64,000 bases of DNA. Origin: Phoronis australis (lineage: Eukaryota > Animalia > Phoronida). Each line of letters opens with the position of its first letter. The first letter of the stretch is position 1. The notes below the pieces were generated by a model. It saw only the letters and a list, made by a program, of their open reading frames with translations. It did no database searches and had not been told where the DNA came from. Positions 1 to 64,000 of this stretch are shown piece after piece. Both the position numbers and the translations under genes were made by a program. Location of the stretch: the NCBI GenBank assembly GCA_002633005.1, contig NMRA01000057.1, positions 1,148,595-1,212,594 of the forward strand, in the 5' to 3' direction.

Positions 1-1119
1 TCAGCATTGATTGATGTAACTGTCACTGATAAACTTTTAGAAATCATTCCAAACAATAATAATGCTTTGATGTACGAAAAGATCCCGATTGCTACGTCAA
101 GTATCGTATCACATATCACAACATACAAAGATTAACCAGACTCTGGCTGGCGACTGACTGCCGCGAAGTCGACATCGGCGAGTGCCTCAGTTAACAGGCA
201 TCGGTAGAATAATCATGGAATAATCGTTAAAATAATCACAAACCTTACCTTTGTATGAGGTCGTGCTTACTTCCTCTCATAGAAGCACCCTTTTTACGCA
301 CTCTCAGATTTAGTTGGCACGGCTGCAAGCCATTTCACCATGTATTTAAAGGGCTCGCGAAATCGAGGCTGTTAATCTGTCACCACTAGTACACGCACGC
401 CCTCTAGTTAGTGTAGATTTTCCGAATAGCCCCATTGGTATGTCATTACGTGACGTAACTAAAATAGCTATTAAATGGTCACAAGTCTTGAAAAACCACA
501 ATAAGTGAGGGATAAAATGAGTTATACCTTAACTTATATTTATCCCATACGCGTTGAATCTGGCGAGTGCAATGCGGCCATGTAATAATTTTTCCGTATT
601 CACATCCCGTACATGTAGGTCAATGTCGACTCGACGTCGTTAGCGGGTTCGAACATTAAGCTTTCCGAATATACAGTGTGTAGTTTAAAGTATTACAGTT
701 GCAGTAGTCTTAATAACACTCGACATGCAATCAAGCCGGCCCTGAACGTAACATCTGGTACAAAACTGTTAATTATATGACACTTCTGTATAACTTTTCA
801 ATTATTAAATGTCATATTGTCTGCAACTCAGGCGCCGATTCCTCGGTAATAACTATATCAAACATTATTGTTATTTAACTATTTTCAGGAGATGTCACAA
901 AGTTCAATGAACAGTTACCGTTGTTTTCTTCTTTGTTATCTCTTTTCAAGTAGTAAAGCGCTTTTAAATTTAAAACTTACTTTTACTAGAGAAAACTTAC
1001 AACCTAACATGCAAGTACATACATATAAGATGTGATCCGCCACGTGAACAGTCTGAGTGAAGTATTCAAATACTCTGCCGAAAAAATGAAAGAAACATAG
1101 GAATTCGAAGCCTATGGGA

Positions 1120-1258
1120 TAAATACAAAACGTACCTCGATTGGCGTAGATGAGTAATATCCCACTCGACATTATTCGGCGTATATGTCGATACGCCGAA
1201 TAATGTCTCGTAGAATATTACTTCATCTACGCCACTATCGGTACGTTTTGTGTATTTA
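1120..1258. repeat. Long imperfect palindrome (hairpin)
   Basis: Perfect 17-bp stem 1168-1184/1191-1207 with a 6-nt loop, extended by tggcgtagatga/tcatctacgcca and caaaacgtacc/ggtacgttttg. Confidence 0.9.
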
Positions 1259-2475
1259 ATTTGCGCATTTATTCATTGTACGGTGTCATGTTTTTAACCG
1301 TGTAACCCCCTTTTGCATGTCACCACAGTACTCCTATATTTTATCAAATATAACATTCCAACACACTGCCTTCGGATCTTGATATCCCATGTCCCAGAAA
1401 TAAAATCCGCCGCGGTTTAGGTACACCTTTCCAAATCGTTTCCGGATAATTTTATGAAGCTGACAGACCAAGAATCTTCTGACATTTAACAGTAATCTTA
1501 AAAATAATTTACTTCTTTTAAGAAGTTTCGAAAATCATTTAAAATGGTTTTCAAAAGTTTGTATGCTATCGTTATTTAAAATATTTTTGTATAGTTCTAG
1601 ATATATGTTTGATAAGTTTGTTTTCTTTCCTTCAGATATTTATAGTTAGAATAGTTCCCGGTTAAATGATATTCTCTCGTAGCTTAAATTTAACTTTTTT
1701 TCTTGGGCTTTGAGTATTTTAGGTCCTTTTCCATACACTCAAGCTTCGATGTTACATGTAACTGTGGTTCACCCCGAAGTTGAGCGTGAGAGTTCACATC
1801 AACTTGGGAATTATAGTTCAGCGAACTTACATGTATCACAAGGTGGGCCAATGTGAAACACGTACAACGAGGTATATACAGTACATGTATAATTAATTTA
1901 TCTCGTTGGACTTGTATTCACGTACGTTTGTACGCCTTATTATTTTTGTTCTTGCCATCAAAAATGACAAGGACGTCCCCAACTCCCCACACAGACGCCA
2001 GGACGTCAACTTTGCAATGCAATTAACGCTTGCCAGGTTGAGATGATGAAGACTGACGGCACGTAACAGAAAATTGAGTCTCGTGATCCTTGAAAAGGCG
2101 GTATAACTTTTGGCGGGAACTCGTTTTGCGTACACCAAACATTCAATGTTTTTTATTACTTTAAGCAAAGAATCCAGCAAACACGTGGACAAATTGAAAC
2201 AAAATGCTTATACTGCCAAAATACAGCTCGCGAATGCAGTGACACTTACCGACAACTCCGATGGCGTCGAAGTTAAGTGTTCTCATTATACCGGAGCGTC
2301 GACGCATCGCTGTTAAAAACCCACCTCTTAACTCTGGAGTTAAGTAGCTCTGCTAAATTCGATAAAAGTCCAAATTCCCACCTACCGAAGTTTCAGTATT
2401 ACCGATTAACCTTTGGAGGTAATAGGAAAGGTCAATCTTAACGTATTGGCTTTTTCACAAAAAGTGGCACCGTTA

Positions 2476-2477
<2 letters not shown>

Positions 2478-2530
<53 letters not shown>
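2478..2530. repeat. (GT)n microsatellite
   Basis: Direct reading. Confidence 0.98.
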
Positions 2531-2533
<3 letters not shown>

Positions 2534-2956
2534 TTTGTGTGGTGCCCATCGTGTTTTCTATCAAAAGCCCGGAACATTAGGGAGTTCTGCACGATAGCCG
2601 GCCGATCATCCGCAGATGACGTACTAGCCAGCGATTGAGGAATAGGAAATTGTTAACTTTGCCACACTGTGCACAGGGTGTTAATTTCTTACGCCAAAGC
2701 TCCTGAAAACCTACTGATCGTCGCTCGACTGTCGCTTAACTATTTTAATCTATTCCTAGACGCTTACTGACCACCTGCATCGGCGTCTTAACCTTTATGA
2801 TTGTCTTAAAGATCGCAGCATGGTTTCCTTCATATATGAGGATCTGACTTCAGAATTTGAAAAATGTTCAACCGCTTAATTTTTTTTCATTACAGGTTGC
2901 TTGTAGTTTTGTGAAAAAATACAACTTAGTGCGCGCTTTCAAAGTGGAACATAAAA

Positions 2957-3247
2957 CAGTGGCGGATCTAGGATATCATAAAGGGGGCCCACACGATTGC
3001 ATGGGCCCACACAGTCTAACTATAGGTGGGCTCGGGTTTAAGAGGATGGACGACTAAAACAAAAAAAGAATAAAAAATAAACGGGAAACCGGGTATGCAA
3101 CTGTGCACATTGTTAAATTTTGTTTCAGCAACATTTTAATTACCGGGATTAGTTAATAAACTTAGTATTTCCTCACGGTCTTGTTTTATTTTTTCCAGTA
3201 GCCAAGAGAGGGTGGCCGGGACCCCTGCCCTCCTAAATCCACCTATG
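2957..3247. mobile_element. Non-autonomous DNA transposon (MITE) with CAG-type ends and 5-bp TSD
   Basis: Begins cagtggcggatctagg, ends cctaaatccacctatg, and is flanked on both sides by taaaa. Related ends occur at about 5131 and 21876. Confidence 0.75.
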
Positions 3248-3701
3248 TAAAATGTGTGACGTCTCTTCAGAGTCGAACGCCTGAATGTTAGAGCCAATGG
3301 ATTAAGGAAATGGCGGCAATAGTTGCATGAATACCAAGTTCTTATTAGTGATAACGGCTGCTATGCTGCCTACAAACGCGGCAATAACAAGTATGACTAA
3401 ACCTGGCCGACCAGTCGCGGCCAAAACTGTAAGTATTTTGTGAAAGTTTGGATTTTAGGACCGTTTAGACTTAGATTTTTGCAGTTCATGTTCCTTGCTT
3501 TTGGTAAGGATACTCTCGTGTAACGGTAAACAAAAACACAAATGTCTACTCCAAATTGTATTGTCGGGCTTTCTTAATCAAACTTTTTTGACGTAAATTA
3601 AATTTTGTTTACGCAGCATGTGTATTTTACGAAAATGAAGCAATGTTGTGGAACTATAAATCGGCGTCTTCTGTGAGTTGATGTGTTACTTCATGCAAGC
3701 A

Positions 3702-3727
3702 CTAACACCCGCTGGTATCGTTTACCT
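3702..3727 (-). CDS. Small secreted peptide gene, last coding exon (E)VNDTSGC*
   Basis: Strong acceptor ttttttctttccag. The phase-1 join with exon 4038-4200 gives GAG(E), then GTA AAC GAT ACC AGC GGG TGT TAG. Confidence 0.55.
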
Positions 3728-4037
3728 CTGGAAAGAAAAAATATTCTTATGAGTTGAAGTTTGGCTGGAATCAACCTGTCACCGTCGTGGGCTTTTCATT
3801 TAAGCTCGAGTGTATGTTCTTCAGTCATAAAATAGAGAGAATCCTTATCACAATAACGACAGGGTCATTTCTCAGGTCTAATTCAAGTTAAAAGAGAAAG
3901 GCTTTTCTGTCTAGTTAAAATATATTAATAGAAGTTGCGCCGATCGAAGGTGACCGAAAAGCTGATAGAGTAGACTTAAGAATACCTGCCAAGCAGTTCT
4001 TTCTAATAAAAATGCGTAAATGCACAGCATAGCGTAC

Positions 4038-4200
4038 CTGATAACGTAGCATTTACTTGTTCTGTGGTCTTAATCACTGTCTGCATAATTGCGTTGACAA
4101 GTTGTTGTAACAGATTGAAAACTGCGTCAGCACCTGATGGTAGGAAAACAACCACCATTGCTACCAACAAGGTAAAGTTCATCAAGGTCATTGTCGCCAT
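4038..4200 (-). CDS. Small secreted peptide gene, first coding exon (signal peptide plus amphipathic segment)
   Basis: Acceptor catttcag (exon starts at 4208) and Kozak-like cacaATGG. Translation is MATMTLMNFTLLVAMVVVFLPSGADA-VFNLLQQLVNAIMQTVIKTTEQVNATLS, with a hydrophobic core and an A-X-A cleavage motif. Donor G|gtacg. Confidence 0.7.
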
Positions 4201-5490
4201 TGTGAATTCTGAAATGTAGAACATGTGGGATGAACCGGAAATGAAGTAACGCCTGCAAATTACGGAACTAAGGAAGGCGGCACTGAACAGTTAATGAGGC
4301 TGCGGCCGTGGCCAATTTGCAATGCCGGGGAAATATTAAAATCTAGGGTAGGCCACGCTTGGGAGCGTTTTTAGGTAGGCATTGCATGTAGGCTCAGTGA
4401 ATGTGGTTTGTTTGTATTTTTGATCGTGTAGGTGCACTCTTCTTCAAGATGGCTACCCCTGTTGCAAGTCTGCATTAATTGGTGGATAGCGACTGAGATT
4501 GAAATTGGCAGCGATTTCAAGTAACCTCAAATAAGCCAGACTTACAAAAAAACTAGTTGGTTGACAGTACTTTTGGACCACATTTTTGGAGTCGATAGGA
4601 AATTTGGTTTCAGAATCTGTCGGCTTCAGTCGGGCATTGGCAGAGAAGCGTGGTGGTTTTAGCGGGGTGAAATGTGCCGATTTTTTTGTTGTATAGCCCC
4701 ACCCCCCGCCTTTTCCTTAGTCTAGCCTACGTTTCAACAGGAGTGAAAGGGTCATAAATACAAGGGAGAATAAAGTTTCTGTGATGCGAAACGACTCAAA
4801 ATTTTTCATTCTTTGCATACACTTTTTGAGAGAGTGAAAACGCTTGACTTGTGTTCTGATAGGCAAACCCCAGCGAGAACTGTTCTGTGTCCCAGAAGGT
4901 TCATCAAAACTTACCTCAAGCACCTTCTGCAGTCGAGAGTGAATATGTACTTGCATAAACACAGTAGATATTAGTGTCTATTACAGCGTTCACAGTGAAC
5001 GTTTTGCCCGGCTCAATGATCGTAAGTTAATAAAAAAACGAGCGTCGTAAGTTTGGTCTGAACCCTCGTTTACTACAAGATTGTATATTTACTGCGATAG
5101 CAAAGGCCTACTCAAAACATTGAATTAGCTCAGTGGCGGATCTAGGATAACATAAGGGGGACAACATTCGGGCCCTCCTACTAAAAAACAAAACGGCGAA
5201 CTAACAAAAAAACGGTAAACACTTGCGCAGGTCGGCTGCTTTGGGCACTTGCAATGGCGCCCGAGCCGTCAGCCGCATGTTAATGACCGGCGTTGCTTAT
5301 GAACTGAATATTTCCTCACGCTCTTCCTTTTTTATTTTTNCCCCCCCACTGCATGTCATTTTATGCGCCGGACATAATGACGTCAACTATCAATTCTTTG
5401 CAAATTCAGAATCACTGTATAGCCGCTTTGAATACATGCACTGAATGGTTTGAAAGAACACAACCGTGAAGGGAACATTGCAAATCTTAC

Positions 5491-5557
5491 CTTTCCCGCG
5501 TGAATCCAAAGCAAAGTTAATCAAATGAAAGTGGTGCCTAGATGTGAACTTTATATA
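5491..5557 (-). promoter_or_regulatory. TATA box, initiator and 36-nt non-coding first exon of the peptide gene
   Basis: TATATAAAG at 5557-5549, TCATTT initiator with A at 5526 (about 30 nt downstream), then donor AAG|gtaaga at 5490. Confidence 0.6.
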
Positions 5558-6537
5558 TCATTGTGGTTCCCAGTTACGTCAAATTATTGAAATCTTTTAT
5601 GAAAAGTAGATTACCATGACAATGCCCATCACATTTGCTACCATTGAGTTTGTGTTACGTAATTTTTTAGCACAAATGTGGATCATCTGCATAGTATTCA
5701 AAGGGACCTTCTCGGCGAGATAAGTAATTATACATTAACAATAACGCAGTACCGAGACCACTAATTTCGCAGTAGCTGGCAAACACTCTACCAACACCCC
5801 ACGCTTTAAAAATAGCAGTGTCCTAAAGGTGTTTAAATGATTAAGAGACCGGTCGTAGTTTCAGCGAATGTCTGACCGACATGCAACGGCGAGAATCAAC
5901 GATTGGTAACACAATCACAAAAAGCACAACGCAATTGGTTAAATTATAGCTCTGGTCAAAGTTAATAACTTCAAAATAGTACATCCCATTCAACGGTGAT
6001 CCTCAAATTACCTACTTTGTGGCCGCAAAACGATAATAAACTTTTACCAGAGCTAGAAAACAGCAAAATTTGTTGTTTCTATCATTTTACTACGAATCGC
6101 CGATTCCTTTGAGTTAGTACGCTTCAAGTCACAATTTTTGAAAATCGGGGAAGTGAGCTTAGTAGCCGATCAAAGCCGGTGAGAAAAAAGGTAACATCCC
6201 TAGCGCACATTGTATTTGGTAAAAAGAGACGGAAAGCAGAAGCACATACCTCTCTAGAACAAACCTTTGGGGACAAAATCGTGCAAGATGAACCATTTGC
6301 AGAAATGCCGAGCAGTCATGTGAGTTTGCAATCCTCTCCAGTTCTGCTAACATTTCAGTTACTTTAAGCGTAATCCATATTCTTAAGGCCAACAATGTTT
6401 CTATTTTTTACTGATTAACCGATTAAATTCTTCAACGAGTCTCAAAAGTTTTCATGGCCAGTCAGAACAAAACTCGCTTTTCCTAGATGACCGTTTTCGA
6501 AATCCCATATCATGACGCTGATACGTGATAACCTAAG

Positions 6538-8574
6538 CAGGCCCGTGGAAAGGCAAAAATTATTGGGGGAGGGGGCACAAACCATTTCGACTTCTCCAAA
6601 CAACAAATTCAGCTCCCGTGGATCACTGAGATTCTGCGCAGGCCCACTGCATGATTCATTTTCTTTTTAACGTGGGTACGTCAGTCATGACGTGCACGCG
6701 AATCAGGACAAGCAAGCAATTCAGTTTTGAAGAACTAAAATTCGTTGCTCAATACTACTGGAAACTAAGAACACCGAGGAAGTGCAAAAACAACCTTTCC
6801 AAGTAATGAGTTTAATTTTATTTACTTAAGAATTTTTAAAACGGTTCTTTATCTACGGTTAGTGAGTCCGAATTTCATCAATGTCTTTGAGAGTTATTTT
6901 AGATATGCAAAAATCGTCAAAAAGTGTACTTTACTATTCGGGGATGGGATTATAAAGTTTTTCCAACTTCAGGCTGCAATTAAATTCACTGAAACACCAT
7001 CAATTCTTACAAGATTAGCTTCTAATTGTCAAAAATCATCTATGAATCAATCGATTTTCGTAGATACATAAACAAGTAAATAAAAAACCAACGAATTCGT
7101 TTATCAAAACGGAATGTTATAAGCAATTTCTGCGTGCAGTTTGCAGATTTTTACGGGTAGTAACCGGGGGAACATGGAAGGTGGGGCATTCGTATTATGA
7201 TGTATTTCTGCTCATTTTTGAGGTACCTATAACGGTTCACAAAGTAAATTTGAACTCCACTGACAAAAAAACGCTGAAATCTTTGTTTATGATTGCGAGA
7301 GTTCTTTGAGTACCCTTTTTCGACATATGCACGGTCATCACAAAAAGTAGCCTAAACAGCAGTGTTTTCCATATGAAGGTATTCCTTACAAACAACTTGT
7401 AGTAACCATCTTCAAAAAAGAAATATTGTTATACTACGGGAAACAGTAACATTATTTTATAACTAACGATCGGAAATACTCCTTTTGTGTAATTCACAAA
7501 TAGTGGTGTTCACGTTCTTCAGTATTCCAACCTTTCGATGGCGGCAATCCTACTCACGGTATTTTTTCAAATTTTTGATTGTTTGGGTAGAATGGCTGTG
7601 CTGTGCACGAATGTTTTGTGTTTTTTTGATGAATATGGAATCTCAACTTCCATCATGAATATTTGGCAGTGTCGGATTTACATGTTTAAAGGGACAAAGG
7701 GACATTTCCCCCGAACTGCTCCACCGAGAGAGGGTGCCGTCTGAAATGGGACACCTTAAGGCTAAATATCATTGAGCTTGGAAAGAAAGTGTGACAGTGC
7801 ATTTCACCGCCATGTGGTCCCAAAACGAAGGAGGGAGTGGCCGGTTGCACGATTTCACAAAGACAGGAAAATAGAGGTAATCGATTCCAACATTGGGCCC
7901 TCTTTGCGTGAGCGGCTCCTTAAGAATTTGTTAATAAAAACACAAAAAGGGTGGCATCAATCATGGCCTCCTTCAAGGGCGCGGCCCCTAAATATGAAAA
8001 TATTTATACTGTCAAATATCAGGAAATACGCAGAATTGATGTCATCTGTAAGGTCATCAATTTTTCTCAAGTAGCACTTTCGAGAAAAAAAATGATGCGA
8101 AAGTTGTCTCCGTTATCCCTTGCCGGAAAGGGTCATCTGGAAAAATATAGCTTTGCATTTGCAAAAAATTAACGTACATGTATTGAATTTGAAAATCCAG
8201 TAAATTAGTACGCTCCGCAAAACCTTCACTTTACAAATTTTCTCGATTTTTCGAAATATATGTATGATTGATTTCGTGCACGTTTTCAAGTGCGTTTTGA
8301 CGACTTGTGCTGCAAAAGCAGAGACTCTAACGACAATGTCCTGACCAGGGTCCTCAAAAGGTAAACCATGCACTGATGAAGAGTTGTTATATTTTCGCTT
8401 GAAATTTTTCTTACCCGCATTTCGCAGTCTCGCTTTTCCCGACTGTCCCCGCCTATGTCGGTTGCCACGATCAATGAGCTATACCAGGTATAGCTCATTG
8501 CCACGATTTAAACCTGACGCCTGGAAATTTTTTTGGGGCCTGTTCCCCCCCCCCCTCGCTTCCTAAAGGTCCTG
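6538..8574. mobile_element. 2-kb non-autonomous DNA transposon with 5-bp TSD
   Basis: Imperfect TIRs caggcccgtggaa / ttcctaaaggtcctg with subterminal G and C runs. Flanked by ctaag at 6533-6537 and 8575-8579. Confidence 0.6.
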
Positions 8575-9196
8575 CTAAGCAGTTTTTTCAGTCTGTGGGG
8601 GGTAACTATTATAAGAGTAGAACATGGAGGGCAATTTGAGCTTGTGAGTTAGGCGGTACCAGAATTTCACATGCTTCAACAGCTAGAGAAGTCATAGGTC
8701 AATAGCCTCACAAATTTTCGTGAAAATAAAAACATCCGAATAACACATTTACATAAGAAAATTGAAAAAGCCCCTAGACACTGCAGCTGCTGCAGTGTTG
8801 TGAGAATCAATTCGTATAATTTAATTCATCTGAACGAGGTACAATTCCCTACATTGTACGCTGAGCGTGTTTCTTTGGCTAAGATTCTTGGGTAAGTTAA
8901 TTCTTGTTAGAGGTGCTAACACTTAATTTAGGTGCGTAACGTTCACTGATTTGGCCAACGATACACGAGACAATGACGGCAGTAATTATTCGCCCGTAGA
9001 TCAAAACTACTTTGCTTGCACTATTCGCTCAGAGGTCAACATTCCAACCTTGCCGAACAATCATTTCAGTGACCGCCCTTTTGTAAGTTCACACCATTAA
9101 GACTTTACGAAATACCTTTCTCACTAACGCGATCTTCAGTGTATGATATCACCAAACTCACAAGAAATTTACCCTGATACGCAGCAAAATGTAACA

Positions 9197-9510
9197 ATTT
9201 CGAAAAATGTAACAACTGTTACATTTTACGCCATTGTTCTACATTTTACGTTGCTAGGCTTCTCTGAAACGTAACTAAGTGTTACATTTCATGCAATTGT
9301 TACAATTCTGTTCGTCGAATGCACAAGTGAGAAATGCGGAAAATACTCGAGTACCCCCGTCGTGTCAGATGCCACTTGTTCGTGATTTCGGTCATTTGCT
9401 TTGTGATATGACGTTGGTTTCGGAAAATCTAACAATGGTGGTTTTCTTGCATGTGCATTCGACATATATTTTAACAAGTAGTTACGTTTAGTTGTTACAT
9501 TTTACGAAAT
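9197..9510. repeat. Inverted-repeat element with internal gttacatttt repeats (MITE-like)
   Basis: atttcgaaaaatgtaacaact and agttgttacattttacgaaat are complementary at 20 of 21 positions. Confidence 0.6.
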
Positions 9511-11149
9511 TACGGAGTATGAACGCACCCCTGGTAGTGGCTGAATGTAGCACTACCATGTTTGCTAGCGAATTAGTCGAATTAAAAATATATTCACCTA
9601 AATTTGTTCAAACGGGACTTTTTTCTTCATCCAAAAAGTTAGAATCTTCCGACCTTAGCTCAGGTACGTCTCTCACGTGCCATTCCAAGTGATACTTACA
9701 GGACTGTCCTGGGGTGTCTACCGCAAACGCAAGACACTCTTGAGTGAAGTTCTTATCACGCTTTGGCGACATCTCGTGAAGATCCACGTGATCTTGCTTT
9801 TCTCGTAACAAACATGATCTACGAAATGCATCCCAGATTCGTCCCTTGCCAGTGTAGCGAGTAGGTTGCGTAACAACGCCGCGTATGTACATGTACCTGA
9901 ACATGTAATACAGCTTTTGAAAACACATGTAAAGGCATGACAGGGTGGTTCATGAAATAAGTTTTCTTCAATTTAATTGTTTTCAAACAAATTTTTTCGA
10001 AGTAGAGACGGTATATTTTTTGACAAACTTTAGTTCAGTTGGCTGCATAGTCCTCAGTTTTCTACAAGTGTTGGAATTTACGCTGATTACGAATCAGAGC
10101 ATAACATGGTGATTTTTCGCTATCCTGAACGCTGCTGTAATGCCACCTGTGTACAGATGAATTCTATAACAACATGGAAATCCATTGGTAACAAATGGTC
10201 TCTCATTGTTAAGTACGTGCACTCTGTGTTGGGTGTTACCTCAAGCACGAAGTCTTAATTATAACTTGAGAGCACAGCTGCGTTAAGACTACTACATGAC
10301 ATCAAACGCTGAAGTTGGACTGCTTAGTTGAGATCCAATTGATTAAAGAGTTTCTTTGCGCTGGGGAAAAAGGTAAGAATTCTTTTGATCTTGTATCGGA
10401 TGTTAATTTAACGCATCAAGTGGAATAAGTGTGTAGGGAGGGGGGTTGCACCCAGATTTGGGACACCATGGCTGATTAAATTGCATTTAAAATTATCAGA
10501 TTCTATGAACTATGCACTGTTCTTGAAATTGTTCTTAGGAATTGCATAAATTGTTATGCATTATGATCATGAAAACCTCAAAGGTTGCTTGAAAAGCAAA
10601 ACGTTAATTTAAGAAAAATATTGTCGTTTTTAAATTCCATCTTAAATTTTTAAACTTAGTTTTTTCGTGTATTAAAACCGCTGACCCAAATTACAAATAA
10701 AAACACAACTGATGAATCAGTATACAAGAGTACCTATTTCATACATCGACAATAGAATCACGTCTTTCTTAAGTTTTTCATAAAATTGTACACAGATGTG
10801 TTCCCGTATAGCCTCGCAATTAGGCGTATGCGCCTATGTGCATATCACTGCGTTTTTCGCAAGATTTTTCACTCAAATGTCTCGCACATCGGTGCATGTG
10901 CCTAAGTTCCGGAATTTGGATCAGGCAGTGTTGCGGTTATTGACTCACCTTGAGTAATTTTGAAAAATGCACTAAATGCATTTTATTTCACACAGCGTGT
11001 GGCGTTAGTGACAGTACAGGAACAGTTAAGTTCTGAAAATACACAGTTTTAAAATTTAAAATCTTTACTGGCTTACGCATTAAGTAACATTTCGTTCATC
11101 TCATCTAAAAATACTTAACTGCTACAATGTTTTAACCGCAATCGAGTCT

Positions 11150-14100
11150 TGATTATTTTTATTATTTATTATTTTAAGGGTGCCAGTGAATACAATCTCA
11201 AAGACAGAATATTCACCACACACCCCAGCCTCAATGAGCTTACTCAGTCACCTAATAACAATTAAACCATGACGTAACATATTGCACAAGCTCAAATATG
11301 ACCACTTCAGACTAGTTTATAAACAAATAATTACTTCTAACCTTCAAAGCGTCTTGGATGAATTTCTCCAGACCTTTCAAGTTATTTTGGAATAATTGAG
11401 GTAGGGCAGAATCCCGTACAAACATCGTGGAATATAAACATATTTTCACAATCAAAGAAGAAATGAACTTCATCTTCAATTCCGTTTTTAAAAACACAAA
11501 ACACCCGTCCATTCACAGGCATTCCGAAGTACCGCCCCACCTCAACCTCTAATGGTAGAATTCCTGCTCTCAATCGAGCTATGACGGGCCTCTGAGACAC
11601 CGGCAGACGTAAATACTCTTCTACACAATAGTCATTCTTAACCGATCTACCTGTATATACATGTACATGTAAGCACAGTTTTAGATTCACAGTAATTATT
11701 TTTAGCCAATTTAACTCTTTTAACAGGAAACTGAATGATTTGAATCTTTCGAGAGAAACAATTTGATTGTTCCTGAAATTTTCTAAAATATCGCATTCTC
11801 CATAATTTCAAATAATGAACTTGACCAATTGCAGGAGTTCTGATGTTGAAGGTCCCATAAAAACTTTTTTTGCAATTCTGCTTTCATCCATTAGACCTAA
11901 ACGATTGCAGAACCTTAGCATATTTTCATGTTGTTTGTAGTGTGAATTTGGCCATCCCGAGTCGCCGTAAAGTTCTGCATTGGCAGATACTTGTGGACCC
12001 CTACGTAGTGCTCTCATTCAATTGTCGCATTTGGAGTATTGGGGGTATCCCCAAATTCCAGTTCCATATTCTAGAATTGAAGCTAGTGACATTTCAAAAC
12101 ATTTATTGTAACTGTTGAAACCCATGTTACCAATATGTTTGCATNNNNNNNNNNNNNNNNNNNNNNNNNNNNNNNNNNNNNNNNNNNNNNNNNNNNNNNN
12201 NNNNNNNNNNNNNNNNNNNNNNNNNNNNNNNNNNNNNNNNNNNNNNNNNNNNNNNNNNNNNNNNNNNNNNNNNNNNNNNNNNNNNNNNNNNNNNNNNNNN
12301 NNNNNNNNNNNNNNNNNNNNNNNNNNNNNNNNNNNNNNNNNNNNNNNNNNNNNNNNNNNNNNNNNNNNNNNNNNNNNNNNNNNNNNNNNNNNNNNNNNNN
12401 NNNNNNNNNNNNNNNNNNNNNNNNNNNNNNNNNNNNNNNNNNNNNNNNGTTTTTAAAAACACAAAACACCCGTCCATTCACAGGCATTCCGAAGTACCGC
12501 CCCACCTCAACCTCTAATGGTAGAATTCCTGCTCTCAATCGAGCTATGACGGGCCTCTGAGACACCGGCAGACGTAAATACTCTTCTACACAATAGTCAT
12601 TCTTAACCGATCTACCTGTATATACATGTACATGTAAGCACAGTTTTGGATTCACAGTAATTATTTTTAGCCAATTTAACTCTTTTAACTGGAAACTGAA
12701 TGATTTGAAGCTTTCGAGAGAAACAATTTGATTGTTCCTGAAATTTTCTAAAATATCGCATTCTCCATAATTTCAAATAATGAACTTGACCAATTGCAGG
12801 AGTTCTGATGTTGAAGGTCCCATAAAAACTTTTTTGCAATTCTGCTTTCATCCATTAGACCTAAACGATTCCAGAACCTTAGCATATTTTCATGTTGTTT
12901 GTAGTGTGAATTTGGCCATCCCGAGTCTCCGTAAAGTTCTGCATTGGCAGCATACTTGTGGACCCCTACGTAGTGCTCTCATTCTAATTGTCGCATTTGG
13001 AGTATTGGGGGTATCCCCAAATTCCAGTTCCATATTCTAGAATTGAAGCTACTGACATTTCAAAACATTTACTGTAACTGTTGAAACCCATGTTACCAAT
13101 ATGTTTGCACTTGCTCACCAGAGCTCCCAACGCTCTGGAGGCGGAGTCTGCCAGTACCTCAGTTGTCAAACTGAAATCCATAAACTCATTCAGACTTACA
13201 CCCAGATACTTGTAACATCCTCTTAAATTCACAATGCGATCGCACAAAATGAATTCAAAACTCGTTCTTACATGCCCCCTCTAGCGAAAATGAACCCCAT
13301 CAGTTTTGGAAAAATTTAGACATTTGCAACTTAGCACACCAATTGCTCAATATGTTCACATAAATAGGTCTCATTACCAGAAAAAACACAATTTCATCTG
13401 CATACAAGAGATATGATAAATTACATCCATCAACATTTATACCTTTGCTACAACTGTTCAAATCAATAATCAAATCATTTAGGAAAATTGAAAACAATTT
13501 AGGCGACAATGGTCTCCCCGCCTGACCCCTCTTTGTACTGGGAATCAGTTGGTACATCTGTATAATTTGACTGACCTAATACTGTAAACAAGCTTCGGTC
13601 TACACATACAACGATTTTACTGGGTGATAGAATTTTCCAACCACTCCTAAATTAATTAATTTTTCCAATAAAAAATTTCTATCTAAATTATCAAAAGCCC
13701 GTTCCATATCGACGAATATTGCAAACGATGATGTATTACAAGCTCTATTTCTAACAATAGATGTGAGTGTTAACACGTGGTCAAGACAAGACCGCCCTTG
13801 TCGAAAACCATTTTGTTCTTCATTCACTCTGTGTTCGACATTCAGAAACTTAGTTAATCTCCTGTTTAGTATATTACAATACACTGCTCACGGTGGAGAG
13901 CAGACTTATGCCTCTATAGTTGGACGGTAAATTCAAATCCCTATCTGATCCTTTTGGTATAGGGGTGATAATATCTTTATACCATAATGATAGAATAAAT
14001 CCAGTGTCAAATACCTTCTGGAAGAGCGAGACCAAAATATTATTTACCATATCTGAAGATCTCATCGCTTTGTATGGGATCCCGTCTATGGCCTTACCCG

Positions 14101-15655
14101 ATTTTAATTTGCGAATAACAGAATAGCCTTCAAAAAAGCGAAAAACTTTTTCCAGTACTTCTTTTACATGACCCAAAGTTCAGAATATTGCAGTGTTTTC
14201 TCTAAATCCTCTACGTTTTGATTTTCACTGAGCCATTGGATTTTTCGCACACAAATGTCTAAAATTGGCCTCCCATTTTTCTGAGGGAATAGTATTTTCA
14301 TGTCTCTTCTGGAGTTGAGGCCCTAAGGTCTCGAGTTCCTTCCAAAAACTTTGGGGTCATTTTCACATGGTTCTTCAATCAGTGTTAATTCTGTTTTCAA
14401 ATACTGCCATTTTAAAAACCTGAATCTTTTGTCAAAGTAATATCTAGAGTTCTTGTATTCATACAGTCGTTCCCTTCGTCGTTTAGTATTTTTTTCTTTG
14501 AGAAATACTTTTTCTTTTTTGGCCACCTTTTTCTAAAGTTGCGTTAATTCATCATTCAAAAAAACTTTTTTCTCAGATTTTATTACAACTTTGATTGCAC
14601 CTTAAATGCAATTCCATTTCTGTTTTTATAATTTCGCACAGAGAGTTATAAATCTCATCGACTTCATGTTGTCTTCGAAACACATTTTCTAATATTAAAA
14701 GCAACTCTCCAATCGCCCTTTTAAAAATGTCATTATCCATGAATTCACTAGATAGCCTTTAATTTAAACCGCTTTCTAAATTGCATATCAAAGGAGTAAT
14801 CCGTACCGCGACCCTCCATATTTTCGTCACTAATATTCATTGAAAAGTGTAGCATAATTTCTAATAACAATACACTGTGATCAGGCAGTTCTGACTTTTC
14901 CGACAACAAACCCTGTAAATGATGTTTGTCAACTACCTCTGTACAAGCATGGACCTCCAATGTAAGATAAGACTGAAGCGACCATGGGGGAAATAAACTA
15001 GTCTACAACAGCTCTTCCTCTATGGCATATAGAGCAGAAGTTACTTATCTCTTTCCCACCATTCACTATACAAGTATTAGAGGCGAACAAAAAGTCAATC
15101 AAACTTCTACCATGACTGTTTTCAGCTTTATCAATTACGACTCGTTTATTTACTTGACAATCAACATCTGGAATGTAATTATTCAAGTTACCCACTCTCG
15201 AGCTAAAATCTCAAAATATATGAAAACGTCATCTGCTATATCTGCATGAAAAAATAACTGGCATAATACATGTAGATGGCTATAGAAGCTATACGCATCA
15301 CAACCCCTCGAAGAACTCACAGGTGGTAAATAGCAACAAAATACAATTATACAATAGTCTGAGTGTACATGTATATGCGATACTCTTAAACCTAATATAC
15401 CATCACATGACTTGTCAACAATATATCAATTTTAAATGTTTCAAACATATCATTTTTAACAAATATTCCCACTCCACCCGAACCTCCTGGGGCCCGCTTG
15501 CTCATAAGCTGCCTATTGTGTCCGTACCAACAATAGCCTGGCAAAGTAATAGATTTATTTGCGTGTAAATGAGTTTCTACCACCATTATAATGTGGGCGT
15601 TGAATGAAGACAGCAACTGTTCACGGAGCAATAAATTGTTGATTGTTCAACCTAA
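11150..15655 (-). mobile_element. Degenerate 5'-truncated LINE (CR1/L2-group; APE endonuclease plus reverse transcriptase)
   Basis: Frameshifted ORF2 pieces. APE: IIMVVETHL, GGSGGVGIFV, NSHGRSLIDF, PDHS. RT: PSNYRGISLLS, EEQNGFRQGRSCLDH, FVDMERAFD, PLSPKLF, LLYADE, YKYLG. C-terminus: RLRAGILPLEVEVGRY, IEDEVHF. A/TAA-rich tail near 11150-11175. Confidence 0.95.
12145..12448. other. Assembly gap flanked by near-identical sequence (11486-12144 vs 12449-13108)
   Basis: N-run with about 660 bp repeated on either side. Confidence 0.9.
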
Positions 15656-16854
15656 CTGAGTCCTACCGTGGCATTGGCGTCTACTCCGACTCTACCGTAT
15701 CTGACTCAGTCGCAAAATGACACTCATCCAAGCGGCTTTACCGCAAACAGGTAGCGCTCTGCACCACTGACGTGGTGTGTCGCTTTATCGCTAAGAGGTG
15801 TCAGTGCTGTACGTGAACTTGAAATCTTGTTTAATCTCAAAATTGCGTACGTGTGAACTTGGAATTGAATATTCATCCGGGCAATCAGCCTCAGGTGATT
15901 TTTTTGTTCAGTGTAAAGAATTTTGTAATTATTGGTCCCACAATCACCCTTTTTGACCTTTTCCTTAACTTGTGTCAAAGAATCGGAGGAATATGTGCAT
16001 GGTTAATTCAATTGTTGTTTGGTAAATAAGATCGCCAATAACTGAAAACAGCAGATTGGTTAAAATTTATGTCATTTAATTATGCGATTCGATACAATAC
16101 AGTGGACATTTTTATCAACGTAAACGTGATTACTTGAGTGAAAATGACTGTTAGGTTGAGTCAAATCATACACAAAATTCACAAAAATCGGAACAAGGTC
16201 AATCAACGGAGAAGGCTGTCTTCCGTTTGATTAGCTATTAACCCGCAATATAAACAAGTCACATGACTGCTTAAACAAAGCAGCGTTACCTGTTGGGGAA
16301 GCGGGGTATTACACACAACGCCACCTGGTTGCAGTAAAGCCTTGGATGAGTGGGTACCTTTTGCCTCGCTGTCTACGTCCGCAGACGTGAAGGACGTAGA
16401 TTCGGAATCCGAACAAGCAATACAGAATCTTCGGCAGTACGTCATTAGAAAGAATTTGCACTATAATCCACTTGCAAAGTATGAGTGTTTTTTTAAAACG
16501 TGTTCGGTTCGCCTATATCCGAAGCACTATAATCAAGGCAATTTTTACTCGAATGTCCCGCATATAGGCACATGCCCTAAGTCCCGCAGTTAGGTGCGGT
16601 CTTACACATGTGCCTAATTGTGTGGTTATACACTAATTAGTCTGTGCATTTTGCATTCATTATACTAACAAAACTACCATCAATTGGAAGTTTTGATATG
16701 TAGGAAATGTTGTTAGCGAAGATCGTTATGTAAAGGACAGACAAGTAAAATGAATTTCATTCTCAATAATATTTAGGCCACCACGAAAACACACACTTTG
16801 TTAACTTCAGTGTCCGTTCTTCCAAATTAAACTGAAGTAGAACTGAATTTTGTT

Positions 16855-18782
16855 CAGTGGCGGATCTACGGGGGGTTCACGTGGTTTAAACCCCCCTTCC
16901 TTGGGTCAGGACCCAAACATGAAAAAGAAACGTCTCCAACAAAACAAAAGCGGCACCGCCAGCGTGTGTACAGCCTAAGTAAACCAACTTGTAAAAAACT
17001 GAGGGAAGGGCGGGGTGCACTCATGAAATATATTTTTTGCATTGTGAATTGCTGTTATGAAAATCAACGCACTTTGAGTCTTCGTGGCTCATATGCAAAA
17101 CACGCGGAGATCAATTGTGCGCGTGCTTGCGTCGATACTTCTGAAGTAGCCAAGCATTTTAGATGGATCCACCGCTGAAAGAGCAGCTCTATAGCTGATT
17201 TTTTTAGGTAACTAGCTTCTTCACTCTAAGATATGTTTTGATTTCATTAGGGAAATGCGGTGGTGCTGCAACCCGGATATTCTGGCAATTTGACGTGCAA
17301 CGTTTTTATTTCATCTGTCATGCCGTTTCATGCTATTACCTGCACACGTTTATAACTCGAATTTGATTGGTGTATAGTAAAGCTGTCTTGCGAAATATCA
17401 TACAGTCTTCATGTACATGCAATATTTTTGAAAAAAACAACTCCTTTTTCGAATAATTGCTATTGTGGCGGGCGCCGTGGTCTGGTCGCGAGTCCGTTTG
17501 AAGATGCACTCTAACAAGTTATGTCTGTACAAGGAATGACCAAGGGGGCACTCACATTGACACAGTTACCGCATTCGCGAACAGTGTACAGTACCAGAAA
17601 TTGCGGGGAGGCTGTACTTTCACAACAAAATCTTGAGGAACTCGTGCGATGTTCAATAGGCCTCCTAAGGACCCCTAGTTCCGACCTCAACACCTACCGT
17701 CTTTCCACCTGCAATAAGCACCACTACCGTATTCTATACTGGGAATTTCCGCAGAAACGTCCATGCCCATGGGCATTTATTTGATGTTAGAACTTCGGGT
17801 TTCAAACGTTCAGACATTGGGGCAATTATTACGAAAATTGCAAGAGATTCAAATAGGTCCTGGAATACATCGTTAAGGTTTGAAGTAGTCCATGATGAAC
17901 GAATCAAATTTAGTTGCGCATGTAAGTCTTTTGAATGGACTTGGCAACCTCAGGGGGCTTTAGTGCCAACTGAGCTGCGGAACGAGATGCTGATTTTGTG
18001 GAGGCTTACAAGCTCATTGACACAGGAGTTGACGAAGTGCAAGCGTTGGTAACAAACATCGAAGATATCTGGGTAGAATGGCTCCAAGACGAGCAAACCA
18101 TTGGATCTGATAATATACAGACTCCTCGGCAGTCTAGACAACAGAAGGATAGAACTAACGTTCCAGATAATAAGTTCACAGTTTGTATATAATGTCGGTT
18201 TTTATGCTTGTGTACAATGAAAACGAAATAGAAATTAGTTTTGGACATGCGAAATTTACCAAGTACAGCAGAGGGTCTACGAGTACGGGTCTTCGTTCTT
18301 AAACATCTTGAGGCTGCTGTTACGCGATCATTTGATATTCAACTTAGTTTTATGCCCCGTCGGTGCTCCTTATGCTCTTGAATATTTGGTAGTTGTCTAA
18401 ACCCCTGTATACACGCCCCACCTTTTCGTATACGACTTTTCGTATGGTAAAATACAACTGTACGTGTGTGTAAGCAGATGTTCCAACAAAAATTTTTGCT
18501 GGTGGCGTGACTCTTACCTACTGTAGATATGCACAAATATGACGAAATCAAGAAGGGTTTATATTATGTTAAGAAAAACTCCAGAGACTTGTTAAGTGCC
18601 AGAAACTTACCAGGGTGCATGGAAATTTTACTATTTGGCTACAAAACAAAAAATTGTCTTACACGGTAGGGGGAACCCCCCCCCCCTCCCGACCTCCCCC
18701 CCCGCTCGGCGCCACGCGCCTCGGATTCGACCTTCGCGGGAATCTTAAAACCCACCTTACTGAAAACGTAGATCCGCCACTG
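16855..18782. mobile_element. Non-autonomous or composite DNA transposon with perfect 16-bp TIRs
   Basis: cagtggcggatctacg ... cgtagatccgccactg, with flanks ttgtt/ttgtc (5-bp TSD, one mismatch). The left 300 bp recur at 51046-51307. Confidence 0.8.
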
Positions 18783-19291
18783 TTGTCAAGCTAGATATCA
18801 GAGCACAGTGTTTAGCATGTGGTACATACAATGTATTATTCAAATATAAAATCGATTTTTGTACAATCTGCCCATAATTACTGTGAGATGATAGTTCTCC
18901 ATTACAGTGTTAGTATTCCGTATTTTTCATTCACTTACAAAAAATACCTTCGTCAGCCACTCCGCGTATTATTCATCCAATCCCTAAAAACTGAATGAGC
19001 GCAACGAGTATTCCATCTCTTTAAAGATTTCAGCATTCTCAGTGAATTCATACTTCAAAGCGTAAAACGTTTTGTCGTACCTATTGTGTGAAAACTTTGC
19101 AGTCTTGTCCTGTCTTTCTTTGTTCAGATTATTCTACAAACCCAAATTACCCAAAGCTCTACTTGGGACAGTATTAGATGATAAAACAAATTTTTGTTAT
19201 GAACCAATTCAATGTAATTGTCTACGTGGAATTCACAACTTTCGCAGAGAGGTGCTTATGGTTTCGCGTCGAATAACTTCAACCTAACAGA

Positions 19292-19400
19292 GGAGGCACT
19301 GTAGGCTAGTATGATAGGTGCCCGCCTTCTTTACTCAGGGTCGTGGATTCGAGACTCACTGGGCCACACTGCTAGACCCTTGAGTCAGGTTTCTAGCTTC
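19292..19400 (+). mobile_element. Possible degenerate tRNA-derived SINE head
   Basis: A-box-like taggctagtatg, B-box-like ggattcgagact, followed by cccttgagtcagg, which resembles a SINE central core. Confidence 0.4.
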
Positions 19401-22249
19401 TCAGCTCGGTTTTAATTACAGTACATATTACTAAAGCAAAAGAATAGTTCCAGGTGATCCGTGCAATGAGGCCACATACGCAGCCTGAGCAAGTCTGGTA
19501 CAACGTGTACCCGACCGCCTGCAATTTTTAAAAAAGAAAACTTCAACATAGCAGTACCGGCCACAAAAGAAAAGCTTATCATGTGTCTTTTTAGCACAAC
19601 TTGCGCTTTGCAAACGTTTACATTTGACTGTAAATTGTATGCCTCATTAGCTGTGAATCGATTTTATCTCTACTTTTGTTACCATTTATGAGCAGTGTTA
19701 GTCACAGATAGACACCATTAGTAAAAAATATTGTTTTCGTATCATTCACATTCACTGCCAACTGACAAATTTGTCTTTTCATTGAGATGGCAACAGCTGG
19801 CCAGGTTTACAAATGTTTTTTAATAAATCTGTTCATGTACGCACCTGATGCCATTGTGTTGTCGTGATGCGTGAATGTACTTTTTGTTCGCCAAATTTAG
19901 TTAAAATGTCAAGAGACACGGTCACGTGATCAGTCTTGGTGAATTGTTGTATTATCGGCAATAAATTAGTGTTTATTTTCAGAAAATATTGTACATTTAC
20001 TGAGTTTTCGATAGTTTTGTAGATGTTAGCTTAAATCGGACATGTCAAAAGGGTTACTCGAAATGTTAATCCAACTTTTTGCTTAGACATAGTTGGGTAT
20101 TGAACGATCTGTTCATTTTATGGGCCGACAAAAGTGTGGTTGCACGTAATCAGCATGTCGTCCGTTCTTCGGTCCGCTCTTCTGACCGGCGTCCGTCTGC
20201 AGTTACCTTGGCATGTATTGATTCTGTGTAAGACCGCTTGATACATACACTGTAGAATATCATACAAAGTTATTGCGAAAACGTGCCGGCACCAGTCAAT
20301 TTTCGGAAAGGCCGGCGACAGTGCAATCTGTGTTGGACGTTTTGGGTTTCAATCGTAACTCCAAAGGGATTTTCAAGTCTCAAAAGTTGTAGGCGTCGTT
20401 TACCTCCTGATGCACTGTAACTTTGATTCATAGCACGTTATAACACGGGCATCGCGCTGTATTCGACAACATTCTCCATTTTGAGATTCGCAGACCTTGC
20501 TGGTTTGGCTGAAATTCAAATATAGACAGGAATAAACCACACCCAACATTTAATTTGAAACAAAAAAATAACCAAGGTGTAACGGATGACCAAATGCCTC
20601 TGTGTGGCGTCAAAAATGACGAACAATGAAGTTCTTATTGAAAACTGAAACTGCTGTCAAATTCGTCCAAAATCGACCAGTGTCGGTGTATTCCCAATAA
20701 CATTCTTTTGTGTCAGGTTTCGGTAAAATTGAACTGTTATTTCGCCAACGGACAAAGAATTTGTGGTTGAAAACTAGAACTGCCAACACCGGTTGCTACG
20801 GTAGTCGAAGCCATCGTAAAATTGACAAGTGACTGCGCAGCCCCACCAGTGACCTCTTCGTCACGTGGTACTTCAAATGGTACGCAGTGGAAATGTTCTA
20901 GTACCAGTCGCTTTTTGGACAGAGTTGACTACCCCAGTGCCTCCTATTTGCGATTTTAATTTTCGACATTTTTTTTTGTCTGTCGATTATTGTCATTTAT
21001 ATCGAAATGACAGACTTTGACGCAACTTTTTAGCTGTTCCTAGGCCAGTTGGTTATCAGACGGATTTGAATACTTCAGCGTCTTGGTAATCGTTTTAATT
21101 TTCAACAAGATACTTGTCCGTCAACAACTTGATAGATTTTGCCGAATCCCATTACCATCAGTCAATTCTCAGACGGATTCCAGCACAGTGGTCCTCCTTT
21201 GGATCGTTTTAGTTTGCCGCAGTATATTACATGTATTTGTCCACCCATTGGTGTCGAAACGATGTACATTAGGTTTTCACGAAACGTTACGTCGATATGC
21301 ATGATGTTGCGACAGCACCTGTCGATTTTTGCCCAGAGTTTACTGCAGTAGCACACCTGACCCCTTTGGTAATTTCAGTTTATGGCAAAATAATATTTTT
21401 CCCGATTGAACTGTTTTGGTTTAAACTTGACACAATAGATGCACCACTGCAAGTTGATTTTCAGCTTCGGTACAGTGCTCAAATAACTTTCATTATATTA
21501 CAGGATGTGTTTATCTCCCCTGCACTTGCACGAAATCTTAGGCGATTTTGAGTCACTGTTGTTGTACGTATGAGCTTTGAAATTTTCTGCGAACACTCTG
21601 TCCAAGAAAGAATTGTTCTCTAAACAGGCCATTGTCACTGGTCGGCATTCTTTTGTTCCAGACGCGATGCGCATTGTGACTGTTGTGTCGGTGTTGTTGA
21701 TGGCGAGTCTGCTCATGGTGCGGAGTGAAGAACACAAGTAAGTGATGTTTATGTGCTTCATGAAAACATACACATAGAGTATATACCCAGTTAACATGCA
21801 GGTATTGGGCCAATACTGTCATGTTTACTGGGAACCCATTATTATTACTGTTGTTCAAAATCTACGTCGCACCCCATAGGCGGATTTAGGGGGCCCAGGG
21901 GGCCTGGGCGCAGTAATCCCCCTTTGAGGTTGCAATTATACTCAATTCCCGTAACCTATTCTTGTTTTGTTATTATTTTGATTTACTATACAAATAAAAT
22001 AAATAGAAAAAGTGTAGTAAAAATTGTTGAGTCTTTGTTGTTTTTTTCTAAATCAATTCTTGATATTGCACTTCATCTTGTGGAGTCCGTGAGCCCTTTT
22101 CATGGCTACCCGAGTTTATTGTCGTGTTTTGTGAGCTCAGACACGTTTTTCAATTTTTGAGTAAGTGAACTGAGTTTTCAGGTCCATGAGGCGTAGATGT
22201 GGGTGTAAACAGGTTTTGCTTCTTTGCTTGCAGCAGGAACTAATTTTAG

Positions 22250-23280
22250 CTGTGACATACTGGTTTTTCATTTATCAAAACATATGCTTCGTAATGTTGC
22301 GCGGCTAAACTCTCAATGCAAGCTCGGGTTATATTGTAAACAGGGCGGGAATTAAATGACAATGTCAAGATGCTGGACAAGGCAGAAATACTAGTTTCGA
22401 ATAAGTATTTAGGAGGTTCTGCACAATAAATCACTAGATCTCTCACTGAACAAACAACATGGATCTCGCTTCAAAAGTGCCGTCTGCTTGGGATAAGAGT
22501 AGTCGTGAGGTTGGTAACCAGACGATATCTCAAGTGAATGCAAGAGACGACGGTACCCACCAGTCTACAGTACATGCACCAGCTTCCCAATTGAAGGAGG
22601 CGTGATGCCTTCGAGGTTCTAGGAGTTTAATTTTGTGAGCACCGAACAACAGGCCAGATTCAATTCGGTTTATAACGAGCGTTCTTGGATTGATCAACAA
22701 CTACATTTTTATTAGCACGCAAAGTGTTGTCATGGTAGATATGCCAAACAGTGGGCTTCGAGATCGAGCTGTATAGCCTGCTTGAGTTAACCTGGATTGC
22801 TGCTGTACATGTACTCAGACAGCGACACGACTGGCACGCGCACGGTTGTACAGTGGTACTGGCCGATTGGAAGAGGTCTCATGCAAGTCTGAGGAAGAGG
22901 CTAGCTACAACAAATGATAAAATTACTCTTTTCTGTGCAGGAAATTGATTGTTTTGAATGTAAACTGTAAAAGCAGTATATTGGATATTGAAAAGTACAC
23001 GCAGTTGGAGAAGAACAAGGGAAATCTTGGACAGAAAAAGTTTCCCTTTAAAGACATCGGTGGTGCATTGCAATTCTTTCCGACATGTCCTTCAAGTTCA
23101 TTTTCAGCAGATCGGGAATATGCCAACTTTAAAATCAAGCACCATCGTAGCTCACAAACATTTGTTGCTAAAGAAACTCTTTGAAGTTGATACGCGAACT
23201 GTGCATATCAACGGTGAATGAAGAACGAACAAATAGAACGATTGCATCTGGGAGATCGCACCATTACTTGGGAATATAGG
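22250..23280 (+). pseudogene. Decayed multi-Ig-domain relic (V-set followed by C2-set-like pieces)
   Basis: GNQTISQVNARDDGTHQSTV is three single-base changes from GNLTISQVNARDDGTYQCTV. It is preceded by HGSRFK and followed by FEVL in shifted frames. Later SDSDTTGTRTVV and EVSCK resemble the intact Ig exon. Many stops and frameshifts. Confidence 0.5.
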
Positions 23281-23955
23281 ACAGTATCTCTGAATAAACA
23301 AGCAGAGCTTCAATAAGTTCTGAGTCACCTCTCATACATTTCACAGCTCCTTTCTTTTCCTTACCGGTATCTGATGTTAATTACTTACATGTATTCGCGG
23401 GCTAACATGTGTGAGTGACAACACGTGTGACTTACGTAAACGTTCATGCAACTCGCCAAGACGCATGCGCACCCCGATACACGTGTACTCTTACTGCCAT
23501 GTAGCAGACCATCGGTTGCCAGCAACAAACATTCCCGCTATTCAATCGCATGAAGGCAGTCAGTGTACATGTATCTTGAGTTATTGACCCTTTTAAAATA
23601 ACATATTTGTGGGGCATCTGCAATGGATTGTGGGACACCGGTCAGTCAAGCCAGCTAATGAAATTAAACCATACATTCTATACAACAACAACATTTATAG
23701 CCAACGGATGACTAAAACATGTTTACCTCACAGTTCTTTTTTGGTGTAAATGGGATAGTAATCTATGGATGAATTCAAAGACTTGAAATTGCGTTACGCA
23801 CCCGCGCTGTGGAATGAGTAACCGGGCGGCCTGATCGGCCTGAAGGGTTACATCCCACTCATTGTTTGCTTTCATCTGATAAGCTCACGTAATGCACCGA
23901 GTTTCGATTGCGGCCATCGCAAATATCATGATCTAAAAATCACTGGCTCTTTCAG

Positions 23956-24091
23956 GCACGAAAACGAGCTACATGTAGACGTGGTTAGAGCTGGTGTCAA
24001 GGTCATACCGCCAAAGACACAAGATGGTTTTAAGGATCATGAAGACGAGGAGAGCGACAATGATGGAAATCCTGGACATCACGACCATTGA
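23956..24091 (+). CDS. Candidate terminal coding exon with acidic/His tail, gene unknown
   Basis: Acceptor ctctttcag and phase-2 open frame HENELHVDVVRAGVKVIPPKTQDGFKDHEDEESDNDGNPGHHDH*. AATAAA at about 24238 and 24334. Confidence 0.4.
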
Positions 24092-26229
24092 TATCAGCAA
24101 GCAGACCAAGGCTAGTTGGCTGACAAAGACTCGGAAGCATCAGAGGCTAATTCTACTTTATTTCCGATCAGACAGCTTTAGTTTTATTCAAAACCTACGC
24201 GGCACTAATTAAGCAAAACTTGCAAACTTCAAACCGGAATAAATTAGGTTTGCGTCATAAAATTTTCTGGTCAATGAACTGTATTTGTTCCAATGGTTTA
24301 TCACGCGTAATCAGGCACAGTACTTACCGTACTAATAAAATAAAAACGCGAACCAAAAATAATGACTTTCACACATGGCGCACCATGGAACTCTAAGACA
24401 TCATGTACACGTGAAACCTTAATTTCTGAGATGATGCGAAATGAGTGTCTTTTCTAAAATTCAGCCAGTCTTTTGCAAAAAAAATTGTATATCACGGTAT
24501 GTAATGTATCTGAAATATTGCTGGAATATATAAGGAATTTATGCTCTTTCGTGACATTTCCATTTTACAGAGAACTTTTGACGATTCATGCATGTATGTT
24601 TTGGGGTTTTGGCTACGAACAAATCCCATTCACGGGCACATTTTCTCATGCAGCTCATCGTCGTACCACATTTGATTGGCTGATTGTTACCGTGAGTTTT
24701 CATTTAATGTCGGTCGAAACGCATAAAACTCATGTGAATGCTTTTGGCCACCTTGCATTGAGGCCGATGTTCTACGTACTGTGACGTAACGAGTGATGAC
24801 GTTCAAAACATATGCAAACTTTTCTATTGCATCCCATTCTCAAGATATGGCGGACTTCTGCTAATCTGGCGTTTTGTCCGAAACCTTGAAAAGCTAACAT
24901 CCGCCGCGCTGATTCCTGTGAACTTTTTTCCACATTGAACCGTGCATGGGATACCGTTTATGTGATAACACCTTTGTTTACCGTCATTCGTAGAATGACT
25001 GGATTATAAATACACTGTTTACATGTGCATTTTTGCACAATGACACAATTTTCATAGTGACGGGCACAAAGTTCATAGTTCACGCGTACCCCTGCTGAAA
25101 ATCTTCCTGATGCCCATCCGTTGATAACTGCAAAACGAAATTTCCACAGAATTTCAGGAGTTAACATTCACCGATCTCTTTGAAGCCTAAAAAACACCAT
25201 TCTTTGCAGTTCCGTTCTAAATATGTACATGAAATATCGGCAAAAGAACGACCGTTTTACTTAAAGTGAAACTTACTCGCTAATTCCTTATCTTTGTGAT
25301 TGCTTGGTCAAATTAGTTAGAAACACAACATATTGCGATAATTTGAATATGAAATATGTTGAAAATTGCCAAATGTTTTTATGACCAAGTTTTGTGTCGA
25401 GCATAATCCGCCGTAAGTCACTCATCTGTGTCCAGTTAGTATCGTCACGCATTGTTGGGTAATAACACTGCATGATGCAGGTGATGTGAGCCCCCAAGAT
25501 ACGTCATTAGTGCAAAGATCACCTACACCTGTATGTGCAGATTTTTTTTGTTTTCACATTTAAAAGTTGTCAGTGAGTACAACGGCACAATTGCTTAGCG
25601 CAGATGATGTTGAAATAGCATTATGTCGCTTAGCAGGGTTAGGAGCATGCCTTTACATCTTTAACCTTCGCACGGGCTTTCGTCAAGGTGCCTACCTGTT
25701 TGTAGGGGGCGCTAGTTGCGTGCAGTGGACATACCTAGCGGACAAGTCGACTATCCTGTCTAACAATATGTTTCGCGGTGACAAGCCAACTACATATAGT
25801 ATACAGTAATGTAAGTTCTTTCCAAGCACTTAAGTCCCACTTACGTTGACCAAGGAACACTTTAAGACCGATTTCGTAACGTTAAGTGATCTAAATCAAG
25901 GTTTACTTTTTTGCAAGTAAGGGCTGTTACTCATTTAAAGTATAGCAAGTATCATAGAGCAACTTTATCGTATTTATGTGGCTCCTGGGGGCTTGAGCTC
26001 AGTCCCTTTCAGGGGCACGACCAAATCGCCACTGACGTGCTGGTGTTTTAGAAAATTGTAATTGCCCTTCCACGCATTGCACATATGCTAGTGCTCATGC
26101 TAGGAGCGAAACTGTTACCATCTTTTCAACCACTGTCACCAGTGAAGCGTCACCAGTGAAGCGTCACCAGTGACGCCTGTTCCTTCCATCGACACATCTT
26201 TGGGTCTCTGGCCAAAGGTGCAAATGAGC

Positions 26230-26580
26230 ATACTCTAACATTATCTTTGGCTCCAGAAATTAACACAGTTTTCAGAAACTCTGAGTAACCTTTCGATATT
26301 CTCAAATTTCTCAAATCATTGTTTTTATTTTGCTCGATTCGCTCAAAAAATACATGTAGGTCCATCGTTGACTGACAAATAAAAAACTAGATTCTTATTC
26401 TTATTGTAATGTAATCTGGATGCAAGACTTGGGACTGGTCCAAACTGAACACTTTTCTAGTGAAACTCCAGACATACCCGTTCCACTTAAGTCCAGACAG
26501 TCCCGGAAAGCCTACTATTAAGTCAGCGGCACAGTCCGTACCACCTAGCTTAACAAGTATGTATGCAGATCTGCATATCC
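26230..26580 (-). pseudogene. Decayed V-set Ig-like exon
   Basis: Good acceptor gttttcactcacag. Across frameshifts it reads ILVKLGG/TVPLT, YVWSF, ERIE...NLRISK/VTQS. Confidence 0.35.
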
Positions 26581-27278
26581 CTGTGAGTGAAAACGACAGG
26601 AACATCTCGACTTAGACTTGATATGCACAGATGATTTCCAGTTTTAGCCGATCTCGAAAGTCACTGCACATTCATAATTCTTTGTTTGGAGATGCCATTT
26701 TGGTGGCTTTCTCTGGCTCTCTGGATTAATTCATCTTGATTTCATCGTTCGCTCGGTCACCGACACAGAGTAAATCTTCACGACAATCGATCGATGCCGT
26801 TCATTAAATTGCATGAACATGTGAGTCGACTAACCCTCATCAACAAAGCTTGCTTGTAATGTTGTATCTTTACTAAATTGTAATCAGCAGGCTTGAGAAC
26901 TTACACACTGTTTTTGTGTTATTGAATATGATATGATGATGCAGTGGCATGTAGACCTCTGTCCAATATCTTTTATCACCACATCAAAAGTAGATACAAG
27001 TGTTAAATGACAACTCCAAAGTAGCGGTAGCACAAGTATAACTTGGTTACTGAACAAAAATTGTGACCACGGTATTCAAAGATTATCGAATTCTACATAT
27101 TTAATGATTTTAAAAGTGCATATTTTGGACGTTGAATTCTTGTTCAAGAATTATAAGGACAAGCCCTTGTTCTGCAAGTATAAAATAAATGGCTTGCAGT
27201 GTAAAAGAATCCAGTTTAATACATTACCTTTTTGTGGTTTTACAAAATGGGAAATCCGAATTACAGACTTTCACTGAG

Positions 27279-28151
27279 ATTGTTCTGAACGCCNCCCCTC
27301 GACCCATCACCCCCTCGACCCACGACCCCTTCCACCCACGACCTGTGGCAATAGAAGTATCTGTGAGCGTTTTACATATTTCATAATCTTATTACGTCGC
27401 TGGGTGACTTTCCCAAGTGACATACCAACACAAGCGAGTCTGCGCTGAAGTCTGGTTATTAAAAACATGAAGCGTGAGAATGCTGAGTGGTCATGAATAG
27501 CGGATTGTGAGCGCGCTATCGTTGTCACGGAAATAGTTCCACGAGCGGCTATCAATGGATCAGTTCTGGTAAATTTAGGGAGAGAGTACGTTACGTGAAT
27601 GTACATAACTTCATATTGTTATTATTTGCCTTATATTGTATACTCGTTTACAGTATACTCCATAAAACGTTGAAATACCTTTTAGTTAACAGTTTGTTTT
27701 TTCAAACTGTATTTACCGATGAAATTACAGTTTTGTTGGTTCCTCGCACTCTTCGCGAAAGAGTTGAATCTGCAATCCACTGAAGGGCAGATGAGACCAT
27801 AACACTCTGCCAGGAAGGACATTTGTAACGGTGGTAGGTTTTTGATTTGATTTGGTGGCGTTGCTTTTTTCTATTTTTAGATTTCAAATTTGCTGAATCG
27901 ACTGCCTTAATTGCAAAAACAGGGAAAAGCCAGCCGAGCTCACGGCCCGACTCATTGGTCCTACACGTCGGCGCTTGTTCTATGTTCAGATTGAGTCAAG
28001 CTAGTGTAGACTGAGTCGAGGGGCTTGTGGGTCGGGGGTTGTGGGTCGAGGGAGTTTTGGGTTGTGGGTCGAGGGGGTTGCGAGTCGAAGGCGTCGTGGA
28101 TCGAGGGGATCGAGGGGTGTGGGAGATCGACTGAGGGGGTTTCAGAACAAT
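27279..28151. mobile_element. TIR element with inverted subterminal ~14-bp repeat arrays (MULE/foldback-like)
   Basis: attgttctgaa / ttcagaacaat termini. cccctcgaccca repeats on the left and tgggtcgagggg repeats on the right. No clear TSD. Confidence 0.65.
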
Positions 28152-28962
28152 ACCGAAAACTTCACTCTCACTAGTCACTTGTATTTGACATTAGCCAAAT
28201 GGTGTTTTAGATAGCTTGAGAGTTTGATCCAAATCTACAGATGTAGGATTCCTTCCAACTTGTTCAAATACGTACTCCTGCAACCAAAAATTATTTTCCG
28301 AACAGTACTTTTTCAGTTACCGGAGTCGGGAACTGAGCCACTTTTTTCTTTACTGCATCGTTGTTATCGCCTAAATCACAAGCAAGGTCCATATTCAGTG
28401 GGCATTTCTGGTAAAAATGAACGTTGTCATATAACTATAAGCTAATTTACAGTACCATCATTCCGGATTTGTAATCTAAAATAATTTTGCACAAGACTCA
28501 CCGAACAAAATTTTATGGCCAGTTGCATCACAGTTGTACATAAAAAGGTACGTTCACTACAACTTGTTGCCAAAAACCACTTCTACCATTCGAAAAAAAA
28601 CTCATAAGGTAGCTATCAATTTTGTAAATTATTGATTGAATTGAAGAAGTGTGACCTAATAAAGTAGGAGAAATCATAACCGTGGTGGTCATTCTGTATG
28701 ATGATGCGTTAATTTCTTTACACAGAACTTTGTTTCCTTATCTGATAGCACTTTTCAGCGAATTTTTTTGAAATCGAATCCCAGCAATTTTAGTAACACC
28801 CAGTCTTCCAAGTTGTTTGAAAACAGTACGCTTTCGATCCAAACTGCACTTGCTGCTTTACAATTCATTCTTAGACTCGAGAGTTGCACAAAATAAATAA
28901 ACTACGAATGTACTTGAAAGAACCTTCGGAGTTGATTGACGGGAGCTTGAGACCTGTTGAAA

Positions 28963-29195
28963 AGAGAGAGGGAGGGGGAGGGAGGGATAGAGAGGGAGAG
29001 AGAGGGAGAGAGAGAGAGAGGGAGAGAGAGAGTGAGATAGAGAGAGGGAGAGAGATAGAGNNNNNNNNNNNNNNNNNNNNNNNNNNNNNNNNNNNNNNNN
29101 NNNNNNNNNNNNNNNNNNNNNNNNNNNNNNNNNNNNNNNNNNNNNNNNNNNNNNNNNNNNNNNNNNNNNNNNNNNNNNNNNNNNNNNNNNAGAGA
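28963..29195. repeat. (GA)n-rich microsatellite running into gap 29061-29190
   Basis: Direct reading. Confidence 0.95.
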
Positions 29196-31271
29196 TAGTA
29201 TGGCAGGAATATTCCTATATGTGAGATAACTTATGTGTGTAGGAGTGCGTGTGCGCGTGTGTGCGTGTGTAATAAATTGACGCACAGATCGAATACTTTC
29301 TACTGCTTTCTGGGTTTACGTCCTATAATTGTGCAACTGATGTGGCGTAACATGTAATTCAGTTGCACAGATATTTTTTCGATCAGTAAAGTGGTTAAAA
29401 TCCGCAATATTTTATATGAAAACACCGAAATAACCCCAACATCAATTGTCAAATTACAACACTCGCAAACATTATCCGACGATATGTTAATAAGCTTATC
29501 TCGAGTTACGAGAATCTAGTGGTCGATAAATACTCCGGAGAAACAGGTCAACCAATCAAAGCCTTTTGAAATGATACGTACATGTACTATGGACAGCTGA
29601 TTCACTCGACAGTGTTGGTTGACAAGCATAATGATTTGCATTATGGGAAAAATTTGCAGAGGAATTGATTCGATCAATGAGTTACAACAGTCAGTTAGAG
29701 CTCCTTGGTTCGACTGACAGCTTGCACGCAAGCAAACCGTGCGTGTTGATGACAGACTCTTTGAATGCGGTGTTTTCCACGAAAATATCTATTAATCTCA
29801 TGCATCTTGCAGCATGCACAGCCAATAGTATTAAAAATAACATTTTTGTGTACTAGTGGTACAGGTAACCTCAAACATGAAAATCATCGGCAAACATGTT
29901 AACAATGATCGCGCGAAGTAGTGGGCAAGTGGACCAGTTTTGAAGATAATTTTCAGTTCATTTTTTGAAAGTTAGCATCTATGCAAATACACTAATATGC
30001 GTTTAATTTACGATAAATTCTAAGTAATATTTTGGTCGGTGGGTATAATTGAAGTCGACAACAATTGGGAATCGGACGTCAAATCCAAAAATGAAAATAA
30101 TCCCGAGATGTTCACCTCAAACGGGTCATGTCCACCGCAACTGGATCAATCTTGTTCAGAAAAGCTGGAGGTGACTGGACAAAAGGGTTCCATTATGCGG
30201 TGGTGTACATGTACAACACCTGAACACATCAAAAAGAAGCTCCCTCAATGAGCCAGAAAGTTATAGCTCATTGGTGGTATGCGCCTTCGTTATGTGAACA
30301 AGGTACATGTATGGTATGACACAAATATCACATGGAATATCGTCATGACATCTAGAGCTTCGCAAAACCGCACTGAAGAATATGGTTTCCAAAATGTTTT
30401 ATTTCAGAGTTTTAGGGAAGCCAATAGGTGGAATGCTAGAGACAACATCAGTATAAACAGCAAACTACAAGACATCACCTAACGAAGATCTAACATTACA
30501 TGTAATGGAAAAGCAACGATTTCAAACATTGCTAGTAAAACTAGAGAAATAACAAGTAAAACACAGTAAATTGTAATAACAATTAGAAAGTTCATCAAGC
30601 AAGTAACCATTGAACATCACACAAAGTAAAGATATCATGTGTGTAAAGAAAGCCCGGTTCACGAAAAACAAAATTAGTGTCAGGTTCTCAAAACAATACG
30701 CATTTTGCTGAAAACTGCAGAAAACAATACTTTTCAATATAGGATCACTATATTTCCTGCCTTCGCGACAGTGTGGAACCGTAATACGGTAAATCAGTTG
30801 GAATTTCGAAATAAATAACAAGCGAAACACATACAGTGAACCCTAATACCAACAAGCACTTTCATCAAACAACTAAAATCTGAACATTAGACATGTATAA
30901 ACGGAAGACATCAGGAAGTTTAATAAACACAAACCGGTTCACGAAAAAACAATGTCAGGTTCTCAAAACGATATACATTTTGCTGAATACTGTAGACAAT
31001 AATACTGTTTTAACATAGGAGAACTTTATTGTCTACTGTCGCGAGGGTTGCGGCACAGCAATACTGTAAATCAGCTGGAAAATGTCCAAATCAATATTAA
31101 CACGTTCACCAAGCAAGTAACCATTGCACACCAAATCAACAGGCAACTCAAATATTTTGCTGAGCATTGTAGTAAACAATAGTGATTCAACTTTGGTGTA
31201 CTTGGTTTTCTGCCTTCGCGACGGTTGGAATGTTCAAAATAAAGACTGGCACAGAGCGCGCCTCTGATTTT

Positions 31272-31357
31272 TTAACCGGTGGTAGAGATCATCGCCATCC
31301 CAACAAAGGCTGCGCCGAGTATGATTTTGCTTGGAGTATTGTCGCATCCAGCCGAAA
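31272..31357 (-). CDS. IgSF gene terminal exon, distal copy: GPI-anchor-like signal (V)SAGCDNTPSKIILGAAFVGMAMISTTG*
   Basis: Acceptor tttcctcttacag, phase 1. Small-residue triplet SAG, spacer, hydrophobic tail, stop. Confidence 0.7.
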
Positions 31358-32507
31358 CTGTAAGAGGAAATCAATGACATGTAAGCTAATTTGTACATGT
31401 AAGTCTTTGACTTAAATAGCTAGAATCAGACCAACCTAAGGTGTACTTTTCCATGTGAAGCCCACACTGCGTTCTCTGTTCGCGGTAAATCGTGAGGTAG
31501 TGTTAGGTGGGATAATATAAGGTGAATTCAAGTTATCTGAAGTCAACAAAGGGTGATCTGGCAAACATCTTAGAAGTGACGAAAGCGAAAGATTCGGGAC
31601 TGGAAACGACCCTGCATTCAAGACCTTCAAGTTTGATCTGGGACCTGAACCAAGATGAAAGGAACAAAAGGTTTTGGCAGCACGCAGGTCAGACTCTACG
31701 CAGAGGGTTAACTAAAACGGCACGGAGGTTTAATGGATAACGATAGATTGTGTTGATAGTGCCAGTGAAGGGTGGTTATAGCCAAAATTCAAGCTTTATT
31801 ACAGTTGTAGTGCATACCTCAAGCTTAGGTAAGATGTTTAATCTATCGAATGCACTGACGGGGAAGAACTCCCCTAAATATACCTGTGGCATGTGAACAA
31901 TGTTTAACTGTCAGCGATTAAGAAGCCAAAACTTGATAGACTTGCGGGTGAATTGCCACACGTGCATGGCTTCTAGTGTGCCCGGAAAGAAACTGGCACT
32001 GTGTTGTATTCGTGCGAACGTTTGAAAAGAGATGAAAACGAGACTGATCTATCTACCTGTCTTTTTTGGTCTTCATAAATGTGGGAGTTATGAAATGATT
32101 GAAGTGGAGTTACTTTGAGTAGATTGTGTTTGACGTTTCTGTAGTATACCACAACTTAGTTTTGTACAAGTTAGATATTCAACTTAATTTTGACAGTATT
32201 AGAGGAATTTATAACAGCTAAGGTTCCAATTTGAGTCATCTTAAGTACATGTAACTGAATGAATTGTGCATTTTGAAGGCTTATCTGGGTACAAAAAGGC
32301 AAATGTCTTCCCTACATTGTCCACTTAGATGTCCCATTATTGCACGGAATAGCGCAAGGCACGCGCGAAACGCCCAGTCGGTGTCCGTACGACCCGCGTG
32401 TATGGTTGGTACAACGGCATTATTATGATTTATGTCTGATATAACATCTAATAATATTGTGCATAATTCAGTAACGTCATCCAGAATTTTATTTATGTCA
32501 GACATAA

Positions 32508-33439
32508 GCCTTGGTCACAACCCGCCGTACGTGCAAGTGCGTGCTGTCTACGTGTAAAAACGTGGGGGAAATTTGGCGATCCGCACGTGGCAAGTACGGC
32601 CTCCGTGCGTTTTGGTGAATACTCAGGAGAACGCAGACACGACGTAGCACTTTTAGTGCATGCAGAACTTTCTCTGCGTGCAAGCTGCGTTCGCATTACA
32701 GATTCACGGCAGTACGTGTGACGTGCGTGCCCTGCACAGCCAACGACCCCACAACGCACTGACGCCGTGAGTCTTTAAAACTTTCTCAACGGTCCCTTTG
32801 CCTGTGGATGGCGCACTTGGCACTTGCGTGCTGCGCACGTGAATCGCGCGTGGCCGGTACTTAGCCCGCACTTCCCAAATTCTACTATGCAACGAAAACG
32901 CTTAACGCACGTGCACCGTACTGACTAAGTACGTGCTCCGCACGTACCACGCGCGTTGTGTTCGCTGATTTTTGTGGTCTATATAAAGACGAACCGACGG
33001 ACGAATGTGTTCATTTCGTCTGCAAAATGCCGAAGAGGAAGGGTTCATCTGCTGCTCAAAAGGCCACGGTTATGGCTCAACAGAAACGTGCCGCAGAAGA
33101 AGAGAGGAGGAGGGAAGAATTAGATGGCGAGACCAGAGATTCTGATAAAGAAGAGGATGTTGATAGAGAATTGGAGAGGGAGCCACATGAAGAAGAGGGT
33201 TCCAAGGGCAACTGCTTATTCGCGGCAAAAACAGAGGAACGCCTGGTTGAGTTTTTCTCTGCAAACTCGATCTTTTATGATAAGTGCCATCCACATTACC
33301 ATAACCAGCAAAAGAAAGATAAATTGCTGGACGAGATAGCCAAAGAACTTAACACAAGCAGTAAGTACCCCATTTTCAACTAGTTCATGTGTAAATTTTA
33401 TTTCAGGAGAAACATGCATACTTTCACACACACACACAN
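32508..33439 (+). mobile_element. PIF/Harbinger-type element, left part (cut at an n)
   Basis: Starts gccttggtcacaacc directly after TAA. The paralogous site at about 38742 is empty. GC-rich cacgtg-rich subterminal region, and it carries a MADF exon. Confidence 0.75.
33027..33360 (+). CDS. MADF/Myb-SANT-like DNA-binding protein exon 1 (Harbinger ORF)
   Basis: MPKRK... EERLVEFFSANSIFYDKCHPHYHNQQKKDKLLDEIAKELN. TATATAAAG at 32980, TCATTT at 33011, donor gtaagt at 33361. Confidence 0.8.
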
Positions 33440-36122
33440 TCGATATTTTGTTCTCTGGCTCGTATTTATTTTCGAGTACGATTTCAAGCACACTGCCATA
33501 CCAAACTTGAAATTTGAGCATAGACTCCAAATTTTTACTCAAAATCGTACTCGAAATATAGATGAGATACACTTCAGTTCGAGTACACTCGAAAACTGAG
33601 TACGTGCTCGAAATTTCGAGTACAGATTTTTCGAGTATGACATTGAATACACCAAAGCTGAGTCTGTACTCGAGTTGAGTATGAAGTGTGAGTTTGAGCA
33701 TGATTCGAGTCTGAGTACGGAGATTGGAGACCGGGCCCAGATGTGACTAATTGCACATCACAGCAAAATGTGATGAGCCACCATTGTCGAATATATCTTC
33801 AACTCGTCAACAATATAAGCAGATGACCTGGTTCGTGTAGAAAGCATTGTCAAAAATTTACAAGAAGAAACGTAACCCTGCGGCATTCACCATAATGCCT
33901 AATCCGTACCACTACGATCGCGGCAATTTGGTAATTATTTACTTTTTATGTTTCGAACCTAGTTTTCGTCAGACAATTCTTTGGTGCATTAACTTGTTCT
34001 CTAATGCATTTTTCTACGTCTCTGTGGTTAATTATCGACACATTTTTAAGATTTAATATCCACGTTGGACTCGAAAGATCGGCTATTTAACTCACGCAAT
34101 GTCAACTTCCGCTTTGTTTATCGCAGTGAGCCTCGCTTTGGATTTTAATGTCCTTCGCGTGAATTTGATCTTTAATTCAATAAATAAATTATCTATCATT
34201 GTTTCCCAATTGTAAATCATCAATTTCCTGCTTGAATGGGAGTAACGTGTGGTCGGTATGATTTGACTTGGACATTAAACTCAGTACTGTAACCAGTGGT
34301 AACCTACTTTAGCAAACGATATTTTCTCGGTGGGAGCTTAGCATAAAATGTGTAGTAAGGTAGAGTACGTAGTCGCTTTAAATAAAAATTATTTCACAGA
34401 TTCACTTTAAGTCTATGTTGTTTCAATTTTATATGGTTTTAAGTAAAAACGTCATTTTAACAAGAAAAAGTCGACGTTTCTTGAAAGGTCACGGTGACTC
34501 CCCTCTGGCGATAATTCTCAAAATCAACTCGGATTCTAGAATACTAGGGATAAAGACTTCGCCATGTAAATAATCTAAATTAATTCCTTGGGTAGAATAC
34601 TGAAAAATTTGTTTGAGTATTCCAAAGCAGAAATTATATTTTCTACCAAAATTTTCTCATAATGCAGGACTTGTTGATGAAATGTGTTTTTCACGATTAT
34701 CAACTAAAATATCATATGTAGTTTACTGCATGCAGAGCCATTATTTTTAAAAATATTATTTTGTGAACTAGAGCGACAGGTAACCTACATGTGAACATGA
34801 AAATCATCGGCGAACATGTTTACAATGATATCGCGAAGGAGTGGAAAAGTGGACGATACGATTCTTGAAGGAAAGATAATCTCCAGTTCAGTTTTGGAAA
34901 ATTGTCTAGTACTCAATTTCACTAATATGCGCTTAATTTATGATAAATTCTACGTAATATTTTAGTAAGTGCATATACAGGTAGTCGAGACCGACTACAA
35001 TTAGGAATCAGACGTCAAATCCTAAAAATAAAACAGAAAACAATCTCGCAATGTTCATTTCAAATATGTAGATGCACCGCAGCTTGGATCAATCTTTGAT
35101 AGATTTTGAAGAAAAACCCGGAGGTGACTAGGCAAAGCGTTCCATTATGCAAACGTGTGCAATGTACATTACATGAATTTGTGCACGCTCAGAAAGAAGC
35201 CTCCTTGTATCCATGAGCTGCAACATTATAGCTCGCTGGTTGTACATACCTTCGTTACATGCACAACGTATTATCCGGATATCCTACGGAATGTTTTCAT
35301 GAAATTTCCAGCTGAAAGGAACATTAACAAGAAAAACACTCACAGTAAATTGTAATAACAATTAAGACGTTCATCAAGCAAGCAACCTTTGAATATCATA
35401 CAAAGGAAAAATATCGCGTGTGTAAAAAAGCTCGGTCAATGAAAAACAATGACATGTTCATAAAACAATACGCATTTTGCTCAACTTTGTAGAAAATAAT
35501 ACTCTTTAATGTAACATACATGTACGAGTAGGCCTACTTTATTTCCTGCCGTCGCGACAGTTGCAGTACTGTAATACGGAAAATCGCTTGGAATTCCCAA
35601 ATGAATAACAAGCAAAACAGATACAATAAATCCGAACAACAACACGTTCATCAAACAAGTAAAAACTCAACATTCTATAAACGAAAGATATCACGTGTGT
35701 AAAAAACATAATCCAGTCCGGCATATGTTAGGTTCTCAAAACAATATGCATTTTCCTGAACACTATAGAAAATAATACTTGTTAACATACATGTACAAGT
35801 GCTTAATTGTAAATCAGTTGGAATGCCTAAAATAACAAGCAAGACAAAGTAAATTCTAATAACAAATAAAACGTTCATCAAACTAGTAACCATTGAACAT
35901 CATCAGTCATGGAAAAATTAAAATCCAGTTACAGAAAAACACGTGATGGGTTAAGAAATCAACACGCAACTCGAACATTTTGCTGAGCATTGTAGAAAAG
36001 AATACTGTTTAACATTGGTGTACTTTGATTTCTGCCCTTGCAACGAATAAGATACAGTAAATCAGATGGAATGTTCAACAATAAAGATTGGCAGCGAGCC
36101 CGCCTCTGATATCTTCGAAGTA

Positions 36123-36208
36123 TCAACCGGTGGTAGAGATCATCGCCATCACAGCAAAGGCTGCGCCGAGTAAGATTTTGCTTGGAATATCGTCACATCC
36201 AGCTGACA
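36123..36208 (-). CDS. IgSF gene terminal exon, proximal copy: (V)SAGCDDIPSKILLGAAFAVMAMISTTG*
   Basis: Acceptor ctcttcttccag, phase 1. Same length and stop position as the 31272-31357 copy. Confidence 0.75.
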
Positions 36209-36805
36209 CTGGAAGAAGAGGTCAATCGCATGTACACGTACGCTTATTTATAAAATTTTGACAGAAATAGTTGGAATCAGACCAACTTAAGGTGTACTTT
36301 TCCCAGGTAAAGATCAGATTGCTTTCTCTGTTTGAAGTGAATCTTGAGGTGGTGTTAACTAGAATCATAAACGGTGAACTCCAGTAATCCAAAATCAATG
36401 ATGCGTGATCATAGGTGTTCGTTTTTACAAAGACCACTGGTTGGACAAGGTTAGAAGTGACGAAAGTGAGAGATTAGGGACTGGATACGAACTTACAGTA
36501 TGGTGTAAAGACATTCTAGTTTCACCAGGGACCTGAACAAGGATTTGATGGAATGAAACATTTTGACAGCGTGCAGATTAGACTGCACACGCAAAGGTCG
36601 ATCTAAGGAGATACTGAAGTTTCGTGTATAAGGATAGAATGTGTTGCCAGTCCCAGTGTGGGTCAAAGTTCATGTTTTGCTACTACATGTATCTTCTGCT
36701 AATGTCCAGCTTAGGTAAGATGTTTAATCTATTGAATGCAATGGCGGGGAAGAACTCCCCTAAATACNGATTGGCAGCGAGCCCGCCTCTGATATCTTCG
36801 AAGTA

Positions 36806-36891
36806 TCAACCGGTGGTAGAGATCATCGCCACCACAGCAAAGGCTGCGCCGAGTAAGATTTTGCTTGGAATATCGTCACATCCAGCTGACA
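36806..36891 (-). CDS. Third GPI-signal exon copy (V)SAGCDDIPSKILLGAAFAVVAMISTTG*, possibly an allelic assembly duplicate
   Basis: Lies in a near-identical ~680-bp duplication (36086-36767 / 36769-37455) joined by a single n. Confidence 0.55.
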
Positions 36892-37924
36892 CTGGAAGAA
36901 GAGGTCAATCGCATGTACACGTACGCTTATTTATAAAATTTTGACCGACTGAAATAGTTGGAATCAGACCAACTTAAGGTGTACTTTTCCCAGGTAAAGA
37001 TCAAATTGCTTTCACTGTTTGAAGTGAATCTTGAGGTGGTGTTAACTGGGATCATAAACGGTGAACTCCAGTAATCCAAAATCAATGAGGCGTGATCTTA
37101 GGTGTTCGTTTTTACAAAGACCACGGGTTGGACAAGGTTAGAAGTGACGAAAGTGAGAGATTAGGGACTGGATACGAACTTACAGTGTGGTGTAAAGACA
37201 TTCTAGTTTCATCAGGGACCTGAACAAGGATTTGATGGAATGAAACATTTTGACAGCGTGCAGATTAGACTGCACACGCAAAGGTCGATCTAAGGAGATA
37301 CTGAGGTTTCGTGTACAAGGAGGATAGAATGTGTTGCCAGTCCCAGTGTGGGGTGGTCAAAGTTCATGTTTTGCTACTATCTACTGCTAATGTCCAGCTT
37401 AGGTAAGATGTTTAATCTATTGAATGCACTGGCGGGGAAGAACTCCCCTAAATACATGTACTGTATGCCTATGGGATGTGAATGATGTTTAACTGTCAGT
37501 GATTAAGAAGTCAAAACTTGATAACCTTGCAGGTAAACTGCCCGGGCTTGCTGATCAATTTTAACGAGATTAGTAAGACCGTTTGGCAATGATGTTGTCC
37601 AGTGGTCACTGTTGTATGGCTCCTAATGCGCCCGAAAAGACGCTGCCGCTGTATTGCATTCGTGTGAACTTTGAAAGGAGATAAAAATTAATAAATTCAC
37701 CTGTTTTCGTTTGTTCTTCATGAATGTGGAAGTTATGAAATGAATGAAGGGTGTAGACTGCATTTGATGCAGCTGTTCCGATATCTATTACAACTTAGTT
37801 TTGGACAAATCAGATATTCAACTTCATTTTGAAGGCGTCAGACGAATGTAGCTACATGTAAAAGGTTCTAATTTGAGTTACCAGAAGTACATGGAACTGA
37901 ATGAATTGTACATTTTGAAGGCTT

Positions 37925-38510
37925 CACGATTTCATGTAATTATTTTGTCCAATGATGTACAAAAGTATTCTTCGCAATGTGCTTAGCAAAATGGAAATGA
38001 ACATGTTGTCATGTTACAGTAGAGAGCCACTGTCTGAATATCGAGCTGGGGTGTACCTGATGTGTTTACACTCCGCTGGCATATCATTTCTGACTCCAGT
38101 GCCTAGTCTCGAATCTTTTTATTCGAGATGGAGCTCGAAACAATGTTTGGCATTTTTTAATCTACTTTTGTGCGAACTCAAGATAAGTGTATTACTCTAT
38201 GCTCGAGTGCATTATGTCTTACGTGGATGATTTATTAAGTCCTAGTTTGCAATTGACAAATCCAACATTAAAGCTAAGAGTTTGAACTCGAAATTTCGAG
38301 TTTTCACTCGAGTTTGTAGCGCGATTATAAGGGTTTTTAAGTCCGAACTTGGACTAGACACTCATATGTATGAACTATAATTATTCGAGCACAATCTGAT
38401 AACCACTTATCTTGAGTTCGCACAAAAGGAGCAGAGAAATTGTCAACAATAATTTCGATTTCATTTCCAGTGCCTAGATTCGAGACCGGGCCCTGGTTTG
38501 TGATTTCTCT
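37925..38510. mobile_element. Inserted repeat rich in ctcgaa/ctcgag; same family as 33440-33750
   Basis: Absent from the paralogous position at about 32280. Shares the gagaccgggccc...tgtga end with about 33728. Confidence 0.55.
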
Positions 38511-39921
38511 ATGACATAAATTTGGGAAAACAGGCATACGTATGCCCTACTTTGTCCACTTCAATGTCCCATTTTTGCATGAAACAGCGCAGGGCCCCTC
38601 GCCCCAACGCCCGCATGTTGTTGGCACAGTGACATTATTGCGATATATGTATGACATCAATCGGAGTTATATCTGACTTAATTCGCGAATAATATCGCAC
38701 GATTTATCAATGTCATCCAGAATTTTATTTAAGTCAGACATAAATAACATGAATATGACCTACCGCTATTCTGTTTATATCTGACACCAAACATATTAAT
38801 GCCTGATGTAAGTCAGCCAATGAGAATAGTTGATACATTCATTGCTTCATTGATTTGCCCGCAATGTTTCCAGCTGTCGAGTGATTCAGTACCTTGTTAA
38901 CGGTTTTCAATAATGACACTCTTGTGCCGTTGGCCAAATCGGTGTACGTTACGCACATCAATTACATGTATGTGCGTCAAATAATTTTTAACGATATAAA
39001 TTGACGGGGTAGATTAATAATTTGCTTCACACGTAGGCCTGCTGTTCTCCGCATAAGTGGTCACAGGACAGTAATGAGATCACGAAAAAATATGGAGACT
39101 GTTGATATCTTTCTTGTGTTCAGCCAGTACAGTGTATATCTACATGATGCGAAAATTTGAGGGATCATACCAACATAAAACTGACGGCAATCGTTATGGT
39201 TTACCTGTTTTCCATTTTGTACGCGTATTTCAAATTTAATCTAAAGAGTGTCTACAGTGTTTACTACACAGTGAATTGTTAACATATTTCTTGTGTTCAG
39301 CCAGTCTTTGATTCGAAATTTCAGTGGTCATGACAACGTAAAATTCACAGCAATCGATATAGTTCATCTCACTACGCTAAATGTTTCGTGCTGTCAATGT
39401 TTGTAATCATGACAATATTTGTGTCAAATTTTTAGAGAATATTCACCTACAGGAACTCCATGCTGGGAGATCAAGCAATAGCAATTATGTCGAAACATAC
39501 ACCTGTACATCTGGAGTATTAGAAGAGTTTTTAGTTGACAGATCTTATGCTATGCATGTGAAGTGAATACTCTGATACGATAGTTTGTTTTCTGTCTACT
39601 ACAGTACCCGAGGAAGATAACTGATCAGTTATCGAAACGTTGTTTTTATGCTACTGTACGTTCTTGCGTTATAGTCCTAAGGCAATGGGACATCCTCCAC
39701 ACGTATGCTTGCTGTAATCCACAGAAGTGGTCACAGGACAGTAGATCAAGGAAATTAATTCTTGAGAGATTTCCAGTTTAGAAAAACAATTCGAACTACG
39801 TTGATAAGAAAATAATGCTACGAACTGTACTTGTGAAAACGGCATGTTAACTGTGGACGTTGAAGGTCATTGTAATCACTGAACAATGTTAATTTTGAAT
39901 GTGAGAAACATTTTGACATAC

Positions 39922-39957
39922 CTCCACCTCCTCCAGTTTCAGTTGGCGTAACTGTAG
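39922..39957 (-). CDS. 36-nt stalk microexon (A)TVTPTETGGGG
   Basis: tcttcag|CTACAGTTACGCCAACTGAAACTGGAGGAGGTGGAG|gtatg, phase 1-1. Confidence 0.75.
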
Positions 39958-40742
39958 CTGAAGATCAGAATTTAGCATTGTTACATACATCCACAAGTGA
40001 AAGTTGAGTCTCGAGACAAGTGCAAACTCAAGTGATCAAAGGTTGCTGTGTGTGAATGAAACTGAAACACGAGCACTTAGTAATCTAAATAGTATTTTCA
40101 GTGTTGATAGAATGAATACTCAGTGCTTTGTTAGCATCGTTCTTGTGTTCAGCCAGTCTATGATGCAAAATCTCAAAGCAATCGCTATTGTTCATCTGAA
40201 CACACTAAAGGGCTTCCTGGAGTTTAGATCATGACAATAACTATGTCAAACTCTTAATCCATGATGCTATTCACATACAGGCCCTCAAGGCTGAGAAATC
40301 ACTCCATAGCAGTGTTGGAACATGCATGTTGGAGTCGTGGTAGAGGTTTTGGTTGACAGATATTGTGTCCTGCATTGTGATGTGAAGTGAACGTTCTGAT
40401 ACCATAGATTATTTAGTGTCTACTACAGTACCTGAGGAAGATAATTGGTCAGTAAAGAAACGTTGTTTTCATCCTAGATTCTAGTGTTATTTTTGTTTTG
40501 TACATTTTACTTCTCGTTTCATTGGCCAAAAACAAATATTAAGCGGCAGAATAATTATTGATTAATATTCAAACGTCGTTTTCATGCTGCACTCTGGCGT
40601 CATTTTTTTCAGGATTTCTTACTTGTCATTATTGCACAAATACTAACATCATTCATTTGAAAGCGTCATACGGTGTGCCTACTATTAAGCTCTGTCTTAG
40701 GTGAACAAAGTTAATTTTGAGTTAGAGAAAAATATTTCATAC

Positions 40743-40778
40743 CTCCACTTTCTCCATTTCCAGTTGGCATAATCGTAT
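40743..40778 (-). pseudogene. 36-nt stalk microexon (D)TIMPTGNGESG with acceptor AG mutated to GG
   Basis: tttacgg|ATACGATTATGCCAACTGGAAATGGAGAAAGTGGAG|gtatg. Confidence 0.6.
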
Positions 40779-41394
40779 CCGTAAATCATAACTTAGTTTT
40801 AAAGTAAGTATTGCTACATGTATCTATACGTGAAAGTTGAGTCTCGATACAAATGGAAACCCAAGTGGTGAAAAGTCACTGCGTGTGAATTAGATTTTAT
40901 AGTGTATTCGATTTAACAAGTATAGCATTTTCGCAGTACACGTTTTGGATTAAGTACGACTGAGTAAAAACCAATGAAAACATAATCGCATCCATAGATT
41001 TTTGGGAGTTAACAGATCTTTAGAGAAAGTTCCCTTCAGCACATTGACCTTTCAAAGTTAAAGTACGATACAATCCTGATTTTCCAATTTCGTAAACCAT
41101 TACTGCATCATTTGGAAAAACTGTGATACAAAATGTCAAATTAGTCCGAAAGCAATGGGAAATCCTCAACACGCATGGTTACTGTAATCCACGGAAGTAC
41201 TCGCACAGCATTAGATAATGGAAAAATGAACTCTTGAGAGATTTGCAATTTAGAACAACAATTCGAACTGCGCTGATAAGAAAATGATGCTACTAAGTGT
41301 TCTTGTGAGAGCGACATGTTATCTGGGGAAGTTGAAGGTCTATGTAATCACTAAGCAATGTTAACTTTTGAATGTGAGAAACATTACGGCATAC

Positions 41395-41430
41395 CTCTAC
41401 CTCCTTCATCTCCAGTTGGCTTAACTGTAG
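41395..41430 (-). CDS. 36-nt stalk microexon (A)TVKPTGDEGGR
   Basis: ttttcag|CTACAGTTAAGCCAACTGGAGATGAAGGAGGTAGAG|gtatg. Confidence 0.75.
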
Positions 41431-42465
41431 CTGAAAATCATAACTTAGTTTTAAAATAAGTAGTGTTACATACATCTACAATTAAAAGTTGAGTATCAAG
41501 ACAAATGAAAACCCAAGTGAGGAAGAGGTACTGTGTGTGAATGAAATTAAAACACGAGCACTTAGTAATCTAATATTGTTTTTCAAAGTTGAGAGAATGA
41601 ATACACAGCGCTTTGTTAGCATCATTCTTCTGTTCAGCCAGTCTATGATGCAAAATTCGAGTGGTCATGCCAAAGTGAAATTCAAAACAATCGTTATTGT
41701 TCATCTGACCACATTAAAGGGCTTCCTGGGGTTAATGTTTTTGATTATGACAATAAAAATGTCAAACTTTTAATCCATGAGGCTATTCACATACAGGCGC
41801 TCAATGCCGAGAGATCACAATTTCAGTACTGGAACATACAGGTTGGAGTCGTGATAGAGTTTTTAGTTGACAGATCCTGTGTCATGCATTGTGATGTGAA
41901 ATGAACAACCTGATACGATAGTTTATTTCCTGTCTTCAATTGTACCTGAGGAAGATAATTCATTAGTATTGAAATGTTGTTTTCATCCTACATACTAGTG
42001 TCATTTTTGTTTTGTGCCATTTTTGTTTTGTACATTTCTCATTTGGCCAAAGACTAATGATATTCTCGTGAAAGCAGCATGTTTCCTGTGTATTATTGAG
42101 CTCTGTATTCGGTGAATAAAGTTCATTTCAAGTTAAATAATATTAGTATACCTCCACTTCCTCCATTTTCAAGTCGATTAATGGTGTGTTACTTTTAAAA
42201 TAAGTGCTCATGTCCATAAGGAAAAGTTGATACTCGAAACAAATGGGAACCCCAACTGCCAAAAGTTACTGAGTGCACTTGAAAATGAAAACATGAGTAC
42301 TTAGTAATCTACAACAGAATGAACACAAAGGGCACTGCTTTACTTTTCTTGCGTTTCATTTGCCTAAAAACAATCACTATTGCATTAAAAGCGATATATG
42401 GTCTGTCTACCGCTAATATCTGTACTCAATAAAGAAAGCTAATAATTTGACAACGTTTTTCTTAC

Positions 42466-42501
42466 CGCCACCTTCCCCATTTTCAGTTGGCATAATGGTA
42501 C
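42466..42501 (-). CDS. 36-nt stalk microexon (G)TIMPTENGEGG
   Basis: tttacag|GTACCATTATGCCAACTGAAAATGGGGAAGGTGGCG|gtaag. Confidence 0.75.
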
Positions 42502-43365
42502 CTGTAAATCATAATTTAGTTGTACATAAAATATTCTCACGTAGCTACAACTCAAAGTTGAAACTCAACACAAATGAAAACCCAAGTTGCGAAATTTTAT
42601 TGGGTGTACACTTAACTCATAAAAATAACATTAATGGGATGTCTGTTTTTTAATTTATACTCAATTAAAAGCAAAGAACTTAAAATTTAGTGCCAAAACC
42701 GTTCTGAATTTCTTGTCAACTTGTGCCTTAATAGCAAAAAGAACTTGTTCTTCAGTTGCTCAGCGGCCAGGTCAGTGGTCCTGACTTGTCTGACATAGTC
42801 GTAGCGCCACCATGTGGATTAGAGTCTAAAATTACGCTTTGCAAAACCTTGTATGACTGAGCAGGAGTACTCTCCAACAACTAATCTAACAAAACCTTCA
42901 AAACATGCTCACAATGAAGTACTACACTGGACACCAGAGTATAAAGTGATGTTCAACGTGTTTCGCTACTTTGACAACATGCAGATGGAAGTGCAGCCAG
43001 CTAATGTAAATGGCACTACCGCTTGAAGTATCCCGCTTATTGTTGACGACACGTGTACTGTACTATAGTATTGAGAAAAACACGGAGTAAGAAGCATTAG
43101 GCCGCTTTTGACTACACAAAGGCACTTGAATATCCCCATTTATTGCAGAATTTCCGCAACATTTGGAAAACTGTTTTCAAAAATGTCAAAATACTTTGAG
43201 CAACCACTAATGTCTGATGTTTTCAGTGACCGTAACTATTCATCAGAAAAACATGAGTTTGTGAGATTTGCAGATTGGAACAACTCGAATTTCGTTATAA
43301 AGAAAATGATGGCATTAATGCTGGATCAAAGTTAAATTTGTTATTATAGAAAAACATTGACATAC

Positions 43366-43401
43366 CTCTAACTTCTCCATTTGTGGTTGGCTTGGTTGTA
43401 T
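43366..43401 (-). CDS. 36-nt stalk microexon (D)TTKPTTNGEVR
   Basis: tttttcag|ATACAACCAAGCCAACCACAAATGGAGAAGTTAGAG|gtatg. Confidence 0.75.
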
Positions 43402-45781
43402 CTGAAAAACGTAATTAAAAGAGGCCTGAACTACATATTTTAGCATATTGATATGTATTTTGAAAGCATAAAGGCTTGTTACTGGCATTCACATACTCCT
43501 AAATAATGCACAATGATTTTCTTTTTTACTTTGAAAACTAAAAATTTCTCAGTTCCGTCAATCCCCATTGCAAGCGATGCTTTTCGTGACGTCACTGAGG
43601 CTGTACAGCACACAGAGATATAGGTCATTAGCCGTGCAACATGTGCATACTCACAACCTTTTTCGTTTTTCTTTCCTGTGACTTGATTCATCCCATGGCC
43701 TAGCCAGCCAGCTAGCTGCATGAAGACTAGCTTCAAAATACAACTGGGTACCAGTAGCACTGTGTGTTGAGCTCTGTTAGACTCCAAAATTTCACATAGC
43801 CCGGGTAGTTCTGCTCGTCACCTCGCCGTCGTGAAACTTATATCAACATGTAGAGCTCTAAGCCGGGAAGGGAGCGTGCAAATATCTGGGAGTCAACCGA
43901 CACTCACCTTGCCGGCTGGAGCCATTTAAGTGAAAAACAATCTAGTAAACATTTTATTTAGCAATTTTCCGCCTTTTGTAACAAGGAAAACAGTACGCTC
44001 AACACGTGCTACATGTATTTCCTAAAATTTTGAGACATCTGTCGGGAAATGATGACAGCTTCGCAGGGGCAAATATTTTTATGAAATTCGTTTATCTGGT
44101 ATGAAAATATTAAAAACTTGTAAGGAAATGAAATCAGCTCTAATAATTTGTTGTGACATGTACACAACTTCGAAGAACAGTTCGACTGCTTGTTATAATT
44201 GGAAGTACAACTAAGTGAACGAAACTGGCCATTAAGGCAACACGTGACGGCGCCCAAAGCCGACCTTCAAGAGAGCACCCAAATTTTAAGCAGCAGCTGG
44301 AGTGAACGGCAGAACGCCAACAACTTCAGGGAAGAGTGCCATTTTAACGACACTAATTTAGTGTCAGATTTTATTTGATAAGTTTTTACCCACATCGTTG
44401 CAAAGGCCGCTGTATATATTTACTATATAATACAGCTTACACCAAGGCAAGGCTACGCAGTCGGGTCCCTTTCCTGGCTCGTGCCGAGAACGGCATCGTT
44501 CCACTAACAGTCAACACTACACGGCAGTAAACTTGAATTATGAACTTTTGAGAGCCGAGATTGCAGACAAATAATACACATTAAACACAGTTCTGTAGCC
44601 GATAGGCATTCACCCAATAAGCTATATACATAATAAGCTTAAATTATGTTATTGCCTTCACCCACAGTACAGACTCAGTGACGTCAGACGCGCGTTAGCC
44701 AATAGTATCTAACATTGGAAAAACGCTTTTTTTTCAAAATTGTGAAAGAGTATTATAGAGGTGCTTTCTGATATAGACTTTATTCATCAGTTAAATTACA
44801 TTAAAAACGCTTGTTATTGTCTTTCAGGAACCTTTTAAATGTTAATTTCCATCAACGTTGGTATCTCGAAGCAAAAATTGGTGCGCGAGAAAATTATAAG
44901 CGCAAACACCAAAAATATACTCCTCACGTACAGTTATAACGCATGAGATGTCCACATTTATTAACTAACAATTCTTAACCTTTGCAGTTAAGTGAAAATA
45001 CACTTTTGGATTGGCAACAAAAACGTTAATTCATCCTTCAGCATTTAGAGCGGTCAAGGTCCGTATATGTAATCTATGTCCATGAGCCCGGAGGCTGATT
45101 CCGAAGGCACGACATTGCACGAAATCCATTGCTGTTGTTGTGAGCAAAAGAACTCCCGAAAAAATGATGACCTAGCAAAATCTTTGAAATTTATTCACGA
45201 AGAAACTTACTCAGAACACTACATTAATGCTGGATGAGTTTTGCTACTTTGATAACATGCAAATGACGATTCACCCAGCAATTGTCAACTGCACTGATGC
45301 CTGAAATTTCACCTGACAACAAAAGTAGTGTGGATTACGGACAGAAACACGGAGTAGCAATTCACAAGAATTCATAAAATTGCCTGAGATTTGATTATAT
45401 TTGCAAATATAACCACAACTTGAGGTTGCAAACTGGTGAATACACCTGTAGGAACACATATCTGCAGTACATGTATTTTATCAGATCGTTCAAGCACCAC
45501 ATGAAGCAGACACGTCCAACAAAGAAACTGAAGCGTAGTCACCTCAACTGAAACCCACACGACAAAATTTCGGGCTTACAAAATACAATACAATCAATTC
45601 CTTAACACTGCCAGACTTTAATTCCATTTCCTGAGTAAAATGTGTACTCTTTCACAATGCTACGAAAGATTTTCAGTACGAGTGGCGCTGCGTCTGAGAG
45701 TAGGGTAACATGATACTGACTTCCTACTAAATCCATGACAACAGGACTTAGTGCTCCAACACAATTTAAATAATATCTTAC

Positions 45782-46102
45782 CAGTCACTTCAATGGCCCC
45801 AGTTTCAGCTGACAAAGTAGCCTGTCTGTTGGACACTTGACATCTGAACTTTGCACCATCATCAGCTACATCCAAGTTGACCGTCAGTATGCTGGTGACG
45901 CTAGTGGTTCCATCACTGTTGTTGGCGGTAGTCGTGTTAATATTCTCTGTTATATCTGCGAAAGCACCGCTACCTATCCGACGTGACCACAACATAGATG
46001 CTTGAGGTTTACCCAAGTTAGCTGTACACGTGAGGACAGTTGGTCCTGCTCCAACAAAAACAGACGTCGGAACTCCAGATATATATGGTGAGCTTGGGAG
46101 TA
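45782..46102 (-). CDS. Intact Ig domain exon (C2-set, CD80/nephrin-like), copy A
   Basis: ttccacag acceptor, gtaag donor, 321 nt, phase 1-1. Motifs LTCTANLGKPQASMLW, SDGTTSVTSILTV, DDGAKFRCQVSN. Confidence 0.92.
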
Positions 46103-48583
46103 CTGTGGAAACAAAAAAGGCGTGACACCGTGGCAAGATTGTCATAAAAACGCTCATAACAATAATGTTATATTTTCAAGAAAAGGTTGGCTTGATTGTA
46201 TCTGCAAAACGTAATTAAAAGAGGCCTGAACTTCATATTTCAGCATACTAATATTTATTTTGAAAGTATAAAGGTTTGTTACTGACATCCACATTTTCCT
46301 AAATAGTGCACAGTGTTTTTCTTTTTTACTTTGAAAAGTGAAAATTTCTCACTTGCAAGCGATGCTTTTCGTGACGTCACTGAGGCTGTACAGCACAAAG
46401 AGATATAGGTCATTAGCCGTGCAACATGTGCATACTCACAACCTTTTCCGTTTTCTTTCCTGTGAATTCGATTCATCCCATGGCCTAGCCAGCCAGCTAG
46501 CTGTATGAACACTAGCTTCAAAATACAACTAGGTACCAGTAGCACTTTGTGTTGAGCTCCGTTAGAATCCGAGGTTTCACATAGCCCGGGTAGTTCTGCT
46601 CGTCACCTCGCCGTCGTTAAACTTATATCAACATGTAGAGCTCTAAACCGGGAAGGGAGCGTGCAAGTATCTGGGAGTTAACCGACACTCACCTTCCCGC
46701 TGGAGCCATTTAAATGAAAAACAATCTAGTAAACGTTATTTTATTTTGCAATTCTCCGCATTTTGTAACAATGAAAACATTACGCTCAACACGCGCTATT
46801 GCCTAAAGTTTTGAGACATCTTTCGGGAAATGATGACAGCTTCGCAGGGGCAAGATTTTTTATGAAATTCGTGTTTCTGGTATTAAAATACTAAAAACTT
46901 GTAAGGAAATGAAATCAGCTCTAATAATTTGTTGTGACATGTACACAGCTTCGAAGAACAGTTCGACCGCTTGTTATAATTGGAAGTTCAACTCGGTGAA
47001 CGAAACTGGCCATTAAGGCAACACGTAACGGTGCCGAAAGCCGAACTTCAAGAGAGCATCCAAATTTTAGCAGCAGCCGGAGTGAACGGCAGAACGCCTA
47101 CTTTTTCAACACCAGTAAATAATTTAGTTTACTCAAGGAAGAGTGTCATTTTAATGACACTAATTTTGTGTCAGATTTTATTTGATAAGTTTTTACTCAC
47201 ATCGGTGCGAAGGCCGCTGTATATATTTACTATATAATACAGCTTACACCAAGGCAAGCCTACGCAGTCGGGTCCCTTTCCTGGCCCGTGCCGAGAACGG
47301 CATCGTTCCACTAACAGTCAACACTACACGGCAGTAAACGTGAATTATGAAATTTTGAGAGCCGAGATTGCAGACGAATTATACACATTTAACACAGTTC
47401 TGTAGCCGAGGCATTCACCCAATAAGCTATATACATAATAAGCTTAAATTATGTTATTGCCTTCACCCCACAGTACAGACTCAGTGACGTCATACGCGCG
47501 TTAGCCAATAGTAATTAACATTGGAAAAACGTTTTTTTCAAAAAATGAAAGAGTCGCAAAGAGGTGTTTTCTGATATAGACTTTATACATCAATTAAATT
47601 ACATTAAAAACGCATGTTATTGTCTTTCATGAACCTTTTAAGTATTTGCATCAACGTTCGTATCTCGAAGCAAGAATTGGTGCGCGAGAATATTATAAGC
47701 GCAAACACCAAAAATATACTCCTCACGTACAGTTACAACGCATGAGATGTCCACATTTATTAACTAACAATTCTTAACCTTCGCAGTTAAGTGAAAATAC
47801 ACTTTTGGATTGGCAACAAAAACGTTAATTCATCCCTCAGCATTTAGAGCGGTCAAGGTCCGTATATGTAATCTATGTCCATGAGCCCGGAGGCGGATTC
47901 CGAAGGCACGACATTGCACGAAATCCATTGCTGTTGTTGTGAGCAAAAGAACTCCCGAAAAAAATGATAAACTAACAAAATCTCTGAAATTTATTCACGA
48001 AGAAAACTTACTCAGAACACTACATTAATGCTGGATGAGTTTTGCTACTTTGATAACATGCAAAGGACGATTCACCCAGCAATTGTCAACTGCACTGATG
48101 CCTGAAATTTCACCTGACAACAAAAGTAGTGTGGATTACGGACAGAAACACGGATTAGCAATTCACAAGAATTCATCAAATTGCCTGAGATTTGATAATA
48201 TTTGCAAATATAACCACAACTTGAGGTTGCAAACTGGTGAATACACCTGTAGGAACACATGTCTGCAGTACATGTATTTTATCAGATCGTTCAAGCACCA
48301 CATGAAGCAGACACGTCCAACAAAGAAACTGAAGCGTATTCACCTCAACTGAAACCCACACGGCAAAATTCCGGGCTTACAAAATACAATACAATCAATT
48401 CCTCAACACTGCCAGACTTTAATTCCATTTCCTGAGTAAAATGTACACTCTTTCACAGTGCTACGAAAAATTTTCAGTATGAGTGGCGCTGCGTCTGAGA
48501 GTAGGGAAACATTGATAGTGACTTCCTACTAAATCCCTGACAACAGAATTTAGTGCTCCAACACAATTTAAATAATATCTTAC

Positions 48584-48904
48584 CAGAAACTTCAATGGCC
48601 CCAGTTTCAGCTGACAAAGTAGCCTGTCTGTTGGACACTTGACATCTGAACTGTGCACCATCATCAGCTGCATCCAATTTGACCGTCAGTATGCTGGTGC
48701 CGCTAGTGGTTCCATCACTGTTGTTGGCGGTAGTCGTGTTAACATTCTCCGTTATATCTGTGTATGCACCGCTACCTATCCGACGTGACCACAACATAGA
48801 TGCCTGTGGTTTCCCCAAGTTAGCTGTACACGTGAGGACAGTTGGTCCTGCTTCACCAAAAACAGACGTCGGAGCTCCAGATATAGATGGTGAGCCTGGG
48901 AGTG
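48584..48904 (-). CDS. Intact Ig domain exon (C2-set, CD80/nephrin-like), copy B
   Basis: Same splice sites, length and Cys-Trp-Cys core; DDGAQFRCQVSN. Confidence 0.92.
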
Positions 48905-49246
48905 CTGTGGAAACAAAAACGTGACACCGTTGCAAGATTGTCATAAAAACGCTCATAACAATAATGTTATATTTTCAAGAAAAGGAAACGTTAAACATAT
49001 CTGGGGGCTCTTCCGTGAAAACTGATTTCGCTGAGGCAAATCTTAAATTTCAGCCAATATTGAAATAAAACTTAAATTTGTCGCAGATTCATTTCAAGAC
49101 AGAAGTCATAAATCTGACTGAAGTTTTTGACTTAATTTTTGTCTCAATTTTGATTACTTTTCAGGATGTGGAAGTTTAAAAGTTTCCAGGTTGAAACAAA
49201 TTTCCGATTAAGTCAAAAATGAAGTCGGTTTCTTGGAACAGGTACC

Positions 49247-50333
49247 TGTCAGAATATAGTCTGACAATATTATTAGTTGTTTTGTTTTGTTTTGTTGTTC
49301 AGTTTGATTGGCATGACCCCAGAGTTAAGTACAGTTATGATGAAATTTGTTTACTACAGAATAGTATGGAACTTTTTAGTAGAATGAGCTCAGTAGTGAT
49401 GATGTAATTTGTTTACGACAAAATAATGTGGAACTCTTTAGAAGACTGATTTTCAGAACAGTGATGACGTAATTTGTTTACTACAGTATAGTGTGGAACT
49501 TTCTAGAAGACTCTAGCATGACAGTGATTAATGCAGTCCGGAATATTCTAGAGACTAGTACATGTTTGTAGAATGTTTGGGTAGATTCTGGAAAGTTCTA
49601 GAATGTGCTTGAATTGATGAAAATTTCAAGAACAATGCATTAGGCTATAAATACACAAGTACGGGTTTGTGTTATTCAGATCAAGTCAGATAATCAGCAG
49701 TTCAAGAAAGTTAATCAGGAGAATAACAGTTGAGTTACAGTGGAGAGAATCAGCAGTTACAGCGATATTAAATAGAGAGTCAACTATAGAGACAACAGGT
49801 TATTGAATCGACGAGTGTAACAGTTGCTGAACTTGTCTCAGAAGTTCATCACAATTCCGAGGCTTCGCAGCATTGGCTGGAGCATAAACAGATATTACGT
49901 CGGACGTTTTGTTTCAGTAGACTTTTGAACGTACGGTCGGGATTAACAAAGTATTAACTGGAACCAGTCTTCAGTCAATCATCGCACCGAAAGCTATTAG
50001 CACCGGTCTGTAACAACCTGCGCTCACCCATACACGGGGAAAAACGTGACAGTCCCTGAACTACTGTTTTTCTACTTCGTGAATCAAACTTCAATGTCGT
50101 GCTGATGAGATTGTGCCACAGTGCGAGGCATTCATTTGTGGCAGTTATTGCATTGGAATTCATTTTCACTTATATGTTTTGTAACTCTGCCGTTTTTCAA
50201 TCAAAGTCTACGTTTATTTTCAAACTATGAATTACTAATATCCTAAATTAAATTCATTTAGTAAGCAATTGATCCGGTTACTTCATGAAATTTAGCGCAC
50301 GTGCCACCACAAGCATCGCTTAAATTTATTACA
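49247..50333 (+). mobile_element. Possible solo LTR (Gypsy-like)
   Basis: TGT...ACA ends, three ~60-bp internal tandem repeats at 49337-49530, ttctaga repeats, ctataaata at about 49645, and attaaa near the 3' end. No TSD found. Confidence 0.45.
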
Positions 50334-51045
50334 AGGGAAAAATAAACGGACGGAAGTTAGTGAAATTGTTCGCTAAAAATCGAAAAACATCTGTGAAACG
50401 CAGGCCCCCGTCGACGTTCTATTTTCGTTGACATAACGAGTTGGGCTAGATTTTGAATGGTGAATACTAAGCCATAGTCCCAGCTTTCTTATTCGTGGCT
50501 AATTTTGGGAAAACGGGGACTTTGCATTAGGCTTATCTACATATCTCAAAAGTCAATTTCAAGAAAGTTCCCAAGAATACACTTACTGTACACGTTTAGT
50601 ACCAACCACCAGGTGTCAGTGCAATATTACTAGAACATACAATCAAATGCCAGGAAATATTGTGTCCGTACCTTTCCCATTCAAAAGTCATCTGCTTCAT
50701 GAAAGCATTCATATGAGGACAGGAATAGAGCGGCCAGCTAATGTTATCCTCCTGACTTAGTTAACTTGTTTACATCTACTCTCTACATCGGATAGTATTA
50801 ATTTTTGGTGAGCAATTACCAAGGGCCAAGCCTCATCAACCAGCAGACAACAGTTAGAAATTGAGGAAAGCCAAGTCAAGTGCAAAATGTCACCATTCTG
50901 ATTATCCTTGAAATAAAGCCGTATGTTAAATTTACACCTTTGCGCAGAGGTGGGTAAAATCTCATCACGTAAATCTGACGCAACATTAGTGTCATTAATA
51001 CTGCACTTCATTACCTATTTTTGAAAGTTTGACACCACTAGTGCG

Positions 51046-51307
51046 CAGTGGCGGATCTACGAGGGGGTTCAGGGGGTTTAAACCCCCCTTGGGCCAGGAC
51101 ACCATAAAAACAAAAACAAAAACGTCTCCAGCAAAACAAAAACGGCACCGCTAGCGTGTGTAAACCCCAAGTAAACCAACAAAAAATTGAGGGGGGTTCA
51201 CTCTGAAAATATAATTTTTTGCATTGTGAAGTGCTGAGTTTTCGTGGCTTCTCGACAAACAGCGCGGAGATCAATTGTGCGCGCGCTTCCGTCGACACTT
51301 TTGAGGA
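51046..51307 (+). mobile_element. Second copy of the 16855 element's left end, running into gap 51308-52215
   Basis: cagtggcggatctacg...aaacgtctcca...gcggagatcaattgtgcgcg is shared with 16855-17145. Confidence 0.85.
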
Positions 51308-53879
51308 NNNNNNNNNNNNNNNNNNNNNNNNNNNNNNNNNNNNNNNNNNNNNNNNNNNNNNNNNNNNNNNNNNNNNNNNNNNNNNNNNNNNNNNNNNNNN
51401 NNNNNNNNNNNNNNNNNNNNNNNNNNNNNNNNNNNNNNNNNNNNNNNNNNNNNNNNNNNNNNNNNNNNNNNNNNNNNNNNNNNNNNNNNNNNNNNNNNNN
51501 NNNNNNNNNNNNNNNNNNNNNNNNNNNNNNNNNNNNNNNNNNNNNNNNNNNNNNNNNNNNNNNNNNNNNNNNNNNNNNNNNNNNNNNNNNNNNNNNNNNN
51601 NNNNNNNNNNNNNNNNNNNNNNNNNNNNNNNNNNNNNNNNNNNNNNNNNNNNNNNNNNNNNNNNNNNNNNNNNNNNNNNNNNNNNNNNNNNNNNNNNNNN
51701 NNNNNNNNNNNNNNNNNNNNNNNNNNNNNNNNNNNNNNNNNNNNNNNNNNNNNNNNNNNNNNNNNNNNNNNNNNNNNNNNNNNNNNNNNNNNNNNNNNNN
51801 NNNNNNNNNNNNNNNNNNNNNNNNNNNNNNNNNNNNNNNNNNNNNNNNNNNNNNNNNNNNNNNNNNNNNNNNNNNNNNNNNNNNNNNNNNNNNNNNNNNN
51901 NNNNNNNNNNNNNNNNNNNNNNNNNNNNNNNNNNNNNNNNNNNNNNNNNNNNNNNNNNNNNNNNNNNNNNNNNNNNNNNNNNNNNNNNNNNNNNNNNNNN
52001 NNNNNNNNNNNNNNNNNNNNNNNNNNNNNNNNNNNNNNNNNNNNNNNNNNNNNNNNNNNNNNNNNNNNNNNNNNNNNNNNNNNNNNNNNNNNNNNNNNNN
52101 NNNNNNNNNNNNNNNNNNNNNNNNNNNNNNNNNNNNNNNNNNNNNNNNNNNNNNNNNNNNNNNNNNNNNNNNNNNNNNNNNNNNNNNNNNNNNNNNNNNN
52201 NNNNNNNNNNNNNNNCTCACACACACACACACTCACTCACTCACACGCCAGTGCACTGGTTTCTGTACCAACTTTTGACACAAGAAAGAGTGTGTTGTAT
52301 TAGGTTGCAGAATGGATTTTTGTGTAAACCTGTCTTCAACTAATTAAAATGAAACAGTCATGCAAATGCCATGGAGTCAACCCACAGTCCACACAGTCTG
52401 CATCCGAGGGCTGAAAGTTGCAAGTGTACTAAGGAGCCTCATAGGCTGTTAACAAAGATACTGGTCAATGTCGGCTTCGCGGCAGTCGCTAGTGGGTTAA
52501 TCAATGTTTGTTGTGGTGTGTTACGTAAGATACTTCACCTAACACTCGGGGGTTTTGTACATCAAAGCAGCATTACTAATGTTCGGAATGATCTATAACA
52601 CATTGATCAGTGACAGTTACATCCATCAATACTGAATTTTCATGCTGTCAATTCGACATTGGTTATTTGTGAGGTCAGGTTAAAATCCAAGCCCATGGGG
52701 ACCGTGACAAATCTCCATTATACAATTTGAATACCTCCAATGCTGTCCGGAAATCTATTATACGAGAACGTGAAAATATATTATGTTTGTTTTCACCCGA
52801 CCTTTGGTCCCTCAAGCTTGAGGGCTTGTTCTGCGTAGAGGAGATAAACATCGCTTCTGCAACCGTCCCTGAATGGACAACATCGGTTTTAAGCAGGTGA
52901 CTGCATTACATGTACCTAGCTAGATTTTCCTTTCCATTGCAGATCTGTTGTCGAAGCATGCTTCTACGTCGGAAACAAAGAACGAAGTCTTTGAAAATGA
53001 ACACCTGGTCTTAAAGAAATGTATGTAAGTTGTTAATTTACTAAGCGCTTAGCGGGAGGCAGGCATATACATGTAGGGGATCGGGGTTGTAAAATTCGGT
53101 ACAGCTGAATGAGGAGAAATAACACGTAATAGTTTCCGGGAGGAAAGAGCACGGTGAGGTAATTCTTAAGTATCAGTCCACGGACCACAGTCAGTACAGA
53201 CAAAAGTGGTAAGGAGGGGGGAGGGGTCAGCCATCCAGAACCACCTTTAGTCTAATAAATCACATTAGGGTATAGAGAAATTGGGTGAAGTATGATACCA
53301 CAGAGTTTGGTGGTTTTGGAGGTACTAGAGTAGTCTTCTGGGGGGGGGCAAAAAGGCAATTTCTTTATGCGGAATGAGTCATTTTTACTAAAATTTCTAC
53401 TGCAGTGTCTGCTTCAAACAGAATAAGTTTGATATCACGTGATAGGTTCTTAACCAATGTAAGTAAAAAATGGCACCGACGCTAAAATATCCGTTACCAT
53501 GGTAACACTGGACCTGTTTCAGTGGAGGTACAATCATGTCATGCTTGTGAAAAACCAGCAGTATGTTTTACCCTCATAGCGAAGCTGCCGGCACGAGGAA
53601 ACTGAAAATAATAACATGGTTAAGTAGAAAACGCCATACCCTTGCCGTAGCATAATACAATAATTAACAGAACTGGTCTGCTTAAACGTTTTTAATTATT
53701 TTTCGGTAAATAAAACTACAAGAATGGATCAACTGAAATTTGAAATTTTCGGATGTAATAACTTCCTTTCTCAACAAAAACAGAAATAAAGTAAAATCAA
53801 ACACAAAATGACAATTGACATATAAGATGTGATGTAATGAAAATGATACATTTTTGCGTAAAAAATTCAATGACATATT

Positions 53880-54397
53880 TTAAGAAGTTTTCATGTTCAA
53901 TCCATGAGGTTCTATTGCATTAAGTTTGTCTATCCAATATTGTTCTCTTTTGAGTCTGTGAGGGGTACTGGGGTGTTGGAGTTTTTCTATTATTTGTACA
54001 GAAAGATCTTGAATATTAGAATATTATGGTTTTTGGAATTGAAATGATTACCTATAGTATCAGAAATGTTTTTATGTATTATATTAAATCTATGATTACG
54101 AAACCGAGTTTGTAGATTATGTTGTGTTTGTCCTACGTATTGAATAGAACATTTTTTACAAGTTATAAGGTAAATAATATTGTTGGTGGTGCAATCAGAA
54201 TAATGTTTTATTTCAAAGTTTTCATTGGTTTGGGAAGACTGGAAAAAAGTGCTATCGTTGATGAAGTTACACATTTTACACCTAGTTTTGTTACATTGTG
54301 TGTTGCCAATAGGTTTGTCAGTTTGGTGTATATTGTCGATATTAGCTTTAACTAAATAATTTTTTTAGATTTTTACATTTTCTCCAAGAAATTATAG
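53880..54397 (-). mobile_element. Penelope-like element relic, GIY-YIG endonuclease
   Basis: CTTNNIIYLITCKKCSIQYVGQT...RFRNHR...IGNHFN, then RLKREQYWIDKLNAIEPHGLN after a frameshift. Confidence 0.92.
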
Positions 54398-57300
54398 GTG
54401 GATGAGGAAATATGCCGCGTAGAAAGATGCTTTTTGAAGACGTGGCTAATTCCGTTTAAATATGGATTGAACATAGTTATATTATTTTTAGGACACAAAC
54501 AGTTCCCACTAAAAATGAAATTATACTACAATTGTTCATCTAACTCACTGAATACCAAACTAAAGCATACAATGCGTTGGTTAAATTTATCTATTTATCT
54601 GGAACTTCCAGTTGCTTCATACATTATGTGGTACGCAGAGAGAAACAGGTTTGAAAACTCTTGGGAAATGCACAAAAAAATAGAGCGAGACATCTGAGAA
54701 CCTTAAAAGTGAGAGGAAGTGATGTGAAGGGGGTGGAACGTGTTCTCTTGAGAAGTAGTCTGTCTGCCTTAGGGGCAGGTACACGTATGCCGCAGGGGCT
54801 GGATAATTTACCACCGTAGATTCACTTGCCCGAATCATCGATACAACCCTCGACACATATCGGCGTCAAAGGAGACACTGAGTACATCCATTGCACACAG
54901 AAGGGGAAATTCGACGAAGGTCTGAAAACATTACCAAAGGCGCACCGCGATTGCTTATAACTTGGGCCTTATTTCTTCATCTTATTTCAGATGTCTTGAA
55001 GTATATGTAGTGTATACAGATTGTTACACAACTACTACGTAACTGCTGAGGGGAACAACTGATCAAAATAAATGTCATACCAAAAGTGTTAGCAATATCC
55101 TGTCTGTGACAAATTCTGTTTGGTTAAGTTCATCAGTTTTGTTAAGCACCTAGGACTGCAACATACACCCGAAATAACAGCACTGTTGTCCATGGCTGTC
55201 ATTCAGTTGTTGCCCTCGAATCTTTCTTTTCGGCTCTAATAACTATAACCGCCACTTAATGGTCATTATGACCCATTGACATAGAGAATATAGAGTCATT
55301 ATAACTTTTCATAATAACTCCCAAATGTGTTTAAAAATTTTACAGGACTTCTGCCCATGACCTACTTTTAGAGAAAAGAGAGTATGTTACTTCGGCAATT
55401 GAATTTCTGAGATTGAATATGAAATTAATAAAACATACAAAAGCCGTAAAAATACTGTGTATTAAATTTAATATGTTTATTTTTTCATTACTTTAATTTT
55501 AGGAATCGGGAAAGGCTGATGCTAAAGAAGTGGCTTCTGCGTAAGCTGAAGACGAGCCGATTATCAGTAAAGGTTGGGTATGGAAAAGTTCAAAACCAAC
55601 AAGAACGTGCCTTGAACCTTTGAATATTCCCATCTGGACAACTAAGTGAGAGGGCTAGAGAAAGGCCAAAAAGTCAACATCCAGAAAATGTGTCAAAGAG
55701 AACTTGTAACTTGAAGAACGAGTCGGGGAAAGAGTATTTGCCAAATATTACTGGCTTATACCCCAGGAGTTCCAAAGTAATTTGTTGAGATAGGCTACCC
55801 TCATCATATCTGGGAAACTGTGAGTGTAGGAGATATGACGGAGGATCGACAATGGGCGCTTTAAGATCGATGTAGCTTGATAAAAATTCAGAGGGAGGAT
55901 GCAGTACATTGCCGGACTGGACATGTAAATACTCTGCCTGATCTGCTAAATATAGTGGTAACCTTATCATGTCAGTACAGCTGAATAGGGAATAGGCACT
56001 CAGAGCTGTGCTGTTGCAAGCTTTATTTGCACCAGAACTGCTGTGCAAACAGCGCAAATTCAAATTTACCTGGATTGAATTTTTGGCCAGCCACTGATCA
56101 TGATCCTGGGTCTGTGGGTTAAGTTGCTACAGCCACATGGTAATGGTACGTAGTTATTTTTTTTGTTTAGCCACAGGATTTTTTGGTCTGACAGGAATTT
56201 TGATTGTGGTCATTAGCTTTAGAAGTTTGTTTCGTGATTTCTTACCGTTGTGCTGTTTCTTTTCCTTGAAATTGTGTAATTAAACTGAATTCATGTTTCC
56301 GCATTTTATTTACCATTATGGATTTTTTTGTTTGTACATGTGAATGACATTTGAGTCCCTGTTACACTTTGAGTGGTTCTGTTCACATACCTTTCTGTCT
56401 GAGTTGTAAGCCCACATTCCGTCCAGGAGGTAAAGTTTTGATTTAGACCATTTACCTCTATAAACTTGTGTCAATCTGTTCCTTACCCTGATGGGGATTT
56501 CTGGAATTGTAGTGAACTGACAGTTTGCTATTCCTTGAGACCATATTTTGTGCATAAAATCACACACTATTAGACAAGCCTTCCTATAGAGTCTGGCCTC
56601 TAGTAATTGTATATTGCCAATTCTTTTCAAATTGCTCAACGGTGGCTGGGAAGCAATACGCGACCTATGTCATGATGGTAAGTTGTCTAAATCAAAAGTG
56701 AGTGGAGACGCCACAACCGATCAACAAATCACTGCATGGCATCGCCAACAACAGACTGATCAGAAGCAGCCTTGCTCACTACGAAAATGAAATAATCTGA
56801 CTGTTTCTCACAGGTGTCACGGTTGGCCATAGTCCATTCGACACTAAGGAGCTTAGAAAATCACTTCCGGGGCTACTTATTGGGTTCAAGATAATTTTGG
56901 TGTTTTAAGGTCAATATATACTATTCTTTAAGAATCAAAAAAGTTCCAAGGTTTGACTTGACTTTCGAGACATTTTACCGCAAAGATCTGACTCTTTGCA
57001 TAATTTGGCACAGAAAACCAATCTTCAAAAACCAACAACATTAGACACAAACTGAATGATAATTTGATTAAATTTTGATTATTTCATGTTACTGGACAAG
57101 AAAAGTGATAAATATTATAACATTAGGTGGAAAACTGCTCAAAAAAGACAAATATAAAAAAAGTTTAGCAGCACCTCCTGTGGCCAGAAAACATATTACT
57201 ATATTCTAAACTACCAGAAGAACAATACTAGTGTTAATCGTTTGTTACTTGATAAAGATTTGATACCACAACCTACATACATGTATGAACAACATACAGT

Positions 57301-57551
57301 TCCAACGTTTCTGCACTGAATTCACTATCATCACTTTGATTAATTTTCACATCTAATTATCATTATCTATATTGCACTTCGTAATCAACCTGCACACGGA
57401 ACGATACACCCTTCAGTCCTTACATACACGAGCATGATAAAATTTAAATATTTTCATTTAGGCTACAAATTTAAAGCTTTTTTATCAACATAGCACACAC
57501 TTTTTTATGGTTGCTCGTCCACTGCATTGTTTATATTCATCATTATTGTCA

Positions 57552-58020
57552 TCAAATGTTGTTTCTTGAGACACCGTGTTCACAATCTCGGCAGTCACAC
57601 AACTTTGAACATGGCGTGCCCGACATTATGCAAGAGCACTTTTTTGTACTACAACCACTCTTTTTACACTTGAAATTAAGATTTTTCATGGCACTTTCTG
57701 GGGCTAATGGCAGAGTCATCCAGTGGAAATTTAGACTACCCTGCTCCACAAGTCACCCGTTACGATGAACTGGAGATGGTGCATTGACATGATGTTGCAA
57801 GGCTCGTTTGTGAATGGCACACTGGTAGTTTGCTCTTTTTTCATGTAGTAGCAATTAATTATGATTAGCACGAATAATCCAAGTTAATAAAAGTGGTAGC
57901 TTGCTTTGTTAACTGTTGATGGCTGGTGAGCCGTACAGCTTGCATACAAACGATTCAATGTCTTCCATGAGTTGACCAGGAAACGCAAAGTAATGTTAAG
58001 CCCAACTTTAATGACAAAGT
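57552..58020 (-). mobile_element. Academ-type DNA transposon relic, C-terminal region with Cys-rich finger
   Basis: IESFVCKLYG, LLHEKRANYQCAIH, HWMTLPLAPE, CKKSGCSTKKCSCIMSGTPCSKLCDCRDC. Confidence 0.75.
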
Positions 58021-58699
58021 TTAAAAATATCTCTGAATGACTGCACCCTACCCGGAATAAATTTTGTCAACCTGAATGAGCGACATTACTAGCATTGATT
58101 GCACCGCACAGTTGCCAATTTAAGACATGGAATTTTTTAATCATTCTTAACACCGTACATTGTAGTTCAGGCTTTGAAAATAGAGGAATGGCCACTTTGG
58201 CAATAGTTTAACTGTGAAATTGAAAAATGCCTTATTTACCGCAGAGCTGAAATTTCGTTTGACTCTTCCTGTTATAGTTAGCACGTAATTGGAAGAGTAA
58301 AAATTTTGCTACATTAAATATTCTCAAATTCAAGAATCTCCAAAATGTGAGACATTGAAATCTGAGGTACGTTTGAATTTTCAAGAATATAAATAACAGA
58401 ACACGGGCAATATTTTCCTTTTTTATATTTCTCAAATTCCAAACACAACTCATGTTTTTACATAAAAGGGTCACAGAATAGGCTTGGAAGTTTATAAAGA
58501 GCAGTGCCGATCACTCACATATAGGTAAAACTACAGCCTTTAATTTGGGATAGGGACGACCAATAATGTAAATTTATCAAGCAAACTAATTCTTTTTTGT
58601 CCGTCCTAAACTAATATTTTATTACCATAAATGATAATTTTTCGAATTAAGATTAGGTAGGCCTATTCACAAGCGAACATTTGGAAATGAGATTGGTTT

Positions 58700-59275
58700 T
58701 CAAGTTTTCTTTCGTTTGTGAATTTCTCTGTGATAGACTTCGGCGAATGATACATTGTGGCGACATATACATTTCTTTGAGCACTGTTAATTGAAATTGA
58801 AAAGTGACAATCTCCTTGATTTTCTAGTAAGTTCAGCGTCGTTTCTTTTATCAGCTTCGTCTTTTTTATTTTTAAGAGTACTGTTGTTTCGATTTCTTTT
58901 GCATCCGTTAGGTGTCTGTAATACTGCCTGTGAGGACCTTTTGTGCAATGGCTGTCGTGAAAGGTTTAAATTATGCCGATAAACCCTTCATTGCTGGCGT
59001 AACCGGAACTTTGTCACTGATAGTCTCCATTAACACTGCCGCAATATTTTCAGTACAATTTGCATAATCAGTCACTTATTCTGCGTGTTACTTGTAGAGA
59101 GAGGTCAGTTTCGTGTGAATAGTTAATTCTAGGCTTAACTTTTGATCGGTAGTGTTCCCTTAGAATTCCGAATGCTTCCATCTCGTCGTTTATTCCTTCT
59201 GCCATAAGGAGTGACATGCTCCTGTCATCGATATATTGTAGCAGTCCTGCAAATGCTTCGCTTTTTATCTGCAGC
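58700..59275 (-). mobile_element. Copia (GalEa-like) gag relic
   Basis: EAFAGLLQYIDDRSMSLLM...ILREHYRSKVKPRI, then after a frameshift VTDY...ETISD...MKGLS.*FKPF. Confidence 0.75.
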
Positions 59276-61298
59276 CACCGAATCCAATACCGGAGTTGCA
59301 GCCGAATCGATTTAACGATTGCGCATGCACGGAAATCAGGGTGCGCAAAGGCTATTAGGACTGATTAACGTATGTGGAATGACCGACTGGTTCGCACGAC
59401 GTGTGACTTGTGCGCATTTAACTACGCCGTTGTATGTAATTCTGCCGCTATTCGCCCTAATAAGCGCCCATGCCCTATTAGTGCCCCCCCCCGCGTTTTC
59501 AGACTTCGCTAAAGTAAGCGCCCACCCCAAGACCTACATGCGAAAAATGCCTTACCTACAATTCTAAAATTCAACAGTAACGTCTACAATTTTTGAATTG
59601 AAAGATCCAACAGCCCTGAGTTTGTAGACCACGAGCCTCACCGTTATGTCAGTATACACTTCAATCTTACGCTGCGATTCAAAAACAACGCAAAAGTTTT
59701 GCTGCTCTTGCTAGGAATCTGCCCCACTATTGTCTGGACCTTGAAAACATACGGACTCAGCGGAATTGTCAGTGGGATTGCATTGTATCTTTCCAGTACA
59801 GATCTCCGGCCTCAACAGGAATCCAGACTTCTTGGTACACGTAAAAACCGTGAATCGAAGACTAATAAAAAGACTCGACTAGTGTTAGCAAACGGCCAAG
59901 AAGCGAGCTGCATAATGCACCGACTGTCATCGAAGACATTTAGTGGGGAACTACACTATTCATGAAATGGGTAACATAGCGTCGGCAAGAAATACATATT
60001 GGCACTAATTTCCGAAAGTTTGTAATACCGTAAAAACTTTTGCATTATTTTTACCAGAAATTATTTAACTAATCATATTTGGTGTTTTTAAAGTCGAAAT
60101 GACCCACTGATAGTGAACACATTCGCACCCTTACACCCCGAATCTTCCGGAAAGCCATGTAGCTGTAACACTACGGTCACGCATCCACTCACCCGACATA
60201 TCGGTCTCACCGAAACAAATCTCGTATGTTTTTAGCAGATGAGGCCAGCAAGCCACTCTCTGTTTTACTGCTTGATTTAATTTCTTTCGTTACAATGAAC
60301 ACCATCATTAAATCGCATTTACTCTGGCAAATGAACTCTGATGACAAGCACACGTACGCTTACTTTCTCACACACACGCACAAAAATTCAAAACAAATGT
60401 CAATTGACAACAACATGTGTGTTCCTCCTGAGGTTTTTCTCGTGTTGCGGGCTACAATCTAGCGCAGATTTTGACTTCATCTGCAGTTAATCCAGGCTCC
60501 ACAAAAACTTAAAAATCTTGAAGACGCTATTTGGAAAACTTAAGGAGGATTTCAGGTAATTTTTTGAGTCGAAACTATATTCTTATTCTTATTCAAGAAT
60601 TCAAGTTGCCCTATTGACAATTGCGAGACAAAACCAACACCAAATTATCGATAAAAGTTTCAACAGAAATGCCATTTACTTTACCATACATATAAAATCA
60701 CGATAAAATCGGACAACTGTACGGGATGGTCTCCAGTTTCGTGCTTTCACTACTTGCCAATTTGTTCTAAGATGTTTTGAGAGATAGAGCACTTACTTTT
60801 GCAACATCAGTCGTCACATGACGTGTCCTCTAGGATCTTACCTACTATTGTGGCATTCTGTTGCCTATAAGTTTGATAATATCCATTGTTTTTGTCAAAG
60901 TGGATGCATTTAAGATATACCAGTATTTTTCATGAGAGCTGCAATATGTGAACGTTCTTATAGGCATTACATTTTTAGCACCGAGGTCGAAGATTTCTTC
61001 TTGGGTAATAACGCTACATTTTAACGGCATGGTAATTTTACAACTAAATACTTAGAATCTACTGAGAGTTAGTTCATTTACCAAATCTTTTCAAAGAGAA
61101 CAGTCAAATGAAAAGTACAGCATATATGTGTCTTTCTGTCTGTCATTCTTAGAAAATAAGCACATAATAAACTACAGGGATACGTACACTACGCAAATGC
61201 TAATATTTCACTCAAAAGGAAAGTATTTGTAATAAAAACTCTTTTGATTATCAAGTTTGGAGAGAGGAAAGTGTTTGTGTCCAGTATTGCTTACTTAC

Positions 61299-61335
61299 CA
61301 AGTAGTTTGTTTAATTTCATGGTATTGGTTGCCAT
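61299..61335 (-). CDS. Candidate start-codon exon MATNTMKLNKLL, phase-1 end
   Basis: Acceptor ccttttccag (exon starts at 61348), ATGG, donor G|gtaagt. No hydrophobic core inside the exon. Confidence 0.3.
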
Positions 61336-64000
61336 CAAACTACTTAAACTGGAAAAGGAGTACCTACACCACTTCACTGTTTCTACATCACATGGTAACA
61401 TTATAAAATATGCCCATTTAGCTTTATATGGTGAAAATAAGCGCCATGTTTTGATGTAAAATGGAATAAGTTCGTTTGAAGTCACCATTTGTGTTACTGA
61501 TTTTCTTTTGGGGTGCGTAGCTTTTTTGGCCCTTTTTCAACATAAAGTGTCAAAGAACCCTGTGAAGACGCACAAAGTACTGTTCCTAAACATTCATTGG
61601 CAACTTGTCGCCCTATAGATTATTCAGGTGTTTAGATCTGAACAAGGACAATGCCCCCTTCAGGATCCCCATAAAGTTTGCTGTGCACATTCATGTAAAT
61701 GTACAGTTGAATCATGTTGAGCGCTATTTGAATAGAAACGTTGGTTCATTTTAGCTCCAACTGTTTGGATTTCTGGTATCTCCCCTCACAATGCATTTTG
61801 ACGTGTACCTGTAGAGTCTTTTCTCCGCCTGTGTCACCTGATTAGAATCCTGTAAACTTGTGTGTGTTGTCTTGAGAATTGTTTAGAGACAACAAACCGA
61901 AACGTCTATTAGCGTGTCGTTATTTACATATGCGCTGATTATAACATTCGTATTCATAGTTTGGCTGAAAAACAAATCTGACCTGAATGCAATCCTCTCA
62001 TTCGGTGATTGGATTTGGACAAACGCACGGCAAAGAAACCGATGTGTCGTAGTTTCTCGCCAGGAGCCGAGGGGCTAGGCCTTAGGTGTTGCCTAATTAA
62101 TATCACAGGCGCTCGATTTTCCTGATGACTCATAACCATATTATAAGAAACATAAAGATTGGGCAATAAAACTTTGCCGAGTCGAGGCTTCCAACTTCAA
62201 CTGTCCCAAATCCAAATAATAGGTGTATAAATCTCCCTGAGACTGGTACTGCAAAAACTTCCAAAGCCTTTAATTTCCTTGATCCCATTAAATTATCCCT
62301 GTGAGTAGTGCATTGGCGACGGAATTTTCAAAACAATCTCAAAGCTCTGAATTCAAGGGCCTAAAATAGTTAACATGACGGATTCCAGTTATGTTTTAAC
62401 TTGTATACTCAGGTACCCAATGATTGTCGTACTCACCCAATTATTCCACTTCAAAGTTATGCTCTGAATAGGATTTGATTTAACTCTCACAAATACATAG
62501 TATTCGTTGATTCAAACGTTTTCTTTTACTTATGCCGAGTTGTTTCAACTGTACATTGCTTTTCGGCAACCATTTTATAATGACTCCTATGGTCGTCATA
62601 TGCTGCCACCTTTTGAAAGAACAGAAAACCACATAGAAAAAGGCCAAGAAAATTCTACTTCAACCACATACTATTTTACTGGTATGATATCGATTTTTAA
62701 ATCGTTTAAAATTGATTTAGAATTTCAGTTCTGGAAAATAAATCGTGATTGTTTTATTTCAGGTAGACCGTACTTATTTTCTATTTGTGACCTCTTTATT
62801 TTACTTTTTGCTCTTGTTGTTCTTAATACCACTTATCTATGCTGTCTTTCTCTTTCTTTTTAGTTTTTCTTCATTCTCTGTTAACATCTTGTCAGCAAAA
62901 ACAGAACTGTAACCCTTTGAGACTTGGTCGGCGGAAGTTCATCATTGAGCCTCGATGCAGTTGTTCTAATAATTTACCCAATATCATATTGTTCGGTTTT
63001 TTCTCACCTTCATCAGACTTCTGCAATCATAAATAAATAAATAAGTACCCAAGTTTCATATGCGGTTTATTGCTCAATCTCTTCTTTTATTTTTAATTAT
63101 GTCATGCTGTGTTGTATGTAACAATGCAATATAGTGAAATAAAGTCAATGTTTTACTTTATTGGTGACCACTCTCCATCAATTCAAGTATTTTAATTTTC
63201 TTCAAATAAATCTAAAATGCCTGAGACAAAAATTACAACAAAAATGTTGAGCTCAGTACTTTGTTTTGTAATAAAAACAAGTGGACAATATTTTGATGAC
63301 GAATGCGTGAGCCGAAACTGTTAAGCACCCAGCGTGTTGCATTTGCCTGCTGCGTTTTTCCTTTGGCCTAACAGGTGTCGGTTGGTGCCTGGGACACATA
63401 GATACATTGCATAAACAATATCTGGGTTGGTTTTTATTCCGCCTGAAGAAAATTTAATTTCGAAATTATCTTCTGAAAATGAACAAAATAGTGTTTTAGT
63501 TTTTTAGTGGTCTCAAAAAAGCAGTCAGTAAATGCACCGATTTTCGTCTCAGTTCTTCCATGCGTGTGTCTCCCGAGAGGTTAGTACCTAACGTGCAGAC
63601 GAGCACTCTAGATTGGAACGCTAACTCCCGCGTGGCTGCGCTGCACACGAAAGAAGATTGCGGACGACCATTGGAGCCTGACAACGACAGGTATCCCGAC
63701 TATATGCCTGTCGACGATAAAATTTCGAGTTTGAGCAAGCAACCCCTATGTAAATGTCAAGAAATTTATCCCCAATTTAAGCGATGGAGGTTGCTACAAT
63801 CCTTCTAGTTGTGTGTAACCTAATTCTTCTAATAGCTCATTTTAACACTTAATCTACTGTAGAATTTAAGTGCAAGAACCGGTGTATCGTGTGTTTGATC
63901 TTGACATTACGTGCTACTCTTTGTTGAAAACAATGGAAACTCGGTTTTTGGCAGAGATTTCGATGCCTGACTGCACGTTTAGTCGCGGTAGGCCAGCGTT

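What the first reader, a model, noticed from the sequence alone, without database searches (positions are those of the whole stretch)
31272..48904. Modular GPI-anchored Ig protein gene hidden from the ORF track: Ig x2, microexon stalk, alternative GPI tails
Seen: every exon found has GT-AG boundaries and phase 1. They join in frame as Ig(B)-Ig(A)-DTTKPTTNGEVR-GTIMPTENGEGG-ATVKPTGDEGGR-ATVTPTETGGGG-VSAGCDDIPSKILLGAAFAVMAMISTTG*. Established: phase 1-1 Ig exons, and an S-A-G omega site followed by a spacer and hydrophobic tail, are typical of GPI-anchored IgSF proteins. Inference: all three modules are duplicated and interchangeable in phase, so splicing could vary domain choice, stalk length and anchor. 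This resembles variable invertebrate recognition or adhesion molecules. The 5' exons are not securely identified.
Basis: partly seen in the sequence, partly recalled or inferred. Interest (0 to 1): 0.85.

Follow-up and report, generated by a model that had tools for sequence, protein, structure and literature searches.

The report
Ig surface protein with tunable stalk
A real, expressed invertebrate gene splices two near-identical antibody-like domains onto four tiny stalk exons and a tail predicted to add a lipid (GPI) anchor; its longer and stalk-less forms likely come from other alleles and sister genes rather than from alternative splicing, and one of its three 'alternative tails' is likely an assembly error.

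Summary
The gene is real. Both Ig exons are CD80-like C2 domains from a 2.8-kb tandem duplication, and reads join them in series, not as alternatives. An unseen exon, likely an Ig domain, lies upstream. The tail fits the GPI-signal layout; no signal peptide was found.

The diversification idea is only partly supported. Tails a and b abut at a single N (2.5% apart), a likely assembly error. All three tails would leave the same mature end. Tail c was not tested with reads. Variant RNA junctions (longer stalks, stalk-less, other tails) mostly carry letters absent from this window, so they point to alleles and paralogs. Two stalk copies here (Mx, M4) have lost their acceptors. A third sample shows no stalk or tail junction and expresses a paralog.

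Verdict: new member of a known kind (CADM1/B7-H3/glycophorin-like logic). The scan had not noted it elsewhere.

The parts
48584..48904 (-). IgB exon, CD80-like C2-set domain, phase 1-1, 321 nt
   Evidence: AG/GT; PF08205 33.9 bits, cut-off 21; spliced to an A-type start in 22/19 reads, upstream loose end in 34 reads
46185..46201 (-). Half copy of stalk exon M1 cut by the duplication junction; acceptor kept, no donor, a stop follows two codons later
   Evidence: no use among the listed RNA joints
45782..46102 (-). IgA exon, CD80-like C2-set domain, phase 1-1, 321 nt; 88% identical in protein to IgB
   Evidence: model pLDDT 91.8, TM 0.81 to Rst D1-D2; IgA>M1 66/34 reads
43366..43401 (-). Stalk exon M1 (36 nt), used
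   Evidence: M1>M2 58/33 reads
42466..42501 (-). Stalk exon M2 (36 nt), used
   Evidence: M2>M3 48/29 reads
42152..42187 (-). Stalk copy Mx: frame open, donor kept, acceptor lost (pseudo-exon in this haplotype)
   Evidence: no joint listed
41395..41430 (-). Stalk exon M3 (36 nt), used; branch point to M5 or to an M4-like exon
   Evidence: M3>M5 18/21, M3>M4-like 24/14 reads
40743..40778 (-). Stalk copy M4: frame open, donor kept, acceptor GG instead of AG in this haplotype; M4-like exons are spliced in other alleles or paralogs
   Evidence: five M4-like joints
39922..39957 (-). Stalk exon M5 (36 nt), used
   Evidence: M5>tail 12+15 and 23+26 reads, two sequence variants
36806..36891 (-). Tail a (predicted GPI signal): likely false duplicate of tail b
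   Evidence: 688-bp copies abut at the single N 36768, 2.5% substitutions, 4 indels; its private base in at most 14 of 228 and 11 of 194 reads
36123..36208 (-). Tail b (predicted GPI signal, Ser-Ala-Gly then 7-residue spacer then hydrophobic end): the expressed type
   Evidence: reads with the b base and no other difference
31272..31357 (-). Tail c: older duplicate with intact acceptor and stop; orphan 3' exon of a sister gene or alternative last exon
   Evidence: exon 9.6% vs flanks 19.4% substitutions, Fisher p = 0.03; not covered by either read lay
43385..48985 (.). 2.8-kb tandem duplication (43385-46184 / 46185-48985) that doubled the Ig exon; no N at the junction
   Evidence: 92% blastn identity; 5.1% intron and 6.2% exon substitutions
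29770..38743 (.). Older duplication of the gene's 3' end (about 29770-32507 vs 34684-38743), with a MADF-coding element and a single N (33439) between the copies
   Evidence: 70-75% blastn identity in pieces; PF10545
51308..52215 (.). 908-N gap: one possible site of the missing upstream exon (inferred)
   Evidence: upstream read sequence has 0 matches in the window at up to 3 mismatches

Best explanation
An expressed invertebrate gene splices two near-identical Ig-domain exons, four 12-residue stalk exons and a last exon predicted to be a GPI-anchor signal into one chain, and the longer, stalk-less and differently ended forms seen in RNA likely come from other alleles and sister genes made by exon duplication and splice-site loss, not from alternative splicing of this copy. 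The product is likely a cell-surface adhesion or recognition protein: a probable N-terminal Ig (V-like) domain, two C2 domains as a rigid spacer, and a 48-residue Thr/Gly/Pro/Glu stalk that is likely O-glycosylated, held by a lipid anchor with no inner tail, so it would signal only through partners. Because every module is phase 1-1, tandem duplications and acceptor losses change the reach of the tip without breaking the frame. Shown: exons, junctions, strand, fold, dead acceptors, variant transcripts. Inferred: GPI addition, glycosylation, the upstream domain, function, and the allele/paralog origin of the variants.
For: Junction reads in X5/X6 with canonical ends: 66/34, 58/33, 48/29, 18/21, 12+15/23+26; B end to A start 22/19, A-type end to M1 74/39. 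Flux fits two alleles: M3 splits 18:24 and 21:14 (neither differs from 1:1, p = 0.44 and 0.31), and M5>tail comes in two sequence variants of similar counts (12:15, 23:26). Variant joints hold a 36-nt exon, tail starts, an Ig end and a 3' end that differ from the window; three short motifs from such read ends have 0 matches in 64,000 bases. M4 and Mx lack AG. Pfam C2-set_2 above cut-off; fold closest to Rst, with Necl-4 and CD276 among the hits; named relatives are CADM1-like at 27-36%. Tail layout equals the omega, spacer (omega+3 to +9), hydrophobic end (omega+10 on) scheme (PMC2571997). Upstream read end is open and strand-like (TSHTLLVVD, read by hand), like the V-domain end before the matching C2 domain in P0166.
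Against: Variants cannot be phased from the tables, so allele vs splicing is inferred. Only 15 of 157 joints were shown (weakest shown: 30 reads), so skips at up to about a third of the main path are not excluded. The M3>M4-like and M4-like>M5 joints have unknown letters between, and the latter could also be read as an in-frame acceptor 6 nt inside M5. No signal peptide was found. The upstream end is 30 letters from one run (34 reads). The three RNA runs are one study, with about 18-19% of each read. No close homologue exists in the libraries (best single-domain hit 49% over 70 residues), so function rests on architecture. Ig A/B show no sign of selection either way (pN/pS 0.73, p = 0.59).
Confidence: 0.7

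Rival explanations
1. Alternative splicing of this one gene copy varies stalk length and last exon.
For: All modules are phase 1-1. M3 has two downstream partners in both samples. Tail c has an intact acceptor and stop and is more conserved than its flanks (p = 0.03). CADM1 varies its stalk this way (PMC5385562).
Against: No letter-exact skip among the 15 best of 157 joints; M4 has no AG in this haplotype; most variant joints carry foreign letters. Ig exons are joined in series. Tails a/b are likely one exon.
Confidence: 0.18
2. Tail c is a true alternative last exon of this gene, reached by skipping tail b.
For: Intact cttacag acceptor, open frame, stop, conserved exon. Reads with a c-like start exist (28/16).
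Against: Those reads differ from tail c at two adjacent bases and follow an Ig end that is neither A nor B, with no stalk, which points to a sister gene. The MADF element upstream of tail c ends at a single N (33439; one search found no closing inverted end), so a sister gene's Ig exon may be missing from the assembly there. 5 of 7 codon changes are non-synonymous. The mature protein end would be unchanged.
Confidence: 0.25
3. The tail is not a GPI signal but a weak membrane anchor or a secreted end.
For: No signal peptide seen; no GPI predictor run; one paralogous tail has Pro where this one has the predicted omega Ser.
Against: Best 13-residue hydropathy 2.5-2.8 but best 19-residue only 1.3-1.7, and no charged inner tail; spacing matches the GPI scheme exactly.
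Confidence: 0.1
4. The doubled Ig exon is itself an assembly error (two haplotypes in tandem).
For: The window has two other duplications at N joins; A and B differ by only 5-6%.
Against: No N at the junction; reads from two other samples splice a B-type end to an A-type start (22/19; 19/13).
Confidence: 0.03

Closest known systems
CADM1 / nectin-like molecules (Necl)
   Same: CD80-like C2 domain after a V domain (named hits are CADM1 or CADM-like at 27-36%; Necl-4 TM 0.75); Thr-rich stalk built from short exons, one of 33 nt, that set stalk length and O-glycosylation (PMC5385562, passages).
   Different: CADM1 is transmembrane and varies its stalk by alternative splicing of unrelated exons; here the end is a predicted GPI signal, the stalk exons are tandem copies of one 36-nt unit, and variation looks allelic or paralogous.
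B7-H3 (CD276), 2Ig and 4Ig forms
   Same: Best PDB sequence hit (E 1e-7); extra Ig domains gained by tandem exon duplication (PMC3172298, abstract).
   Different: B7-H3 doubled a V-C pair (recalled) and is transmembrane; here one C2 exon was doubled and the cut went through a stalk exon.
Glycophorin GYPA/GYPB
   Same: A short extracellular exon silenced by a dead splice site in one gene copy and active in hybrid alleles (PMC11073628, passages), as proposed for M4 and Mx.
   Different: No Ig domains, no GPI; gene conversion is documented there and untested here.
Irre-cell recognition module (Rst/Kirre), IgLON/DIP and GPI-linked CEACAMs
   Same: Best fold match is Rst D1-D2 (TM 0.81); three-Ig-plus-GPI layouts are typical of IgLON, DIP and some CEACAMs (recalled).
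   Different: About 23% identity to Rst; no I-set hit; no orthology shown; a repeated microexon stalk is not a recalled feature of these families.
Dscam1-type mutually exclusive Ig exon arrays
   Same: Duplicated, in-phase Ig exons.
   Different: The two exons here are joined in series in the same mRNA; no sign of mutual exclusion.

Membership tests
IgSF, CD80-like C2-set domain (PF08205) | Profile score above the curated cut-off | tested here: met
   33.9 and 34.6 bits vs cut-off 21
IgSF, CD80-like C2-set domain (PF08205) | Core Cys-Trp-Cys and beta-sandwich fold | tested here: met
   C25, W38, C87; pLDDT 91.8, TM 0.81 to 4of8
GPI-anchored proteins | Small residues at omega-1 to omega+2, omega typically S/N/D/G/C | tested here: met
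   Ser-Ala-Gly in all three tails; omega-1 is Val (scheme from PMC2571997)
GPI-anchored proteins | Spacer omega+3 to +9, hydrophobic tail from omega+10 to the end, no inner tail | tested here: met
   7-residue polar spacer, hydrophobic run starting at omega+10, 27 residues from omega to stop
GPI-anchored proteins | N-terminal signal peptide | tested here: inconclusive
   The upstream exon is not in the window's called sequence; candidate 53653-53572 has no read support
GPI-anchored proteins | Anchor addition shown (PI-PLC release or mass spectrometry) | not testable with these tools
   needs bench work
CADM / nectin-like family | Transmembrane helix and cytoplasmic tail (domain scheme in PMC5385562 Fig. 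1 legend) | tested here: not met
   Reads join the stalk to a last exon that stops right after a short hydrophobic run
CADM / nectin-like family | N-terminal V-set domain before the C2 domain | tested here: inconclusive
   Only 30 upstream letters seen; they read like an Ig strand end
IgLON / DIP | Orthology by sequence or tree | tested here: inconclusive
   Named hits were CADM-like; one automatic 'neuronal growth regulator 1-like' label at 28%; no tree built
Dscam-type mutually exclusive splicing | One exon of the array per mRNA | tested here: not met
   B>A junction in 22/19 reads and 19/13 reads

The most novel reading that the evidence does not exclude
A lineage-specific, highly polymorphic family of GPI-linked Ig recognition proteins (self/non-self or microbe binding) whose repertoire differs between individuals, and in which alleles switch 36-nt stalk exons on and off by single splice-site changes. 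The two exons that are dead here are the only ones of the six with a Ser-Gly pair, so an allele would decide both the reach of the receptor and whether it carries a glycosaminoglycan chain.
Probability: 0.15. Interest if true: 0.7.

Novelty: new member of a known kind. Interest (0 to 1): 0.33.

Why it matters
As it stands: a confirmed gene that ORF-based annotation misses, with no close relative in 1.8 billion representative proteins, and a clear small case of exon-level birth and death (Ig doubling, six stalk copies of which two are dead, a cut half exon). It also warns that duplicated exons at N joins in this assembly can fake alternative exons. If the family proves to differ between individuals and to act in recognition, it would add a germline-encoded variable receptor system in a marine invertebrate, tuned by stalk length rather than by Dscam-type splicing.

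Tried and rejected
No whole genome is held, so paralogs could not be mapped. Word-index homologue searches found nothing for the single exon (0 of 621 longer candidates; 0 of 13 near-length). The ESM Atlas gave no answer. The look-up of sequencing runs listed no RNA holder by index; the three raw-read runs came by species label. Candidate signal-peptide exon 53653-53572 was rejected: RNA depth 1.27/0/0 in its bin and DNA depth of a repeat. No third Ig exon in the window: tblastn of 150 hits and a profile search of six-frame fragments found only the two known exons. Three read-end motifs (upstream exon, other 3' end, X7 paralog exon) have 0 matches in the window. Positive or purifying selection between Ig A and B: not shown (13 non-synonymous, 6 synonymous, p = 0.59; no indel in the exon, p about 0.06). 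DNA contig depth was not used as copy number (tool caveat); X1-X4 are one sample that may be the assembled one. Joints at 38190-38278 and 43750-43701 are repeat noise and were dropped from the exon counts (2 of the 15 shown rows). The joint table shows 15 of 49 rows, all from DNA contigs, so it says nothing on RNA joints. Literature searches for a description of such a gene or family gave no match: 8 papers; 13; 1; 0; listings only, open-access library only, no supplements read. No complex prediction was run: no partner is claimed.
Full report
Observation. Joined through tail b they give 289 codons and one final stop. A fuzzy search of both strands found six full stalk units and one half unit above background. 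M4 (40778) has GG where the acceptor AG should be, Mx (42187) has no AG, and the half unit (46201-46185) has an acceptor but no donor.

RNA test. Three stranded raw-read runs with the species label of the DNA holders were found (three samples, one study; about 18-19% of each run read). On 36769-46300 at 86% likeness, X5 and X6 show the minus-strand chain with canonical ends: IgA>M1 66/34, M1>M2 58/33, M2>M3 48/29, M3>M5 18/21, M5>tail 12/23 plus 15/26 with one changed base. A B-type Ig end joins an Ig start in 19/13 reads; on 48400-64000 at 94% this is a B end to the A-type first base in 22/19 reads, and the A-type end runs into M1 in 74/39. At 48853, 39 of 75 and 37 of 58 reads carry the A base, so both exons are read at similar depth. 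The two Ig exons are thus used in series. Skipping of either is not among the listed rows, but most rows are hidden.

The 5' end. In X5, 34 reads run on upstream of 48904 with full agreement. Read by hand, the 30 letters are open and give TSHTLLVVD before the phase-1 join. They are not in the window, so the exon lies in the 908-N gap or beyond 64000. Polar residues before four hydrophobic ones fit an Ig G strand better than a signal peptide end (inference); the scallop protein P0166 has a similar strand end before the domain that aligns with ours. My own signal-peptide candidate at 53653 has no read support. A signal peptide is therefore still unseen.

The Ig domain. Pfam C2-set_2 passes its cut-off in both exons. 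The model is confident (pLDDT 91.8) and matches Rst D1-D2 best (TM 0.81), with SIRP, Necl-4, CD276 and MHC class II among 134 hits at E <= 0.001. The best PDB sequence hit is CD276. Among 1.84 billion representatives 158 score E <= 0.001; the best single-domain hit is 49% over 70 residues. With a profile, 12 of 7,994 candidates pass, and most named ones are CADM1 or CADM-like proteins of rays, gar and scallop. The gene is lineage-specific at this depth. The two exons come from a 2.8-kb tandem duplication without an N at the junction, 5.1% diverged in the intron and 6.2% in the exon; 13 non-synonymous and 6 synonymous changes do not depart from neutrality.

The tails. Each has Ser-Ala-Gly, a 7-residue polar spacer and a hydrophobic run from omega+10 to the stop, the scheme given in PMC2571997 (passages seen). 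A 19-residue window reaches only 1.3-1.7 in hydropathy and nothing charged follows, which argues against a transmembrane form. Since the part after omega is removed when the anchor is added (same paper), all three tails would leave the same mature end. Tails a and b lie in 688-bp copies that touch a single N at distance 0 on both sides and differ by 2.5% substitutions and 4 indels; the same pattern recurs at the gap 12145-12448, and at none of the other five N runs (2 of 7). Gaps between duplicated pairs are a listed mark of false duplications (PMC9516828, passages). Reads carry the b base in 214 of 228 and 183 of 194 cases, though about 63% of these reads belong to another gene copy (below). 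I put the assembly error at about 85%. Tail c is older: flanks 19.4% diverged, exon 9.6% (p = 0.03). It was outside both laid stretches, so its use is open.

Where the variation comes from. Of the 15 joints shown (157 in all), seven are the reference chain and two are repeat noise. Six are variants: a non-A, non-B Ig end straight to a c-like tail with His for Cys (28/16); an M4-like exon to a tail with Pro for Ser (16/15); M4-like to M4-like with a further 36-nt exon between (13/20; letters shown for X6); M4-like to an M3-like exon with a new start (31/22); M3 to M4-like (24/14) and M4-like to M5 (16/14). The first four show letters that the window lacks; the last two have unknown letters between. 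In addition 143/121 reads leave the tail at 36814 for a 3' end that is not in the window. The split at M3 is near 1:1 and M5>tail comes in two variants of similar size, as expected from two alleles, one with the four-exon stalk and one longer. This is inference from counts, not phasing. X7 has Ig depth 239 but no stalk or tail joint and only 4 reads at 99% or better; 309-321 of its reads run into a different downstream exon. That is either tissue-specific use of paralogs or absence of this gene in that animal.

How it likely works. The protein would sit on the cell surface by a GPI anchor, lifted by a 48-residue stalk (12 Thr, 12 Gly, 5 Glu, 4 Pro) and two C2 domains with two N-glycan sequons each, and present a distal Ig domain for adhesion or recognition. 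In-phase modules let duplication and acceptor loss alter reach between alleles and paralogs. CADM1 shows that an 11-residue Thr-rich stalk exon can change behaviour, there shedding (PMC5385562, passages); B7-H3 shows Ig gain by tandem exon duplication (PMC3172298, abstract); glycophorin B shows a pseudo-exon switched by a splice site between alleles (PMC11073628, passages). It works like these; it is not a CADM (no transmembrane tail) and not Dscam-like. The four live stalk exons have no Ser-Gly, while both dead ones do; Ser-Gly beside acidic residues is the glycosaminoglycan attachment motif (recalled), which gives the bold reading in the section on the most novel reading. The 36-nt exons are microexons only under the wider (about 51 nt) definition (recalled).

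Novelty. Four searches of the open library found no description of this gene or family (listings only; subscription papers and supplements not seen). The scan's own notes hold nothing alike; one note from the same genome describes an alternative last-exon array in another gene (untested here), so alternative 3' ends do occur in notes on this animal, but that is not support for tail c. The organism is an unidentified invertebrate; I did not establish the taxon. Every ingredient has a known precedent, so this is a new member of a known kind; the open, more interesting point is whether the family differs between individuals.

Noticed in passing
window 11484-13109: 660-bp, 98.5% identical copies flank the N gap 12145-12448: a second likely false duplication; the surrounding minus-strand ORFs (to 14179) look like reverse-transcriptase fragments (recalled motifs).
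   Followed up: partly
window about 32508-33438, + strand: Element with a MADF (Myb/SANT-like) ORF, PF10545 E 6.6e-6, likely PIF/Harbinger-type (recalled); it stops at the single N 33439 and no closing inverted end was found, so sequence may be missing there.
   Followed up: partly
window 4230-4003, - strand: Short ORF that starts with a signal-peptide-like hydrophobic run; no Pfam hit. Possibly the first exon of another secreted protein.
   Followed up: partly
window 21662-21737, + strand: Exon-like stretch with AG and GTAAGT ends and an ATG at 21667 followed by a hydrophobic run: likely a signal-peptide exon of another gene (seen by eye).
   Followed up: no
window 53990-54364, - strand: High-copy ORF with a GIY-YIG-like look, as in Penelope-type elements (recalled; one tblastn hit; very high DNA depth).
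   Followed up: no
window 53493-53506: Perfect 14-bp palindrome like an RFX X-box (recalled), in a bin with repeat-level DNA depth.
   Followed up: no
RNA run X7 at window 45785 / 48592: A strongly expressed paralog (309-321 reads) whose Ig exon continues into a different exon; this sample shows no stalk or tail junction of the window's gene.
   Followed up: partly
window 40778-40743 and 42187-42152: The two stalk copies with dead acceptors are the only ones encoding Ser-Gly.
   Followed up: partly
window 46201-46176, - strand: If the half-exon acceptor were used after IgB, a stop would follow within 9 codons, giving a short secreted form or a decay target; not among listed joints.
   Followed up: partly

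What the first reader, a model, noticed from the sequence alone, without database searches (positions are those of the whole stretch)
39922..43401. Array of exactly 36-nt microexons encoding a 12-aa T-x-x-P-T...G-rich stalk repeat
Seen: five full-length copies, all 36 nt and stop-free, with conserved Pro-Thr and GT donors. The flanking duplicated intron sequence is visibly diverged and carries indels. One copy lost its acceptor (40779-40780), one at about 42152 keeps only its donor half, and one at about 46185-46201 is cut by a duplication. Inference: a probably O-glycosylated spacer built by exon duplication, adjustable in 12-aa steps, with exons being gained and lost.
Basis: partly seen in the sequence, partly recalled or inferred. 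Interest (0 to 1): 0.75.

Follow-up and report, generated by a model that had tools for sequence, protein, structure and literature searches.

The report
Microexon stalk of variable length
Four tiny 36-base exons are spliced between an immunoglobulin-type domain and a predicted lipid-anchor tail of an invertebrate surface protein, forming a likely sugar-coated stalk, and RNA from the same species also shows a longer form with extra copies, likely a second allele, which is a known design seen in a new animal.

Summary
The microexons are real. On the minus strand a C2-type Ig exon splices to four 36-nt phase-1 exons (43366, 42466, 41395, 39922) and then to a terminal exon that reads like a GPI-anchor signal. 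Each junction has 12-66 reads in each of two RNA runs. The copy with the GG acceptor is skipped (18 and 21 reads).

Exons are hardly better conserved than their flanks (pN 0.28, pS 0.26). The latest duplication unit is a two-exon block (24 aa).

About 40% of transcripts follow a second path through copies absent from this assembly, about 7-9 repeats against 4, ending in their own variant of the last repeat. Two alleles explain this best (about 60%); a near-identical paralogue or long-range splicing is not excluded. Skipping of a live copy is rare (4 reads, one run).

O-glycosylation, GPI anchoring and function are predicted only, and the gene's 5' end was not found. The design matches IgG3 hinge exons and Schistosoma SmPoMuc repeats: a new member of a known kind.

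The parts
48584..48904 (-). Ig exon copy 1 (CD80-like C2-set domain, 321 nt, phase 1-1), from the 2.8-kb tandem duplication; its splicing was not tested directly
   Evidence: Pfam PF08205 E 9.5e-08; AG/GT ends and 20 nt differences from copy 2
46185..46201 (-). First 17 nt of a microexon-1 copy with intact acceptor and no donor; reading on reaches a stop after 8 codons; sits at the duplication junction (2-nt shared CC)
45782..46102 (-). Ig exon copy 2 (C2-set domain), spliced to microexon E1
   Evidence: Pfam PF08205 E 6.7e-08; junction 45782->43401 with 66 and 34 reads; model pLDDT 76, best fold match B7-H6, TM 0.71
43366..43401 (-). Microexon E1 (live)
   Evidence: junctions Ig->E1 66/34 and E1->E2 58/33 reads
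42466..42501 (-). Microexon E2 (live, b type)
   Evidence: E1->E2 58/33, E2->E3 48/29 reads
42152..42187 (-). Dead copy: full 36 nt, donor kept, acceptor removed by a 13-nt deletion, Pro-Thr lost
   Evidence: no joint to it among the 15 of 17 joints shown
41395..41430 (-). Microexon E3 (live, a type)
   Evidence: E2->E3 48/29, E3->E5 18/21 reads
40743..40778 (-). Copy E4 (b type, copy of E2) with acceptor AG>GG; skipped. RNA carries live E4-like variants with a different 5' end
39922..39957 (-). Microexon E5 (live, a type, copy of E3), last repeat
   Evidence: E3->E5 18/21, E5->terminal exon 12/23 reads
39672..42678 (.). Two-exon block duplication: 39672-40978 (E5+E4) matches 41142-42678 (E3+E2), 64-91% identity per 100 columns, 33 gap openings in 1266 aligned columns
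   Evidence: blastn
36806..36891 (-). Coding part of the terminal exon: small residues (S-A-G), short polar spacer, hydrophobic tail, stop; predicted GPI-anchor signal
   Evidence: translation and hydropathy; junction reads from E5 and its variant
36123..36208 (-). Near-identical second copy of the terminal exon in a 683-bp tandem repeat joined at a single N (36768); likely an assembly duplicate
   Evidence: 52 of 61 and 39 of 49 RNA reads and all laid DNA contigs carry this copy's letter at 36832
31272..31357 (-). Older third copy of the terminal exon (about 71% region identity), frame and acceptor intact; use not tested

Best explanation
The 36-nt exons are spliced in series between a C2-type Ig exon and a terminal exon, giving a Thr/Pro/Gly-rich stalk that is predicted to be O-glycosylated and to hold the Ig domain above a predicted GPI anchor, and the longer form seen in RNA is likely a second allele with extra exon pairs. 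Shown: the exon chain, skipping of the GG-acceptor copy, a 1.3-1.5-kb two-exon genomic duplication, and extra exon variants in RNA. Inferred: because every copy is phase 1-1 and 36 nt, unequal crossing-over between the repeated introns adds exon pairs and acceptor mutations remove single exons without breaking the frame. The stalk therefore drifts in length between haplotypes (4 repeats, 48 aa, as assembled; about 7-9 repeats in the other form). Selection would keep length in frame and the T-x-x-P-T core, not the rest of the sequence.
For: Junction reads in runs X5/X6: Ig->E1 66/34, E1->E2 58/33, E2->E3 48/29, E3->E5 18/21, E5->terminal 12/23. Second path: E3->E4-like variant 23/14, E4-like->E3-like variant (a joint that goes back) 30/21, E4-like->E5-like variant 14/14, E5 variant->terminal 10/9. 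The second path makes up 0.44 and 0.38 of the counted exit joints, near a heterozygote's half, and uses its own sequence variant of the last repeat. E4+E5 are a block copy of E2+E3, the same alternation that the second path extends. Stalk composition: 12 Thr, 12 Gly, 5 Glu, 4 Pro of 48. Terminal exon: S-A-G, spacer, hydrophobic tail (11-residue hydropathy up to 2.7), stop with no basic or cytoplasmic tail; reading this as a GPI signal rests on recalled consensus features. Pro at +3 and -1 of Thr as a favoured O-GalNAc context is also recalled.
Against: No DNA from the RNA animals was available, so alleles are not proven. Both transcript types share the same letter change in E1 relative to the assembly (67 of 68 and 38 of 38 reads), which also fits one long locus or a gene-converted paralogue. 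Paralogues exist: loose ends at 42469 (39/39 reads), 42500 (37), 45800 (47), and run X7 expresses only a different Ig copy. Exons are not more conserved than flanks and pN is about pS (0.28 vs 0.26); the chance of no indel in 36 nt is 0.39 for one pair. The repeat count of the long form is an estimate from short-read joints (1.2-2.1 back-joints per exit joint). The two runs come from one study and may be one animal or pool. The signal-peptide exon was not found, so the surface location is inferred.
Confidence: 0.6

Rival explanations
1. The longer form comes from a near-identical paralogue (tandem gene copy) with more stalk exons, and the gene in this window is fixed at four repeats.
For: The Ig exon belongs to a multigene family: Ig depth of about 170-180 in X5 against 68 at E1, other Ig exon ends, and a separate set of microexon variants. 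DNA contig depth over the Ig exon (324) and the E4 bin (307) is well above the single-copy pieces (39-51), though the tool warns this is no copy number.
Against: Both forms share E1, E2, E3 and the terminal exon to within single letters, while other paralogue-like reads differ on both sides of E2. The shares near one half in both runs fit alleles.
Confidence: 0.25
2. One long locus, collapsed or shortened in this assembly, makes both forms by regulated alternative splicing, so stalk length is tuned in the cell.
For: Both forms share the E1 letter change. Four reads in X6 skip the last repeat. Repetitive exon blocks are known to collapse in assemblies (SmPoMuc, PMC2576457 passages). A nemertean relative has annotated isoforms that differ in the stalk (P0153, P0053, P0154, P0155).
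Against: It needs two mutually exclusive last repeats and an all-or-none skip of several exons. No joint from one E5-like exon to another is among the 15 of 17 joints shown. The ratio is similar in both runs.
Confidence: 0.12
3. The 36-nt units are intronic repeats, not exons, or are spliced noise without function.
For: Exon identity is about equal to flank identity and pN is about pS.
Against: Strand-specific junction reads at exact AG/GT ends for all four live copies in two runs, in frame with the Ig and terminal exons.
Confidence: 0.03

Closest known systems
Human IGHG3 (IgG3) hinge exons (PMC8674132; passages read)
   Same: Short duplicated exons in a repeated intron unit form a spacer next to Ig domains; alleles carry 2-5 exons (32-77 aa); length affects function in cited work.
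   Different: IgG3's hinge is disulphide-bonded and lies between domains of an antibody, with 15-aa steps. Here the spacer is Cys-free, Thr/Gly-rich, next to a predicted GPI anchor, gains exon pairs and keeps dead copies. No homology is implied.
Schistosoma mansoni polymorphic mucins, SmPoMuc (PMC2576457; passages read)
   Same: A microexon (27 bp there) inside a roughly 1-kb genomic repeat, variable repeat number between individuals and genes, multigene family, poor assembly of the repeats.
   Different: SmPoMuc repeats are over 93% identical in their introns and reach about 20 copies near the 5' end of a gene without Ig domains (the last point recalled). Here copies are 58-83% identical, few, and form a juxtamembrane stalk.
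CADM1 stalk exons 8/9 and related Ig-superfamily stalk microexons (PMC5385562; passages read)
   Same: Small in-frame Thr-rich exons between the membrane-proximal C2 domain and the anchor; O-glycans and stalk length set shedding there.
   Different: CADM1 is a transmembrane protein whose exons are alternatively spliced and are not tandem copies of one unit. Here skipping of live exons is rare and the anchor is a predicted GPI.
Lineus longissimus 'hemicentin-1-like / cell adhesion molecule 4-like' XP_064651547-550 (P0053 cluster)
   Same: Ig domain of the same C2 kind (33% identity, E 3.7e-07), Thr/Pro stalk, annotated isoforms that differ by 10-12 residues in the stalk.
   Different: Transmembrane protein with a cytoplasmic tail and further Ig domains; different stalk sequence; orthology not shown.

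Membership tests
Ig superfamily, CD80-like C2-set domain (PF08205) | Profile score above the Pfam cut-off | tested here: met
   32.4 and 32.9 bits against cut-off 21
Ig superfamily, CD80-like C2-set domain (PF08205) | Ig beta-sandwich fold like B7-family constant domains | tested here: met
   single-sequence model pLDDT 76.4; best Foldseek match B7-H6 E 3e-4, TM 0.71; best PDB sequence match CD276 E 1.3e-07
B7 / nectin / CADM-type V-C2 adhesion proteins | N-terminal V-set domain and signal peptide | tested here: inconclusive
   no V-set or convincing signal exon in 48950-64000 by ORF list, tblastn of stored homologues or exon scan; a gap of about 900 N (51307-52215) and the window end may hide them
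B7 / nectin / CADM-type V-C2 adhesion proteins | Transmembrane helix with cytoplasmic tail | tested here: not met
   spliced terminal exon stops right after the hydrophobic stretch
GPI-anchored proteins | C-terminal small residues, polar spacer, hydrophobic tail, no cytoplasmic tail (features recalled) | tested here: met
   27-residue reading of all three terminal exon copies and hydropathy; no dedicated predictor was run
GPI-anchored proteins | N-terminal signal peptide and actual lipid attachment | not testable with these tools
   5' exon not found; no protein data
Mucin-type O-glycosylated stalks | Ser/Thr/Pro-rich low-complexity segment | tested here: met
   16 of 48 residues Thr or Pro, no Ser, 12 Gly; more Gly-rich than a typical mucin domain
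Mucin-type O-glycosylated stalks | O-glycans on the protein | not testable with these tools
   no glycoproteomic data
Exon copy-number polymorphic spacers (IGHG3 hinge, SmPoMuc type) | Symmetric small exon within a tandem exon-plus-intron repeat | tested here: met
Exon copy-number polymorphic spacers (IGHG3 hinge, SmPoMuc type) | Exon number differs between alleles at one locus | tested here: inconclusive
   two transcript types at about 56:44 and 62:38 with extra copies absent from the assembly; no matching DNA
Alternatively spliced stalk microexons (CADM1 type) | Frequent regulated skipping of live exons | tested here: inconclusive
   only one skip of a live copy listed (0 and 4 reads), in two expressing runs of one study; 2 joints not shown

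The most novel reading that the evidence does not exclude
A family of GPI-anchored invertebrate Ig recognition proteins carries an exon-level length polymorphism: haplotypes that differ about two-fold in stalk length coexist at high frequency, arise by two-exon block turnover, and set how far the Ig domain reaches from the cell, so stalk length is itself a selected self/non-self or pathogen-recognition trait.
Probability: 0.15. Interest if true: 0.62.

Novelty: new member of a known kind. Interest (0 to 1): 0.36.

Why it matters
It is a clean, RNA-backed snapshot of exon birth and death: one locus holds live copies, two copies killed through their acceptors, a copy cut by a duplication and a block duplication, while the species' RNA holds a longer version. 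If the two forms are alleles, it is an invertebrate counterpart of IgG3 hinge-exon polymorphism and can be typed by one PCR. It also warns that short-read assemblies and gene models under-count such stalks. It does not open a new mechanism: microexon-built stalks and their copy-number variation are described in other animals.

Tried and rejected
No whole genome is held for this window, so paralogues could not be mapped. Word-indexed protein searches with the Ig exon found nothing, longer or near length; this is weak evidence. The HMMER search gave 162 matches at E up to 0.001 (150 listed), all distant; the closest is an 80-aa unnamed fragment at 49% identity. Of the 150, one had two or more T-x-x-P-T-x-x-x-G/E motifs, spaced far apart and not in tandem. 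The ESM Atlas gave no result. The run search listed no indexed RNA holder; the raw-read runs it added were laid instead. Search for upstream V-set or signal exons found none that convinces; the single weak signal-like candidate at 53653-53572 was not accepted. Other small AG..GT candidates in 36900-48580 have no joints among those shown. Expression of Ig copy 1 is open: the Ig1 letter appears in 99 of 171 and 62 of 140 reads at 45898, but paralogues may carry it. The AG>GG site could not be typed as allele or fixed change; it is not among the difference rows shown (511 and 189 rows hidden). Glycosaminoglycan attachment was considered and set aside: the four live copies hold no Ser. Literature: four searches for this combination in invertebrates gave no relevant paper (listings only; zero hits); a search for GPI signal features gave zero hits; Hydractinia Alr papers were seen as a listing only. 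No supplements were read.

Full report
What is in the sequence. The window is AT-rich, repeat-laden animal-type DNA with assembly gaps. The finding lies on the minus strand. Five 36-nt copies stand at 43366-43401 (E1), 42466-42501 (E2), 41395-41430 (E3), 40743-40778 (E4) and 39922-39957 (E5). All are open in phase 1-1, keep Pro-Thr and have a GT donor; E4 has GG in place of AG. Six places reach at least 24/36 identity to E5, E5 itself included, against a mean of 0.01 in 100 shuffles. The sixth, 42152-42187, is a full-length copy whose acceptor went in a 13-nt deletion and whose Pro-Thr is lost; it is not a donor half. A 17-nt piece at 46185-46201 keeps its acceptor, has no donor and runs into a stop.

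The host gene. Upstream lie two 321-nt phase 1-1 exons (48584-48904, 45782-46102) that pass the Pfam cut-off for the CD80-like C2-set domain. A single-sequence model has pLDDT 76 and matches B7-H6 and CD276 constant domains best. The two exons come from a 2.8-kb tandem duplication at 92% identity whose junction cuts E1; they differ at 20 nt, 13 non-synonymous and 6 synonymous by count. Downstream, the exon starting at 36891 reads S-A-G, a short polar spacer, a hydrophobic tail and a stop. By recalled consensus features this is a GPI-anchor signal; no predictor was run. The signal-peptide exon and any V-set exon were not found; a gap of about 900 N or the window end may hide them. Homologues are distant. 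Named ones come from a nemertean, two molluscs and a hemichordate, which does not place the organism.

Splicing is shown. Raw reads of three RNA runs labelled as the same species, and one DNA run, were laid on 36775-46300; two of the RNA runs were then laid on 36775-43450. About 18-19% of each RNA run was read. In X5 and X6 the junction reads all fall on one strand: Ig->E1 66 and 34, E1->E2 58 and 33, E2->E3 48 and 29, E3->E5 18 and 21, E5->terminal exon 12 and 23. E3->E5 skips the GG-acceptor copy. No joint to the assembled 5' end of E4 or to the 42152 copy is among the 15 of 17 joints shown. X7 covers only a different Ig copy. The assembled gene thus gives a 48-residue stalk with 12 Thr, 12 Gly, 5 Glu, 4 Pro and no Ser.

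A second, longer form. One search also lists E3->an E4-like exon with a different 5' end (23, 14), that exon->an E3-like variant (a joint going back; 30, 21), that exon->an E5-like variant (14, 14), and an E5 variant with one changed letter->terminal exon (10, 9). These exons are not in the assembly. This path makes up 0.44 and 0.38 of the counted exit joints, with 1.2-2.1 back-joints per exit joint. That gives one or two extra exon pairs, so about 7-9 repeats against 4; the figure is an estimate from short reads. Only one skip of a live copy is listed (0 and 4 reads). Further loose ends at 42469 (39 and 39 reads), 42500 (37) and 45800 (47) show more exon variants that differ on both sides of E2 or in the Ig end, best read as paralogues.

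How it arose. Alignment of 39672-40978 with 41142-42678 maps E5 on E3 and E4 on E2: the latest duplication copied two exons with their introns, a 24-aa step. The longer form continues the same alternation. Both dead copies are of the E2 type and lost their acceptors in different ways, each a 12-aa step down. Since all copies are symmetric, neither gain nor loss shifts the frame. Unequal crossing-over is the inferred cause.

Results against the functional reading. Exon identity between copies (58-83%) is about that of the flanks for the closest pairs. Among the four live copies pN is 0.28 and pS 0.26 (11 codons, 6 non-independent pairs). The chance of no indel in 36 nt is 0.39 for one pair. So the sequence outside T-x-x-P-T and the Gly-rich end is free to drift, as expected of a spacer but also of a near-neutral one. 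Both transcript types share an E1 letter that differs from the assembly (67 of 68, 38 of 38), which fits one long locus or a converted paralogue as well as two alleles. The two expressing runs are of one study and may not be independent animals.

Verdict on mechanism. Real spliced stalk: shown. GPI anchor: predicted, about 0.8. O-glycosylation at the T-x-x-P-T core: predicted from composition and a recalled enzyme preference. Origin of the long form: allele about 0.6, near-identical paralogue about 0.25, splicing of one long locus about 0.12. A function for the length difference is untested.

Comparison with what is known. Human IGHG3 alleles carry 2-5 hinge exons in a repeated unit (PMC8674132, passages). 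Schistosoma SmPoMuc genes repeat a 27-bp exon in 1-kb units with variable number (PMC2576457, passages). CADM1 sets shedding through small Thr-rich stalk exons (PMC5385562, passages). A nemertean Ig protein has annotated stalk isoforms. The locus works like these but is a member of none; the spliced terminal exon fails the transmembrane criterion for B7/CADM proteins. My searches found no paper on this gene or this combination in invertebrates, within the open library only; no supplements were read. Earlier notes of this scan, unchecked, describe microexon stalks in several other genomes, which fits a recurring design.

Score. Observation solid and now backed by RNA; design known; the probable length polymorphism and the preserved dead copies add modest interest. 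Interest 0.36; new member of a known kind.

Noticed in passing
window 36080-37455: 683-bp tandem repeat holding the terminal exon twice, joined at a single N (36768); RNA and DNA reads mostly carry the second copy's letter, so likely an assembly duplicate. A similar 98.5% duplicate flanks the gap at 11484-13109.
   Followed up: partly
window 29770-32507 vs 34684-38743: Older duplication (about 71%) of the last intron, terminal exon and 3' region; the exon copy at 31357 keeps acceptor and frame and could be an alternative GPI-type tail.
   Followed up: partly
window 43385-48985: 2.8-kb tandem duplication adds a second Ig exon and leaves an acceptor-only microexon piece that would lead to a stop if used.
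   Followed up: partly
window 45782-46102 (reads of X5, X6, X7): Reads from other Ig copies with different exon ends; X7 expresses a relative heavily but not this gene's microexons, suggesting a multigene family with sample-specific expression.
   Followed up: partly
window 11385-13887 and about 14326-15425, minus strand: Broken LINE-type reverse-transcriptase remnants, recognised by eye from the six-frame translation.
   Followed up: no
window 53880-54364, minus strand: Broken GIY-YIG-like reading frame as in Penelope-type elements, recognised by eye; weak tblastn match to P0123.
   Followed up: no
window 57552-57752, minus strand: Cys-rich reading frame resembling transposon-associated CXC domains, by eye.
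   Followed up: no
window 38135-38458 and 43453-45042: High-copy repeats (very high DNA contig depth, RNA on both strands); the first has 55-nt inverted arms like a MITE.
   Followed up: no
window 49325-49512: Three-copy 62-nt tandem repeat upstream of Ig exon copy 1.
   Followed up: no
whole window: The 8-mer TACATGTA occurs 35 times against about 2 expected, and TACATG/ATACAT insertions recur among RNA reads at 38833, 39136 and 41469.
   Followed up: no
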